From: an uncultured Gammaproteobacteria bacterium
GTDB taxonomy: Bacteria > Patescibacteriota > Microgenomatia > UBA12405
Length of the DNA stretch: 64,000 nucleotides
Direction: 5' to 3'
Assembly (NCBI GenBank): GCA_964448705.1
Contig: CAYUZS010000003.1
Span: forward strand, 73,384 to 137,383
A program made the translations under genes and the position numbers. Under the pieces are notes generated by a model. It saw only the letters and a program-made list of their open reading frames with translations, was not told the origin of the DNA and did not search any database. Shown here piece by piece: positions 1-64,000 of the stretch; position 1 is the stretch's first letter, and each line of letters begins with the position of its first letter.

Positions 1-93
1 ATCGTATCACTTTACTCTTAAACGCCATTATTAAATCCGGAGGATTTTACGAACAGCATCGTCGTCAAAACGATCTGCTATAATCAATTTCAT

Positions 94-291
94 ATGGCCA
101 ATAAAGTTGTTGTTAATCAGGATACTTGTATCGGTTGTAACACCTGTCCGCTTCTTGATCCGGAAACTTTTGAATTAGATACTACTTCATACAAAGCCAA
201 AGTTAAAAAACAACCATCCTCTATTACCCCCCAAGTCGAATCGGCAGTTGCCTCATGCCCGGTAAACGCTATTTCCATAGAATCAGATTAA
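94..291 (+). CDS. Small ferredoxin-like protein (single Cys-cluster motif CIGCNTCP ... ASCP)
   Basis: The 65-aa ORF has a CxxCxxC...CP spacing typical of 4Fe-4S ferredoxins. Confidence 0.55.
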   Translation: MANKVVVNQDTCIGCNTCPLLDPETFELDTTSYKAKVKKQPSSITPQVESAVASCPVNAISIESD

Positions 292-1296
292 TTGTTTATC
301 AAATTCCTAATGAAAGATTCTAAACTAAAAAATAATTACGTCAAAATTCCCGTTTTGGGTGTTGTCTTCTTTTGTACTCTGCTTGCCGCCAGTGCCTTTT
401 TTTCCGGAATTTCCTGGGCTAAACTTCGCAGCACTAATTCTGTAGACATCTCAAAAGCTACTGCTGTTTTCACTCCCGTCAAATCTGAAAAACCTGAATT
501 GAAATTTTTTGTTATGAGTTTTTGTCCCTACGGTAATCAAATGGAAGATATCCTTCGCCCGGTTTATGACCAGCTTCAAGACAAAGCTCTTCTCTCACCC
601 CATTACATTTTTGACAAAATTGACAATTTAAATACCTATTGTAGTGCCCGTTCCGGTGATTCAAATCAATGTGCCAGTTATGTTACCAATGGTTACTTCT
701 CTGATATCGCCAGTTGTAAAAAAACCATTTCTGAGAGCCTTAGCAGCTGTCTAAATGATAAACAATATCTAAAGACCAGCAGTGGTACTATGTATGCTTC
801 ACTTCATGGTCGTCAGGAAGCCAATCAAAACGTTAGGGAAATGTGTGCTTGGAAACAGGTAGATGACGACAAAAGCAAATGGTGGAATTTTATTGGTAAT
901 GTCAATAAAAACTGTACTAAAGATAATGCCGATGCTTGCTGGGAAAGTCAAGCCCAACAAGCAGGACTCGATACCACCAAAATCACTGAATGTTTCAATA
1001 ACGAAGCGGTCACTCTGATCGAAAATGAAATCGCCCTCACCACTAAATATAATGTTTCCGGTTCACCGACAGTTTTAATAAATGATGTCGAGTTCCCTCC
1101 GGAAAAAGCCTACACTCAAAATAGTGACGGCACTCTGGCTATCGGTAAAAAACTTGCCACTCAGGCTAAATATCGAACTCCGAATGTCATCAAAGAAGCT
1201 ATTTGTATCTCTATGAACAAAACAGCTAAGGAATGCAGCACTGTCTTAAATGAATTGACCGGAGAAGTTCCTTCAGCCGGTGGTTGTGGTAATTAA
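292..1296 (+). CDS. Secreted/membrane-anchored Cys-rich protein with thioredoxin-fold-like motif (FCPYG)
   Basis: An N-terminal hydrophobic segment is followed by many Cys residues. The 'SFCPYGNQ' motif resembles a DsbA/thioredoxin active-site region, but only one Cys lies in the motif. Confidence 0.3.
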   Translation: MFIKFLMKDSKLKNNYVKIPVLGVVFFCTLLAASAFFSGISWAKLRSTNSVDISKATAVFTPVKSEKPELKFFVMSFCPYGNQMEDILRPVYDQLQDKALLSPHYIFDKIDNLNTYCSARSGDSNQCASYVTNGYFSDIASCKKTISESLSSCLNDKQYLKTSSGTMYASLHGRQEANQNVREMCAWKQVDDDKSKWWNFIGNVNKNCTKDNADACWESQAQQAGLDTTKITECFNNEAVTLIENEIALTTKYNVSGSPTVLINDVEFPPEKAYTQNSDGTLAIGKKLATQAKYRTPNVIKEAICISMNKTAKECSTVLNELTGEVPSAGGCGN

Positions 1297-1305
1297 AATA
1301 TCTGC

Positions 1306-1845
1306 ATGGATAGACTTAATTCGCATCAACTTCGTAAAAGCAGAGTAGGGGAGGCTCAAAAAAAACAGTCCGAAATTAAACGATTTCCATTAGTCATTGT
1401 TTTAGATAATGTACTGGATACCTACAATATCGGTTCTTTTTTTCGTCTTGCCGACGCTCTTGGAGCCGAAAAATTATGTCTTTGCGGCCCTGTCGTCACC
1501 CCTCCGAATTTAAAAATTCATCGCAGCAGTATCGGCACTTGGAAATGGGTCCCTTGGCAGCATTATAATTCCACAGTCGAGTGTCTAAATCAGCTTAAAA
1601 AAGATGGATATCAAATAATTGCCTGTGAACAAGGTAAAAATACCGTTAATTATAAAAAAGCCAAATATAATTTTCCTCTAGCCATAGTTGCCGGCAGCGA
1701 ATCAAACGGAGTGGGGGAGTCTGTTCAAAAAATTTGTCATCAGATAGTCGAGATTCCCATGCATGGGATAAACAAATCTCTTAATGTCCTGGTTGCCACT
1801 TCAATTATCGCCTTTGAAGCCATCAATAAAATCACCCAAAAATAG
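1306..1845 (+). CDS. SpoU/TrmH-family RNA 2'-O-methyltransferase
   Basis: The motifs IVLDNVLDTYNIGSFFRLADALG, LAIVAGSESNGV and the C-terminal IPMHGxxxSLNV match the SPOUT methyltransferase pattern. Confidence 0.65.
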   Translation: MDRLNSHQLRKSRVGEAQKKQSEIKRFPLVIVLDNVLDTYNIGSFFRLADALGAEKLCLCGPVVTPPNLKIHRSSIGTWKWVPWQHYNSTVECLNQLKKDGYQIIACEQGKNTVNYKKAKYNFPLAIVAGSESNGVGESVQKICHQIVEIPMHGINKSLNVLVATSIIAFEAINKITQK

Positions 1846-1995
1846 GTAGTTTTTGACCTTAATTTTCCCCGTTTTTAAAAGCTTTTTTGATATATTTTTA
1901 TGCAGTGAAATTACCTATTTTTCCAGTAAATTTGCTTATTGCCAGCCTATTTTAATGTGTTACACTAACATTATCTCAATAAATAGACATTTTTT

Positions 1996-3936
1996 ATGAC
2001 AGACACACAAAATTATACCGGTGAACAAATAGTCGTCCTCGAAGGTTTGGAACCTGTTCGAAAACGTCCGGCCATGTATATCGGCTCTACCGACATCAGT
2101 GGTCTTCATCATTGTCTAACAGAAATCATCGACAATTCTATTGATGAAGCTCTGGCTGGTTTTGCCAAAAACGTTTGGATTATTATCCATCCCGATAATT
2201 CCGCCACAGTTGCCGACGATGGTCGGGGAATTCCTGTGGATATCATGCCAAAATATAAAAAACCGGCCCTCGAAGTTATCATGACCACTCTCCATTCCGG
2301 AGGTAAATTTGAAGGTGCTGCCTATAAAGTTTCCGGAGGATTGCACGGAGTTGGTGCCGCCTGTGTCAATGCCCTTTCCCGTCTATATCAAGTCGAAGTT
2401 CGCCGCGATAACAAAACCTACTTCATGGAATTTTCAAAAGGTGTTGTCAAAACTAAATTAACCACCATCACCGACACCAAAATTGAAAAACTCAATTCCA
2501 TTTTGCCGCCGAATATTACCGGAACCACCACCACTTTTTACCCTGATGCCGAAATCTTCAAAGAAACTACTGAATTCGATTCTAAAACCATCATTAAATC
2601 ACTGAAAGATCGGGCTTATTTAACCAGCAAAATATATTTTCATTTTTATGACGAAAGGGTTGGCCTCGAACGTCACTATTATTTTGAAGGGGGAATTCTC
2701 TCTCTTCTCCGCGAATTGAATAAAGGTAAAAGCGTTATTCATGAACCGATTTATATCCACAGTGATAGCGACGGTGTCGACGTGGAAGTCGCTCTGCAAT
2801 ACAACGATACTTTCCAAGAAAATACTCCTTCATACGTTAATATCATTAACACTCACGAAGGCGGTACTCATTTATCCGGATTCAAAACTGCTCTCACTAA
2901 ATCGATCAAGGATTATGCCGAACGTAAAGAAATGATTAAGGGTAAAAATGACACCATCACCGGCGATGATGTCCGCGAAGGCTTAACTGCCATTATTTCC
3001 GTTAAAATGGGCAGTAAAGATCTCCAGTTCGAAGGCCAGACAAAAGGTAAGTTGGGAAATTCCGAAGTTCAGCCGATTGTATCCAAGATTGTCCGTGAAT
3101 CTCTCGATATTTATTTTGAAGAACACCCTGATGTTGCCAAAACTATTATCGGTAAATCAATTTTAGCCATTCAAATTCGTAAAGCTGCCCGGGCCGCCAA
3201 AGACGCCATCATGCGCAAAGGTGCCTTCGATTCTATGGGTTTACCCGGTAAATTAGCCGACTGTCAATCCAAAAAACCGGAAGAATGCGAAATATACATC
3301 GTCGAAGGAGACTCCGCCGGCGGCTCTGCCAAACAGGGGAGGGATCGCAAATTTCAGGCTATTCTGCCTTTGTGGGGAAAAGCTCTTAACACAGAAGGGA
3401 TGAGACTCGATAAAATTGTCGGTTCCGACAAACTAAAAGATCTGATTATTGCCTTAGGTATGGGTATCGGTGAAACTTTTGATCAGAAAAAACTACGTTA
3501 TCATCGGGTAATTCTTATGTCCGATGCCGACGTGGATGGTGCTCATATCGCCACTTTGTTATTAACTTTTATTTTCCGTCATCTTCCGGGTATTATCGAA
3601 CAAGGTTATGTTTATATTGCCATGCCGCCGCTTTTCAAAATCAAACAAGGAAAAGAGATTGTTTATGCCTATACCGAAGAAGAAAAAGAAGTTGCCATAA
3701 AGAAGTTAGATGCCAGTAAAAATTTCGATATTCAGCGCTATAAAGGTTTAGGAGAAATGAATCCTGAACAGCTTTGGGAAACAACCATGAATCCGGAAAC
3801 CCGGCTCTTAAAAAGAATCACTATCTCTGACGCTCAAAAAGCTGACGAAACATTCCGTATCTTAATGAGTGAAGATGTTCCGCCCCGAAAAAAGTTCATC
3901 ACCACCCATGCTCATTTAGCTAATTTAGATATATAA
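1996..3936 (+). CDS. gyrB: DNA gyrase subunit B
   Basis: N-terminal [18 protein letters not shown], the GHKL ATPase motifs, the Toprim [15 protein letters not shown] motif and the C-terminal tail are all present. The gene is immediately followed by gyrA. Confidence 0.95.
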
Positions 3937-3938
3937 TT

Positions 3939-6602
3939 ATGCCGGAAAATAACGTAAAAAATACCATAGTTAATGATGCTTCGCCCTTCATCAATAACAC
4001 CGGGAAAACCATTAATGTTGACATCGTCAACGAAATGGAAAAATCCTACCTCGACTATTCCATGTCGGTTATAGTCTCCCGGGCCTTGCCCGATGTTCGG
4101 GACGGTCTAAAACCGGTTCAGCGTCGTATTATCTACGCCATGAACCAAATTGGCTTGTCTGTTTCCGGTAAAAATGTTAAATCCGCAGCTATCGTCGGTG
4201 ATGTCATGAAATCCTACCATCCTCATGGTGACAGTTCCATCTACTTTGCCTTGGTTCGTATGGCTCAGGAATTCTCTCTCCGTTATCCTTTGGTTAAAGG
4301 TCAGGGAAACTTTGGCTCAATCGACGGCGATCCTCCGGCCGCCATGCGGTATACCGAAGCCAGGATGGCTAAAATTACTCCTGAAATGGTTGCCGACATC
4401 AATAAAGAAACTGTGGATATGATGGACAACTACGATGCTTCCACCAAAGAACCCACCGTTTTACCTGTCCGTGTTCCCAACCTTCTTTTAAATGGTGCCG
4501 ATGGTATCGCTGTCGGTATGGCTACCCGTATTCCTCCCCACAACTTAAAAGAACTTTGTGCCGCTATTGAATTTATCCTGGAAAATTGTAGTTTGGAAAA
4601 GATTGAAAAAGTTCCCGAGATTAAACCCATTCTTAAAAATCGAACCACCCAGGATATTGTTCTTGAGCCGGTTATAAAACTTGGTGAAACCAATTTTAAT
4701 GTTGAAACTACAGCCACCATCGAAGATTTAACTAAATTTGTCCAAGGACCGGATTTTCCCACCTCTGCAGAAATATACGGTAAAACCGGTATTTTAGAAA
4801 TGTACAACACCGGCCGGGGAAAATTTGTCATCAGGGGCAAAACCAACATTGAAGAAACCAAATCCGGAAAAATAAGAATTGTTATCACCGAAATTCCATA
4901 TCAAGTCAACAAAGCCGAAATGGTTTCCAAGATTGCCGACTTGGTTCGTGACAAAAAAATCATCGGTATATCGGATCTTAGGGACGAAACTGATCGTCAT
5001 GGTATCCGGGTTGTCGTCGAAATCAAGAAAAACGGCAAACCAAAGTCCATTCTCAATAAACTCTACAAATATACTGCCCTACAATCATCATATTCTGCCA
5101 ATATATTGGCACTTGTGAACGGTGTTCCTCAAACCTTGAACCTTCGTCAGATGTTGTTACTTTTCCTTCGCCACCGGGAATCAATTATTCGTCGGCGTTC
5201 AATTTTTGACCTAAAGAGCGCCTATATGAGAGCTCATATTCTGGATGGTCTCAAAAAAGCCCTCGACATTATTGATGAAGTCATTAAAACTATTCGCGGC
5301 ACCAAACCAAACGAAGACGCCAAAACCAAGTTAATGGATAAATTTGGTTTCACCGATCTTCAGGCCCAAGCCATTTTGGAAATGCAGCTCAAGAAACTCT
5401 CCGGTTTGGAACGACAAAAACTTGACGAAGAATACGCCGAAGTTGAAAACACCATCAAAAAACTTACTGCTATCTTAACCCAGCCCGAAGAAATGATTCG
5501 TGTTTTGAAAAATGAAAACAAGGAAATATCGGAAAAATATGGTGACGTCAGAAAAACAAAAATCTATTCCCGTGGATTGGAAGAATTCAGTGAAGAAGAT
5601 TTGATCCCCAACGAACCAACCTTGGTCACCATCACTAAAACCGGATATATTAAGCGGGTACCGAAAGAAACTTATCGTTCACAAAAGCGCGGTGGAATCG
5701 GAGTTTCCGGAATGTCCACCAAGTCAGAAGACGAAGTTGAAAACATGCTTTTAGTTAATACCCATGATGATCTGCTTTTCTTCACCAATAAAGGCCGTGT
5801 CTTTAAGACCAAAGTATGGGATGTCCCGGAAAGTTCCCGCCAATCAAAAGGTCAGGCTGTCATCAACCTGATTAACATCGTTCAGGGTGAAACCATTCAA
5901 ACCGTTCTACCATACAGTAAAAACTTTCCTGCCAAATTTATTCTTTTAACCACTAAAAACGGCATTATCAAGAAAACCTCCATCGATAAATTCAAAAACA
6001 TTCGTCAAAGCGGATTGGCCGCCATCAAACTTGATCCTAAAGATGAGTTGATTTTCGCCAAATTAACCGGTGGTAACGATCAAATATTTCTCGTAACTTA
6101 CAATGGTAAATGCATTCGTTTTAATGAAACCGACACCAGACCTATGGGCCGTCACACCCGCGGTGTCCGGGGTATCACCTTAAAAGACAATGACCGTCTG
6201 GTTGGTGTTGATATTGTTCCGCAAACCATCGCTGCCACTAATAAAGAAAAAACAGGTGAATTCTACCGTCATTTAATGGTGGTCACTGAAAACGGAGTCG
6301 GTAAACGGACCAACGTCTATCTTTACCCCTTACAAAAGCGTGGTGGGATTGGTGTTAAAGTTGCTGCTCTCAACTCTAAAACCGGAAAAATAGCCGCTGC
6401 TCAGGTAGTTTCAGAAAAGTCAGAACAGGCAATTCTGGTTTCCAAAAAAGCTATTACCATTAATTTACCTCTTAAAAATATTCCTACCTTAAGTCGCAAC
6501 ACCAGAGGTGTCATTCTCATGAGATTTAAATCAACTGATGATAAAGTTAACGCTATGACCATCATCGAGAAGACTCCGGAAATAGAAAATTTGGAAAAAT
6601 AA
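3939..6602 (+). CDS. gyrA: DNA gyrase subunit A
   Basis: The active-site region [10 protein letters not shown], the YHPHGD motif and the C-terminal beta-pinwheel repeats are present. The gene is adjacent to gyrB. Confidence 0.95.
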
Positions 6603-6868
6603 TCTGTAATTGTCAGCCATTTTTCAACTATAAAAATTATAGGATACATGAGGGTAGGGGATTATTCCACACTTATAGGATAGATATTACGGGATAGTCA
6701 TTTTTGGCAAAGGATCAGCCTGATTGCTAGTTAGCTTTAAAGTTCTACTTTAATCCTAAAATACGGCAAATTTGATATCTCAATAAGTAGGGGAGTCGTC
6801 TCCAAAAATTTTAGCTTCCATATCCCAAACAAGGCTCAACTATAGGACATAACTGATATGTATTCTTT

Positions 6869-7801
6869 TTATTTATTTCCGTGATGAAATTTATCATGAA
6901 CTTCCCGTAATCTTGCATCAGTTACATGAGTATAAATTTGAGTAGTTGCGATATTTTTATGACCAAGCATTTCCTGAACGGACCGTAGGTCGGCTCCTGC
7001 TCTCAACAGATCGGTCGCCATTGAATGACGTAGAGTATGTGGTGTCGCCGCCACCGGAATCTTGGCCTGATGGACATATCTTTTTACAATGTTTTGTACC
7101 GAACGACTGGTTAACCTCGCTTTTTCGTCCGTCGAAATTAAGCCTCTTCGTTTGGAATAGTTTATAAACAATGGTTTCATTTTGTCAGTTCTTTCCCGAA
7201 GATATCTTTCCAACCACGTTGCCGCTTGTTTGGAAATAAACACCACTCTGGCCCGACCGCCTTTTCCGATCACTCCGAATTCTCTGGTTTTCAAATCTAT
7301 CTGATCTCTATCCAGGGACACCAGTTCTGACACCCGTAGACCGCTGGAAAATAACAATTCCAGCAATGCCTTGTCTCGTATCCCGATTGGTGTTGATACT
7401 AATGGCTGACTTAACAGTCTGTCGATTTGGTCGTCATTCAAAAACTTTAATGAATGATCCTTATTTTTGGGAACATCCAATTTTTCCGGCTCCATAACTT
7501 TCTTGTCATTTTTTACCAGCCATTTCAAAAACGACCTTAATACTATTACGTAATATCCCTGAGTCACTATCTTCATATCGCCGTAAACACCCGGCTGTCT
7601 CGATAAATACAATCTGAATTTTCTGATATTTTCACTATTAATATCCTTTAACGATGGTTTTTCAATTTTTAGTTCTTCCTCTAAATATTTTTCCAGCCGG
7701 TAAAGATAATGTTCATACTTTACCATTGTCAGTCGGGAACAGTTTCTCTCAATTTCCAAATGTTCCAAAAATCTTCTTATAAAAACGTGCAATTCATCCA
7801 T
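6869..7801 (-). CDS. Tyrosine site-specific recombinase (XerC/XerD family)
   Basis: The C-terminal HTLRHSMATDLLRAGADLRSVQEMLGHKNIATTQIYTHV motif (R..HxxR..Y catalytic residues) is present, with an N-terminal SAM-like domain. Confidence 0.85.
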   Translation of the reverse strand: MDELHVFIRRFLEHLEIERNCSRLTMVKYEHYLYRLEKYLEEELKIEKPSLKDINSENIRKFRLYLSRQPGVYGDMKIVTQGYYVIVLRSFLKWLVKNDKKVMEPEKLDVPKNKDHSLKFLNDDQIDRLLSQPLVSTPIGIRDKALLELLFSSGLRVSELVSLDRDQIDLKTREFGVIGKGGRARVVFISKQAATWLERYLRERTDKMKPLFINYSKRRGLISTDEKARLTSRSVQNIVKRYVHQAKIPVAATPHTLRHSMATDLLRAGADLRSVQEMLGHKNIATTQIYTHVTDARLREVHDKFHHGNK

Positions 7802-7910
7802 AAAGTATTCTACAAAATAAAAAACATCAATTCTAGAGCCTCTGGTGAGGTCAATGTATATTTTATCGGTATTTTAGGTATATTTCTAATACTACCCTTA
7901 AAAATCTGGT

Positions 7911-7972
7911 CAGGGGAGTCGGCTAAGAAATTTGAACCCGGGTTCAGGCAACCTTTGTCAGAGTCGGCAACG
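7911..7972. promoter_or_regulatory. Operator-like site: perfect 14-bp palindrome TGAACCCGGGTTCA flanked by direct repeats GAGTCGGC
   Basis: The palindrome lies at 7933-7946 and the two GAGTCGGC copies at 7916-7923 and 7961-7968, seen directly in the sequence. The site is ~110-170 bp upstream of the recombinase start, which is on the minus strand. Confidence 0.3.
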
Positions 7973-8588
7973 GAGGATTATGGTCATTTTTTATAAATCT
8001 AAATCAGCATTTTATCTTTTAAAGAAAAATAATTTTAAAAATTAATTTTAAAAATTAGCTTTTTTAACCACTCCCCCTGCCTCTTCACTTTCTTTATTTC
8101 GTGAAAGATACATTCTGCGAAATAAGAAATGTCTACTCTCTCTAAGAGAGGACTAAACAACTATTAATCTCCCGTCAACCGCACATATAGATCAATATAA
8201 AAGCTCTTTTATTTATTAATTACTCCTCTCAATTCCACCCCACTCTCCAAACCTAACAATCGGTGTATTGATACATTCGGTAAATACCGGGTTTTCCACA
8301 TAGACTATATCATAATATATCACCTGTCTTATAATATTATAGGATTTATTCTGTGAAAATTATAGGATATATCGTGAAAATGGCTACCCTCCTCCCCTGT
8401 CTGGGCTGTCATTAAAATTTTTTTCTGCTAATTAGCTTTGCTTAGCTTTATTTATACTTGCAAAGACACTTACTTGTCTCTAAAGTTTTAATTTAAAAAA
8501 GCTCTTTCACCGTTTCCCTAAACAACTCTCTTCCTCTCCCCTATTATTTTAGTTAAAAATTGATTTTAGACTATATATAGGCACAATT

Positions 8589-9398
8589 TTATCTCCATCT
8601 TGTTATCAGAACTATTGCTGCCAATACCGCAATTGCCACCCAGATATACATTAACCAAATCCTCTTAAAAAGCCTATCCCGAATGTCAGCCTGTATCAGT
8701 CCGCTCATCATATAAATCATCGCCACCAGATAAACTGAACCTTTAAAGATTCCTGTCGGCCAAAACGAGAACGCAATCGCCATCTCAGATAATAAAACTG
8801 CCGGCACTATTACGTAAGAAACCATTTTTTTGTTTTTCCCGTCATCCGACAGTTCAATTGCTATTGCCCAAAATTGATACAAAAATACTACCACCCCGAT
8901 TAACAACGACCACAGTCCGTTTATCCAAAAACTCAGTCTATAGGAAAATAAACTGTCAAACATAAAAAACGAAGCCAAAAGCAGGATAATCAAACTCACT
9001 GTATAAGCCGCCCGATACAATGGCACTGTTTTAAAACCGATTGCTACCAAAAACACATTTTCCACCAGAAAAATTACATAAAGTATCAGTCCGAAAAATA
9101 AACTCAATATCACCGTCCAAAAAGCACTGGAGTTTAAAAAAGCTCCGAATAATCCGAATCCGACAAAAAAGCTGGTTGGCAGTAATATTGCCATAATCCT
9201 GGTATACACGCTTTTTTCAAAAATTATTCCCAGGCCAAACCAAACACAAAATATCACCAACACTATTCCCACCATCAATCCAAAATATCTGGATTCATAG
9301 GGCAAAGATATAAATACAAAAAAACCTAAAGCCGAAATCAAAGACGATATAAAGTATTTAAACCGTTTACTCATAGTAATCAAATCCGGCAAAAACAT
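8589..9398 (-). CDS. Polytopic integral membrane protein, unknown function
   Basis: The 269-aa protein is almost entirely hydrophobic helices and carries no recognisable catalytic motif. Confidence 0.4.
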   Translation of the reverse strand: MFLPDLITMSKRFKYFISSLISALGFFVFISLPYESRYFGLMVGIVLVIFCVWFGLGIIFEKSVYTRIMAILLPTSFFVGFGLFGAFLNSSAFWTVILSLFFGLILYVIFLVENVFLVAIGFKTVPLYRAAYTVSLIILLLASFFMFDSLFSYRLSFWINGLWSLLIGVVVFLYQFWAIAIELSDDGKNKKMVSYVIVPAVLLSEMAIAFSFWPTGIFKGSVYLVAMIYMMSGLIQADIRDRLFKRIWLMYIWVAIAVLAAIVLITRWR

Positions 9399-10047
9399 TA
9401 ATCACATCATCATTATCTTCCAACTCCTCAATCATTTCCATCACTCTTTCCACTTCCTCTTCTTTTGTCAGCATCACCGGCTGTTTGGCTCTCATCGCCA
9501 ATCTTTCCTCAATAATCTCTAACCCCATACTCTTAATCTTGTCCGATACTGTTTTAAAATTTGCCGGTTCGGTTAAAACAATATTTCCATCAAAATCCTT
9601 GGCTCCAAAATCTATCAGATTTAACTGTTCTTCCTCCGTGATTTTATTTACCTCAATCTCCCCTGCTCTGTCAAAAAGAAATTGCAGCGAACCCTCTTCG
9701 CCCAAACTGGACTCGTAATTTCTAAAAATTAACCTGATTTCAGACAATATTCGATTTTTATTATCGGTTTCACATTCGATTATCATCGGCACCCCATAAG
9801 GTCCAAAACCCTCAAATTGACAGCGGATCAAATTTGCTTTCCGGCTTTCAAATCTGGTTATCAGTCTTTCGATATTCTCTTTTGGCATATTCACTTCTTT
9901 GGCTCTGGCAATCGCTTCCTGTAAACCGGTACCATTTCTTAATGCTGTCATCACGTTTTTCGATGCTTTTGTAAACGCTTCGCTTCGCTTTTTATCCTGG
10001 GCGCCTTTTCGATTTTTGATGTTTGCCCATTTTGAATGACCTGACAT
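9367..10047 (-). CDS. yebC: YebC/PmpR-family transcriptional regulatory protein
   Basis: The N-terminal MSGHSKWANIKNRKGAQDKKR sequence is the hallmark of the YebC/TACO1 family. Confidence 0.85.
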   Translation of the reverse strand: MSGHSKWANIKNRKGAQDKKRSEAFTKASKNVMTALRNGTGLQEAIARAKEVNMPKENIERLITRFESRKANLIRCQFEGFGPYGVPMIIECETDNKNRILSEIRLIFRNYESSLGEEGSLQFLFDRAGEIEVNKITEEEQLNLIDFGAKDFDGNIVLTEPANFKTVSDKIKSMGLEIIEERLAMRAKQPVMLTKEEEVERVMEMIEELEDNDDVINVFAGFDYYE

Positions 10048-10063
10048 ATTTTTTTAAATTTTA

Positions 10064-10885
10064 TTACGGACTATAACTAGGGTAGTTTAACATTTGCGAG
10101 AAGCTATCTTCAAAATATAATTCCACCTCTTTTTCGTTGACACTTCCGTTCTCTTCAAATACACAGGTATTAAATTCCCGTCGTAATACTTTTTCACCGT
10201 ATGTTCCATTAAAACCCTTTCCGTACATTATTTTGCACCCCTCCACTGTCCCGGTATAATTGTCTACTCCCACCACTGTAAAACCGGCTTTCTCCAAAAT
10301 TTTACTCATAAAATTTGCCAGCCCGGAGCTTTGGCTGGAATTATAAATTGTCAGTTTCAAATCTTCATTTAACAGCCGATTGTCGGCAAAATCCCTCTCC
10401 ATTATTTCTTCCATTTTTCCTTCATCTGTTTTATAGTTTTCCGTCAACACTTCTCTTTTGCTCATCATTTTTGATTGGGAAAACAGATATCTCAAAAAAT
10501 CAGCCAGTCCCCAGCTTCTGAGAGTTTTAGCATTATATAACCAGTTATCATGGCTGTTAAAAACAGTTACATCAGGCACAATTCCGAAATTATAAAAAAC
10601 CAATTTATCGATTAAATCATATTTCTTCTCCTGATCCAGCAGTTTTTTAATTTTATCGCTGTCATACCACCCCATTCCCTCCGGCACCCACACCGGCACT
10701 CCCTTTCCGACTACCAGCTCGTTCACCATTCTTCTTTGCCAGGATACGGATCGGATCACTATTCCCGAATCATCCACAGTCACCACTTTAAAATCACTAT
10801 CGTTGTTTTTTCTTATTTCATACCCCATCCCTACGATCACTAATCCCAAAATCAACAGTATCAGCCACCAAAATCTTTTAATCAT
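10064..10885 (-). CDS. Membrane-anchored protein with LytR_C-like C-terminal domain
   Basis: An N-terminal TM segment is present. The C-terminal pattern LTIYNSSQSSGLANFMSKILEKAGFTVVGVDNYTG resembles the LytR C-terminal domain. Confidence 0.3.
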   Translation of the reverse strand: MIKRFWWLILLILGLVIVGMGYEIRKNNDSDFKVVTVDDSGIVIRSVSWQRRMVNELVVGKGVPVWVPEGMGWYDSDKIKKLLDQEKKYDLIDKLVFYNFGIVPDVTVFNSHDNWLYNAKTLRSWGLADFLRYLFSQSKMMSKREVLTENYKTDEGKMEEIMERDFADNRLLNEDLKLTIYNSSQSSGLANFMSKILEKAGFTVVGVDNYTGTVEGCKIMYGKGFNGTYGEKVLRREFNTCVFEENGSVNEKEVELYFEDSFSQMLNYPSYSP

Positions 10886-11561
10886 TTCCCGTTAATATTG
10901 AATTTAAATCTTCCGGTAAATCAGCCTTAAAATTCATTATTTCTCCGTCCTTTGGGTTGGCAATACTTAGTTCCGCCGCATGTAAAAAAGGTCTCTCCAA
11001 ACCGGCCGTCTTTTTACCGCCGTAAGTCACATCACCTGCCAAAGGCCAGCCTAAATAACTTAAATGGACTCTAATTTGATGAGTTCTGCCGGTTAACAAA
11101 TTAATTTTTACTAAAGTGAAAATCTTGCCTTCAATATTTATCTTTTTTATGGTTTCAAATTCTGTCACTGCCTTCTTTCCGTCTTCATGGACCTTAAATT
11201 TCCCAAATCCGTATTTTGATCTGTTAATTGGCATATCTATCCTGCCATTAACAGGCAAATCTCCGGATATTAAGGCAATATAATGTTTCTTAACCAGTCT
11301 TTGTTTAAATTGTTGTTTCAGAAAATCAAGCGCTTTTTTTTCTCTGGCTATCACCAGCAGACCTGATGTTCCCTTATCTAATCGATGAACTATCCCCTCC
11401 CGCATCAAACCATTTGGGTATTCCGCCGCCATCCAATCTTCCACACTGCCCACTCCTTTTTTTCGGTTTTCATTTGTCACCACCATTCCCGCCGGTTTAT
11501 CTATCACCAGCATCAGTTCATTTTTAAAAACTACTTTTATTTTTGTCGTATCTGCTGCCAT
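10878..11561 (-). CDS. RluA-family 23S rRNA/tRNA pseudouridine synthase
   Basis: HRLDKGTSGLLVIAREKKA contains the catalytic Asp motif, with an S4-less RluA-like core. The likely true start is the Met at 11561; the ORF track extends to 11594. Confidence 0.8.
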   Translation of the reverse strand: MAADTTKIKVVFKNELMLVIDKPAGMVVTNENRKKGVGSVEDWMAAEYPNGLMREGIVHRLDKGTSGLLVIAREKKALDFLKQQFKQRLVKKHYIALISGDLPVNGRIDMPINRSKYGFGKFKVHEDGKKAVTEFETIKKINIEGKIFTLVKINLLTGRTHQIRVHLSYLGWPLAGDVTYGGKKTAGLERPFLHAAELSIANPKDGEIMNFKADLPEDLNSILTGND

Positions 11562-11821
11562 ATATATAAAATTACACCGGCAAAAATCAACCAATCATTA
11601 ATATTATTATAAATGTTAGTCATTGGTATTTTCCAATAATCAATCACATATCCCAATTGCCATCTTTGCCATAAATTAAGACCTCCGCCTAATACTATCA
11701 GTCCTACCCGCCAATTTTTACTTTTAATCAACCACCCCAGCGTTAAAAACCAGATCAATGTTGTCAATAAAAGCAGGCTTGGAATTTGCTGTCCAAAACT
11801 GACGCCAAAATTTTTGACCAT
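11537..11821 (-). CDS. lspA: Lipoprotein signal peptidase II-like protein (short LspA)
   Basis: N-terminal NFGVSFG and C-terminal GYVIDYW...NINDWLIFAGVIL resemble LspA conserved boxes. The protein is only 94 aa, shorter than the canonical ~160 aa. Confidence 0.4.
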   Translation of the reverse strand: MVKNFGVSFGQQIPSLLLLTTLIWFLTLGWLIKSKNWRVGLIVLGGGLNLWQRWQLGYVIDYWKIPMTNIYNNINDWLIFAGVILYIWQQIRQK

Positions 11822-11823
11822 TA

Positions 11824-12258
11824 CTATTTTTCCTGTTCTTTAGCACAATCGATACACAGAGTTGTTTCTGGACGGATCGTCAACCGGTCGGTATCAATCA
11901 TTTTTCCGCATTTCTCGCAAATTCCATACTTTCCCAATTTAATTCTGGTCATAGCTTTACGCAATTGAACCAGCTGTTTTTTAACAAAACTAACCTTCAC
12001 CTCAGTGTCAAATCTACCTACTTGTTCGTCGACATCCTCTTCAGGCGAATTATTTGAGGTTCTATTTTCATCCATAAAAGGATCACTCTTTTTAAAATTT
12101 CTTTCAGTTTTTTTCCATTTCACAATTTCTTTTTCTAAAAAAGTTTTGATTGGCACCAACAACCTCGCTGGTATCGTGATAGATTCAGAATTATTGTCCT
12201 TTTTTGTCACTGTTTCTCCTTTGGCCAAAGACCAACAAACTATTAAAAACCTCTCCAA
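11824..12258 (-). CDS. DksA/TraR-family C4 zinc-finger protein
   Basis: The C-terminal sequence CEKCGKMIDTDRLTIRPETTLCIDCAKE forms a C4 zinc finger and is preceded by a coiled-coil region. Confidence 0.6.
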   Translation of the reverse strand: MERFLIVCWSLAKGETVTKKDNNSESITIPARLLVPIKTFLEKEIVKWKKTERNFKKSDPFMDENRTSNNSPEEDVDEQVGRFDTEVKVSFVKKQLVQLRKAMTRIKLGKYGICEKCGKMIDTDRLTIRPETTLCIDCAKEQEK

Positions 12259-12877
12259 GAATAAACAATCCTATCATAAAAAGCAAACTCAAAACTGAAA
12301 ATATACCGGCTATTATTTTTTCCTGGAAAAATACCGCCGCTACTGCTATCAGTAAACAGACAATCATATTCACAAAGAAAAACACAAAACCCTTCTTCCC
12401 GCTTTTATACCAGATCATCGACCGATATTTTTTAGCCACCAGCCTGGCAATCACGTATCCGATAATCACTATTGTCAAATAAATCAGATTTTGAAAAACA
12501 ATCCCTTTTTCCAAAATTTCTAAAGTCAGCATTATCGCCGACAATAAATATATCAGCCTGGTAATATCCTCAAAAAAAGACCATATTTTCCAATCATTTT
12601 TCCAACAATACCACCAGGTAGTCAGAAAAATTAAACCTAAACCTCCCCAATAATTAAAACCCGGTTTACTCCAAAACAACAGCCAATCAACCGGCTGGCC
12701 GTTCCATATTCCCCAATTAATTAAACCGTAAGTTACTCTTCCGCCCAAAACGAACATTAACCAGCTTAACCAGGAATAAGCCACCAACTTCTCATCCTGA
12801 TAGTTATCTCTTAAATTCCTCCAGGTAAGGTACAGAAACAGAATTACTACTATCAATTTCAGCAGTCCAAGAATCAT
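12191..12877 (-). CDS. Integral membrane protein, possibly prolipoprotein diacylglyceryl transferase-like
   Basis: It is a multi-TM protein whose W..GGLGLIF segment is reminiscent of the Lgt 'WEGG(L/M)SxHGG' signature. It is shorter than typical Lgt and lies adjacent to the lspA-like gene. Confidence 0.3.
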   Translation of the reverse strand: MILGLLKLIVVILFLYLTWRNLRDNYQDEKLVAYSWLSWLMFVLGGRVTYGLINWGIWNGQPVDWLLFWSKPGFNYWGGLGLIFLTTWWYCWKNDWKIWSFFEDITRLIYLLSAIMLTLEILEKGIVFQNLIYLTIVIIGYVIARLVAKKYRSMIWYKSGKKGFVFFFVNMIVCLLIAVAAVFFQEKIIAGIFSVLSLLFMIGLFILGEVFNSLLVFGQRRNSDKKGQ

Positions 12878-12919
12878 ACTCTATTTTACCTTATATTTTG
12901 ATATACTAATCGGGAGATT

Positions 12920-13005
12920 GCCGGAGTGGCGGAACTGGTAGACGCGCACGACTCAAAATCGTGTGGCAGCAATGTCATCGGGGTTCGATTCCCCGCCCCG
13001 GCACC
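12920..13005 (+). tRNA. tRNA-Leu (anticodon CAA)
   Basis: The sequence gccggagtggcggaactggtagacgcgcacgaCTCAAAAtcgtg... has a 7-bp acceptor stem, a D-arm, an anticodon loop reading CAA, a long variable arm and a T-arm (cgggg ttcgatt ccccg). No CCA is encoded. Confidence 0.85.
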
Positions 13006-14313
13006 TTAATTTTTCTTTTCCACATCAAAGAAACTCACTTGTTTACCGTTAAAGTAGAGATTAAACTGTCCTGTCGGACCGTTACGGTGCTTTTCAATAG
13101 AACAGGTTACCACCTCTCTCACTTCCTCATCCTCCCGGTGTAAAAACATCACCACGTCGGCGTCTTGTTCAATGCTTCCTGATTCTCTTAAGTCCGATAA
13201 TTTAGGTTTTCCTCCCCTGCTCTCCATTTGTCTGTTCAGCTGTGCCATGGCCATCACCGGAATCTTTAATTCTCTGGCTAAATTTTTCAGACCTTGTGAA
13301 ATTTCGCTCACTTCCTGAACCCGATTGTCTCGAGACGTACCGTGCATTAACTGTAGATAGTCGACTATTACAAATTTTATGCCTTTGTCTACCTGTAATC
13401 TTCTGGCTTTTGTTCTCAGTTCAGTTACTGTTAATCCTGGAGTATCATCTATATATAGTGGTGCCTCTGCTAATATCCCCATAGCTTCGGAATAAGAATC
13501 AAAGTCAACTTCCGATAACTGGCCTGTTTTTAATTTCCAGGCGTCTATCAACCCTTGTCTCACTAATAATCTGTCAGCCAACTCTTCACGGCTCATTTCC
13601 AGGGAAAAAATACATGTCGGAATTTTCTTTTCCACTGAAACATATCTGGCAATGTTTAGACCAAAAGCTGTTTTTCCTACACCCGGTCTGGCGGCTAACA
13701 CGATCAAATTACTATCCTGCATCCCCGCCAGCATAGTATCCAATTGTATAAATCCTGTCGGAATTCCTCTTAATCCGCTGCCCATTTTTTGCAGTTCATC
13801 CAGCCTGTCAAAACTGGCAGTCAACACTTCTTTTAGAGATGTCGGGATCGATTTCAAATGTTTTTGGCTTAGGGAAAATATTTCCTGTTCGGCGTAATCC
13901 AACAATTCCATCGAAGGAATGCTTTCATCAAAAGACCTTTCCGAAATTCTTCCCGCTGCTGAAATTAATTCTCGCTTGGCAGACAAAGATTTGATAATTT
14001 TTCCGTAACTTTCGACATTAGCACTGGTCGGCACTTCGTTGGCCAAACGGCTTAAAAAAGCCTTTCCGCCTATCTTCTTGAGATATTTCATCTCCTTCAA
14101 CTTTTCTGAAACGGTCACAATATCAATCGGAGTCCTGTCCTCATACAGTTTCAACATCGCTTCATACACTTTCGCATTGTTCAGATCATAAAAATGTTCC
14201 GCTCTCAGAAATTCTGACACCGCCAATATTGCGTCATTATCAATCAATATTGATCCCAACACACAAACTTCCGTCTCGACTGAACTTGGTGGCAGCTTAA
14301 TAATATCCGCCAT
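13006..14313 (-). CDS. dnaB: Replicative DNA helicase
   Basis: The Walker A motif ARPGVGKTAFGLN, an N-terminal DnaB domain and a RecA-like C-terminal fold are present. The stop codon abuts the 3' end of tRNA-Leu. Confidence 0.9.
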   Translation of the reverse strand: MADIIKLPPSSVETEVCVLGSILIDNDAILAVSEFLRAEHFYDLNNAKVYEAMLKLYEDRTPIDIVTVSEKLKEMKYLKKIGGKAFLSRLANEVPTSANVESYGKIIKSLSAKRELISAAGRISERSFDESIPSMELLDYAEQEIFSLSQKHLKSIPTSLKEVLTASFDRLDELQKMGSGLRGIPTGFIQLDTMLAGMQDSNLIVLAARPGVGKTAFGLNIARYVSVEKKIPTCIFSLEMSREELADRLLVRQGLIDAWKLKTGQLSEVDFDSYSEAMGILAEAPLYIDDTPGLTVTELRTKARRLQVDKGIKFVIVDYLQLMHGTSRDNRVQEVSEISQGLKNLARELKIPVMAMAQLNRQMESRGGKPKLSDLRESGSIEQDADVVMFLHREDEEVREVVTCSIEKHRNGPTGQFNLYFNGKQVSFFDVEKKN

Positions 14314-14318
14314 ATTTT

Positions 14319-14894
14319 TTATTTACTTTCTTTTAAAATGACTACTTCCGTACCGTCCGGCAGGTTGTCTTTATCAATTTTTAAAGATTCAGCCGGTTCC
14401 AGTCCTTCTACGTCAGTTTCATCCATAAACTTTTTAATCGCCTCATCTCCCGGTTCATATCCAACCGGCACCACGTAGTTTGCCCCCCATTTTTTGGCCA
14501 AAGTCATAATCGATTTTGATCCCCCATTGGAAATATTAGCCATTAATACATCAACTCCTGATATTTTTTCCGCCCTCTTGTCGCTTAAAGCTTCTTGTAA
14601 TTTACCTAAAATACCGATAATTACTCCGTCGGCCACCACTGAATAAAAGGTTTCTTTTTTACCGCCGCTGAATCCGTAAATTTCTACTCCCCCGATTTCA
14701 TATTCCCCCGGACCCATCACTATTACTTTTTGGTTTTCTTTATCGTCGACTTCGATTTTTGCTTCGTTTCTGACAATAATTCTCGAATTGTTTTTATTGA
14801 TCATTTCCTCATCGGGATTAACCAAAACTGTTTCTTTTTTTCCTTTTATCAGAAAGGCATTTTTACCTAAAAACTTTATTTCCATATGACCCAT
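14319..14894 (-). CDS. Hypothetical protein (MEIKFLGKNAFLI N-terminus resembles MBL-fold UPF0173-type proteins but lacks HxHxDH)
   Basis: Only weak pattern similarity was found, and no catalytic motif. Confidence 0.25.
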   Translation of the reverse strand: MGHMEIKFLGKNAFLIKGKKETVLVNPDEEMINKNNSRIIVRNEAKIEVDDKENQKVIVMGPGEYEIGGVEIYGFSGGKKETFYSVVADGVIIGILGKLQEALSDKRAEKISGVDVLMANISNGGSKSIMTLAKKWGANYVVPVGYEPGDEAIKKFMDETDVEGLEPAESLKIDKDNLPDGTEVVILKESK

Positions 14895-14940
14895 TTTATC
14901 ATCTCTACTTGATTACTTGTGGTATCATCTAAACTAACCC

Positions 14941-15408
14941 ATGATAAAAGAATTATTGATTGCCATTACTCTCGGCGCTCTCTTGGGATTCGGAGTTACC
15001 GGCGGTATTGTTGCTCTCCGTAAAAACCAGACTACCACACCCGTCACTGCTACCGATATTTCTCCTACTCCAACTATCACCGATACTTCCGTAAATACTG
15101 ATTCTACTTCAGATTCGGATGAAAATTTAAATACCAATAGCCATCAGATTACTATCGAATCCCCTGCCGACGAATCTGTCACCGGCAATTCTCAGGTCAC
15201 TATCAAAGGTTCAACCACTCCTCAAAGCCATTTAGTTATCAGTACTCCCATAAAAACTTATTTTGTTATCGCCGATAATGCCGGCAATTTTAATACCGAT
15301 ATCGAAATCGATTCCGGTGTTAATCAGATACAAATTGACTCTGTTGATCCCCAGGACAATCAAGCTACTAAACAAATAATCATTACTTATTCCACCGCAA
15401 AATTTTAA
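14941..15408 (+). CDS. Secreted/membrane-anchored Thr/Pro-rich protein
   Basis: An N-terminal TM/signal segment is followed by a PT-rich low-complexity linker. Confidence 0.35.
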   Translation: MIKELLIAITLGALLGFGVTGGIVALRKNQTTTPVTATDISPTPTITDTSVNTDSTSDSDENLNTNSHQITIESPADESVTGNSQVTIKGSTTPQSHLVISTPIKTYFVIADNAGNFNTDIEIDSGVNQIQIDSVDPQDNQATKQIIITYSTAKF

Positions 15409-15409
15409 A

Positions 15410-16102
15410 ATGAATCCCTTATTTCTTCTTGCCCTGGCAGCTACCATCACCCCCACTCCGACTATTGTTTCCACTCCTACTTCAACCGACATTCAAAAAA
15501 TTCGGGAAGTTGTTCAGCAAAAAGTCCAGGAAAAACTGAAAGAAATCACCACCAGCACCACCACTAAAAAAGGTATCATCGGCCAAATAATTCAAATCGA
15601 CCCCAACCAAATTACCATTGAATACCAAGGGAAAACCCGGGTACTCTCCATCGACAGCACTACCGTCTATGTTGATACCAATAGAAATAAAACCACTCTC
15701 GAAAAAATAAAAATCGGTCAGGGAATTTTGGCTATGGGAACAGAAGAATCGGAAACTAATAAATTTCAGGCCACCAGAATTGTTTTTACTGATCTAAAAA
15801 CAATTGTTGTCACCAATACAATTGCTGTCGGAAAAATTGTTGACATTTCCAAGACCACATCAGTTTTTTCCTTAATACCCAGTAAAAACAAGAATACTCA
15901 ATATCAGATTAAAACCGATTCCAAAACTAAAATTTACGGACCGGATAACACCGAAATCAATCTCAAATCCATGCAGTCCGGCCATCGGATAATTGTTATT
16001 TTAACCCCCGATCCAAAAATAACTAACACCTATTACGCTTCTAAGATCTTAAATCTGGACTATTCTCCGGCGGTTTCCCCTACCCCCACTCCCAAACCTT
16101 AA
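15410..16102 (+). CDS. Secreted Thr/Pro-rich protein
   Basis: A signal-peptide-like N-terminus is present, with TPTPT linkers at both ends of the protein. Confidence 0.35.
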   Translation: MNPLFLLALAATITPTPTIVSTPTSTDIQKIREVVQQKVQEKLKEITTSTTTKKGIIGQIIQIDPNQITIEYQGKTRVLSIDSTTVYVDTNRNKTTLEKIKIGQGILAMGTEESETNKFQATRIVFTDLKTIVVTNTIAVGKIVDISKTTSVFSLIPSKNKNTQYQIKTDSKTKIYGPDNTEINLKSMQSGHRIIVILTPDPKITNTYYASKILNLDYSPAVSPTPTPKP

Positions 16103-16208
16103 TTGTTGACTTAAGTCCCATAATTGTTAAAATATCCTTGATGATCAATCTAGGCAAAATAAACCATCATCACGTCAACTAATCGTTGGCGGAATTTTGC
16201 TTGCCGAT

Positions 16209-16231
16209 CCGCCATTCAGGCGGATTTTTAG
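16209..16231 (+). terminator. Rho-independent terminator-like hairpin (ccgcc attcag gcgg + ATTTTT)
   Basis: A GC stem plus T-run lies downstream of the 15410-16102 gene. A 5' overlapping alternative hairpin, tggcgga...tccgcca, is also present. Confidence 0.4.
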
Positions 16232-16256
16232 TATTATTAGGTCATCTTTAACAATC

Positions 16257-16335
16257 TGGTGGGATTAGCTCAATTGGTTAGAGCATCTGCCTGTGGAGCA
16301 GAAGGTTGCCGGTCCAAGTCCGGTATCTCACCCCA
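16257..16335 (+). tRNA. tRNA-His (anticodon GTG) with encoded G-1 and 3' CCA
   Basis: The sequence g|gtgggat tagctcaattggttagagc a tctgc CTGTGGA gcaga aggtt gccgg tccaagt ccggt atctcac c cca forms a cloverleaf. An extra 5' G pairs with the discriminator C, which is a tRNA-His hallmark. Confidence 0.85.
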
Positions 16336-16428
16336 TGAAATTATTCATTCTACAATTCGTCCATCATTTACATACCGTGGCTGCCAAACCGGCGGGGTGT
16401 TGACGCAGCGTTTATCTTAATAATTTAA

Positions 16429-16452
16429 ATCCCCGTAAACCGGGGATTTTTT
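16429..16452 (+). terminator. Rho-independent terminator/attenuator hairpin (atccccg taaac cggggat + TTTTTT)
   Basis: A perfect 7-bp stem plus U-run lies between tRNA-His and the hisS start. Confidence 0.5.
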
Positions 16453-16478
16453 ATATCTAAATTATCAATTTATCTTCA

Positions 16479-17738
16479 ATGTTAAAATCAACTATGATTC
16501 AAAATAAACCTCAAACCCTCAAAGGTTTCCGTGATTTTTTACCTTCAGAAATGAGGGTTCGTAACTATGTCAAAAATTTACTTATCGGAGTTTTTGAAAA
16601 CTATGGTTTTGAACCTTTGGAAACCCCTGCTCTCGAATACACTTCGGTTCTTAAAGGTAAATATAGTTCAGAAACCGACGATAAACTCGGATACTTCTTT
16701 AAGGACAACGGTGATAGAGAGATTGGTCTGAGATACGATCTCACTGTTCCTGTTTCAAAAGTTTTAGCAATTTACAGCAACCAAATTCCCTTACCCTTCA
16801 AAAGGTATCAAGTCCAGTCTGTCTGGAGAGCCGACAATACTCAAAGAGGTCGATACCGCGAGTTTATCCAGTGTGATATAGATACTTTTGGTTCCACCTC
16901 CCCTCTCTCTGATGCCGAAATAATTTCTATTATTTACACCGCCACTCAAAAACTGAACTTTCAAAAGTTTACTATTCGCCTCAACAGCCGTTCTGTTTTA
17001 ATGGCCGTCCTTGCTAAAAGCGGCCTGGATGGTCAACAAAAAACAGTACTTCAAAGTCTCGATAAGTTCGACAAAATAGGTGAAAAAGGAGTAAAAGATG
17101 AACTCATATCAAAAGGCCTCACCGACCCCCAAATCACCTCTCTTTTCAAATATATCAAACTCGCACAGCCGGACGATAATCTTCAGCAGGTTTTTGCTGC
17201 TTTAAAAGCTTTCAATGTCCCGGAAAGTTTTTATTTATTCGATCCGACTTTGGTTCGCGGCCCCGACTATTACACCGGTACTATTTTTGAAACCTCTGTC
17301 ACCGAACCCCAAATCGGCGCCATCGGCGGCGGCGGTCGTTATGATAATTTAATTGAAAACTTAGGAGGGCCGAATATTCCCGCCGTCGGTTACAGTTTTG
17401 GATTCGAAAGAATTATTGATTGTGTCAACGAATTAAATCTTTTACCCGATTTACCAAAAACCGTCACCAAAGTTTTAGTTGCTAATTTTAGTCAGGAAAC
17501 TTTACCTGATTCTATGGCTTTAATTTCTCAGCTTCAATCCGCCGATATCCCCTCTTACATCTATCCGGATACCGACAAATTGGGAAAACAATTTAAGTAT
17601 GCCAGTGACAAAAACATTCCGTATGTTGCCGTCATTGGTCCGGATGAGGCTAAAAATAATCAGATCACTGTCAAAGATATGTCTACGGGTACCCAGAAAA
17701 CAGTTACCCGGGATGAAATCGTCAATTATCTGCTATAA
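16479..17738 (+). CDS. hisS: Histidyl-tRNA synthetase
   Basis: The class II aaRS motifs are present, including the N-terminal GFRDFLPSEM sequence and the GGGRYDNL motif 3. It has an anticodon-binding C-terminal domain. Confidence 0.9.
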   Translation: MLKSTMIQNKPQTLKGFRDFLPSEMRVRNYVKNLLIGVFENYGFEPLETPALEYTSVLKGKYSSETDDKLGYFFKDNGDREIGLRYDLTVPVSKVLAIYSNQIPLPFKRYQVQSVWRADNTQRGRYREFIQCDIDTFGSTSPLSDAEIISIIYTATQKLNFQKFTIRLNSRSVLMAVLAKSGLDGQQKTVLQSLDKFDKIGEKGVKDELISKGLTDPQITSLFKYIKLAQPDDNLQQVFAALKAFNVPESFYLFDPTLVRGPDYYTGTIFETSVTEPQIGAIGGGGRYDNLIENLGGPNIPAVGYSFGFERIIDCVNELNLLPDLPKTVTKVLVANFSQETLPDSMALISQLQSADIPSYIYPDTDKLGKQFKYASDKNIPYVAVIGPDEAKNNQITVKDMSTGTQKTVTRDEIVNYLL

Positions 17739-17747
17739 TACTAACCT

Positions 17748-18017
17748 ATGAAGTCAGCAATCCATCCTACCTATCACGATGACTGTTTGGTCACCTGTGC
17801 CTGTGGTAATAAATTTACCACCGGTTCGACTCTCGAAAAAATAGAAGTCGAAGTCTGCAGTAAATGTCATCCCTTTTTCACGGGCCAACACAAGTTTGTC
17901 GACATTAAAGGTCGTATCGATAAATTTAAAGAAAAACAAGCTCAAGGAGTTGCTTACGCTGCCAAAAAAGCAGCTGTCAAAAACGGAAAAAGTAAGGCCG
18001 ACCAAAAATCAAATTAG
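17748..18017 (+). CDS. rpmE: 50S ribosomal protein L31
   Basis: [12 protein letters not shown]...CxCG...[10 protein letters not shown] is the L31 Zn-ribbon signature. Confidence 0.85.
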
Positions 18018-18028
18018 ATTTTTTAAAA

Positions 18029-18068
18029 CCGCCATCAATTATTTGCTATAATTATGGCGGTTTTTTAT
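18029..18068 (+). terminator. Rho-independent terminator
   Basis: The sequence ccgccatcaattat-ttgct-ataattatggcgg forms a long stem followed by TTTTTTATTT, downstream of rpmE. Confidence 0.6.
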
Positions 18069-18099
18069 TTTAATCAAATATAAATTTAGACAAAAATAA

Positions 18100-18822
18100 G
18101 TGCCTACAGTTAATCCCAACATTGCTATTCTCGAGTTTCGACCTGGTCCCGGCGGTCAGGAGGCCTATCTATGGCTCAATGACCTCATGAACATGTATGT
18201 CCGTTATGCAAATAAGGTCGGCTGGAAAGTACAGCAGATCGACGACAGCATCATTCAAATTAGCGGTTACGATGTTTACCATCAGTTAAAATGGGAAACC
18301 GGCACTCATCGGGTTCAACGTATTCCTCTCACCGAAAAACACGGCCGCATTCAGACATCCACTGCTGCCATTGTTGTTTTACCTCAAATCACCTCTCATG
18401 AAATCAATATCAATCCTGATGATATTGAAATTACTGCTTCCCGTGCCGGCGGCAACGGCGGTCAAAATGTTAATAAAGTTTCGACTGCCATCAGATTAAC
18501 TCACAAACCCACCGGACTCACCTTTTCCGTCCGCCAGGAACGTTCCCAACAGCAAAATCGTGAAATTGCCATGGATCTTCTTCGTTCTAAATTATGGGAA
18601 ATAGAAGAAGCTAAACGTACCACCCAAATCGGTTCAGCCAGAAACCTTATAGGTCAGGCAGATCGTGCCGATAAAATTCGCACCTACAATTATTCCCGAA
18701 ACCAGGTTAAAGATCATCGAATTAATAAAGATTTTAATTTATCCAAAGTTATGGCCGGCGATCTCGAAGATATGTTGCTGGAATTAACTGTTCTCGACCA
18801 ACCCGAAGAAAAAAGTCTCTAA
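18100..18822 (+). CDS. prfA: Peptide chain release factor 1-like, N-terminally truncated (lacks domain 1)
   Basis: The GGQ motif ([11 protein letters not shown]) is present. The RVQRIPLTE sequence gives a PxT (PLT) codon-recognition tripeptide characteristic of RF1. The protein is only 240 aa and begins at the start of domain 2. Confidence 0.75.
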
Positions 18823-18865
18823 CCCGCTTTACAGACCTATAGTTTTGTAATATACTACACACTGT

Positions 18866-19189
18866 ATGGCATCACATAGTATTGAAAGAACAATTATAGA
18901 ATGCACCTTTGAAGGTGAACTTCACAAGTTTCGGCCTCCGGAAAATAAGACCTACTTTTGTCCGGAAGGTCACAGAACCAAGAGAAGTCCTTCCTTAGCC
19001 AGATTTGTTCCCGATCAAGAATATTATTTTGTCTACGATAAAGGAATTTTTACCGTCCAGATTGATGAAACACATTACATTACAACAGAAGTAGAAAATG
19101 TCGCTGTCTGCAGTGATTGTCAACTGCCGATATTTGATGAACAGTATCAACAAGCCTTGGGAATCAAAGTTCGAAAATCATCCAAGTAA
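18866..19189 (+). CDS. Hypothetical small protein with CPEGH...CSDC Cys pairs
   Basis: The ORF is supported only by its reading frame. It may be a zinc-ribbon protein. Confidence 0.3.
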   Translation: MASHSIERTIIECTFEGELHKFRPPENKTYFCPEGHRTKRSPSLARFVPDQEYYFVYDKGIFTVQIDETHYITTEVENVAVCSDCQLPIFDEQYQQALGIKVRKSSK

Positions 19190-19205
19190 AATTGATTTTT
19201 CTAGA

Positions 19206-20372
19206 TTAGCTCTGTTTCTTTTCCAACTTTACGCTCAGATTCAATTGCTTTTTGTCTCTCCACAGGACCAGGTTAACCATGTCCCCGATTTTCTTTTTAT
19301 TAATCAATTCGGCCATGGAAAAATCTTTATCGTCACCAATTTTAATTCCGTCTATTTCGGTAATCACATCCCCCACTTTCAAACCGGCTTTTTCCGCCGG
19401 GCTATTTTCTAAAACTTGCTGCACATAGGCTCCGGCAGCCATTTCATTCATCAATGCTGTCTCTTTATCAATCATCCGATAACCTACTCCCATATACGGT
19501 CTATCGAATTCACCTGTCGTTCTGAAATTATCAATCGACTGTTTCACTAAATTTATCGGCAGAGCAAAACCTATATTTTGACCGGATTGAGACACTGCCA
19601 CGTTCACTCCGATCACTTGCCCTGATGAATCTATTAACGGACCTCCGGAATTACCGGAATTAATCGCCGCATCAGTCTGAATTACATTATCAAGTTTTTC
19701 CGAACCTCCGGATAATAATGAACCTGCCACAATTGCTCTTCCCAAGCCGGAAACCACTCCGGTAGTTACCGTTGACCTGAATTCACCCAATGCCGTGCCG
19801 ATAGCAATCACCGTTTGCCCCACTTTAACCTGATCCGAATCGCCTAAATTCAAAGGCGTTAATCCTGTCTTATTTACTTTTAAAATCGCCAAATCGGTTG
19901 AAGGGTCACGGTAAATATCCACTACCTCTTCTGTTTCGTCTTTACCGATTAACACCCGATATTTAGCCTCAACATTATCAACCACATGTTTATTGGTCAC
20001 AATTAATCCGTCGCTGCTGATCACAAAACCCGTCCCGATGTTCTGATAATTTTCTTCAGGACTTTTTGAAGGTACCGGAATATTAAAAAAATTATTAAAT
20101 AAATCATTGGTAATATTGACGGTGTTTTTATTGCTGATTGCCACTGTCACCACGCTTGGCGAAGACTCCTCCACCACCTTAGTCACCACCGATTCTTCGT
20201 CCATCACTACCGTCTTTTGATTAGTCAATTCGACTCCGCTTTTGTTTAACAATTTATCCAATAAAGGAAACCCTTTTAATTTCTCGTAAGCCGCCCCTCC
20301 GATAGTTGTCATCACCAACAATATCGCTACTCCAAATCCCAACCAAAAATTTTTTCGGGTTTCGTTTTTCAT
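19206..20372 (-). CDS. htrA: HtrA/DegP-family serine protease with PDZ domain
   Basis: The trypsin-like catalytic motifs (GNSGGPL Ser box) and a C-terminal PDZ domain are present, with an N-terminal TM anchor. Confidence 0.85.
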   Translation of the reverse strand: MKNETRKNFWLGFGVAILLVMTTIGGAAYEKLKGFPLLDKLLNKSGVELTNQKTVVMDEESVVTKVVEESSPSVVTVAISNKNTVNITNDLFNNFFNIPVPSKSPEENYQNIGTGFVISSDGLIVTNKHVVDNVEAKYRVLIGKDETEEVVDIYRDPSTDLAILKVNKTGLTPLNLGDSDQVKVGQTVIAIGTALGEFRSTVTTGVVSGLGRAIVAGSLLSGGSEKLDNVIQTDAAINSGNSGGPLIDSSGQVIGVNVAVSQSGQNIGFALPINLVKQSIDNFRTTGEFDRPYMGVGYRMIDKETALMNEMAAGAYVQQVLENSPAEKAGLKVGDVITEIDGIKIGDDKDFSMAELINKKKIGDMVNLVLWRDKKQLNLSVKLEKKQS

Positions 20373-20413
20373 AATTCAGATTTTAACTTTTTAATGCTGA
20401 AAAAAAACTGAAA

Positions 20414-21634
20414 TTATTGCTGCAATAATACTTCTATTGCTTTGTTAAGCTGATTATCGACTTTATTGTCAGTTTCATTAGCCTCGTATTTAACCTCCAC
20501 ATCAGGATCAACTCCTACTCCATGGATATTTTTTCCATCCGGCAGCAGCCACTTGGCAATAGTCACATGTAATCCCGAACCATCCGGAAAATCTTCAGGT
20601 TGTTGCACTGTCCCTTTTCCGAAAGTTGTCACTCCTACCAGCTTGGCTCTGTTATAAGCCTTCAAGGCTCCGGCCAAAATTTCTGAAGCCGAGGCAGAAC
20701 CGCCGTTGATTAAAACTACCAATTTGTCGTTTAATAAATTTCCCATGCTTTTATCTACCTCATATTTTTCCACACTACCGTCAGCTGATTGTTGAGACAC
20801 CACTATTCCCTTATTCAAAAAATCAGAAGCCACCATCACACTCGCCTGCAGATAACCTCCCGGATTATCTCTTAAATCCAACACTATCCCGGCTACATCT
20901 CCGTTACTTTTTTCTTTATTAATTTGAGAAACAATATCCGACCATTCTTTTACTAGCTGATCGCTGAATTTATACATTTTTATCCAGGCCACTTTTTTCC
21001 CTCCGGTTACTTTTGAATTAACCCATTCCAACTCCACCCCGGGAACTACAATATTGTCTCTTTTTAAAGTTACTTCCCAACTATCAGCTTTACCTTCCCG
21101 ATAAAGTTTTAATGTCACTTCGCTGCCGATTTTTCCCCTGATTAATTTAACCGCCTCATCCAAAGTAATTCCGGTAGTGTCTTTGTCAACTCCGTTAGCC
21201 TTATCGGTAATCTTTAGAATCAGATCGCCGGCCATTATCCCTGCTTTTTCTGCCGGACTTTTGGCTAAAGGTGCCATCACCGCCAATGTTTTGTCTTTAT
21301 ATCCCAAACTGATTCCCACTCCTCCGAATTCGCCGGCCAAATCCTCGTTAGTGTTTTTATTTTGTTCCGCCGATAAATAAACTGTATAAGGATCACCTAA
21401 ACTAGACACCATCCCGCTGATAGCCCCGTCAACCATACTTTGATTATTAATTTTGTCTTTCTCCAAAAATGTCTGTTCCAGTTTATTCTTAACCGTCCAC
21501 ATCATCGACAGATCAAGTTCACTGCTGCCATTTGCTTGTTTTATCGGATTTACTTTTTCCCCTGCTTTAAAACTAACCAGTGATACTACTGCCAATAAAG
21601 CCAAACCTAAAAATATATTCCTGATTTTTGTCAT
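20414..21634 (-). CDS. ctpA: Carboxyl-terminal processing protease (S41 family)
   Basis: A PDZ domain and the S41 catalytic region GGSASASEILAGAL are present, with an N-terminal signal/TM segment. Confidence 0.85.
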   Translation of the reverse strand: MTKIRNIFLGLALLAVVSLVSFKAGEKVNPIKQANGSSELDLSMMWTVKNKLEQTFLEKDKINNQSMVDGAISGMVSSLGDPYTVYLSAEQNKNTNEDLAGEFGGVGISLGYKDKTLAVMAPLAKSPAEKAGIMAGDLILKITDKANGVDKDTTGITLDEAVKLIRGKIGSEVTLKLYREGKADSWEVTLKRDNIVVPGVELEWVNSKVTGGKKVAWIKMYKFSDQLVKEWSDIVSQINKEKSNGDVAGIVLDLRDNPGGYLQASVMVASDFLNKGIVVSQQSADGSVEKYEVDKSMGNLLNDKLVVLINGGSASASEILAGALKAYNRAKLVGVTTFGKGTVQQPEDFPDGSGLHVTIAKWLLPDGKNIHGVGVDPDVEVKYEANETDNKVDNQLNKAIEVLLQQ

Positions 21635-21640
21635 TTATTC

Positions 21641-22393
21641 CTAAATTACTAATATCAGTCGCCCTTTGGCTGCATTCATCATCGCTCTTTCAACCCCCTC
21701 CACATTCTTTTTCAATTCCTGCCACTCATCGCTCTCTATCGCCAAAATGGGTAACTTGGAATTAATTCTATCACTTTCCTCTGCCTCTTGTTTATCTATC
21801 ACAATCACTCCTTTGGCCCCGATTACTTCTGCTTTCATCAACCAAATTTGATCCAAATCTTCAGTCATTAAGATTTGGTCTTTGTATACCGAGGACAGGC
21901 TGACAATGTCATGGACATAACTTATTCCTTTGGTTGCCCACACTCTACCTTCATTAATCCCCTTTCCTTCATATTCGATTGCTTTAAATTCCAATTCTAA
22001 TAATTCGTCTTCTTTTTTGGTAACTTTGGCTGTCACCGGGCTGGTTATTTTTTTAGGTTTATCGGTTTTTTCTTTATAATGAAGATTCTCAAATTCATCA
22101 ATTTTAATTATTTCTCCGTTGATAGGTAAAAATACTTTTTTGCCAAAAATGCCGCTTGTTTTAAATACTGCCTCACCTTCCGACACATACAATCCTTTTA
22201 TTTCTTCTGCCATTTTTTCTTTTTCCGTCCCGGACAACCCTTTTATCCTCTCAGAGATATTGATTGTTTTTACCTGCTCCTGGATTGTTTCTACCAACTC
22301 CTGATCAGCCATCACTTCCTGGCCTAAATTAACCAGAATTTTATTTCCCTTTGGAACAGTCACTACCCACTTTGTTTTTACTTTCTTTGCCAC
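21641..22393 (-). CDS. Hypothetical protein
   Basis: The 250-aa Lys/Glu-rich soluble protein carries no recognisable motif. Confidence 0.3.
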   Translation of the reverse strand: MAKKVKTKWVVTVPKGNKILVNLGQEVMADQELVETIQEQVKTINISERIKGLSGTEKEKMAEEIKGLYVSEGEAVFKTSGIFGKKVFLPINGEIIKIDEFENLHYKEKTDKPKKITSPVTAKVTKKEDELLELEFKAIEYEGKGINEGRVWATKGISYVHDIVSLSSVYKDQILMTEDLDQIWLMKAEVIGAKGVIVIDKQEAEESDRINSKLPILAIESDEWQELKKNVEGVERAMMNAAKGRLILVI

Positions 22394-22420
22394 TTTAAAG
22401 ATTATAAAGACAAATCACAC

Positions 22421-22660
22421 TTATTCCAAGCTGACAAAAGGCACCAATCCTAAATGACGGGCTCTCTTGATTGCTTTAGCCAGGATTTTTTGGTGTTTAA
22501 CACACACCCCGGTAAATTGAGAAGGTAAAATTCTGCCTCTCACCGAGAGGTATTCTTTTAATTTTTCCGGATCGTTCCACACCGGTTCCGACTTGGATTT
22601 GCAAAAAGCACATTCCTTCGATCGGGGTTTAATTTGTTGTTTTTTTGGTTTAATAGACAT
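22421..22660 (-). CDS. rpsR: 30S ribosomal protein S18
   Basis: The conserved S18 core LSVRGRILPSQFTGVCVKHQKILAKAIKRARHLGLVPF is present. Confidence 0.85.
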   Translation of the reverse strand: MSIKPKKQQIKPRSKECAFCKSKSEPVWNDPEKLKEYLSVRGRILPSQFTGVCVKHQKILAKAIKRARHLGLVPFVSLE

Positions 22661-22671
22661 ACTTATTAAAA

Positions 22672-23154
22672 TTATTCAATTGGAGTTTCTGAAACTTCAC
22701 CGATTTCGTCAGGAATAACGATATCCTCAAGTTCTCCATTCGGAGCAACGGTTTCATCAATCGGTTGATCCATGACTTCTGAAGATTCATTCATCATTTT
22801 TTCACCGTTGGCTACACCTTTATTATCGAGAATTATCATGTCATCGATTACGATCTCGGAAACTTGTTTTTTAATTCCGGTTGAATCGACAATCTCCCGA
22901 TATTGAATCCGGCCTTCAACATATATTCTGCGGCCTTTTGATAACAATTGAGAACAAAGTTCAGCCAGCTTGTTCCAAGCTACGATTCGGTGAAACTGAG
23001 CATCTTCTTTCTTTTCACCTTGTTTGGTTACCCAAACTCTGTTGGTAGCCAACCCAAACGAAACTACGGCCATTCCCCCTGGGGTGTACCGTAATTCAGG
23101 ATCACGGGTTAAATTACCGATTAACATTACTCTATTAAGACAACGACTAGGCAT
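22672..23154 (-). CDS. ssb: Single-stranded DNA-binding protein
   Basis: An OB-fold N-terminus (NRVMLIGNLTRDPELRYTPGG) and an acidic C-terminal tail are present. The gene sits between rpsF and rpsR. Confidence 0.85.
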   Translation of the reverse strand: MPSRCLNRVMLIGNLTRDPELRYTPGGMAVVSFGLATNRVWVTKQGEKKEDAQFHRIVAWNKLAELCSQLLSKGRRIYVEGRIQYREIVDSTGIKKQVSEIVIDDMIILDNKGVANGEKMMNESSEVMDQPIDETVAPNGELEDIVIPDEIGEVSETPIE

Positions 23155-23171
23155 ATTTCCTTCCCTTACAA

Positions 23172-23501
23172 TTAAATTTTTAAAATTAAATAACGAATAA
23201 CGTTTATTTCCCGATTTAGAAACAAATTAAGCTCTTGGAGTTTCAAAGGCACTTCTCCGGCCACATCTAACACCCAAAAATCACCCTTTCGGTTTTTGGC
23301 AATCTCGTATACTAATTCTTTATTGCCCTGATGATCTTTATTAGTCACTTTGGCTTTTGCCGCCTCCAACCAGGATTCAACCTTGGCCAGAACTTTTTCT
23401 TTGTCTTTCTCTTCAGTTTTGGGAGCCAAAACTAAAATTATTTGATAATTGTGATTATTTTCTTTCATAAAACTCTCTAATTTAACATAAAATCTATCCA
23501 T
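23172..23501 (-). CDS. rpsF: 30S ribosomal protein S6
   Basis: Size, position in the rpsF-ssb-rpsR arrangement and an S6-like N-terminal beta-strand pattern support the call. Confidence 0.65.
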   Translation of the reverse strand: MDRFYVKLESFMKENNHNYQIILVLAPKTEEKDKEKVLAKVESWLEAAKAKVTNKDHQGNKELVYEIAKNRKGDFWVLDVAGEVPLKLQELNLFLNREINVIRYLILKI

Positions 23502-23517
23502 TTACAATGGACTTCTC

Positions 23518-24912
23518 TCATTGTTTTCTAATTTTACAATCATTCTTTAAATCTTCAACTACATATCCTTTCTCATTTATAAGATCCCGCAATCGGTCCG
23601 ATTCCGCCCAATCCTTATTTTCCCTAGCCTGAATTCTTTCCGCTGCTAACTTTTGGATTTCTTCAGGAATCTCTTCTTCATTTTCTTTTTCCTGTAAATT
23701 CAACCCCAGCACCCGATCAAAATCCAGAATAGTCGCTTTTTTATCCTGTTCCTCTACATTTTCATCTTTTAACAATTTCCATGCCAGGGCAATAACCTCC
23801 GGCATAGCTAAATCGTCACTGATTTTTTCAATAAACTTCTCCCGATATTCTTCATTTATTTGCCCCCCATCCGGCAGATTCGATACCAATTTTTTCATTT
23901 TTTTATATGTAGTTTGGGCTACCTTTAAACTTTCCAGGGTAAATTCTAAACCTTTTCTGTAATGACTGGTCAACACTAAATATCGGTAAGCCAAAGGTTC
24001 AATTTCCATTTTTACTAATTCCTGAGTTGTAAAAATGTTACCCAAAGATTTCGACATTTTAGTACCGTTCTTCCCTGTTACCCAAGCGTTGTGTACCCAA
24101 AAATTAGCTGTCTGATGTCCAAAAGCTCCATACCCTTGGGCAATTTCATTAGTGTGATGAACCGGAATATGATCTATTCCCCCGGTATGAATATCAAAAG
24201 TCTCTCCTAAATATTTTACCGACATTGCCGTACATTCAATATGCCATCCCGGAAAACCAACCCCCCAAGGACTTTCCCATTCCATTTGTCTTTTAGGTAA
24301 CCCCGAATCCACTGCCGGAGAAAATTTCCACAAAGCAAAGTCGCTGGGATTTCTTTTTTCTCTATTTATGTCATCTCTGTCGGTATCTTTTAATTCTTCC
24401 AATTTTAAATTAGCAAAGTTTCCGTAATCAGGAAACTTGCTGGTATCAAAATAAATCCCATCAGAGGTTTTATAAGCAAAACCATTCGACTCAATTTTTT
24501 TGATTAACTCAATTTGCTCCGGAATATGATCGGTCGCAGCGCAGACAACGTCCGGACGGACTATATTAAGCAATTCTTCACTTTCAAAAAACTGTTTCTC
24601 GTATTTTTTCGCCAATTCCCACACTGTTATCCCCTCTCTTTTTGAACCTTTTTCCATCTTATCATCACCGCTGTCGGCATCTGAAGTTAAGTGTCCGACA
24701 TCGGTCAAATTCATCACCAGTTTTACTTCATAACCCAAATAACGAAAAACCCTCACCATTACGTCCCAGGCAATATAAGCATACATATTCCCCAAATGTT
24801 GATCCCAATAAACTGTCGGTCCGCAGGCATAAATCCCCACTTTTCCTTCGTTTATCGTTTTCAGTTCCTCTTTTTTTCTGGTTACAGTGTTATAAAGAAT
24901 TACCTTTTTCAT
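23518..24912 (-). CDS. cysS: Cysteinyl-tRNA synthetase
   Basis: The class I aaRS motifs are present: YACGPTVY...HLGN (HIGH-like) and KMSKSLGN. Confidence 0.9.
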   Translation of the reverse strand: MKKVILYNTVTRKKEELKTINEGKVGIYACGPTVYWDQHLGNMYAYIAWDVMVRVFRYLGYEVKLVMNLTDVGHLTSDADSGDDKMEKGSKREGITVWELAKKYEKQFFESEELLNIVRPDVVCAATDHIPEQIELIKKIESNGFAYKTSDGIYFDTSKFPDYGNFANLKLEELKDTDRDDINREKRNPSDFALWKFSPAVDSGLPKRQMEWESPWGVGFPGWHIECTAMSVKYLGETFDIHTGGIDHIPVHHTNEIAQGYGAFGHQTANFWVHNAWVTGKNGTKMSKSLGNIFTTQELVKMEIEPLAYRYLVLTSHYRKGLEFTLESLKVAQTTYKKMKKLVSNLPDGGQINEEYREKFIEKISDDLAMPEVIALAWKLLKDENVEEQDKKATILDFDRVLGLNLQEKENEEEIPEEIQKLAAERIQARENKDWAESDRLRDLINEKGYVVEDLKNDCKIRKQ

Positions 24913-24929
24913 CTTTAATAGGCTTTATT

Positions 24930-25421
24930 TTAATCTATTTTTCCCTTAAATTCACTTGTCTGCGACATTTGTGACTGGTCGGGAGCGCTTTTTTTCTTTC
25001 CCTGCGGCATCATTCTTATTTTCGCCAGCTCTCTTTGGCTTTTATCTTGGATTATTAATTGTTGTTTTTCTTTTTCTTCCGCTTCTCTTTGTTGTTTAAT
25101 TTGTTCCAACAGTTTTTCCTGTTCCTCTGCTTCTTTTTGTTTTTCATCCCTTACTTGTTCAATTTCCTCCTCCACATTTCTTCCTGTTTCCGGTTTTGGA
25201 TTATTCAGGGCTGCCATTTCCTCTTGTTTTCTTTTTTCGTCTTCAGCTTTTTTCGCGGCTAATTCCGATTCTGACATTGGTTTTAAATTTCCCACCAATT
25301 CAGTCCCGGTTATTATTGAATCCGCCACAGTCAGCGTCTGCTTCACCAATCCTTCCCCGGTTTCTTCAACAATTTTTCCGAGATTTTGTACAACTTGTTT
25401 TGGAATATTATTATCTGTCAT
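24930..25421 (-). CDS. Hypothetical Lys/Glu-rich coiled-coil protein
   Basis: The charged repeats (EEQEKLLEQIKQQREAEEKEK) are low-complexity. Confidence 0.3.
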   Translation of the reverse strand: MTDNNIPKQVVQNLGKIVEETGEGLVKQTLTVADSIITGTELVGNLKPMSESELAAKKAEDEKRKQEEMAALNNPKPETGRNVEEEIEQVRDEKQKEAEEQEKLLEQIKQQREAEEKEKQQLIIQDKSQRELAKIRMMPQGKKKSAPDQSQMSQTSEFKGKID

Positions 25422-25429
25422 AAAATATT

Positions 25430-26050
25430 TTACAGCATAGTTCTGCCTTCCATGGCTCTGGATATAGTTGCCTGGTCGGCAAACTCCAAATCGGCCCCCA
25501 TCGGTAAACCGCTGCCGATTCTGGAAACTTTTATTTCTTCATTCAACTCTCTTATTTTTTTTCTGATATACAAAGCTGTCGCCTCCCCCTCCATAGTCGG
25601 ATTAGTTGCCATTATTATTTCTAATTTAGAATTCTCTCCATTAATTAATTGGCCTATCCTGTCAAGTAATTCGTTTATTCTTAAATCATCAGGACCCACG
25701 TGATCCAAAGGATTAATCACTCCTCCCAAAACATGATAAACACCATTAAATCCTCCCATATTTTCAATCGCCAACACATCAATCGCTTTTTCTACCACAC
25801 AAATTATTTTTTTATCCCGTTTTTCATTGTCGCAGATTTCGCAAACTTCATTAGTGCTTACCCCACCGCATGTTCGACAAATCTTGATTTCTTTTTTAAG
25901 CCGCAACAGGTCTGTACTTATTTCTTCCACAAAACTGTTCGGAGTATTTAATAAATAAAAAGCCAGCCTGGTAGCGCTTTTCGGGCCTATACCCGGCAGT
26001 CTTTCAAAAACGTTAACCAAATCAGTGATTGCTTTCGGTAAACTGGCCAT
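25430..26050 (-). CDS. recR: Recombination protein RecR
   Basis: A helix-hairpin-helix N-terminus, the C4 zinc finger CRTCGGVSTNEVCEICDN and a Toprim domain are present. Confidence 0.9.
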   Translation of the reverse strand: MASLPKAITDLVNVFERLPGIGPKSATRLAFYLLNTPNSFVEEISTDLLRLKKEIKICRTCGGVSTNEVCEICDNEKRDKKIICVVEKAIDVLAIENMGGFNGVYHVLGGVINPLDHVGPDDLRINELLDRIGQLINGENSKLEIIMATNPTMEGEATALYIRKKIRELNEEIKVSRIGSGLPMGADLEFADQATISRAMEGRTML

Positions 26051-26298
26051 TAAAACAATCCTTCCAAACCCCCCATATCCTTCATTTTTTTAGCCGCAAC
26101 TTCCTGAGACTTTTTCATCGCTTTATTAATCACTTCTACCAACACTTTGTTTTCTATTCCGTTCACAGACAAAAATTTAACTTTCTGGTCACCACTGACA
26201 GTCACTTTTACTCCGTTTTCTTCAAGTTCCACCACTTCTGCTTCCACAGCTTTTTTTAATTTTAAGGCCTGAGCCAACATTTTTGCTTTATCAAACAT
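26050..26298 (-). CDS. ybaB: YbaB/EbfC nucleoid-associated protein
   Basis: The size, the MFDKAKMLAQALKLKK N-terminus and the position between dnaX and recR all fit. Confidence 0.85.
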   Translation of the reverse strand: MFDKAKMLAQALKLKKAVEAEVVELEENGVKVTVSGDQKVKFLSVNGIENKVLVEVINKAMKKSQEVAAKKMKDMGGLEGLF

Positions 26299-26335
26299 AA
26301 GTTTTAAAAAATATATTAACCTCCAATTTTAACAC

Positions 26336-27898
26336 CTATCCGAATATCTGTTTGGCCACGTCATAGATATCTCCGCCCTCAGCTTTTGTCTCTTCTTCCA
26401 ACTTTTCACTCACTGCCGTCATCGGTGTCTCATTATTTATTACCAAAGGTTTCTCTTTTCCGCTGCTCAAAACACACTCGAATCCGATTTCTATTCCAAA
26501 AACAGTATTCAATCCTTTCTCTACAATTTGCCGGTTTTTTGGTTCTTCTAATTTATCTTTGTGAAACGGATAAAACACTTCTAAAATTACTCTGTTTGCT
26601 TTTATTTTTTTGGGTCTGGCAGCTCTTAAAAACGCCTCCACTGAATGATTGTAAGGTTTAACTGCCGTCAACACTTTCATCCATTCCCTTTCCACTTCTT
26701 CAATTTCCAGATTTATATTTTTTGCCGGCTTTATCGTTTCTATCTTAACATCCTCTGCAATTTCATCCTTAATTTTGGCTTCAGCTTCAATCTTCACTTC
26801 TGTTTGCTCTTCTTTTTTCGCTTCAGTTGGGTTTTTTTTTACCAAAAATTCCTCCCCTATTCGGTTCTTAAGCATTTCCACCACGGCTAATTCCAACGGT
26901 AATTGGTCTATATTCACCTCTTTTTCCTGTTTTCCGGCGGCAATCAATAAACCTAACCATTTTTCTAAATCAGCTGCACTTAATACAGACTCCTGTTCAT
27001 TTTTAACCCCATAAACTTCCAATAGTTTTTCCTGAAAATATTTCAACAGATTATCTCTGTAGGCTTTAAAATCAATTCCTGCCTCGGCCATTTTTTCGAT
27101 TTTTTCAAGTATTTTTTTAATCTCACCTTTTGCTAAATCATCTTCCAATTCTTTTTCTGAATATACTCCGGTTCTTTTTTCAAAAAATAGTTCTGTTTCT
27201 CTAAGAGTAATTTTTTTTCCTACCTCTAAAAATATTTCATTAAAAGTTTTTTGTAGATTTCTAAAACTTCCGTCGCTTTTTGTCACTATCAAATCAATAG
27301 CTTCTTTTTCAATTTCCACCTTCTCCCCCTCGATCACCCTTTGCAATGATTTTTTTAATTCTTCTTTGTTTCCCCTCCGAAAACCGACCTTTATCAACCT
27401 CGACAACACTGTTTCCGGTATCTTTTCCTCATCAGTGGTACACAATACAAATATTGTATGTTCCGGAGGTTCCTCTATCAATTTTAAAAGAGCGTTAAAA
27501 GCCTCTTTTGTCAGCATGTGAACTTCATCAATAATAAACACTTTCTTCGCTAATTTACTCGGTAATAAATAGGCCTTGTCTTTTAAGGCTCTGATATCTT
27601 CAATTCCCCTATTAGATGCAGCATCAATTTCTACCACATCAATCGAATTTCCTTTTAAAATCTCCTGACAATTTTCACATTCTCCACAAGGTTCCTTATT
27701 TTTTAAATGCTGGCAATTCACCGCTCGTGCCAAAATTCTTGCAGCTGAAGTTTTTCCCGCTCCCTTTGGTCCTGTAAATAAAAATGATTGCGGCACTTCC
27801 TTTGCCGACAAAATATTTTTTAAAGTTTCAGAAACTTCTACCAAATCCAGATCTGAAAATTTTTGTGGTCTATACTTTAAATGAAACACTGACATCAA
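26336..27898 (-). CDS. dnaX: DNA polymerase III subunit gamma/tau
   Basis: The Walker A motif GPKGAGKTSAARILA, the zinc module CxxC (CGECENC) and the AAA+ clamp-loader motifs are present. Confidence 0.9.
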   Translation of the reverse strand: MMSVFHLKYRPQKFSDLDLVEVSETLKNILSAKEVPQSFLFTGPKGAGKTSAARILARAVNCQHLKNKEPCGECENCQEILKGNSIDVVEIDAASNRGIEDIRALKDKAYLLPSKLAKKVFIIDEVHMLTKEAFNALLKLIEEPPEHTIFVLCTTDEEKIPETVLSRLIKVGFRRGNKEELKKSLQRVIEGEKVEIEKEAIDLIVTKSDGSFRNLQKTFNEIFLEVGKKITLRETELFFEKRTGVYSEKELEDDLAKGEIKKILEKIEKMAEAGIDFKAYRDNLLKYFQEKLLEVYGVKNEQESVLSAADLEKWLGLLIAAGKQEKEVNIDQLPLELAVVEMLKNRIGEEFLVKKNPTEAKKEEQTEVKIEAEAKIKDEIAEDVKIETIKPAKNINLEIEEVEREWMKVLTAVKPYNHSVEAFLRAARPKKIKANRVILEVFYPFHKDKLEEPKNRQIVEKGLNTVFGIEIGFECVLSSGKEKPLVINNETPMTAVSEKLEEETKAEGGDIYDVAKQIFG

Positions 27899-27944
27899 TC
27901 CATTTTAAGTTGAAAATCTTTTTGAAGCAATATCACTTTCTACA

Positions 27945-28310
27945 TCAATCATCTTTGAGTAGATTCTCTACTCCGTGTATCATCCATTCATCCAAAACAT
28001 CTTTCAAACTTTTGTTTTGAAAAACAGTTTCATATTTTAGTTTTTGAGTGCATATTACTACATCACCCAATCTGATCATCCCATCATCATCTGCCTCTCT
28101 CGTCATCGGGAACCCTAGTACTTGGGGTATATAATCTTTGTTTCGATAGTTAATATTTAATTCCTTGGCTTTTTTTCGACCGACAAACACTACACTCAAT
28201 TCCACTGACTGCATCTTCTTTTTTTTGAGTGCCGATATTGCCGAATCTCTGACCATTTCTTCATCCAAACCCCAATTACGTGGGTGTTTTATCAGTACCA
28301 CATTTTTCAT
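27945..28310 (-). CDS. YbeY-like protein with degenerate metal-binding site
   Basis: Against YbeY, ELSVVFVGRKKAKELNINYRNKDYIPQVLGFP aligns with ExxIRxVD..ExxxLNxxYRGKDKPTNVLSFP and LGDVVICTQ aligns with LGDLVICRQ. The HGxLHLxGYDH zinc motif is replaced by IHGVENLLKDD, which keeps only the first His. Confidence 0.5.
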   Translation of the reverse strand: MKNVVLIKHPRNWGLDEEMVRDSAISALKKKKMQSVELSVVFVGRKKAKELNINYRNKDYIPQVLGFPMTREADDDGMIRLGDVVICTQKLKYETVFQNKSLKDVLDEWMIHGVENLLKDD

Positions 28311-28315
28311 AAGAG

Positions 28316-28744
28316 TTAATTTAATTTTTCTTTGACAATCATCGAAATCTTGTCTCCACCAACTCTGCCGGCAGTTTTTGTCATCACAGCTTTCATCACC
28401 AACCCAAAATTATTTCCTACTTCAGCAATCGACTCTTCAACTATCTTTTCCAATTCGTCATTACTCATTTCCTGGGGTAAATATTCTTTCACCACTTTTA
28501 TTTCGTAATCCAGTTCCGAAACCAAATCATTTCTTTCTGCTTTTAAAAACATTTCTCTGGATTCTTCTTTGTCTTTCAATTCTTTTCTCAGTACCGAAAC
28601 CTCATCAGACTCCTTCATCTGTCCGGGTGGAAGCTGTAATTCTTTTTTATCGATTAAAGAAATTAAATACCTCAAAACCCCCACCCGAACAGTGTCATGA
28701 TTTTTCAAAGCTACAATCGAATCTGCTTTTATTTTATCTTTCAT
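28316..28744 (-). CDS. GatB/YqeY-domain protein
   Basis: The N-terminal IKxDxxxALKxxDxxRxxxLR pattern is typical of the YqeY family. Confidence 0.65.
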   Translation of the reverse strand: MKDKIKADSIVALKNHDTVRVGVLRYLISLIDKKELQLPPGQMKESDEVSVLRKELKDKEESREMFLKAERNDLVSELDYEIKVVKEYLPQEMSNDELEKIVEESIAEVGNNFGLVMKAVMTKTAGRVGGDKISMIVKEKLN

Positions 28745-28950
28745 TAATATCTTCTTTTTTTAGCTCTTTTACGGCATTTTTCCCGCCATAAAATAATTTT
28801 TTTCTTAGCGTATCTCTTAACTGCCGGTTTTTCGTAAGCAGTTCTTTTTTTGACTTCCTCGGTTATATCTTCTTCAACACTCAATCTTCTGAATTTTCCG
28901 ATTACATCATCTTTTGTTTCGCCTTTCTTTTTTTTGACAATAATGGGCAT
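28744..28950 (-). CDS. rpsU: 30S ribosomal protein S21
   Basis: MPIIVKKKKGE...YEKPAVKRYAKKK...RKRAKKRRY fits the S21 signature. Confidence 0.8.
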   Translation of the reverse strand: MPIIVKKKKGETKDDVIGKFRRLSVEEDITEEVKKRTAYEKPAVKRYAKKKIILWREKCRKRAKKRRY

Positions 28951-29003
28951 TAACCCACCTCCTTAACAATTTTTTTGCTTAAATAATGTTGTTATTCTAC
29001 CGA

Positions 29004-29660
29004 TTATTGGCTGTTTTGTAAACACTTTGACTTGTCCAGACTGTTTACAATTCCGTTGTTGTCATAATCGACATTATCTTTACAGCTTGTAGCTGATGAA
29101 GTAGTTGCCGGTGCTATAGTTCCACCGCCCCCTCTGACACAGATGATATAGTCTGCCGTATTTATTGCACCGTCTTTGTTATAGTCAGTTGTTTTATTGC
29201 AGCTTCCACTTTGAGTCGCTATAGCGGTTGGTGCTGCTGTCGGTGCCAAAGTTGCTGTCGGAGACGCACCTGCACCGGCTTTAAAGGTATAAGGAATCCC
29301 TCCATTATCAAAAACTTCTTCGCCTACTTTAATTCTAAAATAATAGCTTTGACCCGGTTTCAATGAATTTAAAACCACCGAGTGATTAACAGTTGATACC
29401 GTTTCCGGCACTGAAAGCAGTAATGCCGCTGAAGACGTTCCATATTGAACTACACTTTGAGCTTCTTTGTCTGTCGTCCAGGTTATAGTTGCCGATTTAC
29501 CATCTTCTGAAGGATTGGATACTACCCCTTTTGGTTCTGTATTGCCCGATGCTCCGCTCAGATATGTTCTTGCTGTTCCGACTCCCAAAACTCCCAAGAC
29601 ACCTACCAATATTAAAATCAGAATCGTAATAATTGTTTTTATTGATATTTTTTCTTTCAT
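29004..29660 (-). CDS. Secreted protein with FN3-like domain and C-terminal dockerin-like double EF-hand module
   Basis: A signal/TM segment is followed by a beta-rich FN3-like domain (WTTDKEAQSVVQYGTS...YYFRIK). The C-terminus carries DYNKDGAINTAD and DYDNNGIVNSLD, both matching the dockerin Ca-loop pattern DxNxDGxxNxxD. Confidence 0.5.
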   Translation of the reverse strand: MKEKISIKTIITILILILVGVLGVLGVGTARTYLSGASGNTEPKGVVSNPSEDGKSATITWTTDKEAQSVVQYGTSSAALLLSVPETVSTVNHSVVLNSLKPGQSYYFRIKVGEEVFDNGGIPYTFKAGAGASPTATLAPTAAPTAIATQSGSCNKTTDYNKDGAINTADYIICVRGGGGTIAPATTSSATSCKDNVDYDNNGIVNSLDKSKCLQNSQ

Positions 29661-30415
29661 TATGCAGATTTTAAATATAATGCCACAGACATTCCGCTGA
29701 TACCTAATAATACCAGAGCCAAAGTTTCCGCAATTCCTCCGGTTTCAGGTAGAGTTTCTGCCGTTGTATTGGCTGTAGTTGGTGTTGCAGACACTGTATT
29801 GTTAGTTGTGTTGTTTGTTGAAGTTGAAGTCGGGACCGGAGTTAAAGTTGGAGTCGAAGAGGGTGTAGTCGATGATGTTGTTGATGAAGTTATAGTGTAC
29901 GAACCGCTTTGATTCGATGAACAATCCACCACATCATTACCTGATTCATTAATAATATTAGTCTCAGCTACCGAACCGGCTTGACAGACATAATTTAAGG
30001 TCGCCGTCCCAGCTGCTTTTGCCTTAAAAGTAACTTTCAGAAGTTCATGTTTTGCTACCACTCCCACATAGACATTCGAGCTTAATGAAGGCAGTGTCAC
30101 TTCAAATGTTCCGGCAGCGTTATCGATAATCGGTGAACCTGTTGAGTATGTAAATTGATAGCCGTCATCAGGCACATCAGCTTTCACAATCGACACCACT
30201 TCCAGCTTTGAAGCATCAAATGTCGATTTGATATCCAGACCTATTACTTTATCAGCATTGGAATCAACTCCCAAAATTACGTCAAAAGTATCATTCACTT
30301 GTTTTGTCGCCGAAGTCGGATCCAAAGTAAAATGAGGCGCTGCCCAGGCTTTTACTGGAGTCACCGCCATTAAAGCGGCCGCCATCATTATTACTAATAA
30401 TCTTTTAGAATTCAT
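29660..30415 (-). CDS. Cell-wall-anchored surface protein: signal peptide, cohesin-like beta-sandwich domain, Thr-rich stalk, LPXTG sortase signal
   Basis: The C-terminal LPETGG is followed by a hydrophobic span and KSA, the classic sortase sorting signal. The core segment DVILGVDSNADKVIGLDIKSTFDASKLEVVSI resembles the cohesin consensus. Confidence 0.55.
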   Translation of the reverse strand: MNSKRLLVIMMAAALMAVTPVKAWAAPHFTLDPTSATKQVNDTFDVILGVDSNADKVIGLDIKSTFDASKLEVVSIVKADVPDDGYQFTYSTGSPIIDNAAGTFEVTLPSLSSNVYVGVVAKHELLKVTFKAKAAGTATLNYVCQAGSVAETNIINESGNDVVDCSSNQSGSYTITSSTTSSTTPSSTPTLTPVPTSTSTNNTTNNTVSATPTTANTTAETLPETGGIAETLALVLLGISGMSVALYLKSA

Positions 30416-31039
30416 TTATTTTGTCACCCTAACCGATAATTCATTACTTGAGAATGGCAAAACCTTGCTGGTTGCACTCTCTACAAACATAGTAGCAGAT
30501 TCTTTTGACTCATTGCCAGTACTTATTTTGAATGTAAAATCTCCCGATTTTAATGGCTTTACGGAAAAACTCATCAGGTTTAATTCATCATCCTTGTTTA
30601 CAGTTAAACCATCATCTTTAGAGATCAAAAATGTCGCTACTACTAATCCTTTTGTGTCACTGGCTTTACTAAAAACCGGTTCCGGCAAACGATCATCAAA
30701 AGTTAAACCGCTCACGGTAAAAGCCGAAGGATCATATTCCAGATAAACATTGATTGAATCCAAAGATCGATCCTCCTCTGCTTTTGCTTTAACTTCAATT
30801 TTTTCTGCTTTTCCTACAGTCATTTCCTCAGACGTTGCACCCAATTCAATCATATAAATCGGTTCAGTCGAAGTTGGTTTAACTCCTTCTGTTGGCGTAG
30901 AATTATCTACCACCTCACCTTTCCCGATTTTTACCTTGTTTATATTCAAGATCAACATCAGACTTTCTGCTAATACCAGAACTGCTATTACCGGAATAAC
31001 TTTTTTAACCCAATTTTTATTTTTATTGTTCATAATCAA
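30416..31039 (-). CDS. Secreted protein with cohesin-like segment (YLEYDPSAFTVSGLTF)
   Basis: An N-terminal TM/signal segment is present. The cohesin-like domain is supported only by beta-strand pattern similarity. Confidence 0.35.
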   Translation of the reverse strand: MIMNNKNKNWVKKVIPVIAVLVLAESLMLILNINKVKIGKGEVVDNSTPTEGVKPTSTEPIYMIELGATSEEMTVGKAEKIEVKAKAEEDRSLDSINVYLEYDPSAFTVSGLTFDDRLPEPVFSKASDTKGLVVATFLISKDDGLTVNKDDELNLMSFSVKPLKSGDFTFKISTGNESKESATMFVESATSKVLPFSSNELSVRVTK

Positions 31040-31053
31040 GTTTATTTAAACAT

Positions 31054-32277
31054 TTAATATAGCTGACTCTGTCTTTCACTTAACGATAACATCAGCAGAG
31101 ATAAATCCTGGGATTCCAGCTTACAGTTACCGTTCAAATCAGCTAACATATAACCACCTGTCCCAACTTCAGTTCTTTTAATCGATTCAGTCTTTACAAA
31201 AGAAAAGTCCAAACCGTCCACTACTCCATCTTGGCTTTCAGCAGTAGTGCCTGTCACATCGCCGGATAACAACGGATAACCGGTAAAATCAAAATTCTGG
31301 GTCGTCGCGGCGGAATTTGTCAGTCCGGATAATTCCCCTCCGGCTTTTTCGTAATAATCTGACTGATTATTAACTCCGTACTTCACTTGTAAATGTTTTG
31401 GACTCTTCACAAACACAGCCAAATTGTCGGTTGAATTGAAATTTCCCATATCTAATAAGATTTGGTAAACACCCAAACCATTTTTGTTTTCTTCTAGTTT
31501 ATTTGCAATCACATTTTCAAATACTTTGCTGGTGCCATTAGCTGCTCTTACTGTCACAGTTAAAGGCATATCCTGGGCGTCAGTACAATTATAATCAGCC
31601 CTCATTCCCAAAAAAGACATTTTGAATTTTAGTTGTAGACCTGTTTGCGTCGGTACCTGTGTTGGGGTCGGAGATAACGTCATTACTTGTGTTGGAGTCG
31701 GTGATGGTTGTTGTTCATTAACCAGATCCACAATTTCATAGCTTGTTCCCTCAACGCCTGTTACAGTGATATTTTTGTCGGTGTCACTCGCAGAGTTATC
31801 CCCTGTCATCATCGATTTTGTTTTATCAAGTTTTATTAGTCCCGAACCAAGACTGTTGCCTTTAAAAGTCATCGTCAAAGCTTTGCCTGTTGATAATAGT
31901 TGGTCTGCTGATCTCGATGAAGTTACCACTATCGTGGTACAAGTTTGGTCGGCGACATCGTTGGTTGCCATTATCGGACTGTCTCCAAACCCTGATTCAG
32001 TGTTGGGAACAACGCTTTCCAGGCTAATATTTTTTCCGTAACAAACTGTCGTCTGTACTCCGTCAACTTTAGAATCACTGGAAGTGTAATACCATAATTG
32101 TGTTTGGAAAGTACCTCCAACCACATCCCTGATCTTTGCCCCTGGTAAGACTTTCAAAGTTGAAGTGTCAAATGCCGCCCCTTTTCTCATCTCCTGATTT
32201 TGGTTTACCAAAACAAGACCTCCGACTAAAGCGCCTAAAATCAATAGTATTGGCAATATTATTTTCGTTTTTGTCAT
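31054..32277 (-). CDS. Secreted protein with C-terminal dockerin-like repeat
   Basis: A signal peptide and a PTPTQ linker are present. The C-terminal DLNGNCKLESQDLSLL matches a single dockerin Ca-binding repeat. Confidence 0.4.
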   Translation of the reverse strand: MTKTKIILPILLILGALVGGLVLVNQNQEMRKGAAFDTSTLKVLPGAKIRDVVGGTFQTQLWYYTSSDSKVDGVQTTVCYGKNISLESVVPNTESGFGDSPIMATNDVADQTCTTIVVTSSRSADQLLSTGKALTMTFKGNSLGSGLIKLDKTKSMMTGDNSASDTDKNITVTGVEGTSYEIVDLVNEQQPSPTPTQVMTLSPTPTQVPTQTGLQLKFKMSFLGMRADYNCTDAQDMPLTVTVRAANGTSKVFENVIANKLEENKNGLGVYQILLDMGNFNSTDNLAVFVKSPKHLQVKYGVNNQSDYYEKAGGELSGLTNSAATTQNFDFTGYPLLSGDVTGTTAESQDGVVDGLDFSFVKTESIKRTEVGTGGYMLADLNGNCKLESQDLSLLMLSLSERQSQLY

Positions 32278-32283
32278 TTATTT

Positions 32284-34269
32284 TTATAAACCATTTATAA
32301 AGTTTGTTCTCCAAATAGAGATATCATTTATTGTAATCAAACCATCACAGTCAAAATCTGCCCGCCAATCATTTCTATTAACTTCTCCCAGCTGTCCAGT
32401 AATGAATTCTGATCTCCAAATTGATGCATCATTAATGGTGATTGAACCACTGCAGTCAGCATTTCCTTTCCCTTTTGCCGTCGGATCATTGGCGCATTGA
32501 GTACATTTAAGTGGTAAAGCCGGACAGGCAGTCATATCTGTTGTCCAGGTACCGTTGGCTGATGGACAACAATATTGTCTGCCGCCGCAGGATGCTATTA
32601 GTTTTGCAGCACTACAAATTGTTTCATTAGCTGTACCGTCACTATCCGGAGGAGTGCAGCTTCGCAGGACACTTTGATTAAATCCGTTTGCATTAGTAAT
32701 TCCCGGACACTCTTCACGGCAGCTGTTTCCTGATCCTGTTGTTGGTGTTGCTGTTGGTGTTCTTCCGCCACCGGTTGTTGGTGTTGCGGTAGGTAATCTT
32801 ATTGAACCGCTAGTTGGAGTTAATGTTCTGGTTGGGGTTAATGTTCTGGTTGGACTTAATATTCTGGTTGGAGTTGGAGTATTACATGGATGGTCCAACA
32901 GATTTCCACAGCCTGTACCGGAATAATATCCACCAATGCATCTACAAGTTGCTGTCGGCACTGCAGTTACCGTAATTTGTCGACAACATATTCCTCCGGC
33001 AATTATTCCTGTTCTTTCATAGCCGGATCCGCAGTCAGAAATTCCGTATCGGGCCGTTGATCCGCTGGGACATGAACCTGCTAAAGTTGGAGTTGCTGTC
33101 GGTCTGCGTGTCGGAGTTGCTGTTGGTCTGGTTGTCAGAGTCGGAGTTCGTGGTATACAGCATCTTGAAGACGGAGAAGAACAATTGCTTTGTCCGACAT
33201 CAGTTTCTCCGCTGTTGCATGGTGTCCGACACACTCCAGTTGTGCCATTATACTGACAGTTATTCACCGGGGTTTGTTCACAACAAATTCCACCGGCAAT
33301 ATTTCCTGTCTTATCGTAACCCGAACCGCAATCGGAAATTCCGTATCGGGCTGTTGAACCGCTGGGACAAGCTGCTAAATTACAATCACCAGTGGAAGCG
33401 TTACACGAAGTGCTGCAGGTTTTCACAAATGTCCAAAATTTATTTGTCGACATATTGGCCTGGTTACAGTGATACAGATCATTTCCGGTGCATTTATAGG
33501 CATTTAGAGTACTACAAGCTGAAGAAGTTGGGGTCGGAGTTAAAGCTCTACAACAAATTCCCCCGGCAATTGTTCCTTCGTTTTTATATCCGGATCCGCA
33601 GTCTAGAATTCCGTATCGGGCTGTTGAACCGCTGGGACAAGCCGCTAAATTACAATCAGCTATTGAGGAATTACATGAAGTGCTGCAGGTTTTCACAAAT
33701 GTCCAGAATTTATTTGTCGACATGCTGGCTTGATTGCAGTGATAGAGGTCGTTTCCGGTACATTTATAGGTATTAACTGTACTACAAGCTGAAGAAGTTG
33801 GACCTGCCGTCGGTGCTCTGGTCGGAGTTAATGTTGCTGTTGCACAGCTGGAATCACTGACACAATTTGAAGCCGGACAAGCCGAACTGGAATTTATTGT
33901 TACTGTTGAGGAGTTACATTTCCCACTGCCGCAAGTTCTAACTGTACACTGTCTAGTTGCTGGAGTCGCTGTCGGGTTAACTACTGGCCTTTTACAAATA
34001 CAGGTGGCATAAGAACCGGAACCCGTACAGTCTTGCGGAGTAAATCCGGGACAACATGACAAACCGTTAGCATAAGTTCCACCCTCTGGGACACAGTAAG
34101 ACGCCAAATTTCTGGTATCCTGGTTATTTTGCACCAATTTTGTCGCTGCCGGAACCGCAATTGCCATCAGCAATAAGCCAATTAACAGAGGAATTTCTGC
34201 CAAACCTTTATTTTTCTTAAAAAAAACTGAAAACATTTTTTCTTGTAAAGAATGAGTCATTTTCGACAA
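32284..34269 (-). CDS. Large secreted Cys-rich repeat protein with Thr/Pro linkers and C-terminal dockerin-like module
   Basis: An N-terminal TM/signal segment is present. Two ~90-aa tandem Cys-rich repeats (KFWTFVKTCSTSCN...CPSGSTARYGI.DCGSGY...IAGGICC) are followed by a third partial copy. TPTRTLTPT linkers are present. The C-terminal NADCSGSITIND and DFDCDGLITIND are dockerin-like. Confidence 0.5.
   Translation of the reverse strand: MSKMTHSLQEKMFSVFFKKNKGLAEIPLLIGLLLMAIAVPAATKLVQNNQDTRNLASYCVPEGGTYANGLSCCPGFTPQDCTGSGSYATCICKRPVVNPTATPATRQCTVRTCGSGKCNSSTVTINSSSACPASNCVSDSSCATATLTPTRAPTAGPTSSACSTVNTYKCTGNDLYHCNQASMSTNKFWTFVKTCSTSCNSSIADCNLAACPSGSTARYGILDCGSGYKNEGTIAGGICCRALTPTPTSSACSTLNAYKCTGNDLYHCNQANMSTNKFWTFVKTCSTSCNASTGDCNLAACPSGSTARYGISDCGSGYDKTGNIAGGICCEQTPVNNCQYNGTTGVCRTPCNSGETDVGQSNCSSPSSRCCIPRTPTLTTRPTATPTRRPTATPTLAGSCPSGSTARYGISDCGSGYERTGIIAGGICCRQITVTAVPTATCRCIGGYYSGTGCGNLLDHPCNTPTPTRILSPTRTLTPTRTLTPTSGSIRLPTATPTTGGGRTPTATPTTGSGNSCREECPGITNANGFNQSVLRSCTPPDSDGTANETICSAAKLIASCGGRQYCCPSANGTWTTDMTACPALPLKCTQCANDPTAKGKGNADCSGSITINDASIWRSEFITGQLGEVNRNDWRADFDCDGLITINDISIWRTNFINGL
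33274..33795. repeat. Tandem ~270-nt intragenic repeat (2 copies) encoding the Cys-rich module
   Basis: The nucleotide segments 33274-33525 and 33526-33795 are near-identical, seen directly in the sequence. The spurious + strand ORF 33057-33776 is the antisense of this repeat. Confidence 0.6.
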
Positions 34270-34352
34270 TCGTTTTATAAAAACCGTATATTACTAATAA
34301 AAAAGTAAACCATTTTTGATTTTTATCGTCAATGTATCAAATGTGAACATCT

Positions 34353-35000
34353 TTACCGTACATTAAAAAATACCTCTCTTACCAGCAATTTTGTTACCAT
34401 TACCCCCGATTTTATTACTAACGAAATGTCATATTTAACACTTTTGTTTCGCACATAATTCATATCGCTTTTCATCCATTCCTCAAATTTCATCCGGTGA
34501 TAGCCTTCCACTACCCAGGGAGAAACTATCCCCGGCATAACCTTTTCCCTTTCTTTCCGATACTTATCCTCAATTTTCTTCTCTTCCCCTACCGGCAATG
34601 GTCTCGGTCCGATAAAAGACATTTCTCCGCCTAAAATATTAAACAACTGCGGCAGTTCATCCAAACCGGTGTGAAATAGAAATCTTCCGATTTTGGTAAG
34701 TCTGGGATCATTGTGAATTTTAAAAACCGGACCGTCAGCTTCGTTCAGATAAGCATAATCCACTTGTTGTTTATCCGCCCCTTTTCTCATTGTCCTGAAT
34801 TTATACATTTTAAAAATTCTTCCTTTCCAACCGACTCTTTTCTGAATATATAAAATCGGCCGCCCTTCACCTATTAATAGTATTAATGACAAAATAACAA
34901 TTACCGGCAATAATATGATTATCAAAACCAGTGCCAAAAACCTTTCTATTTTCATTTTTCTTTCCTTCCTTCTTATCTTACCAATCTTTGGCAAATCCAT
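34353..35000 (-). CDS. Undecaprenyl-phosphate sugar phosphotransferase (bacterial sugar transferase, WbaP/EpsL C-terminal type)
   Basis: RVGWKGRIFKMYKFRTM and DELPQLFNILGGEMSFIGPRP are present. The likely true start is the Met at 34955. Confidence 0.8.
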   Translation of the reverse strand: MDLPKIGKIRRKERKMKIERFLALVLIIILLPVIVILSLILLIGEGRPILYIQKRVGWKGRIFKMYKFRTMRKGADKQQVDYAYLNEADGPVFKIHNDPRLTKIGRFLFHTGLDELPQLFNILGGEMSFIGPRPLPVGEEKKIEDKYRKEREKVMPGIVSPWVVEGYHRMKFEEWMKSDMNYVRNKSVKYDISLVIKSGVMVTKLLVREVFFNVR

Positions 35001-36186
35001 TGATTACCAAGAGTCGATCATTTTTTACGGCCTGCCTTTTTTCTTCTTTCTGAATATTATTCCTCAACTTAAAACTTTTCGTCTTTCTCGTTTGTCTGTT
35101 TTTGTTCAAATTACTCTGATTATCCTGTATATTATTTCTGCCATTTTATCTTTCAATCCCGGATATTCCTATTATTCATTTTTTATTTTTCTTACTGTCC
35201 TGTCCATTCTCAACCTCTCTTTCGTTTATATTCAGGATTTTGATATTTTCTACCGATTCATTATCATTTTTTCCTGTTTCTACTCCCTTATTTTTATCCT
35301 TTCCAGGAATGGAATTATTTCCCTACTTCCCAAAATTAGTAATGATAATTTTATTCTCCAAAACTGGGGTCATAGTTACCTGGCTGATTTTCTAATTTTC
35401 CCCATCATTATTCTTATTTCTAAAATTAGTAAAAATAATTTCAAATACTTTCTACCTTTAGTTGTTTTTCTGTCAACTTCTTTAATCCTCACCAATTCCC
35501 GTTCTGTTCTGGTAGCCGTTATTTTGGGAATACTTTTTCTATCCCCCAAAAACAAACTTTATTCGCATTTAAAAGAAGTTACCTTAATTTGTTTAGTCTT
35601 CGGTCTTGTTTATATCTTTCAACACAAAGATCCTACCAGTTATCGTTTCACTTATTGGCAGCAGGCCATCGTCAATTTTCAAGAATCGCCTTTGTGGGGC
35701 AAAGGCCCGGAAACTTTCAATGCTTTTAATACCAGATATGCCCACAATTCCGTTTTGGAATATCTTTCCGGCAATGGTCTTATTTTCACCTTTATTTTTT
35801 GCCTATCCGTTCTCTCGGGTCTTGTCCGCCAATATCGAAAAAATAATCTTCTTTTTTGCCTCGGTCTGGCTGCATTTATTAATTCTCTTCTTGGTTCCTC
35901 TTGGTCCTCTCCGGGAATTCTTGTCATCAGCCTGATATTTTTATTTCATGGCGGTCATCCATCAAATCGATTCAAGCAAAGCCCTGTTTTTTTAACCGTT
36001 TTATCAGTTTTGATTTTCCTTTTCTTTCTCTCTAAAACTTCTTCTGACTATTTTTTTCTCCAAAAGAATTATTCTCTTAGTTTGAAACTCGATCCGTTTA
36101 ATCTCAATTCTCTTTTAATGACTCCCGACTCTCCCAACCTTCAAAGGTTTTATCCCCACCGACAGAAATTTTATTTCGTTCCCTAG
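34915..36186 (+). CDS. O-antigen ligase/polymerase (Wzy)-like polytopic membrane protein
   Basis: It has more than 10 TM helices. The periplasmic loop WGKGPETFNAFNTRYAHNSVLEYL matches the Wzy_C/O-antigen ligase motif. The 5' end overlaps the divergent neighbour, so the start is uncertain. Confidence 0.5.
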   Translation: MIIKTSAKNLSIFIFLSFLLILPIFGKSIDYQESIIFYGLPFFFFLNIIPQLKTFRLSRLSVFVQITLIILYIISAILSFNPGYSYYSFFIFLTVLSILNLSFVYIQDFDIFYRFIIIFSCFYSLIFILSRNGIISLLPKISNDNFILQNWGHSYLADFLIFPIIILISKISKNNFKYFLPLVVFLSTSLILTNSRSVLVAVILGILFLSPKNKLYSHLKEVTLICLVFGLVYIFQHKDPTSYRFTYWQQAIVNFQESPLWGKGPETFNAFNTRYAHNSVLEYLSGNGLIFTFIFCLSVLSGLVRQYRKNNLLFCLGLAAFINSLLGSSWSSPGILVISLIFLFHGGHPSNRFKQSPVFLTVLSVLIFLFFLSKTSSDYFFLQKNYSLSLKLDPFNLNSLLMTPDSPNLQRFYPHRQKFYFVP

Positions 36187-36194
36187 TAAAACAA

Positions 36195-37481
36195 ATGAAG
36201 CTTAAAATCACTTCCCGTAAATCCCAACTCTACCTCTTTGTAATTATCGAAATAATTTTTCTTGTTCTCTGTATTTTTGTTAAAAAACCACTAATTACCA
36301 CCACTCCTTTCGAATATGATGAACCGGATTATGTGGCAAATTCAATCCTTCTGAGCCACTTTCGACAATATCACCCCGACGACATCTATTGGTCCCAAAT
36401 AATTGCTTACGATCAGCCCCATCTGTATCACTATCTCTGTGGTTTGTTTTTGGAAAATACATATCATCAGCCGATTGATCAGATTCTTAAAAATAATGAT
36501 TTATTCAATAGCCCAGGAAATCCGTTTCTGGGCATTGGCAAAAAAGTCGACGGAAAATCTTTGGACGATCCGTTCATCCAAACCCATGAAAAAGCCTTTC
36601 GGGTTATCCTCTCTGCGCGCACTTTATCTTTCATCTTCTATTTCCTAACCGGTACAATTTTAATTTCTATTTTTTATTGCCTGAAAATTATTGGATTCAG
36701 CCCCTTGCTGTTGGTTATTCTTTTATCACCATATGTATTTTCCACCTCTATTTATGCCATTTCAGACGGACTGCTTCTCTTAACAATTTCCCTATCTACT
36801 CTTCTCTCGATTCTTTATCTCCGGTATCCTAAAAAACACTTCCTATTTATAGTTTTACTTGGAATTAGCTGCGGCCTGGCTCTTTCTACCAAGCTCAACG
36901 GCGGCCTGACTATCTTCACCGGACTTTTGGCAATTATAGTCTCAATCAAATCTTCCAAAAACATTAAAATTCATATTCTGGATACATTTATTTTATTAAC
37001 TACATCACTTTCTGTTTTTATTTTTCTGAATCCTTTCCTCTATATCAACACTTTTCAAAATATTATTCATATTTTTCAATACAGAATGTATGTTGGGGAT
37101 ATAAATAGTGTAATGCTTCCCGAAGAAGCCTTACCCGGCAGTTACCTCAACAAATTTATATTTTTTTCAAAAAGGATCTATTCCATAGTTGGTCTTTCCC
37201 CCACCACATCATTTCTTCTTATCATTTTTTCCATTTTTGCATCCCTCTACATTATCTGTTTCTACGCTTTCAATAGAATAAACAGCCTTCACCGCCCCAA
37301 ACTAAATTTACTTCTCAGTTCCCTCCTTACTTTTACTATTGTTTTTCTTTATATCCCCATGGATTGGCAGCGATATTATCTTCCGGCTCTAATTTCTAAT
37401 GTTTTCCTATTAGCCCTTGATCTTTATTTTTTAATAAAAATTTTTGGAAAAAGATTTTTACTAAAAACCATCCGATCCTAA
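36195..37481 (+). CDS. Polytopic membrane protein, possible GT-C-type glycosyltransferase
   Basis: It has many TM helices. Family assignment rests on context only. Confidence 0.3.
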   Translation: MKLKITSRKSQLYLFVIIEIIFLVLCIFVKKPLITTTPFEYDEPDYVANSILLSHFRQYHPDDIYWSQIIAYDQPHLYHYLCGLFLENTYHQPIDQILKNNDLFNSPGNPFLGIGKKVDGKSLDDPFIQTHEKAFRVILSARTLSFIFYFLTGTILISIFYCLKIIGFSPLLLVILLSPYVFSTSIYAISDGLLLLTISLSTLLSILYLRYPKKHFLFIVLLGISCGLALSTKLNGGLTIFTGLLAIIVSIKSSKNIKIHILDTFILLTTSLSVFIFLNPFLYINTFQNIIHIFQYRMYVGDINSVMLPEEALPGSYLNKFIFFSKRIYSIVGLSPTTSFLLIIFSIFASLYIICFYAFNRINSLHRPKLNLLLSSLLTFTIVFLYIPMDWQRYYLPALISNVFLLALDLYFLIKIFGKRFLLKTIRS

Positions 37482-38115
37482 GATACCTTTTTCCCAATCT
37501 TTCTGGCTCCTCTAGCAATCTAAACAGCCATTCACCTCCGTTATTTCTAATCCACTTGGGTGCCTGTCTCTTGTTTCCGCTCAAAAAATCAAACGCCGCC
37601 CCCACTGTCACATAAGTATTGTTAGGAATTTCCCTAAACAGTCTATCCGCCATTTCAATTTGTTTTTTAGCGCCTAAACCAATCCAGACAATCTTTTTGT
37701 TTCTGTCTTTTAACTCCCGAACTATTTTTCGATAATCTTTCTCCTCAAATTTTTCTTTATATGGCATCACCACATATTCCCCAAACTTGGAAAAATAATC
37801 CTTGTTTTTTATATCTCCGATAAATACATTATTTTTCCACCCGCTTTCCAAAACAGCTTTCATCAAATCAGGGCCGTAAACTCTTTCTGCTTTTTTATTT
37901 GTTTTTCTTAAAGCCCAAACCAAAGGCACTCCGTCTGCAGTTAATAAGTTTCCTTTTTCCAATATATTCTTAATATTTTTATCTTTCTCCGCCATCATCA
38001 TCTCATTTAAAGTACAGCAATACACTACCCCCTTGTTCTCAAGCATCCATTCTCTGGTTTCCATTAAACTCAAACTACTTATATCCAACCCTAAAATGTT
38101 AACTTTATTCTTCAC
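37396..38115 (-). CDS. WecB/TagA/CpsF-family glycosyltransferase
   Basis: The family pattern is present: ILGLDISSLSLMETREWM...LLTADGVPLVWA...IGLGAKKQIEMA...GAAFDFLSGNKRQAPKWIRNNGGEWLFRL. Confidence 0.75.
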   Translation of the reverse strand: MKNKVNILGLDISSLSLMETREWMLENKGVVYCCTLNEMMMAEKDKNIKNILEKGNLLTADGVPLVWALRKTNKKAERVYGPDLMKAVLESGWKNNVFIGDIKNKDYFSKFGEYVVMPYKEKFEEKDYRKIVRELKDRNKKIVWIGLGAKKQIEMADRLFREIPNNTYVTVGAAFDFLSGNKRQAPKWIRNNGGEWLFRLLEEPERLGKRYLRIGWFLVKIFFQKFLLKNKDQGLIGKH

Positions 38116-39215
38116 TCTGGAATCAAATTCTTAATTTGTTTTGTAAAAATTGCCTCCGAAAATTTATTCGCCGACTTTCTACACTCGCCTTCACTAATCT
38201 TCAGTCTGTCTAATCTTTTCATGGCCTCAAACAAACCATCTTCCGTATAATTAGAAAACAAAACACCATTCTTTCCATCATCAACAGTTTCTTTAACTCC
38301 ACCGGAGTTATAAGCCACCACTGGAATTCCTGTTTTTAATGCCTCTACCGGCACTATTCCAAAATCCTCATCCTTTGAAGCAAATAACAAAGCTTTGGCC
38401 TGACTCATAATCTCTAGTTTTCTTTTTTCCTCGCAATTTCCAACAAATTTTATCGTTTCTCCGGCTGCCTTTTGAAGTTTTTGACTCTCATCGCCATCCC
38501 CCACCACCACCAATGAAATTTTATTTTTACTGCAGGTTTTCACTGCCAAATCAATTCCCTTTTGTTTTACTAATCGGGAAAGACAAACATAATAATCTTT
38601 TCTCTCGCCGGCTTCCCCAATACTCTTAACTTCCACCGGTGGGTATACTATTTCAGCTTTTCGTCGGTAATATCTTTTAATTCTCTGTTGTACATTTCTG
38701 GAATTTGCAACTACTATATCAGCTCTTTTTGATCCATTTTTATCTATTGCCCTTAATATCTCTTTTATCGGCCAAAATAAATATTTCCAGACTCCTGATC
38801 TTATCCAGTTTATTTCATTGAATTCTTCGTATAAATATCGTGGTGGTGTATGGATATAAGATAAGTGAAAGGCCCCTTTTCTTTTTTTTACATTTTTCGA
38901 CATAAATGAGTGTGATGAAGAAATCACTAGATCATAATCCTGTAAATTTAGAAACTCCCAATAAATCCAAGAAAAAATTTTAATTACTGAAATATATTTA
39001 CTAACTTTATTTTTATGAATCAATCCTTGAAAAACGGAAGTATAAATTCTAATTGCCGGATATTTTTTCTCGATTTTTTGTCTGGCTGCCGGAACTATAA
39101 ACAATGTATAAACATCTGCTTTTGGATAAATTTTCAAAAAACTGTCAATCACTTTTTCAGCCCCGCCAAATTCCATAATTATATCCGATATTATCGCCAC
39201 CTTCTTTTTCTTCAT
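38112..39215 (-). CDS. Glycosyltransferase family 4
   Basis: The C-terminal GT-B motif FASKDEDFGIVPVEALKTGIPVVAYNSGGVKE (E-x7-E) is present. Confidence 0.8.
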   Translation of the reverse strand: MKKKKVAIISDIIMEFGGAEKVIDSFLKIYPKADVYTLFIVPAARQKIEKKYPAIRIYTSVFQGLIHKNKVSKYISVIKIFSWIYWEFLNLQDYDLVISSSHSFMSKNVKKRKGAFHLSYIHTPPRYLYEEFNEINWIRSGVWKYLFWPIKEILRAIDKNGSKRADIVVANSRNVQQRIKRYYRRKAEIVYPPVEVKSIGEAGERKDYYVCLSRLVKQKGIDLAVKTCSKNKISLVVVGDGDESQKLQKAAGETIKFVGNCEEKRKLEIMSQAKALLFASKDEDFGIVPVEALKTGIPVVAYNSGGVKETVDDGKNGVLFSNYTEDGLFEAMKRLDRLKISEGECRKSANKFSEAIFTKQIKNLIPE

Positions 39216-39240
39216 CTTACTAATTATAATCTACTCAGAC

Positions 39241-40323
39241 ATGGAAACCTCTCCAAAAAAAATTTTCGTTGTATTTAATAGTCTAAACATTGGCGGTATC
39301 GAAACTAAAATTGTCGACCTATGTCGCTACTACTCTAAACAAAAAGATATTCAACTCACTCTCCTCCTTAAACAAAAAACCGGTCCTTTAATCTCTAAAA
39401 TACCCCCAAACATTACCATCATTTCCCCGTTAAACTCGTCACCGGTCTATTTTCCTTTATGGTTGTCAATTCAGTTTTTTTATTCTCATCCCCAATTGGT
39501 CGTTTCTTTTGGCAACTATTCTTCAATTTGTACCATTTTCAGCAAACTATTTTTCAACCCCGGCATTAAAGTAATTATCAGTGAAGACTCCAGTATTATT
39601 GAACAAATTGATTCCGACACTTTTCCCGGATTAAGAAGGTTACTGGTCAAAATAACCTATCCTCTGGCCAACCTGATTATTACCCTCACCAAAGCAGGGA
39701 AAAATAAATTAGTAAAACTTGTCCCCAATACAAAAAACAAAACCATTATTCTCAACAACTGGTTACCTCTTAGTTTCAAATCTACGGGCATTTCCAAAAA
39801 AGATATTGATATTTTATATATAGGCCGTTTTGAACCCCAAAAAAACCCTTTAGCCTTCTTAATTATTTCCAAAAATCTGATAAAAACCATTCCCGGGATT
39901 AAAATTGTTATGATTGGACAGGGATCCCTCCGGACAATTATTCAGGAATTTATAATCAAAAATAAATTGGTCAAAAATATTTCCTTACTCCCGGCAACCA
40001 CCCATCCGGAAAAATTCTATCAACGTTCTAAAATCCTCCTCCTCACCTCCCGGCATGAAGGTTTCCCGTTAACCATTCTCGAAGCCATTTCCGGTTACTG
40101 TCTCCCGGTTTGCCGTCAACTCCGGGAATTAGACAATTTTTTTAATTATAAAAAAAAGAGTTTACTATTTAATTCATCTCAATCAGCAATTGATCTGATC
40201 AACCGACTCTTCTCCAGCCCGGAGCTCCGCAAAGACTTGATTCATCATTATTGGAAAAAAGTTATCAAACAGCAAAACCTTAACTTCAATAAAACTTTAA
40301 CAGTTTTTTCTAAGTACCTATGA
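39241..40323 (+). CDS. Glycosyltransferase family 4
   Basis: RHEGFPLTILEAISGYCLPV is a GT4 motif. Confidence 0.75.
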   Translation: METSPKKIFVVFNSLNIGGIETKIVDLCRYYSKQKDIQLTLLLKQKTGPLISKIPPNITIISPLNSSPVYFPLWLSIQFFYSHPQLVVSFGNYSSICTIFSKLFFNPGIKVIISEDSSIIEQIDSDTFPGLRRLLVKITYPLANLIITLTKAGKNKLVKLVPNTKNKTIILNNWLPLSFKSTGISKKDIDILYIGRFEPQKNPLAFLIISKNLIKTIPGIKIVMIGQGSLRTIIQEFIIKNKLVKNISLLPATTHPEKFYQRSKILLLTSRHEGFPLTILEAISGYCLPVCRQLRELDNFFNYKKKSLLFNSSQSAIDLINRLFSSPELRKDLIHHYWKKVIKQQNLNFNKTLTVFSKYL

Positions 40324-41420
40324 AGCCAAAAAAAATAATGATTGTCTTTTTCGATATGGCACTCGGCGGTATTCAAAGAAAGATTCTCGACATCATTAAC
40401 CACCTTCACAACCATTATTCGAATATTCAAATTACCTTATGTTTAATCGAAAAAAAAGGTATTTTTATTGATCGTATTCCAGATTATGTCAAAATAAAAA
40501 AGCCTCCATTTAGAACTCCCATTCTTTACTTACCTTGGTTTACCTTGTGGATTACCAAGGAAATTATCAGTAATAAGCCGGATTATATTTTACCGTTTAT
40601 GGATGTCAGTGCTGTTGCCGTCCTGGCCGCCAAACAACTTCTGTTTTGGAAAAAACCTCTTGTCTGTATCGGTGAAGACATCCTCACTTCAAAATACTTA
40701 CTCACCGAATCACAGCCCGATCTTCGTCGAAAAATGATTCGTTATTTTTATCCAAAATCCGACAAAATTTTAGTTCAAACACCCGTCCAGAAAGCTGATC
40801 TTATCGATATTGTCGGACAAAACATCGCCGACAAAATAATCGTTTCCCCAAATTGGCTGCCTCTGGAATTTCCACCCCAAAAATTACCTCCGCGTTCTGA
40901 TCGCTCAATTGACATTCTTTATCTTGGCCGTTTTGATTCCCAAAAAAACCTTTCTTTATTTATCACCATTATTTCCCAACTTCAGCACAGCATTCCCCGT
41001 CTTAAAGCTGTATTAGTCGGTAGTGGACACGAAACCAGAAAACTCAAGAGGCTTACCAAACATCTGGGACTTTCTAAAAATATCCAATTTTTCCCCGCCA
41101 CCACAGATCCTACCTCTTTCTATACCCAATCTAAAATATTTCTTCTTACCTCAGATTATGAAGGCTTTCCTCTTACCCTTCTGGAAGCCATCTCCTGTGG
41201 TTGCATTCCAATTTCCAGAAATTTATCCGAAATAAAACAATTTTTTAACCAGGATTCCAAGCATTATTTGTTTTCCAATCCCGACGAAGCCGCGGTTCTC
41301 CTCAACTACACTCTCACTCATCCACCCAAACCTTCGTTGAAACTTTATTATCAGCGAATCCTCACACTTCAGAACAAATATCTGCATCTCTATGTTAAAC
41401 ATCTCCTTTTTAAAAAATGA
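40320..41420 (+). CDS. Glycosyltransferase family 4 (paralog of preceding gene)
   Basis: DYEGFPLTLLEAISCGCIPIS is a GT4 motif. The domain order matches the 39241-40323 gene. Confidence 0.75.
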   Translation: MKPKKIMIVFFDMALGGIQRKILDIINHLHNHYSNIQITLCLIEKKGIFIDRIPDYVKIKKPPFRTPILYLPWFTLWITKEIISNKPDYILPFMDVSAVAVLAAKQLLFWKKPLVCIGEDILTSKYLLTESQPDLRRKMIRYFYPKSDKILVQTPVQKADLIDIVGQNIADKIIVSPNWLPLEFPPQKLPPRSDRSIDILYLGRFDSQKNLSLFITIISQLQHSIPRLKAVLVGSGHETRKLKRLTKHLGLSKNIQFFPATTDPTSFYTQSKIFLLTSDYEGFPLTLLEAISCGCIPISRNLSEIKQFFNQDSKHYLFSNPDEAAVLLNYTLTHPPKPSLKLYYQRILTLQNKYLHLYVKHLLFKK

Positions 41421-43297
41421 AGTTATCTTCATCGCTCACAGTCGCAGTTATCACCTGTCGTCGTCCCAAACTTCTTAAACGTTGTCTTTTTAGTTTTTTA
41501 AAACAAAAAACTGCTTTAAGAATTATTATTATTGACAACGATTATCAACAGACTTCAAAAAAAATTTGTCAATCATTCTCAAAAAAGCTGTCTTTAAAAT
41601 ACTTGGTCTGTCCGATAAAAAGTATCCCCAGGGCAAGAAGTTTAGCCATTGAATCCTGTGAAACTAATTATTTGGCTTTTATCGACGACGATTGCTGTAT
41701 CGATCGTCACTGGTCAGAAATTGCCCGGGAACTCATTTCCGCCAATCCAAACACCGCCTATTGGCAGGGACAAACTTATCCTCCCGCCAAACCTTCCTTG
41801 CTTGATTCTGCCCATTTCCAAATCTATTCCCAATGGCTGCTTCATCCCCACCAGGGATTGGATACAAAAAATATCATTATTAATTTATCTGTGGTCAAAA
41901 AATATCATCTTTCTTTTGACCCCAACTTTCCAATCTTTGAGGATATAGATTTTGGCCTTCAACTGAATCAGCATCATCTTTCCGGAATGTTTATCCCTAA
42001 ATTAATAGTCAGCCACCATGAATATATAAAATTGTTCCCATTAATCCGAAAATATTTTTATCGCGGTCAAATCAAATTTGCTATCAATCAAAAATGGGGC
42101 AATTTTGATAACTATCAGCCTACTCTCGACTTCTTTACCATCATTAAAAAATTAGCTACCAACTTTTTCAAAGCACTTCTGGAAATTTCATTTGACTCTG
42201 GTTTCAAATATGCCCAAAAGTATCAGATTCTTCCCAACGACAACCATCTTTCTATAATAAATCGCCATGACCGGGGAGCCAACCAAGAACGCCTTGAAGC
42301 CATAACTAATTTTCTCCACAAAAACAATTTTCAGGTAACCAATATTGATTCGGAAAAAATTCTTCTCGATTGCCAATTGCATCGACGTCAGTTCTTAAAA
42401 GAAAATCCCCTAGCCTACCTATTAATTCATTTATCTCTACTTAATAATCCACCTTTCAGATATTTTTTTAGCCTACTTCTTCGCGGTTATCTTCTCAATT
42501 TTTATCTTCATCGTTTGCATACCAAAAAAGTAATTTCTCAATATTCCGAAGACATTTTTGTCGCCATATATCCACACCGCTTTCAACTTATCCTTGATTT
42601 ACCGACCATTTTTTCTGAAGAATTAAAACTCAGTCACCGGCTGCCTCTACCGATTATTAATATAATAACCCGTCTGGAAAACCTCGCCTATTCCAAAGCC
42701 GATCATACTTGCTTCCATTGGTCCGGCTTTCTTAATTATGCACGTAAAATTGGAAAAAAAATTCCAAACAGTTTTATCCTCAACTGGGGGTGTAATTCAG
42801 TTTCAAAAGTAGCTGTATTTAAAAAACATCCCAAAATAATTTATCTTGGCGATTTTACTTCACCTTGGACCAATCCCTCATTACTACTCAGACTGCAGAA
42901 AACATCTTCTATCGACATTTTTAGCTATCAAACTTCATCCAAATTTAAAACCAAAGGCTATTTAAAAAATCTCCAAAAACTCAGCCTTTATCAATTTGGT
43001 CTAATAACTATCACCAATGATCCGCTCAGAAACAATGGTTTTTCTGCCAAGTACTTAAAATATCTTGAGCATGGTCTACCGGTTCTTTGCCCTGAATGGC
43101 GTCGGGATCCCCTGCTAAAACCAGCCACCATTTACTATAATGAAAGAAATTTTGTCAAACAGCTTAAAAAATATTCTCAAAAAAAACTTTGGTTAAAAAA
43201 ACACCAAGCTGCCCTAAGAATTTCCAAAAATTTAAATTGGAACAAAACTCTACTTCCATTGTTACCGAAAATTAATTCATCTAAAAATGAATATTAG
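41417..43297 (+). CDS. Glycosyltransferase family 2 with large C-terminal extension of unknown function
   Basis: The N-terminus (VAVITCRRPKLLKRCL...IIIDND...AFIDDDC) is a GT-A fold with a DxD motif. The ~350-aa C-terminal region is unassigned. Confidence 0.6.
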   Translation: MKLSSSLTVAVITCRRPKLLKRCLFSFLKQKTALRIIIIDNDYQQTSKKICQSFSKKLSLKYLVCPIKSIPRARSLAIESCETNYLAFIDDDCCIDRHWSEIARELISANPNTAYWQGQTYPPAKPSLLDSAHFQIYSQWLLHPHQGLDTKNIIINLSVVKKYHLSFDPNFPIFEDIDFGLQLNQHHLSGMFIPKLIVSHHEYIKLFPLIRKYFYRGQIKFAINQKWGNFDNYQPTLDFFTIIKKLATNFFKALLEISFDSGFKYAQKYQILPNDNHLSIINRHDRGANQERLEAITNFLHKNNFQVTNIDSEKILLDCQLHRRQFLKENPLAYLLIHLSLLNNPPFRYFFSLLLRGYLLNFYLHRLHTKKVISQYSEDIFVAIYPHRFQLILDLPTIFSEELKLSHRLPLPIINIITRLENLAYSKADHTCFHWSGFLNYARKIGKKIPNSFILNWGCNSVSKVAVFKKHPKIIYLGDFTSPWTNPSLLLRLQKTSSIDIFSYQTSSKFKTKGYLKNLQKLSLYQFGLITITNDPLRNNGFSAKYLKYLEHGLPVLCPEWRRDPLLKPATIYYNERNFVKQLKKYSQKKLWLKKHQAALRISKNLNWNKTLLPLLPKINSSKNEY

Positions 43298-44360
43298 TAA
43301 AAAAATTAAATCAACCGGAATCAATCTCTCCATTTGGTGGCAGAATCTTTTAATAAAAGTCTCTCTCAATCTTAATAAACCTCTAAACAAACCTACTTCC
43401 ATTACTTTTGACCTAACTCCAAATTGTGTTCTAAAATGCAAGCAATGCGATATTTGGAAAAGTCCTCCAGAAACACAACTCTCACTAAAAGAAGCTAAAA
43501 TTATCATTGACCGGCTTCACTCTTGGTTAGGTAGTTGCTACCTCTTTTTTACCGGCGGTGAACCGTTAACAAACACAGACCTACCCGAAATAATTGGTTA
43601 TGCCTACAGAAAAGGCATCCTTTCTCACATCAACAGTAATGCCGTCCTGATAGACAAGTCACTGGCAAAAAAACTCACTCTAAACCACCTTTATGCTATT
43701 TCCATCTCTCTTGATGGGGCTACAGCCAAAACTCACGATTATCTCCGTGGTGTTTCAGGAACATTCGATAAAGTCATCAAAGCTATTAATTATCTTCAAA
43801 AAACAACTCATTCTCCTAAAATTTACATCAATACAGTCATAATGAAAAATAACACTATGGAATTAGAAAAATTAATAGAACTAACCAAAAAATACCACAC
43901 TAACGGCATTATGTTTCAATGTTTACTTCCCAATCTCGGACAAAACAGTGTCAAAGCTATTTCCAAAAACAATCCTTTATGGCCAAACAAAACTAAAATT
44001 ACAGCCGTTATAAAAAGGATTATCCAAAAAACCTCTTCTGAACCTCTTATTCTAAGTTCCAAACAGGATTTGGAAACCTCTCTGAAATATTATAAAAATC
44101 CCGGACTATTTAATAAATTTGTCTGTGCCGCCGGAATAAATAATTTTATTGTTGATCATCATGGAGACGTTAGGCTTTGTTTCGACTTTCCTGCTATCGG
44201 AAATATTATCAGGGAAAACCCCCAATCTATCTGGTGGAGCCAAAAAGCTGTTACCCAGCGTCAACAAATCCGCCACTGTCAACGAAATTGCAAGCTTATT
44301 GCCTGTAACAAAGCTGATACTGCCAGAAATAAAACTGTCGCTGCTAATCTTTTTGAATAA
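43287..44360 (+). CDS. Radical SAM enzyme with C-terminal SPASM/twitch-like Cys cluster
   Basis: CVLKCKQCDIW is the CxxxCxxC motif and GGEPL is a SAM-binding motif. The C-terminal Cys-rich segment reads CAAG...C...CQRNCKLIAC. Confidence 0.7.
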   Translation: MNISKKIKSTGINLSIWWQNLLIKVSLNLNKPLNKPTSITFDLTPNCVLKCKQCDIWKSPPETQLSLKEAKIIIDRLHSWLGSCYLFFTGGEPLTNTDLPEIIGYAYRKGILSHINSNAVLIDKSLAKKLTLNHLYAISISLDGATAKTHDYLRGVSGTFDKVIKAINYLQKTTHSPKIYINTVIMKNNTMELEKLIELTKKYHTNGIMFQCLLPNLGQNSVKAISKNNPLWPNKTKITAVIKRIIQKTSSEPLILSSKQDLETSLKYYKNPGLFNKFVCAAGINNFIVDHHGDVRLCFDFPAIGNIIRENPQSIWWSQKAVTQRQQIRHCQRNCKLIACNKADTARNKTVAANLFE

Positions 44361-45015
44361 TTCCTACTCCCGGATCCTCTAATATCTCGAATAGTTTGTA
44401 TTTTCCTGAGTCTTTAATTTCTTTCCAAAATTTTCTGGTTCCATAAAAGTTTCCATCCTTGTCCGGACTTCCGATATCATGGATCGCCAAAAATCCGCCT
44501 TTTTCCACATTCTGCCAGAACATTTCAAAATCTTTTTTCACCCCTGTATAAGAATGGTCGCCGTCAATATGAACGTAACCATATTTTATTTTTTCATTTT
44601 TTGCGTAATATTCATCTGATTTCATCACCCTCAATTTTATATACTTCTCCAAACCAAATTTTCCAAAATGTTTTTTTTCATCTACCTTCTTCCAAAAACC
44701 AACTCCTCCCCAATGTTCTCCAGCAACTTTATCATAATCATCCATATCAAATCCGGCATCAACAAAATCAACTAAACCCATCCCGTTATCTTTGCACGCC
44801 AAAGCGCATACGGCCGGAATATATCCGTATTTACTGCCAACACATAGTACCTTATCCGGTCTGATTTGCCTAATCAGTGAATAATGGATCCAGCCATAAC
44901 CTAAACCTCCCCGATTGTTATCCCAGTGATGCCAATTGTCATCTTTTGCATAATTCTCAATAAATTTCCTGACATTTTTCTTATCTATTAAATCTTTTGT
45001 CCCGCTGAATATCAT
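44344..45015 (-). CDS. Class I SAM-dependent methyltransferase (TylF/CmcI-like)
   Basis: VLCVGSKYG and the C-terminal YVHIDGDHSYTGVKKDFEMF...GGFLAIHD fit a macrocin-O-MTase-like fold. Confidence 0.55.
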   Translation of the reverse strand: MIFSGTKDLIDKKNVRKFIENYAKDDNWHHWDNNRGGLGYGWIHYSLIRQIRPDKVLCVGSKYGYIPAVCALACKDNGMGLVDFVDAGFDMDDYDKVAGEHWGGVGFWKKVDEKKHFGKFGLEKYIKLRVMKSDEYYAKNEKIKYGYVHIDGDHSYTGVKKDFEMFWQNVEKGGFLAIHDIGSPDKDGNFYGTRKFWKEIKDSGKYKLFEILEDPGVGIIQKD

Positions 45016-45041
45016 TCTCCATTATAATACTATCATTCTCT

Positions 45042-46196
45042 ATGCTTTCAACCTTCTTCAAATCATCTCCATCCAAACCAATCGACTTTTCTTTTTTTCC
45101 CTCCTTAAATCAAAATCTTTTTATCCATTCCACCCCTTTTTTTCTAACAAATAAATCAATTGTAAAAAATCGTTTACTAGAACTGCATCAAACAATGTCT
45201 CAATTTCACCTGGCTCAGGCAAAAATTGCCTACTCATTCAAAACCAATTACGACGTCGCCAAAAATATCAGATTTGACATGGCTGAAGTTGTTTCTCAAA
45301 GAGAATTAAAAATGTCACTCCATAATCACTACCATTATTCACAAATTATTTTTAATGGACCAAACAAAGGCAATTTTCTTCCACTTTTGTACCGTCCAAT
45401 CACTCTCAACCTTGACCATTTTTCTGAAATTGAAAATCTTCCTCCATACTCCTCAAAAATAACCGCTAAAATTGGTCTCCGTTTTAACTCACTCTCCTCA
45501 CCTAGTCGTTTTGGCTTCAATCTTGAAAACGGCCAAGCCAGCCAAGCATTTTCTCTTTTAAAACAGAAAAAATACCCCCTTTCCGGAATCCACTTTCATC
45601 TTGGCAGCGATATTCAAAACTCTGACCTCTATCAGCAATGTTCTCTGGCCATTTCTTCCTTCATCAAAAAACACCATCTCTTTGCTGACCTTGTTTATAT
45701 CGACTTTGGTGGTGGTTTTCCCTCACACGGTTTAATCCACCAAACCGACATCCAATCTTTACCAAAGATATCGAATTATATTAATAGTATCGTTCAACCA
45801 CTGTCCAAAATTGTTGATTTTTCTAAGACAGAAATTATTCTGGAACCCGGTAGATATTTAGTCGACGACTCAACTGTCATGATAACCAAAGTTCTTAGCA
45901 CTATTGAAACTAGTAACCATCAGTTAATTACTGTCGATGCTGCAAACACTATGTTGCCCTCAACATGGTATCGACGCCATCTAATCAAAAATTTATCTGC
46001 GAATAATAACTTTAAAACTATAGAAACAATTATTTATGGCAGCAGCTGCCAGGAAACAGACATTTTATATCGCGGAAAATTCCAAAAGGTTTCTATTGGA
46101 GACCTTCTTGTTTTTTATTGTGTTGGTGCCTACAATCAAAGTCAAACTTCTTCGTTTATTTTTAATAAACCCAAAACCTATTTTATATATGACTAA
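45042..46196 (+). CDS. Fold-type III PLP-dependent decarboxylase (DAP/Orn decarboxylase-like)
   Basis: AYSFKTNY (Lys-containing), GIHFHLGSD, EPGRYLV and YGSSCQETD match family conserved boxes. The likely start is an internal Met near 45194. Confidence 0.55.
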   Translation: MLSTFFKSSPSKPIDFSFFPSLNQNLFIHSTPFFLTNKSIVKNRLLELHQTMSQFHLAQAKIAYSFKTNYDVAKNIRFDMAEVVSQRELKMSLHNHYHYSQIIFNGPNKGNFLPLLYRPITLNLDHFSEIENLPPYSSKITAKIGLRFNSLSSPSRFGFNLENGQASQAFSLLKQKKYPLSGIHFHLGSDIQNSDLYQQCSLAISSFIKKHHLFADLVYIDFGGGFPSHGLIHQTDIQSLPKISNYINSIVQPLSKIVDFSKTEIILEPGRYLVDDSTVMITKVLSTIETSNHQLITVDAANTMLPSTWYRRHLIKNLSANNNFKTIETIIYGSSCQETDILYRGKFQKVSIGDLLVFYCVGAYNQSQTSSFIFNKPKTYFIYD

Positions 46197-46950
46197 AAGA
46201 TTTAATCACCACTATTTTACCCTCCTCTCTGTTATGACCAAAACAGAGTTTATGAGCCGTTACAAAAGGGCTATTTTTGGTTTTCTATGGTTGTTTCTTA
46301 ACCCACTCTTTCAAATGCTAATCATCGGTACTGTCTTCTCTCACTTTATTAGTCTTCCAAACTACTATTTGTTCCTCTTTGGAGGTCTCCTTTTATGGCA
46401 GTTCTTTTCCTCCTCAATCACCAAATCAACCTATAGCTTTGTTTCTAACCGAAATCTGCTTCAAAAAACTCCTTTTCCTTTAGAAATAATCCCTATCTCT
46501 ATTATTCTTGCTGATTATATTAATCTACTCTTTTCCCTTCTGCTTTTTCTAACGACCACCGCCTTTGTAACTGGTCTCTCCTTAAAAGCTCTCTTGATTA
46601 TTCCCATTCTGCTATGGCTGCTGACTTTCTCAGTTGCTTTCTCCTTAATCACTTCTACTCTTAATGTTCGTTTCCGCGATACCAACTTTTTTGTTAACAC
46701 TCTTCTCATGCTTTGGTTTTATGCCACTCCCATCCTCTATCAAACCAACAGTCTACCTGGGTTTCTACAAAAATATCTGATTATCAATCCTTTGGCTTCA
46801 CTTTTCTCCCTATTTCATTATATTTTCTTTAATGCTCCTTTTCCAAACACTATTCTTATAATCACTAATCTTTTTACCACCATTGTAATCTTATTTTTAG
46901 GTATTTTTCTTTTCCGAAAAAATTACTCCTATTTTGTTGATTGGTTATAA
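46189..46950 (+). CDS. ABC-2-type transporter permease (Wzm/TagG-like polysaccharide exporter)
   Basis: The N-terminal EFMSRYKRAIFGFLWLFLNPL sequence is followed by 6 TM helices. The start is re-set to the Met at 46189; the ORF track started at 46036. Confidence 0.7.
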   Translation: MTKRFNHHYFTLLSVMTKTEFMSRYKRAIFGFLWLFLNPLFQMLIIGTVFSHFISLPNYYLFLFGGLLLWQFFSSSITKSTYSFVSNRNLLQKTPFPLEIIPISIILADYINLLFSLLLFLTTTAFVTGLSLKALLIIPILLWLLTFSVAFSLITSTLNVRFRDTNFFVNTLLMLWFYATPILYQTNSLPGFLQKYLIINPLASLFSLFHYIFFNAPFPNTILIITNLFTTIVILFLGIFLFRKNYSYFVDWL

Positions 46951-47956
46951 AACTATGTCAAAAGTTATTAAAATAAAACATTTATCCAAAAAATATTCTC
47001 TTCATTCTTCAAAACCCACTTTGATTGAACAGTTAAACCCAAAAGATAAAATTTACTGGGCTCTTAAAGACATTAACCTTACTGTAGAATCCGGAGAACG
47101 TGTCGGTTTTTTTGGTCCAAACGGTGCTGGTAAAACTACTCTACTCAAAATAATTTCCCACATTACCACTCCTGCTTCAGGAACAGTCACCACTAGTGGA
47201 AAAATAATTTCTCTAATTGAATTAACCGCTGGTTTTGACCAAGAGCTTACCGGTTATGAAAATATCAAACTTCAATTGGCACTTATGGCCGATTTCAATC
47301 AGGACCAAACCTCTCAGGTTATTTCAGACTGTATAAATTTTTCGGAACTATCAGATTTTATTCATCAACCGCTTTATACCTATTCCTCCGGTATGATTCT
47401 TCGTCTGGCTTTTTCGATTGCAACAGTCATTCCTGCTGATATTTTCATCGTTGACGAATTTTTGGCAGTTGGGGACACCGAATTTAAAAGTAAATGTGCC
47501 GAATATTTCAATCAACTTAAACTAAGTCATAAGACTATTCTTGCCTCCTCTCACGATCTTCAATGGCTGATTTCTTTTTGTGATAAGGTATACCCTATCA
47601 ATCATGGTCGCCTTGATCGGGAAAATTTTGTCACCCCCCAACATCTGGAATTCTTTCGGCGATCCCTCCAAAAAAACAGTTCTTCTGTCACGGTTACTAC
47701 CGGCAGTATGCTACCAACTCTTAATATTGGTCAGGTTGTTCCAATTAAAAATATCTCTTTCTCTAAAATAAAACCCGGCGACATTATTGCCTTCATGTTT
47801 ACCAATTTTCCTCAACCTATTGTTCATCGGGTAATCGCCATTGGCATCAACAACCGCCAACCTATTTTAGTTACCAAAGGAGACGCCCACAGCCAACCGG
47901 ACTCCTGGATGGTCACCAAAAAAGAATATCTTGGAATTATTCAATTTAATCACTAA
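46934..47956 (+). CDS. ABC transporter ATP-binding protein (Wzt/TagH-like) fused to C-terminal S26 signal-peptidase-like domain
   Basis: The Walker A motif GPNGAGKTT, the signature YSSGMILRL, the Walker B motif IFIVDEF and the H-loop SSHD are present. The C-terminal ~110 aa carry GSMLPTL (SPase box B Ser), GDIIAF, HRVIA (His in place of the catalytic Lys, as in ER/archaeal-type SPases) and KGDAHSQPDS (box E-like). Confidence 0.65.
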   Translation: MLIGYKTMSKVIKIKHLSKKYSLHSSKPTLIEQLNPKDKIYWALKDINLTVESGERVGFFGPNGAGKTTLLKIISHITTPASGTVTTSGKIISLIELTAGFDQELTGYENIKLQLALMADFNQDQTSQVISDCINFSELSDFIHQPLYTYSSGMILRLAFSIATVIPADIFIVDEFLAVGDTEFKSKCAEYFNQLKLSHKTILASSHDLQWLISFCDKVYPINHGRLDRENFVTPQHLEFFRRSLQKNSSSVTVTTGSMLPTLNIGQVVPIKNISFSKIKPGDIIAFMFTNFPQPIVHRVIAIGINNRQPILVTKGDAHSQPDSWMVTKKEYLGIIQFNH

Positions 47957-48914
47957 GTCTGTCCTTTATTTTCACATACATTGTCTCCCAAAACTCGCCT
48001 AACTTTTCAGCACTTTTCCTTATTCCTAGCCGAAGTTTCATCTCTGGAAATATCTTTTCAGTCATTTTTTCTTTCTTCCGTGAAATTTTCATTCTTTCAA
48101 AAACATCCGCCCTTTGTTTACAGGAAGAACATACCCCGCAAGGATACTTGTTTCCATTTGTACAGCTCCAAGTCTTTTCCAAAGGCAGACAATATTTTTT
48201 TCCCATTTCTACCACCTCTTCTTTTTCCATCCAGTTTCCAAACTGAGGCTCAAAAAATAGTGAATAATATTCAAAATTGGTATCGTCTCCAATCTCCCGA
48301 ATCAAATCTTGATATAACCTAATTCGGCTTAATGTCTGGCCTTTTATGGTTAACCCGTCAGTCGGTAATATCGCGGTTAAAATTGTCTTTACGGTTATAT
48401 CGTACCGGTATTTCAAATAAAAAGAATATTGTAATGCATAAATTGGGTATTGATAGAGAATATCCGGCAATAACCAAAACGACATCTTATTATTTACTAC
48501 TTGTGACAATAAATATTTATGATGAAAAAATTTTCCTGGTTTAATCATCCTGTATTCTTCCAAAATATTAGCAGGATAGGTATAAACATCCATTTCTTTT
48601 ACCGGCCAACTTAAACCCGGATATTTTTTTTGAAAATATTTATCAAAAAATTTCACCGATCTAGTGCTACCATTAAGGTTACCTCTCGTATATTTCTGTC
48701 TAATATAAACCGGATACACTTTTGTTCCATTACAAAGTAGATATTCCCATAACACAGTCGAGTCGATGCCTCCGGAAACCAACAGTATCGCCTCGTCCAA
48801 ATTCAAGTAATCTTTTAAGTTTCTATTTATTTCACTTTTATCAACTTTTTCAATCGGATTATCTTTTAACCTCTTTCGAAATTCACTTGAAGAAATCCTT
48901 GCTATTTGATTCAT
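47946..48914 (-). CDS. QueC-like PP-loop ATP pyrophosphatase (7-cyano-7-deazaguanine synthase family)
   Basis: The SGGIDS PP-loop is present. The C-terminal TWSCTNGNKYPCGVCSSCKQR matches the QueC Zn-binding CxxC..C tail. No other que genes were seen in the window. Confidence 0.55.
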   Translation of the reverse strand: MNQIARISSSEFRKRLKDNPIEKVDKSEINRNLKDYLNLDEAILLVSGGIDSTVLWEYLLCNGTKVYPVYIRQKYTRGNLNGSTRSVKFFDKYFQKKYPGLSWPVKEMDVYTYPANILEEYRMIKPGKFFHHKYLLSQVVNNKMSFWLLPDILYQYPIYALQYSFYLKYRYDITVKTILTAILPTDGLTIKGQTLSRIRLYQDLIREIGDDTNFEYYSLFFEPQFGNWMEKEEVVEMGKKYCLPLEKTWSCTNGNKYPCGVCSSCKQRADVFERMKISRKKEKMTEKIFPEMKLRLGIRKSAEKLGEFWETMYVKIKDRLSD

Positions 48915-49186
48915 TTTTCTTCTCTAATTATCCCAGTTTTAATACCTTTTTTCAAAAAAGACTTCACATCTTCCCTCGCCTCATCTTTTTCCACCTTATA
49001 GTGTTTATATAAAAAACTAACCATTTCTTCGATACTTTTTGGACTAACCAACAACTTCCATAAATCCACTGCCGTCCCTGAAAGAATCGTAATTCTCGAC
49101 TCACCTTCCACCGCAATCAACACCTCATCATTTCGATACTCGGAATAACATTTCTCCACCTTAACAAAAACATCCCTATCTCTCAT
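48911..49186 (-). CDS. PqqD-like peptide-binding protein (RiPP recognition element)
   Basis: The 91-aa protein has TAVDLWKLL...SIEEMVSFLYKHYKVEKDEAREDVKSFLKKGIKTGII, which fits the PqqD-family pattern (winged-helix RRE). A strong RBS (AAAGGATGGG) precedes it. Confidence 0.6.
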   Translation of the reverse strand: MRDRDVFVKVEKCYSEYRNDEVLIAVEGESRITILSGTAVDLWKLLVSPKSIEEMVSFLYKHYKVEKDEAREDVKSFLKKGIKTGIIREEK

Positions 49187-49201
49187 GTTTTCCCATCCTT
49201 T

Positions 49202-49309
49202 TTATCTCGCACAAGCACAGGACGCACAGACACATGATCCATCGGGACACTGTTTGGGTGTTTCTCCACCACATGCCAAAACAGAATTTAAAGAAATCAC
49301 TTTAATCAT
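49202..49309 (-). CDS. Unannotated 35-aa Cys-rich small peptide MIKVISLNSVLACGGETPKQCPDGSCVCASCACAR (candidate RiPP precursor)
   Basis: I found this by manual translation of the minus strand. It is absent from the ORF track because it is under 60 aa. It has six Cys in the C-terminal 23 residues after a hydrophobic leader-like N-terminus. It ends 15 nt upstream of the PqqD-like gene start. Confidence 0.4.
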   Translation of the reverse strand: MIKVISLNSVLACGGETPKQCPDGSCVCASCACAR

Positions 49310-49396
49310 CGGTTTTTGATAATCATTCCTATTTTGTTGCACCATAAAATAAATATACAAAAACCTTATCTTAAATGCAAATACCAGTTCTAATTT

Positions 49397-50461
49397 CTAT
49401 TTTACTAGTCTCATCACATCTCCCACAGTTATCAACACAATCAATAGCAGCAAAACCATCATTCCCACATTGTTTACCGCCATCTCCAGCTTTTGATTAG
49501 CTCTTTTTCTGGTAATCATTTCATAAAGTACAAAAATTATTCTTCCTCCGTCCAAAGCCGGAAAAGGCAGAACATTTACAATTGCCAAATTAACCGACAC
49601 TATTCCAAAAAAGTGAATCACCGCCAGCATCCCTTGGTTGGCTTTTATACTGCTGGTTGCTTCAAACATTCCAATCGGACCGGAAACATCTTTAGGCACC
49701 TGCCCTTGAAACAATCCACCGACCATCGACATTACTCCTCCGAAAATAATTTTGCCCCAATAATAGGCTTCCTTAAATCCGGCTCCGATCCCTTTGTAAA
49801 ACTCATACCATTTCACTTTCATCATTTCCGTATTGGAAATCGCCACCCCCAAACTCCCCTCACCTTCAGGAGGATTATCCCGCACTTGTACTTGTACGGA
49901 TAGGGCATTGCCCTGTCCCTCCCTAGAAATCTCCAATTCCACCTCTTTTCCTTTGTATTTCCCCACTTCTTCGGTTAATTGTTGTGGTGTTTCTATTTCC
50001 ACACCACCGACCTTTTTTACCTGGTCATCAACTTTTAATCCGGCAATTTCCGCCGGAGAATTCTTAGCCACTTCCAAAATTTTAACTTTATTTGTCTCTG
50101 TCGGTACTCCCAACACCGAATAAACGATTGAAAAAATTACCACCGCTGTCACCAAGTTCATCAGCACTCCTCCCAAAACTATCAGGGCTTTTTGCCACGG
50201 ATTTTTTGCTGCAAATGAATTTTTGTTTTTTGTCGCTCCTTTTTCGTTCAGATCCTCTCCGAACAACTTGCAAAATCCGCCGATCGGCAGCCAGTTTAAA
50301 CTCCATTCTGTTCCTTTCCACTTTTTAGCCTTTATTCTCGGTGGTAGTCCCAATCCAAACTCTTCCACTTTTACTCCTGTCAGCTTAGCTGCAAAAAAAT
50401 GGCCGAATTCATGAACCAAAACTAAAATCGACAATGCCACTACAAAAATAATGATATCCAT
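49397..50461 (-). CDS. rseP: RIP metalloprotease RseP (site-2 protease, M50) with PDZ domain
   Basis: The HExxH motif VHEFGHFFAAK is within the first TM. A PDZ domain and a C-terminal LDGG motif region are present. Confidence 0.85.
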   Translation of the reverse strand: MDIIIFVVALSILVLVHEFGHFFAAKLTGVKVEEFGLGLPPRIKAKKWKGTEWSLNWLPIGGFCKLFGEDLNEKGATKNKNSFAAKNPWQKALIVLGGVLMNLVTAVVIFSIVYSVLGVPTETNKVKILEVAKNSPAEIAGLKVDDQVKKVGGVEIETPQQLTEEVGKYKGKEVELEISREGQGNALSVQVQVRDNPPEGEGSLGVAISNTEMMKVKWYEFYKGIGAGFKEAYYWGKIIFGGVMSMVGGLFQGQVPKDVSGPIGMFEATSSIKANQGMLAVIHFFGIVSVNLAIVNVLPFPALDGGRIIFVLYEMITRKRANQKLEMAVNNVGMMVLLLLIVLITVGDVMRLVK

Positions 50462-50497
50462 AAGATTTATTATTCTATCAATTCTTCTCTCTCAATC

Positions 50498-51049
50498 CTA
50501 TCCTCTAATCTCAGTTTCTTTCTTTTTTGAAATCTCTTCCAGTTTATCGATAAACTGATCCGTTAATTTTTGCAATTGTTCCTCATCTCTTTTAAATTCA
50601 TCCTCCCCGATTTCTTTTGCATTTTTTGCATCCATTATTTTTTTCCGAAAATCTGCTCTGGCATCCCGTATCATTCCTCTGGCACCTTCTAATTTTCTTC
50701 CCAAAAGTTTAATATAATCCTCTCTCTGTTCCTGAGTTAACATCGGCAGTGACATTCGGATCACCTGGCCGTCAATTGCCGGTGTCATTCCAATATTTGC
50801 CGCCTGAATGCCATTGGCAATTTCTCTAATTAAAGCCTGATCCCATGGTTGAAAAGTCAAACTTCTCACATCCGGAACACCAATCGATCCCAACTCTATC
50901 AGTCTCATTTTTTGAGCGCCGTACACTGTCACCGCCACATTTTCTATTAGTCCCGGAGTTGCCCTCCCTGTCCTGATCGATGAAATATCATTCACAAATA
51001 AATCTCTTATCTTGCCCATTCGGGTATTTACGTCGCTGAAGTTGATCAT
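50498..51049 (-). CDS. frr: Ribosome recycling factor
   Basis: The 183-aa protein carries the conserved RRF pattern (IRTGRATPGLIENVAVTVYG). Confidence 0.9.
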   Translation of the reverse strand: MINFSDVNTRMGKIRDLFVNDISSIRTGRATPGLIENVAVTVYGAQKMRLIELGSIGVPDVRSLTFQPWDQALIREIANGIQAANIGMTPAIDGQVIRMSLPMLTQEQREDYIKLLGRKLEGARGMIRDARADFRKKIMDAKNAKEIGEDEFKRDEEQLQKLTDQFIDKLEEISKKKETEIRG

Positions 51050-51136
51050 ATAGCAAAATTATACCAAACCTTTAAGCTAATGTTTTTCTCAAAAAAAATA
51101 CCCCCTCTTTAAAAAAAGAGAGGGTATCCATTAATT

Positions 51137-51595
51137 TTAAATTTCAAATCTTTGAAATCTACTTATTTTTATATTTTCTCCGAATTTAGCTACCAGTCCG
51201 GTCACTAAATCTTTAATTTTTTTAGTGCTGTCTTTTATAAACTCCATTTCCATCAAATCCTCTACATTTTCCGGATTCATAGCCGCCACCTGCAAACAAA
51301 CATCTTTGGCCACTGCCACAAATTCTTCATTTTTAGCCACAAAATCTGTCTCGCAGAGCATTTCCACCATCACCCCGACTTTTCCGGTAGAATGGGTATA
51401 AGTAGCCACCAAACCTTGATGTGTCTCTCTTTCAGCTTTGGTTTCAGCTTTTTTAAAACCTTTTTCTTTCAAAATTTCTTTGGCTTTTTTTTCATCGCCG
51501 TCAGCCTCTTCTACTGCTGCTTTGATTTCCATTATTCCCAAACCGGTTTCGATTCTGATTTTTTTAACTAATTCAATTATTTGTTTTTGTTCCAT
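51137..51595 (-). CDS. tsf: Elongation factor Ts (short form)
   Basis: The N-terminal UBA-like sequence ELVKKIRIETGLGIMEIKAAVEEADGD is present. The probable start is the Met at 51595; the ORF-track extension to 51649 overlaps a noncoding repeat. Confidence 0.8.
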   Translation of the reverse strand: MEQKQIIELVKKIRIETGLGIMEIKAAVEEADGDEKKAKEILKEKGFKKAETKAERETHQGLVATYTHSTGKVGVMVEMLCETDFVAKNEEFVAVAKDVCLQVAAMNPENVEDLMEMEFIKDSTKKIKDLVTGLVAKFGENIKISRFQRFEI

Positions 51596-51619
51596 TTTTT
51601 TATTTAATTTTTTAAAGTC

Positions 51620-51675
51620 CCTCTTGCTTGCCCGCCTCTGGAGGGTCAAAGAAGGATTTAGGGAGATTGTTTCGG
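51620..51675. repeat. GC-rich ~53-nt repeated intergenic element, copy 1 (copy 2 at 63347-63400)
   Basis: CCCTCTTGCTTGCCCGCCTCTGGAGGGTCAAAGA(A/G)GG(A/G)TTAGGGAGATTGTT is near-identical at both loci, seen directly in the sequence. Both copies lie in the 5' leader of a minus-strand gene: tsf and the dprA-like gene. Confidence 0.6.
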
Positions 51676-52563
51676 TTAAACCCCTGCAGCTTTAATTGCC
51701 CGACCAACTTCTTCGACGATTAAATTGATCGACTTAACACTGTCATCGTTGGCTGGTATCGCCAAATCCACTTTTCTTGGATCAGCGTCAGTGTCCACAA
51801 TTGCTACCGTTTTCAGATTTCTCATCTTCGCCTCTTTATTAGCTGTTTTTTCAAAACCGGCATCAACCATAAAAACTATATCAAAGAGCTTCTCCAAATG
51901 TGTCAAACCGCCGATAATTCTTTCCAGTCTGATTTGTTCCTTATTTAAATCCAACAATTCTTTTTTAGTTTTATCCGTATACAAATTTTTACTTAATGCT
52001 TCTTTAGTATCGTTGAATTTTTTTATATTTTTGCGAATTTGTTCCCAGTTGCTGATTGTTCCGCCCAGCCATCTGTCGGTTACATAAGCCACACCGGCAT
52101 CTTCGGCTACTCTTTTTACTACTTCTCTGGCTTGTCTTTTGGTACCTACCAACACAATTTGTTTGCCGTTTCTTCGGGAATTATATATATAGTTGCAAGC
52201 TTTCTCTAATCCATCCAAAGTCTTAACCAAATCGATAATCTGAATTCCGTCTTTGGCTATATAAATATTTTCTTTGGCTTTAGGATGAGTTTTGGAAATT
52301 TTGTGCCCTAAATGACAACCCGCTGCTAACAAATCTTTTAATCCTATAGTTAAAGAGTATTTCTTATCTTCTTTAACCAACTCTTTTTTAACAACTTCCT
52401 TTTCTGTCTGTTCTGCCACCTTAGCGCTGGCCTTATCCAATTTAACTTTCTCGTTAAGTTTTTTAATGTTTTCAGCAGTAATATTGCTCTGCTTTTTGGC
52501 CTTAACTACCAATGCTTTTTTAACCAGCTTTTTGCCGGTTCTGTTGACTGTTTTTGTTTTCAT
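51676..52563 (-). CDS. rpsB: 30S ribosomal protein S2 with ~75-aa Lys/Ala-rich N-terminal extension
   Basis: The S2 core begins at LLAAGCHLGHKISKTHPK and the protein sits in the conserved rpsB-tsf-frr order. The N-terminal KA-rich extension is low-complexity. Confidence 0.85.
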   Translation of the reverse strand: MKTKTVNRTGKKLVKKALVVKAKKQSNITAENIKKLNEKVKLDKASAKVAEQTEKEVVKKELVKEDKKYSLTIGLKDLLAAGCHLGHKISKTHPKAKENIYIAKDGIQIIDLVKTLDGLEKACNYIYNSRRNGKQIVLVGTKRQAREVVKRVAEDAGVAYVTDRWLGGTISNWEQIRKNIKKFNDTKEALSKNLYTDKTKKELLDLNKEQIRLERIIGGLTHLEKLFDIVFMVDAGFEKTANKEAKMRNLKTVAIVDTDADPRKVDLAIPANDDSVKSINLIVEEVGRAIKAAGV

Positions 52564-52697
52564 ACTAAGCTTTTATTTTACCCGTCGAAGCTTAAAAAAT
52601 TAATAATAAAATTTTTAAGCGAAGTCGGGTTATCTGATTTGGGGTAAATTTAACCCAAAGCTTGATAAATTTTCAAATTTTTAACTTACGGATTATA

Positions 52698-52946
52698 TCA
52701 CAGCTGGAATTGTCGGGTGTATCTTACCGGTCGGACATCTATCACTTCCCTCCCGGTTATCTTATCAATATAAGGTCCCGATACTGACGGACAACAACTT
52801 TCTCTGAAAGTTCCCATATCAATTGTGATTATCTCTTTCAGTGAAATATCGAAATTTTTTTGGCCCTGTTGTAAAGCTCTTAAATGAATCTCCGTTAGAC
52901 AATTTCCTAACGTTTGTTTGCATATTTCACATTTTTCAATTTTCAT
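52698..52946 (-). CDS. Hypothetical small Cys-containing protein (CEICK...CCP)
   Basis: The call rests on the ORF only. Confidence 0.25.
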   Translation of the reverse strand: MKIEKCEICKQTLGNCLTEIHLRALQQGQKNFDISLKEIITIDMGTFRESCCPSVSGPYIDKITGREVIDVRPVRYTRQFQL

Positions 52947-52959
52947 ATTTTTGATTAAT

Positions 52960-53400
52960 TTATAATTTATTTTCTCTCGCTGAAATAAAAAATTTTCCTT
53001 TCTCCACCTTACTTCCCTGCATCACCGTTAATACCCCTTTATCAGTCCGTAAACACATTACCTCCGTAGTTTCATCTTCTTTAATTTTACCCCTAGTTTC
53101 ACAATATTCTTTATAATTTTTCCAGTCTTGTATTTTCCCCCCGATTTTTTTCCCGGTTAATCTTTTTATATATTCAAAAGTATCTTTCCTCATTTCACAA
53201 AGACTGCAATTAGGTTCCATTCCTCCGGCGAACGGACAAATCTTTCTCGGTACCTCTCCCCTTAAAACCGGACACTGTCCCAATACAAAATTTCTCGAAT
53301 CGAGGGCATCTTCATTTTCCATATATCTTAATACTTGATTTACACCTTCAATCGGCAGTGTTAAACAGTTAATTTCTATTGTTCGGCGGAATGTTGACAT
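52960..53400 (-). CDS. Hypothetical Cys-rich protein (CPVLRG...CPFAGG...CSLC)
   Basis: The ORF has a tight arrangement with its neighbours (4-nt overlap with the next gene). Confidence 0.25.
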   Translation of the reverse strand: MSTFRRTIEINCLTLPIEGVNQVLRYMENEDALDSRNFVLGQCPVLRGEVPRKICPFAGGMEPNCSLCEMRKDTFEYIKRLTGKKIGGKIQDWKNYKEYCETRGKIKEDETTEVMCLRTDKGVLTVMQGSKVEKGKFFISARENKL

Positions 53401-54545
53401 TACTGACCTCCCCCTGCAGAGATTTTTTTATATGTTTCATTTTTTATTTCCAAATATCTTTGCCTGCTGGCTGCGTTCGCGGCAGCAATCGCATTTCTTA
53501 CCTCTCTTGGAGTCATCGATAAGTCAGGTGATCCGCTAATTTCACCCAATAATCTGTATGTTGTATAAAGATTCAACCAGGATGCCGTCTGGATTGCTCC
53601 TGCCAAACCGGTAATTGCCAGCATTGGAATTGCCGTTCCTGCAACCAAATTTGCCTGTTGAGCCATCACTATCGATCTTGAAGCTGCTGCCATTGCCTGT
53701 ACTGCTGCCGTGTCAAACATATCTGTCGCAGTTGCCTGCAGCACTCCTTTAATCGCTTCATTTGATTCCTTAGCCATTATCGGTATTTTTGACAGCCTGG
53801 TTTTTTCCCTAACAATTTCTTTCGCTATCTCACTTACACTTCTATCCCCCATAGATAATGCCGCTATCATACCCTGTCCTAATTTAGAAAGGTTGTCCTG
53901 AATCTCTTTTACTTCTTTGTCCATACCTAATTGTTTATCATATTTATCGGCATTATCCGCCAATTTTGATCCGCTAGATTTTATTATTTTTCCTGCCGTT
54001 TCCAACATTTTTCCATTTCTCTCCACTGCCCTATCCAAACTGGTCATATTTTGCAATACTGCTTTTTTACTATCGGCCACCACCTTTACTAAATCCACCC
54101 AAGGTTCAAATATTATCGGATATTCTTTGGCTATCTTAGCCATATTTGAGCTACCTCTCTGTTTTGCCAGCGACTCACAAATCTCAAATGCTATTCTCGA
54201 TCTCTCTACCAAATCCTTATTCGGATCCATCACTTTTATCAAATCTTTAGTTGCCACACTCAAATCCACCGCTAAATTTCCACCGGCAATATTAACCTCT
54301 AAACATGTCTTAATTAAAGTCGCATAATAACTGCCGGATAATGCACTGGTATCTAATCCTGTTCCCAAACCCAGATTGGCCATTTCTTTAATCACCCACT
54401 GTTTCTGTTCAAACGTTTCTCTCGGTCCTCCGAATTTTTCAATTTCCTTGCTCTCAATCATTTGATCCCGCAAACTCAGCGCCACATTTTGCACCGGAGC
54501 CGGCTCCACAGTACGATTTCTTAATCTCTCAATAAAATTTGGCAT
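53400..54545 (-). CDS. Hypothetical protein with C-terminal hydrophobic segment
   Basis: The 381-aa protein has a long alpha-helical body and the VAGTAIPMLAITGLAGAIQ TM-like segment near its C-terminus. Confidence 0.3.
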   Translation of the reverse strand: MPNFIERLRNRTVEPAPVQNVALSLRDQMIESKEIEKFGGPRETFEQKQWVIKEMANLGLGTGLDTSALSGSYYATLIKTCLEVNIAGGNLAVDLSVATKDLIKVMDPNKDLVERSRIAFEICESLAKQRGSSNMAKIAKEYPIIFEPWVDLVKVVADSKKAVLQNMTSLDRAVERNGKMLETAGKIIKSSGSKLADNADKYDKQLGMDKEVKEIQDNLSKLGQGMIAALSMGDRSVSEIAKEIVREKTRLSKIPIMAKESNEAIKGVLQATATDMFDTAAVQAMAAASRSIVMAQQANLVAGTAIPMLAITGLAGAIQTASWLNLYTTYRLLGEISGSPDLSMTPREVRNAIAAANAASRQRYLEIKNETYKKISAGGGQ

Positions 54546-54689
54546 TTTTATTTTTAATCAATAATTTTTAATTTCTAAAAAAAGTCGAAAAAAGGAGGAG
54601 GAAAGTGAAAGTTGGGTTTGGGTTGGGTTTTTGGTGTTTCGGTTTTGTTTGCTTTTTGTTTAATCCCCCCGGAGGGGGTTTCCCCCCTC

Positions 54690-55076
54690 CTAGCCTCCAT
54701 CCAGTCCTTGCAGCCACTCCCTGACGGGGGTGACCAAGAATGCTAAATTCTCAATCGCCAGCAGGGTCAATAAAGCCATGCTGACAAACCAGATCCCCAT
54801 CATCGATAAGATAATGGCGGCACAAACCAACAACACTTCGAGTGCAGATAAGAATCTGCTACTTTCGAAGGCCGCCAATGTGGCAACAACTGCCAGTAGT
54901 ACCATCGCCAGTACGTTCGTTTCCTCCGATGTACCAATCAGGTACATCGAAAAAAACAGTAAACCCGCTTGAATTATATTTTTTAACATTTTAAATTCCC
55001 TTTCTTTTCCCAAAAATCCCCTTTCGAGGTTAATCCAAACCAATTCCAATATATTTTTGGCGCTGGTTTGGACCAA
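54690..55076 (-). CDS. Small two-TM membrane protein (VirB2/TrbC pilin-like topology)
   Basis: The 128-aa protein has two long hydrophobic helices. The resemblance to pilins is topological only. Confidence 0.25.
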   Translation of the reverse strand: MVQTSAKNILELVWINLERGFLGKEREFKMLKNIIQAGLLFFSMYLIGTSEETNVLAMVLLAVVATLAAFESSRFLSALEVLLVCAAIILSMMGIWFVSMALLTLLAIENLAFLVTPVREWLQGLDGG

Positions 55077-55245
55077 CCTCTATCCTTTTTTCGACTTGTT
55101 AAAGTTCTCCCTCTCGGGATATAAAAAAAGCCCCACTCCACCCGGCGCATTACCGAATTTCGTTTAAGGCTTCTGATTGTTTCAAACAACTGCTTTCAGC
55201 ATCTTTCTGAAACATAAGGAAATATACACCACCAATACACACAAG

Positions 55246-56319
55246 TCAATCGTCCAAGCTTACTCTTCTACCCGCTATATAATTCACCGCAGGTGAATAG
55301 AAATACCTGTCATAATAATCCAACATTGCCCCAGACCAACCGGACATAACCAATTGACTAAACGCTTTTAAATTATCTCCACCAATCTTATTGCTAACAC
55401 CAGAATTATAATTTTCAGAAAAGTAGGTAGCTAGCTGTGCTGAAATTAACGCTGTCTTTTCAATAAAAGGCACATATACTCTCTTCATATTCTTAATCAT
55501 ATCGGCAGCCAATCCAGCATTTGTCCTTACCTTTTTTCCTGGTTCAAATTTCTTCCACCCCCATTCTGGATAGGTCGCCCCTCCCAGTCTCCCTTCAACC
55601 AGGGCAGAAAAAGTACTAGTCCGTGACCAGTAACCGCCAGTTGTCCCATCCTCATCTACCAGACCTCCTCCATGAAAACCTCTCTTAATTTTCGAAGCTT
55701 CATTAAGAATGAATAAACCGCCGGCAAAACTGTCCGTCAGATTTCCGACTTTATTCCATTGAGATAAACCCATATCCCGGTTATAAAAAAACAATGGCGA
55801 ATAACCTCTCGTCCATGTCGGATATTTATTCAGATTTATATCTTCTTTGCCAGTCGGCACCACCATAATGTCTGCCATCCTCCAACCATTGCCTATCTCT
55901 ATTGTTGGAGACATCTGATGTAATTGGTATTCTTTTCCATTAACCACCCTTGTTGTTAACATGTTAGATTCAATAACTGGATCTAAAGTAAACCTAGTCG
56001 TCAATTCTCGATTATTAAACGCCCTCCACATATTAGTCACTTCAAATTTTGAATAATCACCCCACTGCGAAATTAACTTTGAAGTTCTTGCCATCCAGGC
56101 AGAGTATTTTGAGGTATCACTAAACAAACTCTTCTCGCTTACTATCTTAACACCCTTAAAAGCACCTTTCCTATCAAACTTAACCAGTGGATTGTCATCA
56201 ATCATTTTTGGAATCAATCCACTGGCCATCAAAAAGACCAATGGGCTTCGGCTAACTAATTCATTTCGACGTTCAATCATATTTAATTCAACCCCTTTGG
56301 ATTTTTTCTCTAGAAACAA
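55246..56319 (-). CDS. Hypothetical protein
   Basis: The 357-aa protein is Trp/Gly-rich and has no known motif. Confidence 0.3.
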   Translation of the reverse strand: MFLEKKSKGVELNMIERRNELVSRSPLVFLMASGLIPKMIDDNPLVKFDRKGAFKGVKIVSEKSLFSDTSKYSAWMARTSKLISQWGDYSKFEVTNMWRAFNNRELTTRFTLDPVIESNMLTTRVVNGKEYQLHQMSPTIEIGNGWRMADIMVVPTGKEDINLNKYPTWTRGYSPLFFYNRDMGLSQWNKVGNLTDSFAGGLFILNEASKIKRGFHGGGLVDEDGTTGGYWSRTSTFSALVEGRLGGATYPEWGWKKFEPGKKVRTNAGLAADMIKNMKRVYVPFIEKTALISAQLATYFSENYNSGVSNKIGGDNLKAFSQLVMSGWSGAMLDYYDRYFYSPAVNYIAGRRVSLDD

Positions 56320-56559
56320 TTACTCCTCCCAGTTTCAAAGCCGCTTGAACCACTGGTCCATATCCACCTTTTACCACTGACTCCACTACTGGCATTTTGC
56401 TTTTTCCTGCCGGGAAAAAATGTCCGGCTTCAGCTTCAATTTCTGCCATTTGTCTACCAGTCGGATACATTCCTTCTTTTGGTTTCATTTTTTTATTTGA
56501 TTAAATATTAATTTAATAAATTTCCAAACGACAACCTGCAAAACAATTTTTCCACCACT

Positions 56560-57250
56560 AGGCGGCTCTTTTTTTTCTTTTTCCACATACTGTGGGGGAA
56601 GGCTTTCGCCCCCCCCACATATACCCTACCGTGGGGTTCCGTCAAATGACGGAGAATCCCACTGGAGCGACCCTAGTCCATTTCGGTCGGCCTCCTTTTG
56701 GGCCCCCCGAATATCAGGAGACTCACCGAGCTCTATCTCTCGGCATCGAGAAAAAAATTTGCAACGGGAGCAATGACCTTCCGGCTGCTGACACTCGCTC
56801 GGTGAAGGTGGTTGTTGAAACACTAACATTTTGCCACCTTGCCCTGGGTAACGCCTTTCCGACGTCGTAGTCGGTTTTCTTCTTTTTTCTTTTGATTTTC
56901 TTTCTGTTTCTTGTCGCTTTTACACATTTGAAGCCCCTTTCTTTTGGTCGAGGAGACCCGATCTTTTTCACCTTCCCCTATGGAAGTGAAACCTCGAAAA
57001 ATCCGTTTCTACGAACTTTTCGAGGCCCACTTCTACTCCCTGCCCGAGTTTTGGGAAGGGTTGGGAAAGAGTTAGAGAAGGGTTAATTTAGTTTTGCAGG
57101 TTGTTAAAGTGCAACCCGGCTAGGCCGGATTTGCCATCCGCCGATGAGGCGGAAGTTTCTCGACTTCAACAGTCCCGCATTCATTGTTTCCATACCGCTT
57201 TTGGTAATCGGCGGTACTGCTGTTTCGAATTAGACTTATAATATCACACT
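56560..57250. ncRNA. GC-rich noncoding island; candidate large structured RNA (RNase P RNA-like motifs weakly present)
   Basis: GC content rises sharply in an AT-rich genome, with multiple GC hairpins such as tgtggggg...ccccccaca. The short motifs GGTAACGCC, GAAGTGAAAC and GCAACCCGGCTAG echo RNase P conserved regions in the right order. Only short overlapping ORFs occur on both strands. I could not identify the RNA class. Confidence 0.25.
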
Positions 57251-57465
57251 ATCATGAATATTCAATACACATAAGAGCGCATTCTGCTCTTATGTAATTT
57301 ATGTGAGATTATACGAAAAAAATAGTTTTTATCCCCCACCAGATTCCTTACAGATTTTTCTGTTGCCTCTATAAACTTAACTCCCGTTTTCATTTTTCAG
57401 ACTAACACATTTTCTAATAATCATACAATATGAAAATAAACACCATCTTTAATATATAATTAACC

Positions 57466-59694
57466 ATGTCTTCTAATTCTGCCTTCACTTTCATGGAAGT
57501 CCGTCTTCCACAAGACAACGAAACTACTCTCGAATCCATGTCCTCTCTCTTGTCCAACTTTACTCAATTTGCCAAACTCAGTTTTTGGGAAAAATTATCC
57601 GGCAAACATTCTCTGGTAGCTTCTCTTGAAGTTGTCCTTATCAACGGTCAAATTCATTTTTATGTTGTCGTCCCCGTCCAAAATTACGATTTCTTTCGTT
57701 CCCAAATTCTCGCCCAATACCCCTCCGCCGTCATCAAAGAATCAAATAATTATTTAATTGACGCAGCAAACAATTTTTCGGAGCACAGCGAACGCGAAGT
57801 TCAATCTCCATCGAACAAGCCCGAAGGTAGCGAGCACCGCAAAAATTTGTTTGCCAGTCAATTAGCTTTAGCCCGCCCATACTCCTATCCCCTCAAAACC
57901 GCCCGTGATTTCCGAGATACCGACCCTCTCTCTTCAGTTCTGGCTCCCCTTTCCCGTTCCACTTCTTCCTCCGATTTTTTTCTCTATCAAATTTTAATCA
58001 GCAATGCTCCTAAAAATTGGCAGGGTAGTATTATTTCCGTCATTCAAAATGGAGTTTTAGTCGACAAAGAAAAAAATTTCCGTCAGGCCCATCCCGACAA
58101 ACAAGTTTTTGAAACCAAAATTCAGTTCCCCGGTCTGTTAACCCAGATCAATATTCTTTCCAATAATCCCACTCTCATCAGTTCGGTCTCCTCCTCTTTT
58201 GGAATCTACACCAGTCCTCGGGGCAATTTTATTCGTACCGTCTCTCCCGGTCTTTTTACCCGTAAAAAAATTCTCAAATCAATTGAAAATCGCCAGTTAA
58301 CCATCAACACCCAAGTTCTAAACACTGAAGAACTGGCTGTTCTTTGGCATTTTCCCAATCAACTCACCAAACTTCCCAACATCGCTTGGGGTAAAAAACT
58401 CTACGCCGATCCGCCGGAAAATCTGCCGGTAGCCACCGGTCTTAGTGATGAAGAAAAATCTCATCTCACCTTTTTTGGCAAAACAGAATTTCATAATCAG
58501 GAAACTATTTTCGGTATCAAAGAGGGTGAAGACCGCCGTCGACATACTTATATTATCGGTAAAAGTGGTACCGGAAAATCAACTTTAATTGCCAACATGG
58601 CTATTGATGACATCCGCAAGGGCCGTGGTGTCGCTATTATCGATCCTCACGGAGACCTTTGCGACAACATCCTCAACTATATTCCCGCCTCCCGCCTCAA
58701 CGATTGCTGTTATTTCAATCCCGCTGATCCCGACTATGTTTATCCTCTAAATGTTTTGGAAGCCAAAAATGAATCTCAGGCAGAACTGGTGGCTTCCGGA
58801 GTTCTTTCTATTTTCAAAAAACTTTACGGCAATTCCTGGGGTCCCCGATTGGAATATATTTTAAGAAATGCCATTCTTACCCTGGTCTTCACCCCGGGTT
58901 CGGACATGACCCATATCGTCGAGATTCTTACCAACAAAGTCTTTCGCGCCAAAGTAGTCGATCAGCTTAAAAATCAAACTCTCAAAAATTTTTGGCTCAA
59001 CGAATACAATGTCATGGATGAAAAGTTCCGGGTGGAAACAATTTCTTCGATCCTCAACAAAGTTGGACAATTTATTGCTTCATCTAATATCAGAAACACC
59101 GTTGCCCACGCTCATTCCAAAATCAATATTGAAGAAATAATGAATCAAAAAAAGATTCTTATTGCTGATTTATCCTCCGGAAAATTAGGTGAAGACAACT
59201 CTGCTCTTCTCGGCGCCATGCTGATTACTCAAATCCAGTTGGCCGCCATGAATCGGGTGTTCCAATCTCAGGACGAACGCTCTGATTTTTACCTCTATGT
59301 TGACGAGTTTCAAAATTTCGCCACCGAAGCCTTTATTAAAATTCTCTCTGAAGCCCGCAAGTTCAAACTTAATCTTATTGTCGCCAATCAGTATATGAGT
59401 CAGCTGGACCGAACCATTCAGGATGCCATTTTTGGCAACGTCGGCTCTTTCCTTTCTTTTGTCGTCGGCAACCAGGATGCTTTTATTCTTCAAAAAGAGT
59501 TTGGCACCAAATTCCCCGCCGAAGATCTGGTTAAAATCGGCAAGTACCAAATAATTTGCAAACTCAGCATTGATTCCGAAACCACCCAGCCGTTTTATGC
59601 CACCACCCTGCCTCCTCTGGATTGCAAAAACCAACAAAAGGATAAACTGATCAAAGTTTCTCAGGAACGTTGGGGAAAGAAAAAGAATTCATAG
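57466..59694 (+). CDS. FtsK/HerA-superfamily P-loop ATPase (VirB4/TraC- or HerA/DUF87-like)
   Basis: The Walker A motif IIGKSGTGKST is mid-protein, followed by IIDPHGDL, the Walker B motif LYVDEFQNF and ARKFKLNLIVANQYMSQL (the conserved Gln of FtsK/HerA/VirB4/VirD4 ATPases). There are no N-terminal TM helices. Confidence 0.5.
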   Translation: MSSNSAFTFMEVRLPQDNETTLESMSSLLSNFTQFAKLSFWEKLSGKHSLVASLEVVLINGQIHFYVVVPVQNYDFFRSQILAQYPSAVIKESNNYLIDAANNFSEHSEREVQSPSNKPEGSEHRKNLFASQLALARPYSYPLKTARDFRDTDPLSSVLAPLSRSTSSSDFFLYQILISNAPKNWQGSIISVIQNGVLVDKEKNFRQAHPDKQVFETKIQFPGLLTQINILSNNPTLISSVSSSFGIYTSPRGNFIRTVSPGLFTRKKILKSIENRQLTINTQVLNTEELAVLWHFPNQLTKLPNIAWGKKLYADPPENLPVATGLSDEEKSHLTFFGKTEFHNQETIFGIKEGEDRRRHTYIIGKSGTGKSTLIANMAIDDIRKGRGVAIIDPHGDLCDNILNYIPASRLNDCCYFNPADPDYVYPLNVLEAKNESQAELVASGVLSIFKKLYGNSWGPRLEYILRNAILTLVFTPGSDMTHIVEILTNKVFRAKVVDQLKNQTLKNFWLNEYNVMDEKFRVETISSILNKVGQFIASSNIRNTVAHAHSKINIEEIMNQKKILIADLSSGKLGEDNSALLGAMLITQIQLAAMNRVFQSQDERSDFYLYVDEFQNFATEAFIKILSEARKFKLNLIVANQYMSQLDRTIQDAIFGNVGSFLSFVVGNQDAFILQKEFGTKFPAEDLVKIGKYQIICKLSIDSETTQPFYATTLPPLDCKNQQKDKLIKVSQERWGKKKNS

Positions 59695-59711
59695 TGTAGT
59701 AGAATAAATTT

Positions 59712-59912
59712 ATGAACGATAAAGTCAATTCTGAAGCCATTCCCTACAACCCTAATCAAATAGAACCTCAAATCATTGATCCTCACACCATTGGTCGTAT
59801 ATCTGCAGCTACCCGTGTTTTTGAGACAGTCCCTGTCAACACTAGAGAGATAATCGATCGTGCTGCTGCCAAAACTGCCCTAGAACAGATCAAAAAACAA
59901 AGGTCAGGCTAA
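59712..59912 (+). CDS. Hypothetical small protein
   Basis: The call rests on the ORF only. It immediately follows the ATPase gene. Confidence 0.2.
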   Translation: MNDKVNSEAIPYNPNQIEPQIIDPHTIGRISAATRVFETVPVNTREIIDRAAAKTALEQIKKQRSG

Positions 59913-60057
59913 TTTTTTGTCAACACATTTTCTCTAAAGTAGGAATTTTTTCCCCAACCCTCAAATTATATCCTTTAGCCGGCCTCAAAGAAATTCCTTG
60001 ATTTAACTTTCTTCTCTTTTCATAATCACCCTACATTACATATTAACTAAGTAAATT

Positions 60058-60276
60058 ATGGCCACTTCCAATGCTGAACTTATAGAAAGATTAAATCAAA
60101 CCGGTTCACATATTGTCAATTCTAAAAAAGAAGCCTGTTCTATTTGTCCTTCACTTCCTATTTGCCGTAAGGTTCGTTCCTGTGAACATGTCAGAATTGA
60201 ACCTGGTGATCGAACATGTCTTGAAACTTTAAAATCCGAAGAAGAAACTTCACTTTATAAAAAAATAAAACGCTAG
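60058..60276 (+). CDS. Hypothetical small Cys-containing protein (CSICPSLPIC...C..H)
   Basis: The call rests on the ORF only. Confidence 0.2.
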   Translation: MATSNAELIERLNQTGSHIVNSKKEACSICPSLPICRKVRSCEHVRIEPGDRTCLETLKSEEETSLYKKIKR

Positions 60277-60897
60277 TCTAAATTTGCCTCTTGACACATC
60301 TTATAAGACATCCTATATTTAATTATTACTAATTAAATAATTCACATGTCAGAAAAAAAGTTCACTCCTGAATCGGCAGTGAAACCTACCTCGGCATCTC
60401 TGCCGGAAACCATAAAGATCGTAGAATCAGGCGATAAACTAGGGATAGCCATTAGGAAAATTATTCCTCTTGATGCCACTCCGGAAGAACTCCAGATCCT
60501 AGACTTGATACTTAATAATTAATCAACCTATATAAATATGCCAGAAAAATTTATAGCCCCTAAAACTTTTTATAAGATAGAATCTCCTACTAGGATTGAT
60601 TTGGAAGTTATTTCTCCCAAACCTAATTTTAGCGGAGAAATTCAAATTCGTTTGCCCGCCGATAAAAAATAAGTTATTTTTTCAAAAAACTATGGCAGAT
60701 TGCAAAGAATTTAACTCCATGTTCGCTGTCGAGGGTAGTTTAAAAACCTGTGGAGTGTGCAGTAAAATAAATGACTGTCAGCTCCCAATGGCACTTCAGA
60801 GGAAGCCATCTATGGAACGCAGTCTCAAACTTCCTAAGCAGGAAAAAGATTTTTACCCTCAATATCCTAACAAAAATCACTAATTTTCGTTAACAGC

Positions 60898-62889
60898 TTA
60901 CGGTCGTTTCCATGCTGCCCACTTACAGTTTGGATAATCCGAACAGCCGAAGAATTTTCTCCCGGTTTTAGTCTTTCGAACCACACCGTCTTTTCCGCAT
61001 ACCGGACATTTAAAACCCGCATCTTCTTGGTATTGACGGGTATATTTGCAGTCAGGAAACCGGCTGCACGACACAAATTTTCCGAATTTTCCCACTCTGA
61101 TCACCAACTCCCCTTCATGGCATTCCGGACATTTTTCACCGGTTTTTTCCACTTCAACTTTCACCCTGTCTGCCGTCTTTTCTACTATTTTAACTTCGCC
61201 TCCAAATTTCTTCCAAAATGTTTCCATCATTTTTTTCCAATCCAATTTGCCCAAAGCTACTTTATCCAAACTTTCCTCCATTTCTGCTGTAAAAGGCAGC
61301 GACATTATTTCCACAAAGTTTTTAACCAAAAATTTAGTTACCGCTGTTCCCAAGCTTGTCGGTTTAAAACGTCCCTCATCCTTTTCCACATATTGTCTCA
61401 CTTGAATCGTAGAAATAATCGGTGCGTAAGTTGACGGCCTGCCGATCCCCTGTTTCTCCAAACTGGCCACCAGAGAAGCATCTGAATATCTTGGCGGAGA
61501 TTGAGTTTCCGACTCTTCAATTTTTATTTTTTGGCTCTTAATTTTTTCTCCAATTTCCATTTTTGGCAGCATTTCTTCTTCAAACTTTTCTCCGGAAATT
61601 TTTAGGAATCCGTCGAATAACATTCTTATTCCGACTGATTTAAATAATCCGGTTCCATTGGAAAAATAAACAGTGGTATTTTTCATTTTTGCCCCTGCTG
61701 CTTGGGTCGCCACTGCCCTTTTCCAGATCATTTGATAGAGTTTTAGTTCTTTGGCATCGACTTCCTCCGGGTTTTCTTTTGATACATTTGTCGGTCTGAT
61801 TGCCTCGTGTGCCTCCTGGGCATTTTTTGAAGTATTTTTATAGGTCCTTACTTTGCCGGCTACATATTCCTCTCCCCATTTGTCAGCAATGTAGTTTCTG
61901 AATTCATCAATCGCCTTAGCCCCCAAATTGACCGAATCGGTACGATGGTAGGTTATCAACCCTTTTTCGTACAATCGTTGCGCTAAGGTCATTGTCTGCT
62001 TTCCCGACCAGCCAAATCTCCTGGCAGCCGTTTGCTGCATTTTAGAAGTGGTAAACGGAGGCAATGGAGTTCTGTTTATTTCTTTTTCTTCAATTTTATC
62101 GATTATGAATTCTTTGTTAAGCCCGGCCACAAATTTATCCGCCTCTTCTCTTAATCCAAAAATAGATTTTGTAAAACTGTAGTCACCATCAAATAATTTC
62201 AGTTTTTGGCTAATATTTACATTTTTATCATTTACTTTAATCAAATCTGCACTAAAAGCGTTTTTACCTTCCTTTTTCAGGATTGCCGTTATTTTGTAAT
62301 ATTTTTCTTTTTTAAAGGCTTCAATTTCTTCCTCTCTTTCCACAATTAGTCTCACTGCTACGCTTTGGACTCGTCCGGCGGACAAACCTTTTCTTATTTT
62401 TTTCCATAATATTGGGCTTAACGAATATCCGACTACTCGATCTAAAACTCTTCTTCCTTGTTGAGCATTAACTAGATCCATGTCTACTTTTCTTTGGTTT
62501 TTCAGAGCTTCTTCTACTGCTGCTTTGGTAATCTCGTGAAAAGTAATCCGGGAAATATTTTTTTCTGTTTTCCTCTTCGTCTGATTTTCTAAAATCCATT
62601 GAACATGCCAGGAAATGGCTTCTCCTTCCCGATCAGGGTCGGTTGCCAAATATATATTTTTAACTTTTTCTGCCGATTTAATTAACGAATCAACCACTTT
62701 CTTTTTTTCCCGGTCAACCACATAGTCCACCACAAAACCATTCTCCACTTCCACTCCCATTTTACTTTTCGGCAAATCCCGCAGGTGGCCGACAGTAGCT
62801 ATCACCTCATAATCAGCTCCCAAATATTTTCCAATCGTTCGCGCCTTGGTCGGAGATTCCACTACTAATAAATTTTTCATACTTGCCAT
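60898..62889 (-). CDS. topA: DNA topoisomerase I
   Basis: A Toprim N-terminus (LLVVESPTKARTIGKYLG) and an active-site Tyr region are present, with C-terminal C4 zinc ribbons (CPECHEGE..C, CPVCGKDG..C). Confidence 0.9.
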   Translation of the reverse strand: MASMKNLLVVESPTKARTIGKYLGADYEVIATVGHLRDLPKSKMGVEVENGFVVDYVVDREKKKVVDSLIKSAEKVKNIYLATDPDREGEAISWHVQWILENQTKRKTEKNISRITFHEITKAAVEEALKNQRKVDMDLVNAQQGRRVLDRVVGYSLSPILWKKIRKGLSAGRVQSVAVRLIVEREEEIEAFKKEKYYKITAILKKEGKNAFSADLIKVNDKNVNISQKLKLFDGDYSFTKSIFGLREEADKFVAGLNKEFIIDKIEEKEINRTPLPPFTTSKMQQTAARRFGWSGKQTMTLAQRLYEKGLITYHRTDSVNLGAKAIDEFRNYIADKWGEEYVAGKVRTYKNTSKNAQEAHEAIRPTNVSKENPEEVDAKELKLYQMIWKRAVATQAAGAKMKNTTVYFSNGTGLFKSVGIRMLFDGFLKISGEKFEEEMLPKMEIGEKIKSQKIKIEESETQSPPRYSDASLVASLEKQGIGRPSTYAPIISTIQVRQYVEKDEGRFKPTSLGTAVTKFLVKNFVEIMSLPFTAEMEESLDKVALGKLDWKKMMETFWKKFGGEVKIVEKTADRVKVEVEKTGEKCPECHEGELVIRVGKFGKFVSCSRFPDCKYTRQYQEDAGFKCPVCGKDGVVRKTKTGRKFFGCSDYPNCKWAAWKRP

Positions 62890-62895
62890 TGTTAT

Positions 62896-63303
62896 CTATT
62901 GTAAACTGTGTGTCAAGTCGGTCATTTCCAATAAAGGTACTGCTCCGTTTTTAATCAGATAATTTGTCATTCGTGAATTTTCATCAATAATCCTTCCCGG
63001 CACTGCCCATACTTCTTTCCCTAGATCTAAAAAACATTTGGCTGCCAATATGGTTCCGCTTTTCAAACTTCCTTCAATTACTACCAACAAATCGGAATAA
63101 TTAGCCAAGTCATTATTTAATTTTTCAAAATTATCCCCCTTAAACACTTTATCCGCTCCTAATCGGACCACTTCCCGGTTACAGCCGGCCACTAAAATTG
63201 TCACCACCTCCGCTTTATCTTTCAGCTCCTTCATCACCATCCCGATTACTGTTTTCCCGTAAGGACTCATCCTCCGACTCCCTATTATCGCCACCCGTTT
63301 CAT
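62896..63303 (-). CDS. Minimal DprA/Smf-like (SLOG/Rossmann) protein
   Basis: AIIGSRRMSPYG and LLVVIEGSLKSGTILAAKCFLDLGKEVWAVPGRI match the DprA Rossmann-domain ends. The central GIDAAAH segment is absent. It shows the classic dprA-topA adjacency. Confidence 0.45.
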   Translation of the reverse strand: MKRVAIIGSRRMSPYGKTVIGMVMKELKDKAEVVTILVAGCNREVVRLGADKVFKGDNFEKLNNDLANYSDLLVVIEGSLKSGTILAAKCFLDLGKEVWAVPGRIIDENSRMTNYLIKNGAVPLLEMTDLTHSLQ

Positions 63304-63346
63304 GACATATTAAAACCCTTGTTTTCCCCTCTTGTCAAAGTCTTAT

Positions 63347-63400
63347 TCCCCTCTTGCTTGCCCGCCTCTGGAGGGTCAAAGAGGGGTTAGGGGAGATTGT
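63347..63400. repeat. GC-rich ~53-nt repeated intergenic element, copy 2
   Basis: See copy 1 at 51620-51675. It lies in the 5' leader of the dprA-like gene. Confidence 0.6.
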
Positions 63401-64000
63401 TATTCTCCCATTTCATTATTACTGTATCTTGGTACCACTGTATTCGGTTCGTCAAACCATTCTTTCAGAATATCTCCCACAATCGGTGCGGCCACATCGC
63501 TTCCTTCACCGCCCCTCTCCACCATCACCGTAATCGAAATTTCCGGATCATCCGCCGGTGCAAAAGCTGTCAGCCAGGCATGAGAATCGCCGCTGCCGTC
63601 GCCCACCTCGGCTGTTCCGGTCTTGCAGGCAATTTGAGTTTTGAAATTATACAAAGGCCACGCAGTGCCTCCGGGTTTACAGGCCGCCAGCATTCCTTCT
63701 TTTATTGTTTGTATTGTTTCCCGGCTTATCCCTAAATTTTGGCATTCAGTTTGATTGTCGTTAATCACACTCATCTTACATTTCACCCCATTATTGGCAA
63801 TAATATTGGTTGATTGATTAACCTGTAACGGAGTAACATCCAAAAATCCCTGTCCTATCGAAAAATGATATGTGTCTCCCAGATACCACCTTTCCCCCCG
63901 ATTATCCCGTTTCCACTGGTCATCCGGAACAATTCCGGAATTTTCACTCGTCATCTCAACTCCGGTTTCCTGTCCATAACCGTATTTCATTGCCCAATTC
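63400..64000 (-). CDS. Penicillin-binding protein transpeptidase domain, C-terminal part (gene continues beyond window end)
   Basis: The KTGTAE motif (CKTGTAEVG) and the FGYGQETG motif are present. The ORF runs to the window edge, so the gene is partial. Confidence 0.7.
   Translation of the reverse strand, partial: NWAMKYGYGQETGVEMTSENSGIVPDDQWKRDNRGERWYLGDTYHFSIGQGFLDVTPLQVNQSTNIIANNGVKCKMSVINDNQTECQNLGISRETIQTIKEGMLAACKPGGTAWPLYNFKTQIACKTGTAEVGDGSGDSHAWLTAFAPADDPEISITVMVERGGEGSDVAAPIVGDILKEWFDEPNTVVPRYSNNEMGE

Follow-up and report, generated by a model that had tools for sequence, protein, structure and literature searches.

A five-gene cohesin–dockerin cluster of Candidatus Shapirobacteria that probably encodes a small cell-surface complex

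In the fibrolytic Firmicute Ruminococcus flavefaciens, whose sca genes are clustered, the single-cohesin protein ScaE is covalently bound to the cell wall through an LPXTG signal and sortase. The C-terminal X module–dockerin dyads (XDoc) of ScaB and CttA, whose dockerins carry insertions, were shown experimentally to bind ScaE, and the same anchor displays CttA, a binding protein that is not an enzyme (PMC5301203). A similar arrangement exists in Clostridium thermocellum, where the C-terminus of CipA (CohI9–X–DocII) is bound to the type II cohesins of SdbA/OlpB, linking the scaffoldin to a wall-bound cohesin, with anchoring via SLH-domain proteins. Cohesins and dockerins are also found outside cellulosomes (Peer et al. 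2009, cited in PMC9012536), usually as one or a few copies in a protein, in organisms with no known ability to degrade cellulose; examples are the Archaeoglobus fulgidus cohesin 2xdh, the cohesins of C. perfringens glycosidases and modules of ANME archaea. Suggested functions are the tethering of surface proteins and contact between cells of a consortium (PMC9012536). Finally, Bell et al. (2022, ISME J; PMC9123182) studied Ca. Shapirobacterales, the same order as the bacterium considered here, and reported cohesin/dockerin proteins among the most abundant detected, which one sentence and a table read as a cellulosome. While the abundance of such proteins was thus already known, a gene cluster, an LPXTG anchor, an X-Doc, a Cys-rich cargo and the pairings proposed below are not described in that report.

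The window analysed here is a 64-kb (64,000-nucleotide) stretch of DNA from an uncultured, ultra-small member of Candidatus Shapirobacteria (CPR/Patescibacteria, Microgenomatia) with a genome of ~1 Mb, unlike the fibrolytic host of the sca genes. All five open reading frames of the cluster (p1–p5, themselves clustered like the sca genes) were found on its minus strand at 29004..34269, where every feature given below lies. They are tightly packed, with intergenic gaps of 6, 14 and 0 nt plus one 1-nt overlap and no terminator-like site between them on the minus strand, and constitute one operon-like unit. A hydrophobic segment is present at every N-terminus. Six-frame translation of the window gives 150 ORFs of 80 aa or more; within this set, Ca-loop motifs are confined to the cluster genes, and LPxTG occurs only in p2 and one short ORF. 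The sequence-only reading of five genes with cohesin/dockerin modules and an LPXTG anchor was confirmed by ORFs, motifs, Pfam and structural matches. Its three dockerins also stood, here of distinct types (one in p1, one following an X module at the end of p4, and one in p5), but its single cohesin becomes three (p2, p3 and the p4 N-terminus).

The p2 protein (251 aa; 29660..30415) consists of a Sec signal peptide (…KAWA/AP), a cohesin, a Ser/Thr/Pro/Asn linker and an LPETG sorting signal. Its cohesin (residues ~28-176; 29888..30334) passes the Pfam Cohesin cut-off (33.2 against 24.1 bits) and was modelled by AF2 with pLDDT >90 throughout. A Foldseek search of the PDB with this model returned cohesins as all of its top 39 matches (best 6kgf_C, E 1e-9, TM-score to target 0.72), among them the ScaE structures 2zf9 (3e-7) and 4iu3_A (8e-6). 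The predicted sorting signal (29663..29752), comprising LPETG at 222-226, a modelled hydrophobic helix at 228-250 and K249 near the C-terminus, is canonical and invariant, with L, P, T and G of LPxTG unchanged across 26 p2 homologues. PF00746 (Gram_pos_anchor) is precomputed for several of these homologues; TIGR01167 on the window p2 falls below its cut-off (10.2 against 15.9). In p2 there is the predicted equivalent of the ScaE wall attachment on a likewise single-cohesin protein, while sequence identity to the R. flavefaciens system is just 12-20%.

The p4 protein (407 aa; 31054..32277) resembles a mini adaptor scaffoldin, with an N-terminal hydrophobic helix, a cohesin (residues ~35-184; 31726..32175), a Thr/Pro linker, an X module (residues ~210-338; 31264..31650) and, immediately after this beta domain, a dockerin (residues 339-407; 31057..31263). 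Its AF2 model (mean pLDDT 87.6) has as top four Foldseek PDB matches the Coh9-X-DocII of C. thermocellum CipA (4fl4_C, E 6e-12; 3kcp_A, E 2.7e-11; ~380 aligned columns), which shares the p4 module order, and ~40 single cohesins come after these fragments. The p4 cohesin is a beta-sandwich (pLDDT 89-98) with TM-scores to target of 0.6-0.75 against single-domain cohesins, including the archaeal non-cellulosomal 2xdh; the structural matches of the p2/p4 models include 2xdh, 2vo8, 2jh2 and 2w1n. Pfam finds no cohesin in the window p4, and one p4 orthologue matches Cohesin. The X module, which the sequence-only reading had missed, is modelled with pLDDT >90, is collinear with that of CipA Coh-X-Doc and is kept in all p4 orthologues, cohesin-less fusions included. 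The dockerin, for which a single repeat had been noted, has two: loop 1 (D340…D357) and loop 2 (D380-L-N-G-N-C-K-L-E-S-Q-D391), with helices at 355-367 and 389-406. It is asymmetric, since loop 1 bears a 7-residue insertion that is absent in some orthologues (the first loop is canonical in those of L023 and L007), recalling the insertions in the ScaB/CttA dockerins that likewise follow an X module. The p4 model thus contains a two-helix dockerin and a cohesin sandwich, and that of p2 a cohesin fold.

The p4 model also has weaker Foldseek matches to Gram-positive major pilins (3rkp_B, 5e-6; 6ixy_B, 6.5e-6). With the LPXTG of p2, these matches raise the idea of a fibre or pilus: p2 might be the pilin of a sortase-polymerised pilus, or the system might be related to the donor-strand-exchange Pam pili of CPR bacteria (Saccharimonadia, Microgenomatia; Troman et al. 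2026 preprint). Pam pili are a CPR-specific surface structure of secreted multi-domain beta-sandwich proteins from one operon. Pam pilins, reported in Microgenomatia, have two domains, a nine-strand beta-sandwich at the N-terminus and a truncated Ig-like domain at the C-terminus, joined by a linker strand, and are superficially like p4. However, conservation in Pam pilins is highest in the donated linker, whereas the linker is the least conserved part of the p4 family (variable length, insertions, pLDDT <50), and the second domain of p4 is modelled as a complete fold (pLDDT >90) followed by a dockerin, a module unreported for Pam pilins. Pam pili depend on PapD-like chaperones and lie in a different gene neighbourhood, and neither cohesin–dockerin modules nor LPXTG are part of them; our cluster has neither the ATP-synthase neighbourhood nor a PapD-like chaperone ending in a TM helix. 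A YPKN-type pilin motif is absent from the p2 sequence, and no locus has an adjacent class C sortase. We regard a pilus as highly improbable.

In the p5 protein (661 aa with 58 Cys; 32284..34269), a conserved helix and box at the N-terminus are followed by hypervariable repeats rich in Cys, with Thr/Pro linkers, and by a C-terminal dockerin. Conservation among orthologues is limited to the N-terminus and the dockerin. The Cys-rich region is probably disulfide-bonded. Pfam families other than Dockerin_1 or PT were not found in 22 Cys-rich p5-like proteins; a faint hint of CBM_5_12 in p5 was not reproduced in the 22 orthologues. The dockerin (residues 591-661; 32287..32499) is symmetric, in contrast to that of p4, and has not one repeat, as initially read, but two near-identical ones (NADCSGSITINDASIWRSEF and DFDCDGLITINDISIWRTNF; 64% identity), with the Ca-loop motifs DFDCDGLITIND and, at residue 603, NADCSGSITIND. 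The profile of its family matches solved dockerins (2y3n_B, 1.5e-8; 4fl4_A, 3.6e-8). On metagenome contigs, p5-type dockerins are also carried by GH5, DUF4434 and GxGYxYP glycosidase-like proteins and by subtilases.

Two further proteins are additional to the R. flavefaciens arrangement. From its sequence, p3 (207 aa, or 205 aa with an alternative start; 30416..31039) is a predicted membrane-anchored cohesin protein, with an N-terminal TM helix bearing an invariant Glu-Ser ahead of the cohesin (residues ~62-205; 30425..30856). Pfam Cohesin stays below cut-off on the window p3 (19.4 bits) but is found in 9/18 orthologues (best E 6.4e-8); a p4-cohesin HMM finds p3 orthologues at 1e-3 to 3e-6, while the hhalign profile match between the p3 and p2 families is weak (probability 16%). 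The p1 protein (218 aa; 29004..29660) has an N-terminal hydrophobic segment, an FN3-like beta domain (residues ~43-116; 29313..29534; PF16656 E 2.9e-11, fn3 E 7.5e-4), a Thr/Pro linker and a C-terminal dockerin. Pur_ac_phosph_N scores 44.2 bits on p1 and is found in 19/19 orthologues; a phosphatase catalytic domain is absent from p1 by Pfam. The p1 dockerin (residues 154-213; 29022..29201) has two Ca-loop repeats (DYNKDGAINTAD and DYDNNGIVNSLD), each flanked by conserved Cys (C154/C174, C193/C213), and these Cys and the loop residues are invariant or near-invariant in a 19-sequence alignment. A search of 1.84 billion representative proteins with this dockerin gave only 47 matches. About two-thirds of these are p1-like, being ~195-290 aa long with the match at the C-terminal end; this dockerin type is thus all but exclusive to p1 proteins.

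The order p4-p3-p2-p1 is kept at 17 loci in genomes and over 25 in metagenomes of Shapirobacteria/Microgenomates, mostly with a Cys-rich dockerin gene ahead of it and followed, in 4/4 annotated downstream flanks, by S21-YqeY-YbeY-DnaX; the block is syntenic and vertically inherited in the lineage. At ~29 non-redundant loci, an X-Doc protein with one cohesin has exactly one Cys-rich p5-dockerin gene immediately upstream, and several p5-dockerin genes are present where the X-Doc protein has multiple cohesins. Direct fusion of the Cys-rich region to X-Doc, without cohesin and without p5-type dockerin, is seen in L007/8, in L021 (as two paralogues) and in L024. These co-occurrence counts are phylogenetically non-independent, and the fusion argument amounts to two or three lineages. 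In L018, L020 and L023, the p4 cohesin is kept with no p5-type dockerin gene nearby, and the L047-49/L054 lineage has Coh-Coh-X-Doc without p3/p2/p1 downstream.

These patterns bear on whether the five products interact at all. They might be independent surface proteins, with the dockerin-like repeats acting as Ca2+-binding stabilisers and the cohesin-like domains as generic Ig-like spacers, in no specific complex. Indeed, in the Pfam comparison suggested with the sequence-only reading, p2 passes but the window dockerins do not: Dockerin_1 scores 19.8 bits on p1 (cut-off 22.9) and 18.5 bits on p4, also below cut-off, and is undetected in p5. Some matches to the p1-dockerin query are multi-repeat Ca-binding proteins, and Peer et al. 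(2009), as cited in PMC9012536, describe non-cellulosomal cohesins/dockerins of unknown function as widespread. By contrast, Dockerin_1 does match 15/19 p1 orthologues, 9/15 p4 orthologues and 9/11 p5-type family members (best E 5.6e-8). Moreover, equal numbers of cohesins and dockerins are held in one syntenic block lineage-wide, p4-type cohesins and p5-type dockerins covary in copy number and are jointly lost upon cargo–X-Doc fusion, and the X-Doc dyad and LPXTG single-cohesin anchor mirror a system with experimentally proven binding. Independent proteins are, in our judgement, improbable.

Since three cohesins and three dockerins accompany a wall anchor, the modules probably assemble into a small surface complex through predicted binding, upholding the modular cell-surface complex first proposed for this small-genome bacterium. 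Unlike scattered non-cellulosomal modules, this is a closed, balanced 3 + 3 set in one syntenic operon-like block, and with its sortase anchor and X-Doc it amounts to a complete miniature scaffoldin hierarchy. We consider it reasonably probable that the cluster specifies a self-contained cell-surface assembly of cohesins and dockerins that is non-enzymatic, a predicted chain wall–p2–p4–p5 displaying a variable binding protein. Four steps are envisaged, in falling order of support. First, p2 would be secreted and, after cleavage at LPETG by a housekeeping sortase not linked to the cluster, covalently joined to peptidoglycan, which would make it the anchoring scaffoldin. No sortase lies in the 64-kb window, as had been noted, or is linked to the cluster in any locus; sortase is reported to be near ubiquitous in Microgenomates (PMC6744442). 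Second, the symmetric p5 dockerin would dock in the p4 cohesin, a pairing that co-occurrence supports because copy numbers track and both are lost where the cargo is fused to X-Doc. Third, the p4 X-dockerin dyad would dock in the wall-bound p2 cohesin, as argued by analogy with the same arrangement in ScaB/CttA XDoc–ScaE; CipA X-Doc makes a corresponding link. The second and third pairings together would give the chain and hold the fast-evolving Cys-rich protein off the cell. Fourth, the p1 dockerin would pair, by elimination only, with the membrane-anchored p3 cohesin as a second, membrane-proximal link. Four of the five proteins may stay membrane-tethered via their N-terminal helices, which would change the geometry.

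The term cellulosome-style fits the architecture of the locus but not its content. No catalytic domain or known carbohydrate-binding module was found in the five cluster proteins, or in the 22 Cys-rich cargo orthologues, so the cluster falls outside the definition of a cellulosome. Against up to nine cohesins in ScaB, and nine plus a CBM3 in CipA, which organises dozens of enzymes, p4 has a single cohesin in 407 aa, and in place of the dockerin-bearing enzymes and CBMs of R. flavefaciens the cargo is an uncharacterised Cys-rich protein. A minimal cellulosome-like display could still operate if the p2–p4 scaffold held dockerin-bearing glycoside hydrolases/proteases encoded elsewhere for polymer degradation, with p5 as a CttA-like substrate-binding subunit. 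Such a display would agree with the ScaE/ScaB/CttA architecture and with the interpretation of the expressed proteins by Bell et al.; furthermore, a GH39 gene adjoins the cluster in L007, and on metagenome contigs dockerins of the p5 type are carried by a GH5 cellulase-family protein (L067, whose dockerin is 68% identical to that of the window), by DUF4434 and GxGYxYP putative glycosidases and by two subtilases. Yet these carriers lie on metagenome contigs outside the core clusters, no dockerin-bearing enzyme is within the 64-kb window, ~50 loci have no enzyme or CBM in the cluster, and the cargo gene beside p4 always encodes a Cys-rich protein. One cohesin per scaffold protein in the window also argues against multi-enzyme integration, and the p1-type dockerin is private to its family. 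We hold enzyme display to be unlikely as an account of the cluster, although the p4 cohesin may also take dockerin-bearing hydrolases encoded elsewhere in the genome.

Under the non-enzymatic assembly that we favour, the most likely role would be to present a variable binding protein by which the bacterium attaches to a host cell or particle, in line with the attachment role suggested earlier, with enzyme scaffolding less likely. Proteins with such modules are expressed in a related bacterium: in the Shapirobacterales MAG of Bell et al., cohesin/dockerin domains (annotated as type I/II cohesin and type III dockerin) are present in 6 of the 12 proteins detected by metaproteomics, three of them from consecutive genes, with spectral counts just under GroEL (PMC9123182 Dataset S6).

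Five neighbouring genes on the minus strand, named p5 (most upstream) to p1 (most downstream), occupy positions 29004-34269 of the window: p5 (32284-34269, 661 aa), p4 (31054-32277, 407 aa), p3 (30416-31039, 207 aa), p2 (29660-30415, 251 aa), and p1 (29004-29660, 218 aa). The gaps from p5 to p2 measure 6, 14, and 0 nt, and the p2 and p1 ORFs overlap by 1 nt. Since the genes are tightly packed and a scan of the minus strand revealed no terminator-like sites between them, they are probably co-transcribed; promoter-like matches around p1-p5 showed no excess over chance. All five proteins have a hydrophobic segment at the N-terminus, and only in p2 is it clearly a Sec signal peptide, with an A-x-A site (…KAWA/AP). 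Among the six-frame ORFs of the window (≥80 aa), a regular-expression scan located dockerin-type Ca loops solely in p1 (DYNKDGAINTAD, DYDNNGIVNSLD) and p5 (NADCSGSITIND, DFDCDGLITIND), and an LPxTG motif only in p2 (LPETG, residue 222) and one unrelated short ORF. As detailed below, the five genes very probably encode three cohesins and three dockerins.

The cohesin-like nature of p2, proposed in the sequence-only reading of this DNA, held up: p2 scored 33.2 bits against the Pfam Cohesin model (PF00963), above the gathering score of 24.1 bits. The window copy of p3 fell under this cut-off (19.4 bits), with 9 of 18 p3 orthologues matching the model (best E 6.4e-8), while the N-terminal domain of the window p4 gave no match and a single p4 orthologue matched at 1.5e-3. 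An HMM of the p4 cohesin also picked up p3 and p2 orthologues, and the p3 and p2 families matched each other weakly by hhalign (probability 16%). The sequence profile of the p2 family matched no PDB sequence, which suggests that the family is distant from characterised cohesins and called for a comparison of folds. An AlphaFold2 (AF2) model of p2, built from 26 homologues, reached pLDDT >90 across residues ~30-180, and the first 39 PDB matches returned by Foldseek were all cohesin modules, the best being 6kgf_C (E 1e-9, TM-score to target 0.72); the R. flavefaciens ScaE structures 2zf9 and 4iu3 were among the matches. The nine-stranded beta-sandwich (jelly-roll) of cohesins is present in the AF2 models of p2 and of p4 residues 35-184, whose top Foldseek matches in the PDB were almost exclusively cohesins (TM-score to target 0.6-0.77).

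The AF2 model of p4 (47 homologues, mean pLDDT 87.6) comprises a helix (residues 7-26), a beta-sandwich (residues 37-183), a disordered Thr/Pro linker (residues 188-207), a second beta domain (residues 215-330), and two dockerin helices (residues 355-367 and 389-406). Its top four PDB matches were the cohesin 9–X module–type II dockerin fragment of C. thermocellum CipA (4fl4_C, E 6e-12; 3kcp_A, E 2.7e-11; ~380 aligned columns), followed in the Foldseek search by ~40 single cohesins. Based on these best matches, we infer that p4 is a cohesin–X–dockerin protein with the same module order as the CipA C-terminus, in effect a one-cohesin adaptor scaffoldin. As in X module–dockerin (X-Doc) dyads of the type II/III style, this scaffoldin ends in a dockerin with an Ig-like X module directly ahead of it.

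We also considered whether p4 is a pilin of the recently described CPR Pam pili, which form by donor-strand exchange, and rejected this identity on the grounds of linker conservation, the complete second domain, the dockerin, and operon content. Pam pilins are most strongly conserved in the linker between the N- and C-domains (Troman et al. 2026 preprint), whereas conservation in p4 is lowest in its linker (~185-209), which also differs in length between orthologues, contains insertions, and has pLDDT <50. In place of a PapD/FimC-like chaperone with a C-terminal TM helix, the cluster encodes five proteins that are all cohesin or dockerin proteins; no chaperone-like match was found among p1-p5. 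A sortase-polymerised pilus was likewise rejected, as p2 has no pilin motif and no sortase gene is adjacent.

The p4 and p5 families share a conserved box, L-V-x-Q-N-Q-x-x-R-(R/K/N)-x-A, behind the N-terminal helix (p4 residues ~20-36, 32170-32220; p5 residues ~20-57, 34099-34212). A34 is invariant in the p4 family, and p5 families have G-L-A-(E/Q)-I-P-L-L ahead of the helix. In p3, the TM helix contains an invariant Glu-Ser pair (residues 25-26, 30962-30967). These features may mark the proteins for processing or sorting, or provide a contact within the membrane.

Dockerins consist of tandem ~22-residue segments, each with a 12-residue EF-hand-like Ca loop (D/N at positions 1, 3, 5, 9, and 12) and a helix. 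This tandem arrangement was found in the cluster, with two loops of canonical pattern each in p1 and p5. In p4, loop 2 (D380…D391) is canonical; seven inserted residues break loop 1 of the window copy, while this loop is canonical in the orthologues from two related loci (L023 and L007). The Ca loops first noticed in p1 and p5 are therefore real, but the single repeat originally assigned to p4 (and p5) has to be revised to two in each. Against Dockerin_1 (PF00404, gathering score 22.9 bits), p1 and p4 of the window scored 19.8 and 18.5 bits, and p5 gave no match; the check with the two Pfam models proposed in the sequence-only reading thus places p2 above the Cohesin cut-off and leaves the window dockerins below the cut-off or unmatched. 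At the family level, Dockerin_1 matched 15 of 19 p1 and 9 of 15 p4 sequences at E ≤ 0.01 and 9 of 11 p5-type sequences at E ≤ 0.1, with best E-values of 1.8e-6, 1.1e-4, and 5.6e-8, respectively. A profile of the p5-type dockerin, incorporating 3 Paenibacillus sequences, matched the solved dockerins 2y3n_B (1.5e-8) and 4fl4_A (3.6e-8).

The dockerins of p1, p4, and p5 are of three different types. In the p1 type, a conserved Cys pair closes each repeat; the p4 dockerin is asymmetric, owing to the loop-1 insertion in the window copy; and the p5 type bears the signature D-x-S-I-W-R and is highly symmetric (repeats 64% identical in the window, median 59% in 24 orthologues, by a symmetry measure that is trustworthy for this type only). 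The p1-type dockerin had 47 matches among 1.84 billion representative proteins, about two-thirds of them C-terminal in proteins of ~195-290 aa, and by this sequence distribution it appears nearly private to the p1 family. The domain ahead of the p1 dockerin is FN3-like (Pur_ac_phosph_N, E 2.9e-11), and Pfam revealed no phosphatase domain in this protein.

The p5 protein contains 58 Cys and repeated modules with Thr/Pro linkers between them, and by sequence its Cys-rich region (henceforth the cargo) matched no solved structure. A protein-database search with a 72-aa dockerin profile yielded fragments only, which carry no information on the cargo. The repeats looked CBM5/12-like by eye, an identity that was rejected (Pfam CBM_5_12, E 0.44; CBM match in 0 of 22 orthologues). 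One ~65-aa module with eight Cys (…C..ECP…C.PPDSDGT….C…….CGG..YCCPS..G.WTT.M.AC), which has no Pfam family, lies at 32512-32733 in the window (p5 residues 513-586). It was found in 22 loci (including L010, L013, L017, L021, L031, L035-L040, L061, L062, L068, and L071), either directly ahead of the p5 dockerin or inserted in p4 orthologues, and behaves as a mobile, uncharacterised module. Elsewhere in the window, a thioredoxin-fold protein at 292-1296 (+) (VSR_TRX, E 8.9e-10; GILT; Thioredoxin_4) is a candidate extracytoplasmic disulfide oxidoreductase and could be relevant to the 58-Cys p5 and the Cys-bracketed p1 dockerin.

A putative wall anchor is encoded by p2, whose C-terminal sorting signal consists of LPETG (222-226), a hydrophobic helix to residue 250, and K249. 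With the signal peptide ending …KAWA/AP at the N-terminus, p2 has the make-up of an LPXTG sortase substrate. The sorting signal had already been recognised in the sequence-only reading, and its residues L222, P223, T225, and G226 proved invariant in 26 homologues. PF00746 is precomputed on several p2 homologues, and the window copy scored 10.2 against TIGR01167, below the cut-off of 15.9. As also stated in that reading, the 64-kb window holds no recognisable sortase, either by Pfam annotation of essentially all genes or by a scan for TLxTC-type motifs; none was found in ~95 related loci, and BLAST and phmmer with an approximate S. aureus SrtA query, an insensitive single-sequence search, returned nothing. 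Since the sortase family is reported to be near ubiquitous in Microgenomates (PMC6744442) and one complete Microgenomates genome has a sortase (PMC7143001), wall anchoring of p2 is plausible.

The named sources of p2 and p4 homologues were Candidatus Shapirobacteria, Woesebacteria, or the Microgenomates group; some TPA MAG records bear plainly unreliable labels, for example 'uncultured Gammaproteobacteria'. The remaining genes of the window are housekeeping genes (gyrB/gyrA, dnaB, dnaX, recR, cysS, S6-SSB-S18, RF, hisS, and topA), a content that, together with a GC content of 38.5%, fits a small-genome CPR host. Four loci, retrieved by way of p2 homologues that share 38-100% identity with the p2 of the window, have the same layout of variable large protein(s), a ~205-aa cohesin, a ~230-aa LPXTG cohesin, and a ~220-aa FN3–dockerin protein, with S21-YqeY-YbeY-DnaX-RecR-CysS-S6-SSB-S18 downstream. 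A scan of species-representative genomes yielded 17 CPR loci, essentially all with the p4-p3-p2-p1 block by BLAST and HMM mapping. A metagenome scan seeded with the p5-type dockerin yielded 65 loci, of which >25 independent ones are arranged canonically as Cys-rich–Doc, Coh–X–Doc, p3, p2, p1 (Coh, cohesin; Doc, dockerin). Because its order is kept across loci, the p4-p3-p2-p1 block seems to belong to the vertically inherited core of this lineage and does not look like a mobile island. Hypervariability is confined to p5: the N-terminal ~55 residues and the dockerin are conserved, and the Cys-rich middle is unalignable even among close relatives.

Other CPR lineages (L047-L049 and L054; L063; L070; L078-L080) elaborate the system with Coh–Coh–X–Doc proteins, Coh–Doc adaptors that lack the X module, a Coh–Coh–Doc protein, and as many as three consecutive p5-dockerin genes. 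In L047, a 420-aa ORF, a GH18-like hydrolase by eye only, follows the block in place of p3/p2/p1. In Paenibacillus chondroitinus (L026) and P. silvestris (L027), three large proteins (≥240 aa, ~1677 aa, and ~1288 aa; ~1-11000) end in a p5-like dockerin (E about 1e-18), with a 340-aa cohesin protein immediately downstream. The Paenibacillus set, analogous to p1-p5 and non-cellulosomal, belongs to cultured Firmicutes and offers a possible experimental model.

How might these modules fit together? In ~29 non-redundant loci, which are not phylogenetically independent, an X-Doc protein with one cohesin is accompanied by exactly one Cys-rich p5-dockerin gene directly upstream, and lineages with extra cohesins (Coh–Coh–X–Doc, additional Coh–Doc adaptors) have several p5-dockerin genes. 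At L007/L008, L021 (two paralogues), and L024, a single fusion protein runs from a p5-type N-terminus and Cys-rich region straight into X–Doc, and these loci have neither a p4-type cohesin (E > 0.4 in a permissive search) nor a p5-type dockerin. A covalent link in place of a non-covalent pair is the pattern expected if the p5 dockerin and the p4 cohesin bind, and from this pattern and the co-occurrence the p5 dockerin would plug into the p4 cohesin. Three loci keep a p4 cohesin without a nearby p5-type dockerin gene. Loci L087-L094, which have two p5-dockerin genes and a seemingly cohesin-less X-Doc protein, were discarded as a counter-example after a targeted search gave two divergent cohesin-like segments (E 3e-5 and 0.02, the second being weak).

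The X-DocII dyad of C. thermocellum CipA binds wall-anchored type II cohesins. By analogy, the p4 X-Doc would bind the cohesin of p2, an anchor that is ScaE-like in combining a single cohesin with a sortase signal. In R. flavefaciens, ScaE has a single cohesin, to which the XDoc dyads of ScaB and CttA bind, and is sortase-linked to the wall via LPXTG (PMC5301203). The p1 dockerin would pair with the p3 cohesin, an assignment made by elimination only. These individual pairings range from tentative to somewhat favoured, and we consider it probable that cohesin–dockerin binding joins the proteins into a complex anchored to the wall.

The cluster had initially been described as cellulosome-style. 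Scaffoldin-type modules and an anchor are indeed present, but there are no enzymes, carbohydrate-binding modules (CBMs), or multi-cohesin scaffoldin: p2, p3, and p4 have one cohesin each (two are found in the counterparts of some other lineages), the dockerins of p1, p4, and p5 are not attached to carbohydrate-active enzymes, and no CBM was detected. As these defining features are lacking, the cluster is not a cellulosome. The main rival to an attachment function is enzyme display, in which some hydrolases would be recruited to the p4 cohesin. On metagenome contigs of uncertain origin outside the core clusters, p5-type dockerins occur on a GH5-family protein (L067; dockerin 68% identical to that of the window), on DUF4434 (L046), on GxGYxYP putative glycosidases (L074), and on subtilases, which makes such recruitment possible; they also occur with binding or repeat domains (FG-GAP, TSP1, beta-propeller, and filamin). 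Against recruitment, no catalytic or carbohydrate-binding family was matched in p1-p5 or in 22 orthologues of the Cys-rich cargo. Attachment or recognition, instead of enzyme display, is a serious but still tentative candidate for the purpose of the complex.

A Ca. Shapirobacterales MAG was previously found to express type I/II cohesin and type III dockerin proteins, interpreted as a cellulosome (Bell et al., bioRxiv 2021.08.21.457207; ISME J 2022, PMC9123182). Six of the 12 proteins detected for this MAG are annotated as cohesin or dockerin (Dataset S6), with spectral counts of 45, 39, and 27 that come next below GroEL at 65, and three of the six are from consecutive genes (KR13S7_k141_22004_38, _39, and _40; PMC9123182). 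Such proteins are therefore abundant in situ in a related organism, and they are likely orthologous with the p1-p5 cluster. Cohesin–dockerin modules outside cellulosomes have been recorded from all three domains of life (Peer et al. 2009, cited in PMC9012536), and a possible role for them in cell–cell contact has been raised for ANME consortia (PMC9012536). Nothing in the literature searched describes how the cluster is built, its LPXTG anchor, its X-Doc, or its Cys-rich cargo. While the kind of module is already known, the arrangement is new: in a CPR host, a ScaE-like sortase anchor, an X-Doc adaptor, and a hypervariable Cys-rich cargo make up part of a closed 3 + 3 set.

On this reading, a complete scaffoldin hierarchy of anchoring cohesin, X-Doc adaptor, and cargo dockerin can exist without enzymes in a ~1 Mb genome, which bears on cohesin–dockerin evolution and on the habit of equating such annotations in metagenomes with cellulose degradation. 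To our knowledge, little is known of how CPR/Patescibacteria attach to hosts or particles beyond the type IV and Pam pili of Saccharimonadia. The cluster is a concrete candidate for attachment in Shapirobacterales, with six small modules, predicted pairings, one putative covalent wall anchor, and one hypervariable distal protein; all six modules could be expressed recombinantly for binding arrays, and the natural Cys-rich–X-Doc fusions and multi-cohesin variants provide a comparative series for specificity. In its fullest form, the attachment reading would make the block a core, vertically inherited, and abundantly expressed apparatus of Shapirobacterales, whose sortase-anchored wall–p2–p4 chain solely presents a hypervariable, disulfide-rich, host-recognising p5 tip. 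We regard this full form as unlikely; if true, turnover of Cys-rich modules, including shuffling between p5 and p4, would be a determinant of host specificity in episymbionts, and a cohesin–dockerin system would serve interspecies recognition instead of enzyme assembly.

Immediately upstream of p5, an envelope-glycosylation locus (34353-47956, both strands) encodes Bac_transf, Wzy_C, a PMT-family GT-C transferase (36195-37481), WecG, three GT4 enzymes, a 626-aa GT2, a radical SAM enzyme, a methyltransferase, and an ABC-2 exporter; similar neighbours are found in L004 and are absent in L007. Cellulosomal linkers are O-glycosylated, and by analogy the Ser/Thr/Pro linkers of p1-p5 could be targets of O-glycosylation. 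GC skew is strongly negative window-wide (-0.2 to -0.38 in most 2-kb windows) and near zero only at 32-34 kb, the Thr/Pro/Cys-rich p5 gene; a marked compositional disparity between strands is known for one Microgenomates genome (PMC7143001).

Three successive ORFs at 47946-49345 (-) encode a QueC-like PP-loop ATPase (322 aa), a PqqD-family protein (91 aa), and a 47-aa product; they adjoin an M50 peptidase (L028, 14334-16849) and may form a small RiPP-type peptide-maturation set. At 57466-59694 (+), a 742-aa protein weakly matches TrwB_AAD_bind/DUF8128 (coupling-protein-like ATPase) and is followed by five tiny ORFs (59700-60900), and a tyrosine recombinase of the phage-integrase family is encoded at 6869-7801 (-). 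The 742-aa protein and the recombinase may be remnants of a mobile element, or the recombinase may be XerC/D.

What the first reader, a model, noticed from the sequence alone, without database searches (positions are those of the whole stretch)
46934..47956. ABC-transporter ATPase fused to a cytoplasmic Ser/His S26 signal-peptidase-like domain
The protein has a complete NBD (Walker A, signature, Walker B, H-loop) typical of Wzt/TagH-type ABC-2 exporters. Its C-terminal ~110 aa carry the S26 peptidase boxes GSMLPTL, GDIIAF, HRVIA and GDAxSxPDS. A His sits where bacterial SPases have the catalytic Lys, as in ER/archaeal-type signal peptidases.

A signal-peptidase fold fused to the cytoplasmic ATPase of an exporter parallels the C39 peptidase domains of peptide-exporting ABC transporters. 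It would be an unusual processing-coupled export device. It sits between a glycan locus and the Cys-rich peptide locus.
Basis: partly seen in the sequence, partly recalled or inferred. Interest (0 to 1): 0.7.

Follow-up and report, generated by a model that had tools for sequence, protein, structure and literature searches.

The report
Exporter ATPase with built-in signal-peptidase domain
A transporter's ATP-burning subunit carries a membrane-anchor-less signal-peptidase-type protease on its cytoplasmic tail. It always sits beside a small peptide gene and peptide-modifying enzymes, so it most likely trims and exports a modified peptide, using a protease fold and transporter type not described for this job.

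Summary
Window 46955-47956 (+) encodes one 333-aa protein made of two parts. The first is a complete Wzt/TagH-type ABC ATPase. The second is a roughly 90-aa Sec11/archaeal-type S26 signal-peptidase core with no membrane anchor, so it must be cytoplasmic.

It is not an assembly error. The identical protein occurs in an independent assembly, and at least 24 full-length homologues at about 37% identity keep the fusion. All keep Ser251, His291, Asp310 and Asp316.

The predicted C-domain (pLDDT 90) matches SEC11A/C, SipA, LexA and SPase I. It does not match a Wzt glycan-binding domain.

All 11 distinct fusion loci examined share an ABC-2 permease, the fusion, a PqqD-type peptide-binding chaperone and a QueC-like PP-loop enzyme. 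Ten of them also carry a class-24 methyltransferase (the eleventh contig is too short to tell). Each has a 22-47-aa ORF with a lasso-type Y-x-K-P-x-L leader motif. Glycan genes are not conserved neighbours.

Stand-alone 110-aa anchor-less S26 proteins lie next to C39-less ABC exporters in PqqD/radical-SAM peptide clusters of Clostridia.

The best reading is a cytoplasmic leader peptidase physically coupled to a type-V ABC exporter, in an undescribed RiPP-like pathway of Patescibacteria. This is inferred, not shown. It is a new variant of processing-coupled peptide export.

The parts
46955..47956 (+). Gene for the 333-aa NBD-S26 fusion protein, stop codon included. The ORF list starts it at TTG 46934; ATG 46955 matches database protein P0001.
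46955..47620 (+). ABC nucleotide-binding domain, Wzt/TagH type (aa 1-222). It holds Walker A G54-T62, signature YSSGM 143-147, Walker B with Glu at D167-E168, and H-loop H200.
47621..47680 (+). Linker with a predicted helix at aa 228-240. This stretch replaces the transmembrane anchor of canonical signal peptidases and is not hydrophobic enough to span a membrane.
47681..47953 (+). Anchor-less S26 (Sec11/archaeal-type) peptidase core, aa 243-333. Residues Ser251 (47705-47707), His291 (47825-47827), Asp310 (47882-47884) and Asp316 (47900-47902) are invariant in 25 of 25 fusions.
46189..46950 (+). ABC-2 (Wzm/TagG-type, type V) permease partner, 253 aa. Its stop lies 4 nt before the fusion gene's start. 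It is present in every fusion locus long enough to show it.
49202..49345 (-). Candidate precursor peptide, 47 aa: MVQQNRNDYQKPMIKVISLNSVLACGGETPKQCPDGSCVCASCACAR. It has the leader motif Y-Q-K-P-M-I, an Ala at Tyr+15 (the inferred cleavage point, VLA|CGG), and a Cys-rich core. It ends 16 nt upstream of the PqqD start.
48911..49186 (-). PqqD-family peptide chaperone (RiPP recognition element), 91 aa. Its best NCBIfam match is the lasso-peptide PqqD chaperone, below that model's cutoff.
47946..48914 (-). QueC-like PP-loop ATP pyrophosphatase, 322 aa. The SGGxDS motif and four Zn-type Cys are invariant in 12 homologues. Its stop overlaps the fusion gene's 3' end convergently.
44344..45015 (-). 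Methyltransf_24 SAM-dependent methyltransferase. It is conserved in the 10 fusion loci that extend far enough to show it.
45042..46196 (+). PLP-dependent decarboxylase (Orn/DAP/Arg fold). A decarboxylase is present in 6 of the 8 compared loci, of either of two unrelated folds.
43287..44360 (+). Radical SAM/SPASM enzyme. Among the fusion loci it is specific to this window and co-occurs with the Cys-rich core. It is a likely accessory tailoring enzyme.

Best explanation
The gene encodes the ATPase subunit of a two-component type-V (ABC-2) exporter. A soluble, catalytically competent Sec11-like S26 serine peptidase replaces the usual C-terminal accessory domain. It belongs to a conserved RiPP-like gene set.

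Proposed mechanism:
1. The small precursor is bound through its Y-x-K-P-x-L leader by the PqqD chaperone.
2. It is modified by the QueC-like ATP-dependent enzyme, the methyltransferase and, in this window, the radical-SAM/SPASM enzyme.
3. The S26 domain, held under the transporter on the cytoplasmic face, cuts off the leader. The likely site is after the conserved Ala 15 residues downstream of the Tyr; here that is ...SVLA|CGGETPKQC....
4. The ABC-2 permease/ATPase pair exports the product.

Shown here: the domain architecture, the retained catalytic residues, the fold, the cytoplasmic topology, the gene linkage and the conserved leader motif.

Inferred: protease activity, the substrate, the cleavage site, the order of steps and the coupling to export.
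For: - Architecture and thresholds.
- Catalytic residues: the Ser/His/Asp/Asp set is invariant in 25 of 25 fusions at about 37% identity. It is also kept in 18 of 18 fusion representatives.
- Topology: no TM segment follows the NBD.
- Linkage: all 11 distinct loci carry fusion + PqqD + QueC-like, and each has a small ORF with Y-x-[KR]-P next to them. ABC-2 permease and Methyltransf_24 are present wherever the contig extends far enough.
- Specificity of the motif: the strict motif occurs in only 9 of 1506 small ATG ORFs in eight of these loci, and all 9 lie beside PqqD/QueC genes. Seven lie 3-25 nt upstream of PqqD on the same strand.
- Cleavage-site hint: Ala sits at Tyr+15 in 8 of 11 peptides, which fits the small -1 residue that S26 enzymes need.
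- Chaperone type: all 11 PqqD proteins best-match the lasso-peptide chaperone model. YxxPxL is the known lasso leader motif (PMC6784204).
- Rosetta-stone evidence: unfused 110-111-aa anchor-less S26 proteins are encoded overlapping or abutting ABC half-transporters that lack C39. These sit in Clostridial clusters with PqqD, radical SAM/SPASM and precursors carrying YxxPxI...GG.
- A further mini-S26 locus has a peptide with the same 'LACG' junction as the window peptide.
- Glycan genes are not conserved neighbours. One genome (L013) keeps a separate ordinary ABC-2/NBD pair.
- A type-V ABC fold for RiPP secretion has a precedent in TmcBC (PMC13252029).
Against: - There is no biochemical or expression evidence.
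- Most precursors are very short (22-28 aa). That leaves cores of only about 3-7 residues after the inferred site, which is unusual. The peptide might be a scaffold rather than a classical precursor.
- The NBD is most similar to glycan and teichoic-acid exporters. Three or four loci, including this window, do lie next to glycosyltransferases.
- S26 enzymes normally act at a membrane surface on the trans side. A cytoplasmic one has no characterised precedent that I could find.
- Ser-His distance in the model could not be measured.
- PqqD matches are below curated cutoffs.
Confidence: 0.6

Rival explanations
1. Glycan or teichoic-acid-type exporter. The pair is an ordinary Wzm/Wzt-like polymer exporter. 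The S26-fold domain replaces the Wzt carbohydrate-binding module as a recognition or regulatory module for the polymer or its carrier, and is unrelated to the peptide genes.
For: - The NBD's best hits are TagH and Wzt at E 1e-42 to 1e-48, and the permease's is Wzm.
- The window, L001, L003 and L029 have glycosyltransferase or Wzy genes nearby.
- Some relatives of the NBD carry the true Wzt C-domain PF14524.
Against: - Glycan genes are absent next to the fusion in L002, L004, L010 and L011, where the neighbours are mevalonate and shikimate genes. PqqD, QueC-like and the leader-motif peptide are present in 11 of 11 loci.
- The domain is not a CBM fold.
- A purely binding role does not explain the invariant catalytic Ser/His/Asp/Asp.
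- L013 has a separate ordinary ABC-2 pair.
Confidence: 0.1
2. Non-processing S24/S26-fold module. The domain may act as a leader-binding 'pseudo-peptidase', like the C39-like domain of haemolysin-type exporters. Or it may be a LexA-like self-cleaving regulatory switch that releases or activates the ATPase.
For: - Pfam also gives weak Peptidase_S24 hits.
- Cytoplasmic location is normal for S24 proteins and abnormal for S26.
Against: - Sequence profiles favour S26B/Sec11 over S24.
- The general base is His with two conserved Asp, not the Ser-Lys dyad of LexA-type proteins.
- A pseudo-enzyme would not be expected to keep all four catalytic residues invariant at about 37% overall identity.
- No conserved Ala-Gly or Cys-Gly self-cleavage site is visible in the poorly conserved linker.
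Confidence: 0.15
3. Self-protection or recycling device. The transporter is an immunity or efflux pump of the LanFEG type. Its peptidase degrades or inactivates re-entering or misprocessed peptide rather than removing a leader.
For: - ABC-2 type pumps serve as RiPP immunity systems in other classes (general knowledge).
- The lantibiotic-protection ABC model gives a hit at E 3e-17.
Against: - No other candidate leader peptidase or dedicated exporter is conserved in the 11 loci.
- The conserved spacing between the leader motif and a small residue suggests site-specific processing.
- The Clostridial counterparts pair the mini-S26 with the only exporter in the cluster.
Confidence: 0.1
4. Assembly or annotation artefact: a frameshift or chimeric join of an ABC ATPase gene and a separate signal-peptidase gene.
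For: None found.
Against: - The identical 333-aa protein occurs in an independent assembly.
- Twenty-four full-length homologous clusters from many samples and pipelines keep the same architecture.
- So do eighteen 50%-identity representatives.
- The AF2 model is confident across both domains, with pLDDT 85.5.
Confidence: 0.01

Closest known systems
Peptidase-containing ABC transporters (PCATs; C39 family, e.g. bacteriocin/lantibiotic LanT-type exporters)
   Same: A leader-removing protease is physically attached to the cytoplasmic side of an ABC exporter encoded next to its peptide substrate. Cleavage is inferred to follow small residues: GG in the Clostridial relatives, A|C-G-G here.
   Different: - The protease is a Ser/His S26 fold rather than a papain-like Cys C39.
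- It is attached C-terminal to a separate NBD subunit rather than N-terminal to a TMD-NBD polypeptide.
- The transporter is a type-V ABC-2 system rather than a type-IV exporter.
- Leader recognition probably goes through a separate PqqD chaperone.
ER/archaeal-type signal peptidase I (S26B: Sec11, archaeal SPase I, Bacillus SipW)
   Same: The sequence family is the same: TIGR02228 scores above its trusted cutoff. The motifs SxxP, HR and GDxxxxxD are shared, as are the fold and the Ser/His/Asp chemistry.
   Different: - It has no transmembrane anchor and lacks the last roughly 40 residues of the model.
- It is located in the cytoplasm, fused to an ATPase.
- It therefore cannot process Sec-translocated preproteins.
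Lasso-peptide biosynthesis (B1 RRE + B2 protease + C cyclase + D ABC exporter)
   Same: - A PqqD-type RRE that best matches the lasso chaperone models.
- A YxxPxL-type leader with a conserved small residue at a fixed distance from it.
- A cytoplasmic leader protease, an ATP-dependent PP-loop enzyme and an ABC exporter.
   Different: - The protease is S26, not a transglutaminase-like Cys protease.
- The PP-loop enzyme is QueC-like and 322 aa, not an asparagine-synthetase-like cyclase.
- Most cores are far too short for a lasso.
Wzm/Wzt O-antigen and TagGH teichoic-acid exporters
   Same: The NBD and permease sequence families are the same. The operon layout is two-gene. The NBD carries a C-terminal accessory domain.
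   Different: The accessory domain is a peptidase fold, not the PF14524 carbohydrate-binding module. The conserved genomic partners are peptide-maturation genes, not glycan genes.
QueC-family protein-modifying enzymes (Cap9 of type IV CBASS, QatC)
   Same: The neighbouring QueC-like enzyme keeps the PP-loop and the Zn-Cys cluster. Its best solved relative is Cap9, which conjugates a carboxylate to a protein N-terminus.
   Different: No CBASS or Qat partner genes are present. Here the enzyme is paired with a PqqD chaperone and a small peptide.

Membership tests
Peptidase family S26, ER/archaeal subtype (Sec11/SipW-like) | Sequence match above curated family thresholds | tested here: met
   TIGR02228 scores 70-74 bits against a cutoff of 51.85. 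Pfam PF10502 scores 24.8-27.2 against 22.9.
Peptidase family S26, ER/archaeal subtype (Sec11/SipW-like) | Catalytic Ser in an S-x-x-P box, His as general base (not Lys), and conserved Asp residues in a GD...D box | tested here: met
   S251, H291, D310 and D316 are invariant in 25 of 25 fusions. They align to the SGSMEP, HRV and GDNN..D motifs of SEC11A/C.
Peptidase family S26, ER/archaeal subtype (Sec11/SipW-like) | S24/S26 beta-barrel catalytic fold | tested here: met
Peptidase family S26, ER/archaeal subtype (Sec11/SipW-like) | Transmembrane anchor that places the active site on the trans (extracytoplasmic) face | tested here: not met
   No segment in the C-terminal 150 aa of any fusion has a KD19 mean above 1.33. 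The domain follows a cytoplasmic NBD directly.
Peptidase family S26, ER/archaeal subtype (Sec11/SipW-like) | Cleaves signal peptides of Sec-translocated preproteins | not testable with these tools
   This needs biochemistry. The topology makes it implausible.
ABC transporter NBD, Wzt/TagH (ABC-2 exporter) type | Walker A, Q-loop/signature, Walker B with catalytic Glu, and H-loop | tested here: met
   Invariant G54-N56-G57-G59-K60-T62, S144-G146-M147, D167-E168 and H200. TagH/Wzt models score E 1e-42 to 1e-48.
ABC transporter NBD, Wzt/TagH (ABC-2 exporter) type | Adjacent ABC-2 permease gene | tested here: met
   A PF01061 permease ends 4 nt upstream. One is present in all loci long enough to show it.
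ABC transporter NBD, Wzt/TagH (ABC-2 exporter) type | Wzt C-terminal carbohydrate-binding domain (PF14524) and a conserved glycan-synthesis neighbourhood | tested here: not met
   No PF14524 hit. Glycan genes are not conserved across the loci.
Peptidase-containing ABC transporter (PCAT, C39) | N-terminal C39 cysteine peptidase on a TMD-NBD polypeptide | tested here: not met
   No C39 or ABC_membrane hit. The peptidase is S26 and lies C-terminal to a stand-alone NBD.
Peptidase-containing ABC transporter (PCAT, C39) | Co-located precursor peptide with a leader that ends in small residues | tested here: inconclusive
   A precursor-like ORF is present in 11 of 11 loci, with Ala at Tyr+15 in 8 of 11. 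GG is seen only in the window peptide (ACGG) and the Clostridial relatives. The cleavage site is not demonstrated.
Lasso-peptide gene cluster | PqqD-type RRE (B1) and a YxxPxL leader | tested here: met
   lasso_PqqD_Bac is the top model for 11 of 11 PqqD proteins, but below its cutoff. Y-x-[KR]-P-x-[LI] is present in the peptides. The motif definition comes from PMC6784204.
Lasso-peptide gene cluster | Transglutaminase-like B2 protease, asparagine-synthetase-like cyclase, and a core of at least about 14 aa with Asp/Glu at position 7-9 | tested here: not met
   The neighbours are QueC-like, Methyltransf_24 and a PLP decarboxylase, with no B2 or C homologue. Most inferred cores are 3-7 aa.

The most novel reading that the evidence does not exclude
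This is the signature gene of an undescribed RiPP class of Patescibacteria (Microgenomatia-like CPR bacteria). The class re-creates lasso-peptide logic with non-homologous parts:
- a retained PqqD chaperone and YxxPxL leader;
- a cytoplasmic signal-peptidase-fold enzyme in place of the B2 cysteine protease;
- a QueC-like PP-loop ligase in place of the asparagine-synthetase-like cyclase. It could acylate or cyclise the N-terminus exposed by cleavage, as Cap9 does on proteins;
- a type-V ABC exporter that carries the protease on its ATPase.

The products would be very small (3-7-residue) modified peptides, or, in this window, a 22-residue Cys-rich peptide. More broadly, anchor-less 'mini-S26' proteins would be a widespread, unrecognised family of cytoplasmic RiPP leader peptidases.
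Probability: 0.35. Interest if true: 0.85.

Novelty: new variant of a known kind. Interest (0 to 1): 0.74.

Why it matters
Three reasons.

- **Enzyme location.** Signal peptidases of the S26 family are textbook membrane-anchored enzymes that act outside the cytoplasm. A conserved, catalytically intact, anchor-less version fused to a cytoplasmic ATPase would extend where and on what this fold works. The search also found about 90 unfused soluble relatives among the 150 closest sequence clusters.

- **Convergent design.** It would be a second, independent solution to coupling leader removal to peptide export. It differs from the C39 exporters in protease fold, attachment point and transporter class. 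That makes it useful for understanding, and for engineering, export-coupled peptide maturation.

- **Chemistry in CPR bacteria.** It flags a compact gene set that is easy to test: precursor, PqqD, QueC-like enzyme, methyltransferase, decarboxylase and exporter-protease. CPR bacteria are a group with few known natural products. The set also gives the QueC family a possible new role in peptide modification.

Tried and rejected
- **AlphaFold-database fold search (afdb50).** The library was not available.
- **Genome scan with the broad C-domain alignment.** It failed for lack of a conserved stretch. It was repeated with a narrower alignment. That found five fusion loci and ten weaker S26 hits, most of them ordinary or unclear.
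- **Literature searches.** These covered QueC-like + RiPP, PqqD + QueC + RRE, signal peptidase/S26/S24 + RiPP/ranthipeptide, and CPR + RiPP. I also checked the RRE-Finder papers, the 2025 RRE-definition paper and the 2026 QueC-family survey. None describes the fusion or the gene set. The 'SynChlorMet/ScmC' search returned only unrelated acronyms.
- **Defence-system reading.** The QueC-like gene could have belonged to Qat or type IV CBASS. PADLOC gives only the generic QueC hit, and no partner genes are present. Rejected.
- **Lasso-peptide membership.** Considered and rejected: no B2 or C homologues, and the cores are too short.
- **M50 (RseP-like) peptidase at 49397-50461.** Considered as the leader protease. 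It is syntenic only in the window and L001, alongside the housekeeping genes RRF, EF-Ts and S2. It is absent from the other loci. Probably unrelated.
- **Loci L015 and L017.** They hold a 54-aa YEKPRI peptide, a 121-124-aa mini-S26 and a 1161-1508-aa protein. Pfam gave no informative annotation, so the context is unresolved.
- **Ser-His distance.** It could not be computed because model coordinates are not exposed to the scripting tool.
Full report

The ORF listed at 46934-47956 (+) exists. Its likely start is ATG 46955, 4 nt after the stop of the upstream permease gene. That gives a 333-aa product identical to database protein P0001.

Pfam finds ABC_tran at residues 37-169 (E 5.7e-20). It also finds Peptidase_S26 at residues 243-296 (24.8 bits, gathering cutoff 22.9).

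NCBIfam places residues 1-222 with the teichoic-acid and O-antigen/galactan export ATPases TagH and Wzt (E 1e-42 to 1e-48). It places residues 238-327 with TIGR02228, 'signal peptidase I, archaeal type', at 70-74 bits against a trusted cutoff of 51.85. The match covers model positions 26-116 of 158, so the N-terminal anchor and the C-terminal tail of the model are missing.

The codons for Ser251, His291, Asp310 and Asp316 are at 47705, 47825, 47882 and 47900.

**2. Is it an artefact?**

No.
- The identical protein was assembled independently from sequencing run SRR8925774.
- A search of 5.8 billion proteins returned 24 further full-length clusters of 336-357 aa, with 95-99% coverage and 34-40% identity. 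Many already carry precomputed ABC_tran plus Peptidase_S24 hits.
- In the alignment of these 25 proteins the ATPase motifs are invariant. So are S251-M252-x-P254, H291-R292, G309-D310 and D316 in the C-domain.
- A profile of the C-domain was searched against 1.84 billion 50%-identity representatives. Eighteen NBD fusions appear among the best 150 hits, all with the full catalytic motif set.

Named genomes that carry the fusion are Candidatus Pacebacteria and Candidatus Microgenomatus MAGs, plus other MAGs, two of them labelled 'Pseudomonadales' in their record titles. The family therefore belongs, at least in part, to Patescibacteria (CPR).

**3. What is the C-terminal domain?**

- AlphaFold2 models are confident: 85.5 for the whole protein and 90.1 for the domain alone.
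- Foldseek against the PDB ranks the catalytic subunits of the human signal peptidase complex, SEC11C and SEC11A, first. Bacterial SPase I structures follow.
- A sequence profile against the PDB gives SEC11C at E 5.6e-13. SGSMEP, HRV and GDNN..D align to the corresponding motifs of the fusion family. From general knowledge, these motifs hold the catalytic Ser, His and Asp of the ER-type enzyme.

So the domain is a clan-SF (S24/S26) catalytic barrel of the Sec11/archaeal subtype. It is not a Wzt-type carbohydrate-binding module.

No hydrophobic segment exists between the NBD and the C-terminus in any of the 25 proteins. The domain must lie in the cytoplasm. A predicted helix at residues 228-240 sits where canonical enzymes have their membrane anchor.

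**4. Context: the decisive evidence**

In the window the fusion gene is preceded by an ABC-2 (Wzm-like) permease. Convergently after it come three genes on the minus strand:
- a QueC-like PP-loop protein;
- a PqqD-family chaperone;
- a 47-aa Cys-rich ORF.

Upstream lie a PLP decarboxylase, a Methyltransf_24 enzyme, a radical SAM/SPASM enzyme and three glycosyltransferases.

I recovered ten further distinct loci that encode fusion homologues.
- Every one has a PqqD gene and one or two QueC-like genes beside the fusion.
- Every locus long enough has the ABC-2 permease and the Methyltransf_24 gene.
- Six of the eight loci compared have a PLP decarboxylase, but of two unrelated folds.
- Glycosyltransferases are not conserved neighbours. 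In four loci the flanks are mevalonate and shikimate genes.
- One genome has an additional ordinary ABC-2/NBD pair nearby.

**5. A conserved precursor-like peptide**

Each locus has a small ORF next to PqqD or the QueC-like gene. It is usually 3-25 nt upstream of PqqD on the same strand, and it carries K-K-Y-x-[KR]-P-x-[LI] near its N-terminus. Examples:
- MKKQLKKYVKPELKKNKVKINFAFAASK
- MKKYNKPVLKKAKVKISIAAVEMN
- MKTYIKPKCKRVKIKILAIIPE
- in the window, MVQQNRNDYQKPMIKVISLNSVLACGGETPKQCPDGSCVCASCACAR

The strict motif occurs in only 9 of 1506 small ATG ORFs in eight loci. All nine are these peptides.

YxxPxL is the leader motif that lasso-peptide PqqD-type chaperones bind (PMC6784204). All 11 PqqD proteins here best-match the lasso chaperone model, though below its cutoff.

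An Ala lies 15 residues after the Tyr in 8 of 11 peptides. A small residue at -1 is what S26 enzymes require, so I infer cleavage after it. In the window that is ...SVLA|CGGETPKQC.... This step is inference only.

Among the fusion loci, the radical SAM/SPASM gene occurs only in the window, together with the only Cys-rich core. That is the pattern expected of a tailoring enzyme matched to its substrate.

**6. Unfused counterparts**

The closest relatives of the C-domain are mostly anchor-less proteins of about 100-170 aa. They make up 90 of the best 150 representatives, and 85 of them keep the catalytic motifs.

Two such proteins, one annotated by NCBI as from Oscillospiraceae/Ruminococcaceae and one seen in a Human Microbiome Project sample, are encoded overlapping or abutting a 592-599-aa ABC half-transporter with no C39 domain. 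Their operons also hold a GNAT, a 47-57-aa precursor, PqqD, radical SAM/SPASM, an HprK/ScmC-like protein and a nucleotidyltransferase. The two precursors read YETPKI...SAGG|ISLF and YSKPII...NTGG|ISLF.

Another mini-S26 locus, with a radical SAM gene, encodes MSAKQYVKPEITSYSAEDLLSLELACGTCCGGPCCPKND. It shares the 'LACG' junction with the window peptide.

The pattern is: separate genes in one lineage, fused in another, always with the same kind of peptide and chaperone. That is classic evidence for a functional link between the peptidase and the exporter.

**7. Mechanism proposed**

Confidence is about 0.6.
1. The precursor is held by PqqD through its leader.
2. It is modified by the QueC-like enzyme, the methyltransferase and accessory enzymes. 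In the QueC-like family, the SGGxDS motif and four Zn-type Cys are invariant in 12 homologues.
3. The leader is removed by the S26 domain, tethered beneath the transporter.
4. The product is exported by the ABC-2 pair.

What the QueC-like enzyme does is open. Its nearest solved relative is Cap9, a QueC-like enzyme that conjugates a 7-deazaguanine carboxylate to a protein N-terminus (bioRxiv 10.1101/2025.04.06.647259). An ATP-dependent reaction on the amine exposed by cleavage is therefore conceivable. Alternatively it could amidate a peptide carboxylate with the amine made by the decarboxylase. Either would explain why leader removal has to be cytoplasmic. This part is speculation.

A type-V ABC fold that secretes a RiPP has one recent precedent, TmcBC (PMC13252029).

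**8. Rivals**

- *Glycan exporter with a novel accessory domain (0.1).* It is weakened by the non-conserved glycan context, by the peptide-gene context seen in 11 of 11 loci, and by the intact catalytic residues.
- *Binding-only or LexA-like self-cleaving module (0.15).* It fits the cytoplasmic location and the structural similarity to LexA. It does not fit the Ser/His/Asp chemistry, the invariance of the catalytic residues, or the lack of a conserved self-cleavage site.
- *Immunity or degradation pump (0.1).* It cannot be excluded. No other exporter or protease is conserved in the gene set.
- *Artefact (0.01).* Excluded.

**9. Comparison with known systems and novelty**

The device works like a PCAT, but it fails the PCAT membership tests: there is no C39 domain, the attachment point differs, and the transporter class differs.

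By sequence, motifs and fold it is a member of family S26. It fails the defining topological feature of signal peptidases.

It shares the RRE and leader logic of lasso clusters but lacks B2 and C homologues, and most of its cores are too short.

No paper in the searchable library describes the fusion, cytoplasmic mini-S26 leader peptidases, or a PqqD + QueC-like gene set. Public annotation calls these proteins 'ABC-type polysaccharide/polyol phosphate transport system ATPase' or leaves them unnamed.

I rate it a new variant of a known kind (processing-coupled peptide export), with interest 0.74.

Noticed in passing
window 8001-64000 (step at about 8000): GC skew (G-C)/(G+C) is extreme, at -0.21 to -0.36. 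It is the same whether genes lie on the + strand (39241-47956) or the - strand (8589-34269, 47946-56319). It steps abruptly from about -0.07 in 1-8000 to about -0.35 at around 8000. By eye, it appears to bias amino-acid composition: + strand proteins look poor in residues with G-starting codons compared with their homologues. This was not quantified.
   Followed up: partly
window 45042-46196; L001 9031-10182; L003 11259-12542 versus L002 10532-11782; L010 5294-6514; L013 10626-11873: The conserved gene set contains a PLP-dependent decarboxylase of two unrelated folds in different genomes: the Orn/DAP/Arg type or the group II Pyridoxal_deC type. This non-orthologous replacement suggests that an amine-forming decarboxylation is a required step of the pathway.
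   Followed up: partly
L005 4220-10582; L026 4209-11273: Clostridial (gut/rumen) operons have this layout: an ABC half-transporter without C39, an overlapping 110-111-aa anchor-less S26 gene, a GNAT, a precursor (YxxPxI...GG|ISLF), PqqD, radical SAM/SPASM, an HprK/ScmC-like protein and NTP_transf_5. They look like an uncharacterised RiPP family in which the mini-S26 stands in for the C39 domain.
   Followed up: partly
L017 7795-12865; L015 2790-6831: A 54-aa peptide (…KKPYEKPRIILEEKIEGRAG|[VI]C…) lies immediately upstream of a 121-124-aa anchor-less S26 protein. A 1161-1508-aa protein follows, with weak invasin/Ig-like domain hits in the L017 copy only. The function is unclear.
   Followed up: partly
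L028 1039-1377 and 5907-6026: A locus with a mini-S26 and a radical SAM gene encodes MSAKQYVKPEITSYSAEDLLSLELACGTCCGGPCCPKND. This peptide shares the leader motif and the 'LACG' junction with the window's Cys-rich peptide.
   Followed up: no
window 49397-50461 (-): An M50 (RseP-like, PDZ-containing) site-2 protease lies directly next to the precursor gene here and in L001. It travels with RRF, EF-Ts and S2 and is absent from the other fusion loci, so it is probably housekeeping synteny rather than part of the system.
   Followed up: partly
L013 13910-15438: The same contig that carries a fusion locus also has an ordinary ABC-2 permease and a 243-aa NBD without the S26 domain. This suggests the fusion transporter is a specialised paralogue.
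   Followed up: no
L001 5322-7219; L002 5755-7072 and 9058-10539: Some genomes carry two QueC-like genes. L002 has two full PqqD + QueC-like + peptide modules flanking one transporter, with different core sequences (…ALLARSE and …FAFAASK).
   Followed up: no

Follow-up and report, generated by a model that had tools for sequence, protein, structure and literature searches.

The locus analysed here probably belongs to an undescribed cassette of Patescibacteria that modifies and exports a ribosomally made peptide, a reading to which we assign a probability of about 60%. Guided by a RiPP recognition element (RRE), an ATP-dependent enzyme would form an amide bond near the peptide's C-terminus, and the product would be cleaved by an S26 peptidase and exported; we infer the chemistry, the site and the nucleophile. 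Hosts are ultra-small bacteria of the Microgenomates and Pacebacteria groups. Across rearranged loci, the peptide, a PqqD-family RRE, a QueC-like ATPase and an ABC-S26 exporter continue to co-occur, and the parts are joined by three kinds of gene fusion (QueC-PqqD, QueC-S26 and ABC-S26). Comparative sequence data support the view that peptide, PqqD and QueC-like protein function together as a conserved unit that has nothing to do with queuosine metabolism. They likewise support counting the ABC ATPase-peptidase fusion as part of the cassette, because it is conserved across the rearranged loci and because of the three kinds of fusion. In the window, by which we mean the whole 64,000-nucleotide stretch of DNA that was analysed, the relevant features are as follows.

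43287-44360, plus strand: radical SAM/SPASM enzyme (Radical_SAM and SPASM matches), an occasional accessory with a putative link to the peptide
44344-45015, minus strand: Methyltransf_24 SAM methyltransferase, a conserved accessory (profile match; present in 11 loci)
45042-46196, plus strand: PLP-dependent decarboxylase of the Orn/DAP/Arg family, a conserved accessory (profile match; same slot in other loci)
46189-46950, plus strand: ABC-2 permease (Wzm/RfbD-like), 253 aa by gene call (PF01061; NF050109 at 74 bits, below cutoff)
46955-47956, plus strand: ABC ATPase (TagH/Wzt-like) ending in an S26B peptidase domain (ABC_tran, Peptidase_S26, TIGR02228)
47666-47953, plus strand: the S26 (Sec11/SipW/archaeal-type) peptidase domain, with GSMLPTL, VHR and TKGD (TIGR02228)
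47946-48914, minus strand: QueC-family PP-loop ATPase with Zn-ribbon, 322 aa (PF06508; profile and structure comparison)
48911-49186, minus strand: PqqD-family RRE, 91 aa (PF05402)
49202-49345, minus strand: precursor peptide gene, 47 aa, MVQQNRNDYQKPMIKVISLNSVLACGGETPKQCPDGSCVCASCACAR (ORF, independent gene call, L009 homologue, leader HMM)
49205-49273, minus strand: six-Cys C-terminal extension, CGGETPKQCPDGSCVCASCACAR, pattern CPDGxCxCxxCAC (L009 comparison)
49304-49321, minus strand: codons for Y-Q-K-P-M-I, a YxxPx[LIV] leader motif and putative RRE-binding site (aligned in peptides of 25 loci)

The original prediction described a Cys-rich ORF followed by PqqD-like and QueC-like genes on the minus strand, and this layout is confirmed in the sequence. 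The proposed coupling of the three genes is also borne out among relatives, where 25 of 26 independent loci pair a YxxP peptide with an adjacent or fused PqqD. The papers searched contain no link between QueC-family enzymes and PqqD or an RRE, in agreement with the suggestion that this is not a described RiPP class.

The Cys-rich ORF has its 3' end at 49202. Although the ORF predicted to encode a 35-aa six-Cys peptide (49202-49309) exists, its start had been misplaced. An independent gene caller applied to the identical contig gave the 47-aa product, and this sequence is present exactly in the protein collection, from which the 35-aa version is absent. We rejected the ATG at 49309 because it is internal, its Met lying within the conserved Y-Q-K-P-M-I, because the alignment with the homologous peptide of locus L009 extends upstream of it, and because of the 47-aa gene call. 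Translation might also begin at the in-frame TTG at 49360, giving 52 aa. The window peptide lacks a good Shine-Dalgarno sequence, and a promoter-like site that would give it a leaderless mRNA does not rise above chance; we count these weak start signals against our preferred reading.

The ‘hydrophobic leader-like half’ of the original prediction is more than hydrophobic, since it carries a lasso-type recognition motif. In lasso leaders, YxxPx[LIV] occupies positions -17 to -12 (PMC10368454). When 4866 small ORFs were searched with a peptide-leader HMM, 25 of 26 loci gave one match next to the PqqD/QueC-like genes, which supports conservation of the small ORF in relatives. E-values range from 1e-10 to 2e-5 for most loci (3e-8 for the window peptide) and exceed 0.9 for unrelated ORFs. 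Differences between the peptide genes of related loci are mostly synonymous, as in L016 and L017, which differ by 12 synonymous versus 6 non-synonymous codons over 29 codons. On the basis of these HMM matches and the excess of synonymous changes, the small ORF is more than a chance reading frame and the peptides are judged to be real.

Cassette peptides are 20-50 aa long, with N-termini that vary in both length and sequence, final residues that are not conserved across the family and, in some members, no Asp or Glu at all. Of the 25 peptides, 22 are Cys-poor and stop 17-23 residues beyond the motif Tyr. Partner peptides of the QueC-PqqD fusion subfamily always end in Tyr. In most loci only 0-5 residues are left after the predicted cleavage; such ‘cores’ would be odd for a classical RiPP, and we count this, too, against our reading.

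The six-Cys core had been thought reminiscent of SCIFF/ranthipeptide precursors, yet it is not a family feature. The tail is limited to the window and L009, where five of the six Cys fall at identical positions, and the other 23 peptides lack it; no match to SCIFF, ranthipeptide or other curated precursor models was found with the 35-aa peptide or with the 47-aa peptide. The radical SAM/SPASM enzyme fares similarly as the supposed maturase of the cassette: its domains are confirmed at 43287-44360, but the gene occurs in only 3 of 26 loci (the window, L029 and L098), and the protein falls below every curated family or maturase cutoff. A Cys-rich RiPP of the SCIFF/ranthipeptide kind, matured by this enzyme with PqqD as RRE and the QueC-like protein as a secondary tailoring enzyme, would fit the conservation of the CPDGxCxCxxCAC pattern in L009 and the presence of the SPASM gene 4.8 kb away and again in L029 and L098. 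It would also fit L096, where a Cys-rich peptide with a YVKPEI leader lies beside radical SAM and S24/S26 peptidase genes on a contig without a QueC-like gene. However, besides the failed model and cutoff comparisons, the radical SAM gene is missing from 23 of 26 loci, is paired in L098 with peptides that have no Cys and in L029 with a peptide that has one, and in the window lies on the opposite strand within a glycosyltransferase block. We therefore regard this explanation as improbable.

The PqqD-like ORF starts 15 nt past the peptide stop codon, with an AAAGGA motif ahead of it, and matches PF05402 (E 3e-11, 43.9 bits versus a cutoff of 23.4). Its best NCBIfam match is lasso_PqqD_Bac, at 36 bits and thus below the cutoff of 80. 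The lasso PqqD model is the best match for all 11 PqqDs compared (the window protein and 10 orthologues), with every score under the curated lasso cutoffs, and the nearest curated relatives of this RRE are lasso B1 chaperones. In look-ups of the loci, PqqD adjoins the QueC-like gene throughout, with the exception of L021, where the QueC-like gene stands without PqqD or peptide; in 17 of 64 members the two proteins are fused. We count L021 and the sub-cutoff PqqD scores against our reading.

The QueC-like and PqqD-like ORFs overlap by 4 nt (ATGA). The enzyme carries LLVSGGIDS and C251/C259/C262/C265, and its family assignment holds in part: PF06508 is matched at 52.5 bits (cutoff 22), whereas TIGR00364 gives 44 bits against an equivalog cutoff of 150. 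Alignment to genuine QueC with hhalign (99.2% probability) pairs the PP-loop and PLEKTWSC...CGxCxxCxxR but finds no conserved counterpart of DYGQRH, VPGRN or YPDC. The enzyme exceeds QueC in length by about 100 aa and has a remodelled substrate pocket, a C-terminal helix and an insertion spanning residues 112-151 (about 40 aa); the low confidence with which this insertion is modelled is a further point against our reading. Its structural model best matches Cap9 (TM 0.73), followed by QueC, and Cap9 is the closest solved structure and sequence. The clade comprises 216 representatives at E <= 1e-30, or at least 216 clusters at 50% identity. None of the 26 loci contains queD, queE, queF or tgt, which upholds the description of a free-standing QueC homolog; by contrast, a genuine queC adjoins queE in L050. 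Given the sub-equivalog score, the lost substrate motifs and the lack of que genes nearby, comparison of sequences places this protein in a distinct clade that is not preQ0 synthase, and its 7-deazaguanine-binding motifs are lost.

Ordinary queuosine biosynthesis by a preQ0 synthase, with a chance small ORF upstream, would account for the Pfam QueC match, SGGIDS and the Zn-Cys motif. This is already contradicted by the TIGR00364 score, the missing substrate motifs, the added length, the gene context and the conservation or fusion of the peptide and PqqD partners, and we give it practically no weight. Also very unlikely is Cap9/QatC-like deazaguanylation, possibly anti-phage, in which 7-carboxy-7-deazaguanine would be ligated to a peptide amine. 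Such a reaction would agree with the closeness to Cap9, the match to the PADLOC QueC model (62 bits) and the modification of protein N-termini by known QueC-family enzymes. However, Cap9 retains the deazaguanine-contacting motifs (PMC13329287) that the QueC-like protein is missing, and the peptide N-termini vary. No CD-NTase, Cap10/TGT or QatA/B/D genes were found nearby, no other defence model gave a match, and que genes were not seen in any locus.

Our preferred reading of peptide modification and export draws further on the exporter. Gene calling places the start of the 333-aa ABC ATPase at the ATG at 46955 (the earlier ORF was 46934-47956), and the gene converges on the QueC-like gene with an 11-nt overlap. 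The predicted fusion of ATPase and peptidase is verified by matches to ABC_tran and Peptidase_S26 and is kept in at least 12 loci; the ABC-2 permease adjoins the ATPase in at least 12 loci as well, and an exporter of this kind is present in the majority of loci. TIGR02228, signal peptidase I, is matched at 70.3 bits (cutoff 51.85), and the Ser, His and Asp boxes are conserved in every S26 fusion, including P0014, the single QueC-S26 member. The S26 domain is a cytoplasmic Ser/His peptidase. In the QueC-PqqD fusion subfamily (L025, L027, L028), no ABC transporter gene lies next to the cassette.

The surroundings were only partly captured by the original prediction. Linkage to rseP is not conserved, and the gene set lacked two further conserved members, the decarboxylase and the methyltransferase; the decarboxylase slot holds an Orn/DAP-type enzyme in L014 and L098 and a group II enzyme in L016-L020 and L095. 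Also overlooked was the glycan setting, with an exporter of the Wzm/Wzt/TagGH glycopolymer type and a cassette embedded in glycan clusters. Together, these two features mean that the true substrate or partner may be a glycan. Thus, the QueC-like protein, RRE and peptide might take part in building or exporting cell-surface glycans and yield no free peptide; for example, an amine on a lipid-linked glycan might be joined to the peptide C-terminus, with the S26 domain recognising and clipping the peptide during export. Consistent with this, ATPase and permease are nearest TagH/Wzt and Wzm, and the S26 domain occupies the place of the Wzt carbohydrate-binding domain. The window cluster at 34353-47956 contains Bac_transf, Wzy_C, PMT-like, WecG, GT1 and GT2 genes, with no second exporter seen within it. 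At least 12 loci have the cassette bordered by glycan genes. L026 has a translationally coupled operon of overlapping Wzy_C, S24, QueC-like, peptide, PqqD and WecG genes, and in L001 the PqqD gene overlaps Bac_transf. Furthermore, 0-5 residues past the predicted cut suit a ‘handle’ better than a bioactive core. However, we know of no precedent for a ribosomal peptide that is conjugated to a glycopolymer or gates its export, and ABC-2 transporters also serve peptide export or immunity. The fusion loci without an adjacent transporter argue against a glycan role as well, and the association could be inflated by synteny among related small genomes. On balance we consider this role unlikely, while giving it some weight.

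If the cassette instead makes a peptide product, as we favour, the RRE would bind the YxxP motif and hand the peptide to the QueC-like enzyme, which would adenylate a carboxylate as QueC, Cap9 and QatC do, with attack by an amine giving an amide. The modified site would lie at or near the C-terminus, because the spacing between motif and final residue is fixed at 17-23 residues in nearly all peptides; since some lack Asp and Glu, the alpha-carboxylate is the sole carboxylate common to all. Candidates for the amine are ammonia, the decarboxylase product and a new N-terminus created by cleavage. Cleavage by the S26 domain would follow at Leu-Ala (Y+14/+15), a site marked by small residues at Y+15 and Y+17, and the product would leave through the ABC-2 pump; in the window it would carry an additional six-Cys tail of 21-23 residues that may bind metal or form thioethers. 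Chemical precedent exists in the literature, where Cap9 and QatC, working by the QueC mechanism, couple a protein amine to a carboxylate activated with AMP.

Several known systems share parts of this design. Among curated families, both transporter subunits match Wzm/Wzt and TagGH exporters best, and the cassette sits among Bac_transf, WecG/TagA, Wzy_C and glycosyltransferase genes, but its subunits score far under the equivalog cutoffs and its ATPase ends in an S26 peptidase, not a carbohydrate-binding module. PQQ and mycofactocin pathways likewise use a short precursor, a PqqD-protein RRE and chemistry on the last residues, recalling the pairing of QueC-PqqD fusions with Tyr-ending peptides; unlike them, the cassette has a PP-loop ATPase as its conserved enzyme rather than a PqqE/MftC-type radical SAM protein, and its final residues are not conserved family-wide. 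In PCATs, a C39 peptidase is joined to a bacteriocin exporter, and the shared arrangement of a cytoplasmic leader-type peptidase fused to an ABC subunit encoded beside the precursor suggests, by analogy, that cleavage is coupled to export in the cassette. PCATs differ in carrying a Cys protease at the N-terminus of a type IV half-transporter and in cutting at double-Gly, whereas the cassette has an S26B Ser/His peptidase at the C-terminus of a separate ABC-2 ATPase and likely a small-residue (AxA-like) site.

Cap9 of type IV CBASS and QatC of QatABCD share the QueC fold, the SGGxDS PP-loop and the Zn-ribbon, and demonstrate that an enzyme built on the QueC scaffold is able to link a polypeptide amine to an AMP-activated carboxylate; QatC, like the cassette enzyme, has remodelled active-site motifs and exceeds QueC in length. 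In contrast to these systems, the cassette enzyme is partnered by a PqqD RRE and a peptide of 20-50 aa instead of a CD-NTase or QatB; Cap10/TGT, QatA and QatD are absent, and the setting is not a defence island. With the CDG-binding motifs lost, the substrate carboxylate is probably not CDG.

Lasso peptide biosynthesis combines a precursor (A), an RRE (B1), a protease (B2), a cyclase (C) and an ABC exporter (D). The cassette differs in having an S26 Ser/His peptidase and a QueC-family enzyme in place of the transglutaminase-like B2 protease and the asparagine-synthetase-like cyclase, and an ABC-2 (Wzm/Wzt-like) rather than a McjD-type exporter. Moreover, most of its peptides extend 0-5 residues past the equivalent cut, which leaves no 7-9-residue ring and tail. 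Nevertheless, both have YxxPx[LIV] in the leader and a PqqD-family RRE, for which a lasso B1 chaperone is the best curated match, and the cassette Ala at Y+15 corresponds to the lasso -2 position. Some cassette loci also carry an HprK-like kinase (ScmC), an NTP_transf_5 nucleotidyltransferase or a sulfotransferase, as lasso clusters do. The proposed pathway logic of the cassette also matches that of lasso peptides: an RRE, a leader protease, a carboxylate-adenylating PP-loop ATPase that yields an amide, and an ABC exporter.

We compared 26 independent loci, namely the window and the loci designated L001, L009, L011-L029, L094, L095, L097 and L098, for the genes that accompany the QueC-like ATPase. 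A full-text literature search found no paper in which QueC-like enzymes appear together with PqqD or with RiPP recognition elements (RREs), and neither the enzyme nor the peptides are covered by a model in NCBIfam (June 2026). We therefore consider this combination of a small peptide, a PqqD-like protein and a QueC-like enzyme to be a real, conserved and apparently undescribed system, which is the central idea of the original prediction. The gene layout described there was also accurate: apart from the peptide start, the ORF coordinates, the 15-nt gap and the 4-nt overlap were found again, and the Pfam matches agree with it. From 50461 down to 47946, the first four genes below follow one another on the minus strand.

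49397-50461, minus strand: rseP (TIGR00054, 239 bits)
ending at 49202, minus strand: small Cys-rich ORF, between rseP and the 91-aa ORF
48911-49186, minus strand: 91-aa PqqD-family ORF, starting 15 nt past the peptide stop (PF05402, E 3e-11)
47946-48914, minus strand: 322-aa QueC-like ORF, overlapping the 91-aa ORF by ATGA and scoring above the Pfam QueC threshold
plus strand, convergent with the 322-aa gene: ABC ATPase that ends in an S26 signal-peptidase-like domain (TIGR02228, 70.3 bits, cutoff 51.85)
plus strand, likewise convergent with the 322-aa gene: ABC-2 permease, PLP decarboxylase and radical SAM/SPASM gene
minus strand, nearby among these plus-strand genes: Methyltransf_24 gene

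Mechanical ORF calling starts the ABC ATPase at TTG 46934 and the permease at ATG 46036, and an independent gene caller predicts products of 333 aa and 253 aa. The real starts are probably 46955 and 46189, the mechanical calls being too far upstream. Elsewhere in the window, neighbouring genes at 29004-30415 (minus strand) code for a protein with purple-acid-phosphatase-N/fn3-like and dockerin-like domains and for a cohesin-domain protein, and the only Rfam matches at the gathering threshold are two tRNA genes (12920-13003 and 16259-16332, plus strand).

Gene order and orientation vary among the 26 loci, and the partner genes recur to very different extents.

PqqD gene adjacent or fused: nearly all of the 26 loci
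ABC ATPase and ABC-2 permease beside the cassette: 19 loci
S26 domain on the ATPase: at least 12 loci
Methyltransf_24: 11 loci
PLP decarboxylase: 9 loci
radical SAM/SPASM: 3 loci (window, L029, L098)
rseP: window only

Two elements of the original prediction are lost in this comparison. The gene rseP, which had served as its anchor, neighbours the cassette in no other locus, and the radical SAM/SPASM protein is no longer supported as the maturase, since its gene is not co-conserved with the precursor beyond the three loci listed and the protein scores under all curated maturase cutoffs. The single locus in which neither a PqqD gene nor a YxxP peptide was detected nearby is L021, where the family member (7836-8801) adjoins Bac_transf, ABC-2 and an ABC ATPase gene that lacks the S26 domain.

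The peptide itself must be longer than was first proposed. It had been read as 35 residues beginning at ATG 49309, and this version is not in the protein collection. The nearest related locus is L009, whose QueC-like protein is 42% identical to that of the window and whose peptide, MKKFKTAKSVSESLLKVYVSPQLRVIKLDSMLAACETSQKTCPDGYCTCKTCACPL, is encoded directly upstream of the PqqD gene. It aligns without gaps to the window peptide (...NDYQKPMIKVISLNSVLACGGETPKQCPDGSCVCASCACAR), with five of the six Cys residues in register and with similarity reaching upstream of the proposed Met. An independent gene caller run on the identical contig gives a 47-aa product corresponding to 49202-49345, and this exact sequence is present in the protein collection (among Logan gene calls only, with no NCBI entry). 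Thus, the true start lies upstream. A promoter-like -35/-10 pair finishes 7 nt short of the 47-aa ATG and would yield a leaderless mRNA, although such matches are no commoner than in shuffled sequence and a promoter and terminator scan gave no signal above shuffle expectation.

In 25 of the 26 loci (L021 being the exception), the PqqD or QueC-like gene has a small ORF no more than about 200 nt away, mostly directly upstream of PqqD. Examples include MKKQLKKYVKPELKKNKVKINFAFAASK from L017, MKKYNKPVLKKAKVKISIAAVEMN from L023, MKNTKKTYIKPSIRKIKVVATAAIAE from L013 and MKEYKTPKDKRITLKVILAIAE from L098, and the L028 peptide ends in ...RGRYSSPSLEVKKLSKIVTLTSY. A profile of these peptides retrieves them from 4866 small ORFs at E values of 1e-10 to 2e-5, and unrelated ORFs have E > 0.9; the peptides of L001, L094 and L097 score more weakly and carry the same motif. 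Related peptide genes differ chiefly by synonymous changes, and a Shine-Dalgarno-like motif is located 7-16 nt upstream in about 14 of 24. The common build is a basic N-terminus, then Y-x-x-P-x-[LIV], then a beta-strand-like [KR]-[IV]-x-[IV] segment, with the YxxPx[LIV/other] motif present in all 25 peptides. A YxxPxL motif at -17 to -12 is the conserved leader element of lasso precursors, where it is recognised by the B1 RRE (PMC10368454).

Counting the Tyr of this motif as position 1, the C-terminal end falls at positions 17-23 in 22 of the 25 peptides and at position 25 in L097. The window and L009 peptides alone run to position 39, and they alone carry the six-Cys tail, which in the window has the conserved pattern CPDGxCxCxxCAC. 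The six-Cys core is therefore not the defining feature that it had seemed to be. A SCIFF/ranthipeptide precursor is likewise rejected, given that the Cys tail occurs in two loci only and that no curated model matches (NCBIfam gave nothing at E <= 0.01-0.1 for the 35-aa, 47-aa or L009 peptides). The tail could serve a second, lineage-specific function in the window, such as metal binding or thioether formation. Judging from one 6.2-kb contig (L096), the pairing of a YxxP leader and a Cys-rich core may not be confined to the QueC-like cassette: a small ORF there (5907-6026, plus strand; MSAKQYVKPEITSYSAEDLLSLELACGTCCGGPCCPKND) has a YxxPxI leader and a Cys-rich tail, and its neighbours, which take up 1039-1377 and 3757-5022, are a radical SAM gene and an S24/S26 peptidase that stands alone, with no QueC-like gene on the contig.

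The near-constant span from the Tyr to the C-terminus in most peptides bears on where the enzyme acts. Positions 16 and 18 are occupied by small residues in most of them, in line with the small-residue preference of S26 peptidases at -3/-1, and at position 16 (equivalent to lasso -2), Ala occurs in 12 of the first 24. The final residues are variable (E, Y, K, I, S and others) and do not correlate with decarboxylase type, and the subfamily with QueC-PqqD fusions (L001, L025, L027, L028) always has a Tyr-ended partner peptide (..TDY, ..MGY, ..TSY). We infer that the conserved QueC-like enzyme works at or near the peptide C-terminus, held at a constant spacing from the motif that the RRE binds. 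Should the carboxylate come from the peptide, it would have to be the alpha-carboxylate, because Asp and Glu are wholly absent from some peptides (L018, L026).

The QueC-like protein has an LLVSGGIDS PP-loop and a C-terminal PLEKTWSC...CGVCSSCKQR region, whose zinc Cys residues (C251, C259, C262 and C265) show no variation across 64 members of the family. The proposed QueC relationship stands at the level of the Pfam family, as PF06508 is matched above threshold here and by all 64 members scanned, but not at the level of the QueC equivalog TIGR00364, which gives 44.3 bits against a cutoff of 150.3 in a match limited to the C-terminal 41 residues. Aligned with a genuine Prochlorococcus QueC by hhalign (99.2% probability), the 64-member profile conserves the PP-loop and zinc-ribbon region only and offers no conserved counterpart of DYGQRH, VPGRN or YPDC. 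The corresponding QueC substrate and catalytic motifs (YxQxHxxE, VPxRN and YPDC) are essential for preQ0 formation by mutagenesis (PMC13329287). No queD, queE or other que gene occurs among the annotated neighbours in any locus examined, and the genuine Prochlorococcus queC used as a control (L050) adjoins queE. On these three grounds, a canonical preQ0 synthase with an ordinary role in queuosine metabolism is rejected.

The AlphaFold model of the protein (pLDDT 77, pTM 0.76) most resembles Cap9 in a Foldseek comparison (9nto_B, E 5.5e-8, target-normalised TM 0.73), with QueC next, and Cap9 is also the sole sequence match in the PDB. The model also includes an additional insertion at residues 112-151, predicted with low confidence, and a C-terminal helix that is long. 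A 2026 survey of PF06508 distinguishes clusters of QueC, QatC, Cap9, LarE, PfkB-linked proteins, WbpG-like amidotransferases, GMP synthase and small archaeal proteins, and it mentions neither PqqD, peptides or RiPPs nor ABC transporters (PMC13329287). The WbpG-type N-acetyl sugar amidotransferases form its cluster 5 (PMC13329287), and this identity is rejected for our protein, which has no match to the WbpG-type model in NCBIfam at E <= 0.1.

A word-indexed homologue search returned only five relatives and suggested extreme rarity. This was corrected by searching 1.84 billion representatives exhaustively with HMMER, which yields at least 216 clusters or representatives at E <= 1e-30. Each of the 150 matches listed covers most of the profile, and they fall into two size classes of about 300-340 aa and 400-445 aa. 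A C-terminal PqqD domain is present in 17 of the 64 members scanned, and one (P0014, a protein of 447 aa) has an S24/S26 peptidase domain in its place. By their record titles, the genome matches are from Patescibacteria (Microgenomates and Pacebacteria groups), with a few MAGs labelled otherwise.

QueC adenylates a carboxylate that is then attacked by ammonia, and Cap9 and QatC run this chemistry with the N-terminal amine of a protein in the place of ammonia. By analogy with these enzymes, the most economical reading is a four-step route in which the RRE would bind the leader, the QueC-like enzyme would adenylate a carboxylate and form an amide at the peptide's C-terminal end, the S26 domain would cut at the small-residue site, and the ABC-2 pump would export the product. 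The nucleophile might be a free amine released by the decarboxylase and possibly methylated by the Methyltransf_24 enzyme (44344-45015 in the window); alternatives are ammonia or the new N-terminus formed by cleavage. To our knowledge, PLP decarboxylases are limited to substrates with a free alpha-amino acid group, so a free amine product is a plausible nucleophile. The Orn/DAP/Arg-type decarboxylases of the window (45042-46196), L014 (5938-7134) and L098 (3469-4797) and the group II decarboxylases of L016-L020 and L095 are non-homologous families filling one slot beside Methyltransf_24, which looks like non-orthologous displacement.

In all fusions the SxSMxP, VHR and KGD boxes (Ser/His S26B, of the Sec11/SipW type) are kept. 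As the S26 domain comes straight after the ABC nucleotide-binding domain and no hydrophobic stretch separates the two, a cytoplasmic location is predicted for it. In L026 and L094, the ATPase lacks the domain and a stand-alone S24/S26 gene is present, and in L001 the domain is fused to an NTP_transf_5 protein rather than to the ATPase. A search with the S26 domain only did not recover the fusions, and L025, L027 and L028 have no adjacent ABC transporter. The L001 locus also encodes two QueC-PqqD fusion paralogues (1583-2818 and 6988-8235), an HprK-like ScmC and an FAD_binding_4 oxidoreductase. Genes of toxin-antitoxin or abortive-infection type (AbiEii, YafQ, HicA, MazE, Fic) flank the cassette in several loci (L001, L094, L097).

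A different role for the peptide is suggested by the glycan genes that surround the cassette. The transporter subunits best match TagH/Wzt and Wzm, at scores well under the curated cutoffs, and in the window their genes close a cluster beginning at 34353 that encodes Bac_transf, Wzy_C, a PMT-like GT-C protein, WecG and four glycosyltransferases. Glycan genes of such kinds lie beside the cassette in at least 12 loci. In L001, the PqqD gene overlaps Bac_transf, and in L026 (5438-10876) genes for Wzy_C, S24 peptidase, QueC-like protein, peptide, PqqD, WecG and DUF4330 lie on one strand with overlapping stops and starts, an arrangement that predicts translational coupling of the peptide cassette to glycan genes. 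So regular an association should not be ignored. The peptide might then act as a handle or tag while the glycopolymer is assembled or exported, with the S26 domain replacing the carbohydrate-binding domain of Wzt, although we judge this unlikely. A more specific form of this idea, in which the peptide would be a handle and not the end product, seems to us a little more doubtful still. In it, the RRE-guided QueC-like ligase would join the C-terminal carboxylate of the peptide to an amine of a lipid-linked glycopolymer at the cell surface or to an amine substituent derived from the decarboxylase, and the S26 domain would recognise and clip the leader during polymer export, leaving on the glycan a stub of 1-5 residues or, in the window, a six-Cys peptide. 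Patescibacteria would then have glycopolymer export gated by a peptide, or a cell-wall polymer decorated with ribosomally templated peptides.

If the four-step route is correct, a QueC-family PP-loop ATPase would be a new class-defining enzyme in RRE-dependent peptide maturation, and the QueC scaffold would have been recruited independently to polypeptide modification for a third time, following Cap9 and QatC. The system is also among the few candidate specialised peptide pathways in Patescibacteria, which are thought to be poor in secondary metabolism, and its steady embedding in glycopolymer clusters hints at a connection between ribosomal peptides and the cell envelope in these episymbionts. 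With only 3-4 genes and a peptide of 20-50 aa, it is directly testable by heterologous expression.

Among known systems, the S26 domain resembles the S26B signal peptidases (Sec11, SipW and archaeal enzymes) in its TIGR02228 score (70.3 bits versus 51.85) and its Ser/His/Asp boxes; however, those enzymes are membrane-anchored and extracytoplasmic, whereas this domain is predicted to be cytoplasmic. Unlike PCAT bacteriocin exporters, which have a C39 peptidase domain and double-glycine leaders, the fusion protein of the window matches ABC_tran and Peptidase_S26 only in Pfam, with no C39, and no conserved position of the peptides carries a GG/GA motif. Cap9 and QatC share the predicted QueC-family fold, but their target has a glycine-rich N-terminus, and the N-termini of our peptides are Lys-rich and length-variable with no M(G/S)G(G/S)GG. 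Pfam and PADLOC scans of the neighbours found no CD-NTase, Cap10 or QatA/QatB/QatD, and a defence system is rejected because the PADLOC match is to the generic QueC model only.

Another parallel is with lasso peptide clusters. All 11 PqqD proteins compared have a lasso PqqD chaperone model as their best curated match (NF033536/NF033530, 28-39 bits, below the cutoffs of 70-80), and the peptides share the YxxPxL-type leader about 17 residues before the predicted cleavage site, with the Ala at the -2 equivalent in half of the first 24. Families known from lasso clusters also recur, with HprK-like ScmC and NTP_transf_5 in L001 and L094 and a sulfotransferase in L095. However, a lasso core needs at least about 13 residues with Asp or Glu at 7-9, and most of the peptides here end too soon; the Asp conserved between the window and L009 peptides would sit at core position 10 or 11. 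Neither a transglutaminase-like B2 protease nor an Asn-synthetase-like cyclase is found among the Pfam-annotated neighbours in the window, L001, L009, L011, L012, L094, L095, L097 and L098. With B2 and C genes absent and cores too short, a true lasso cluster is rejected, and a lasso-type leader/RRE pair appears to be re-used with non-homologous protease and ATPase partners. The logic, in which an RRE guides the modification of a ribosomal peptide and a leader protease and an exporter are at hand, is thus familiar; the unfamiliar parts are the QueC-family ATPase, the cytoplasmic S26 domain on an ABC-2 ATPase, which is a new sort of peptidase-ABC fusion, and micro-peptides that have almost no core.
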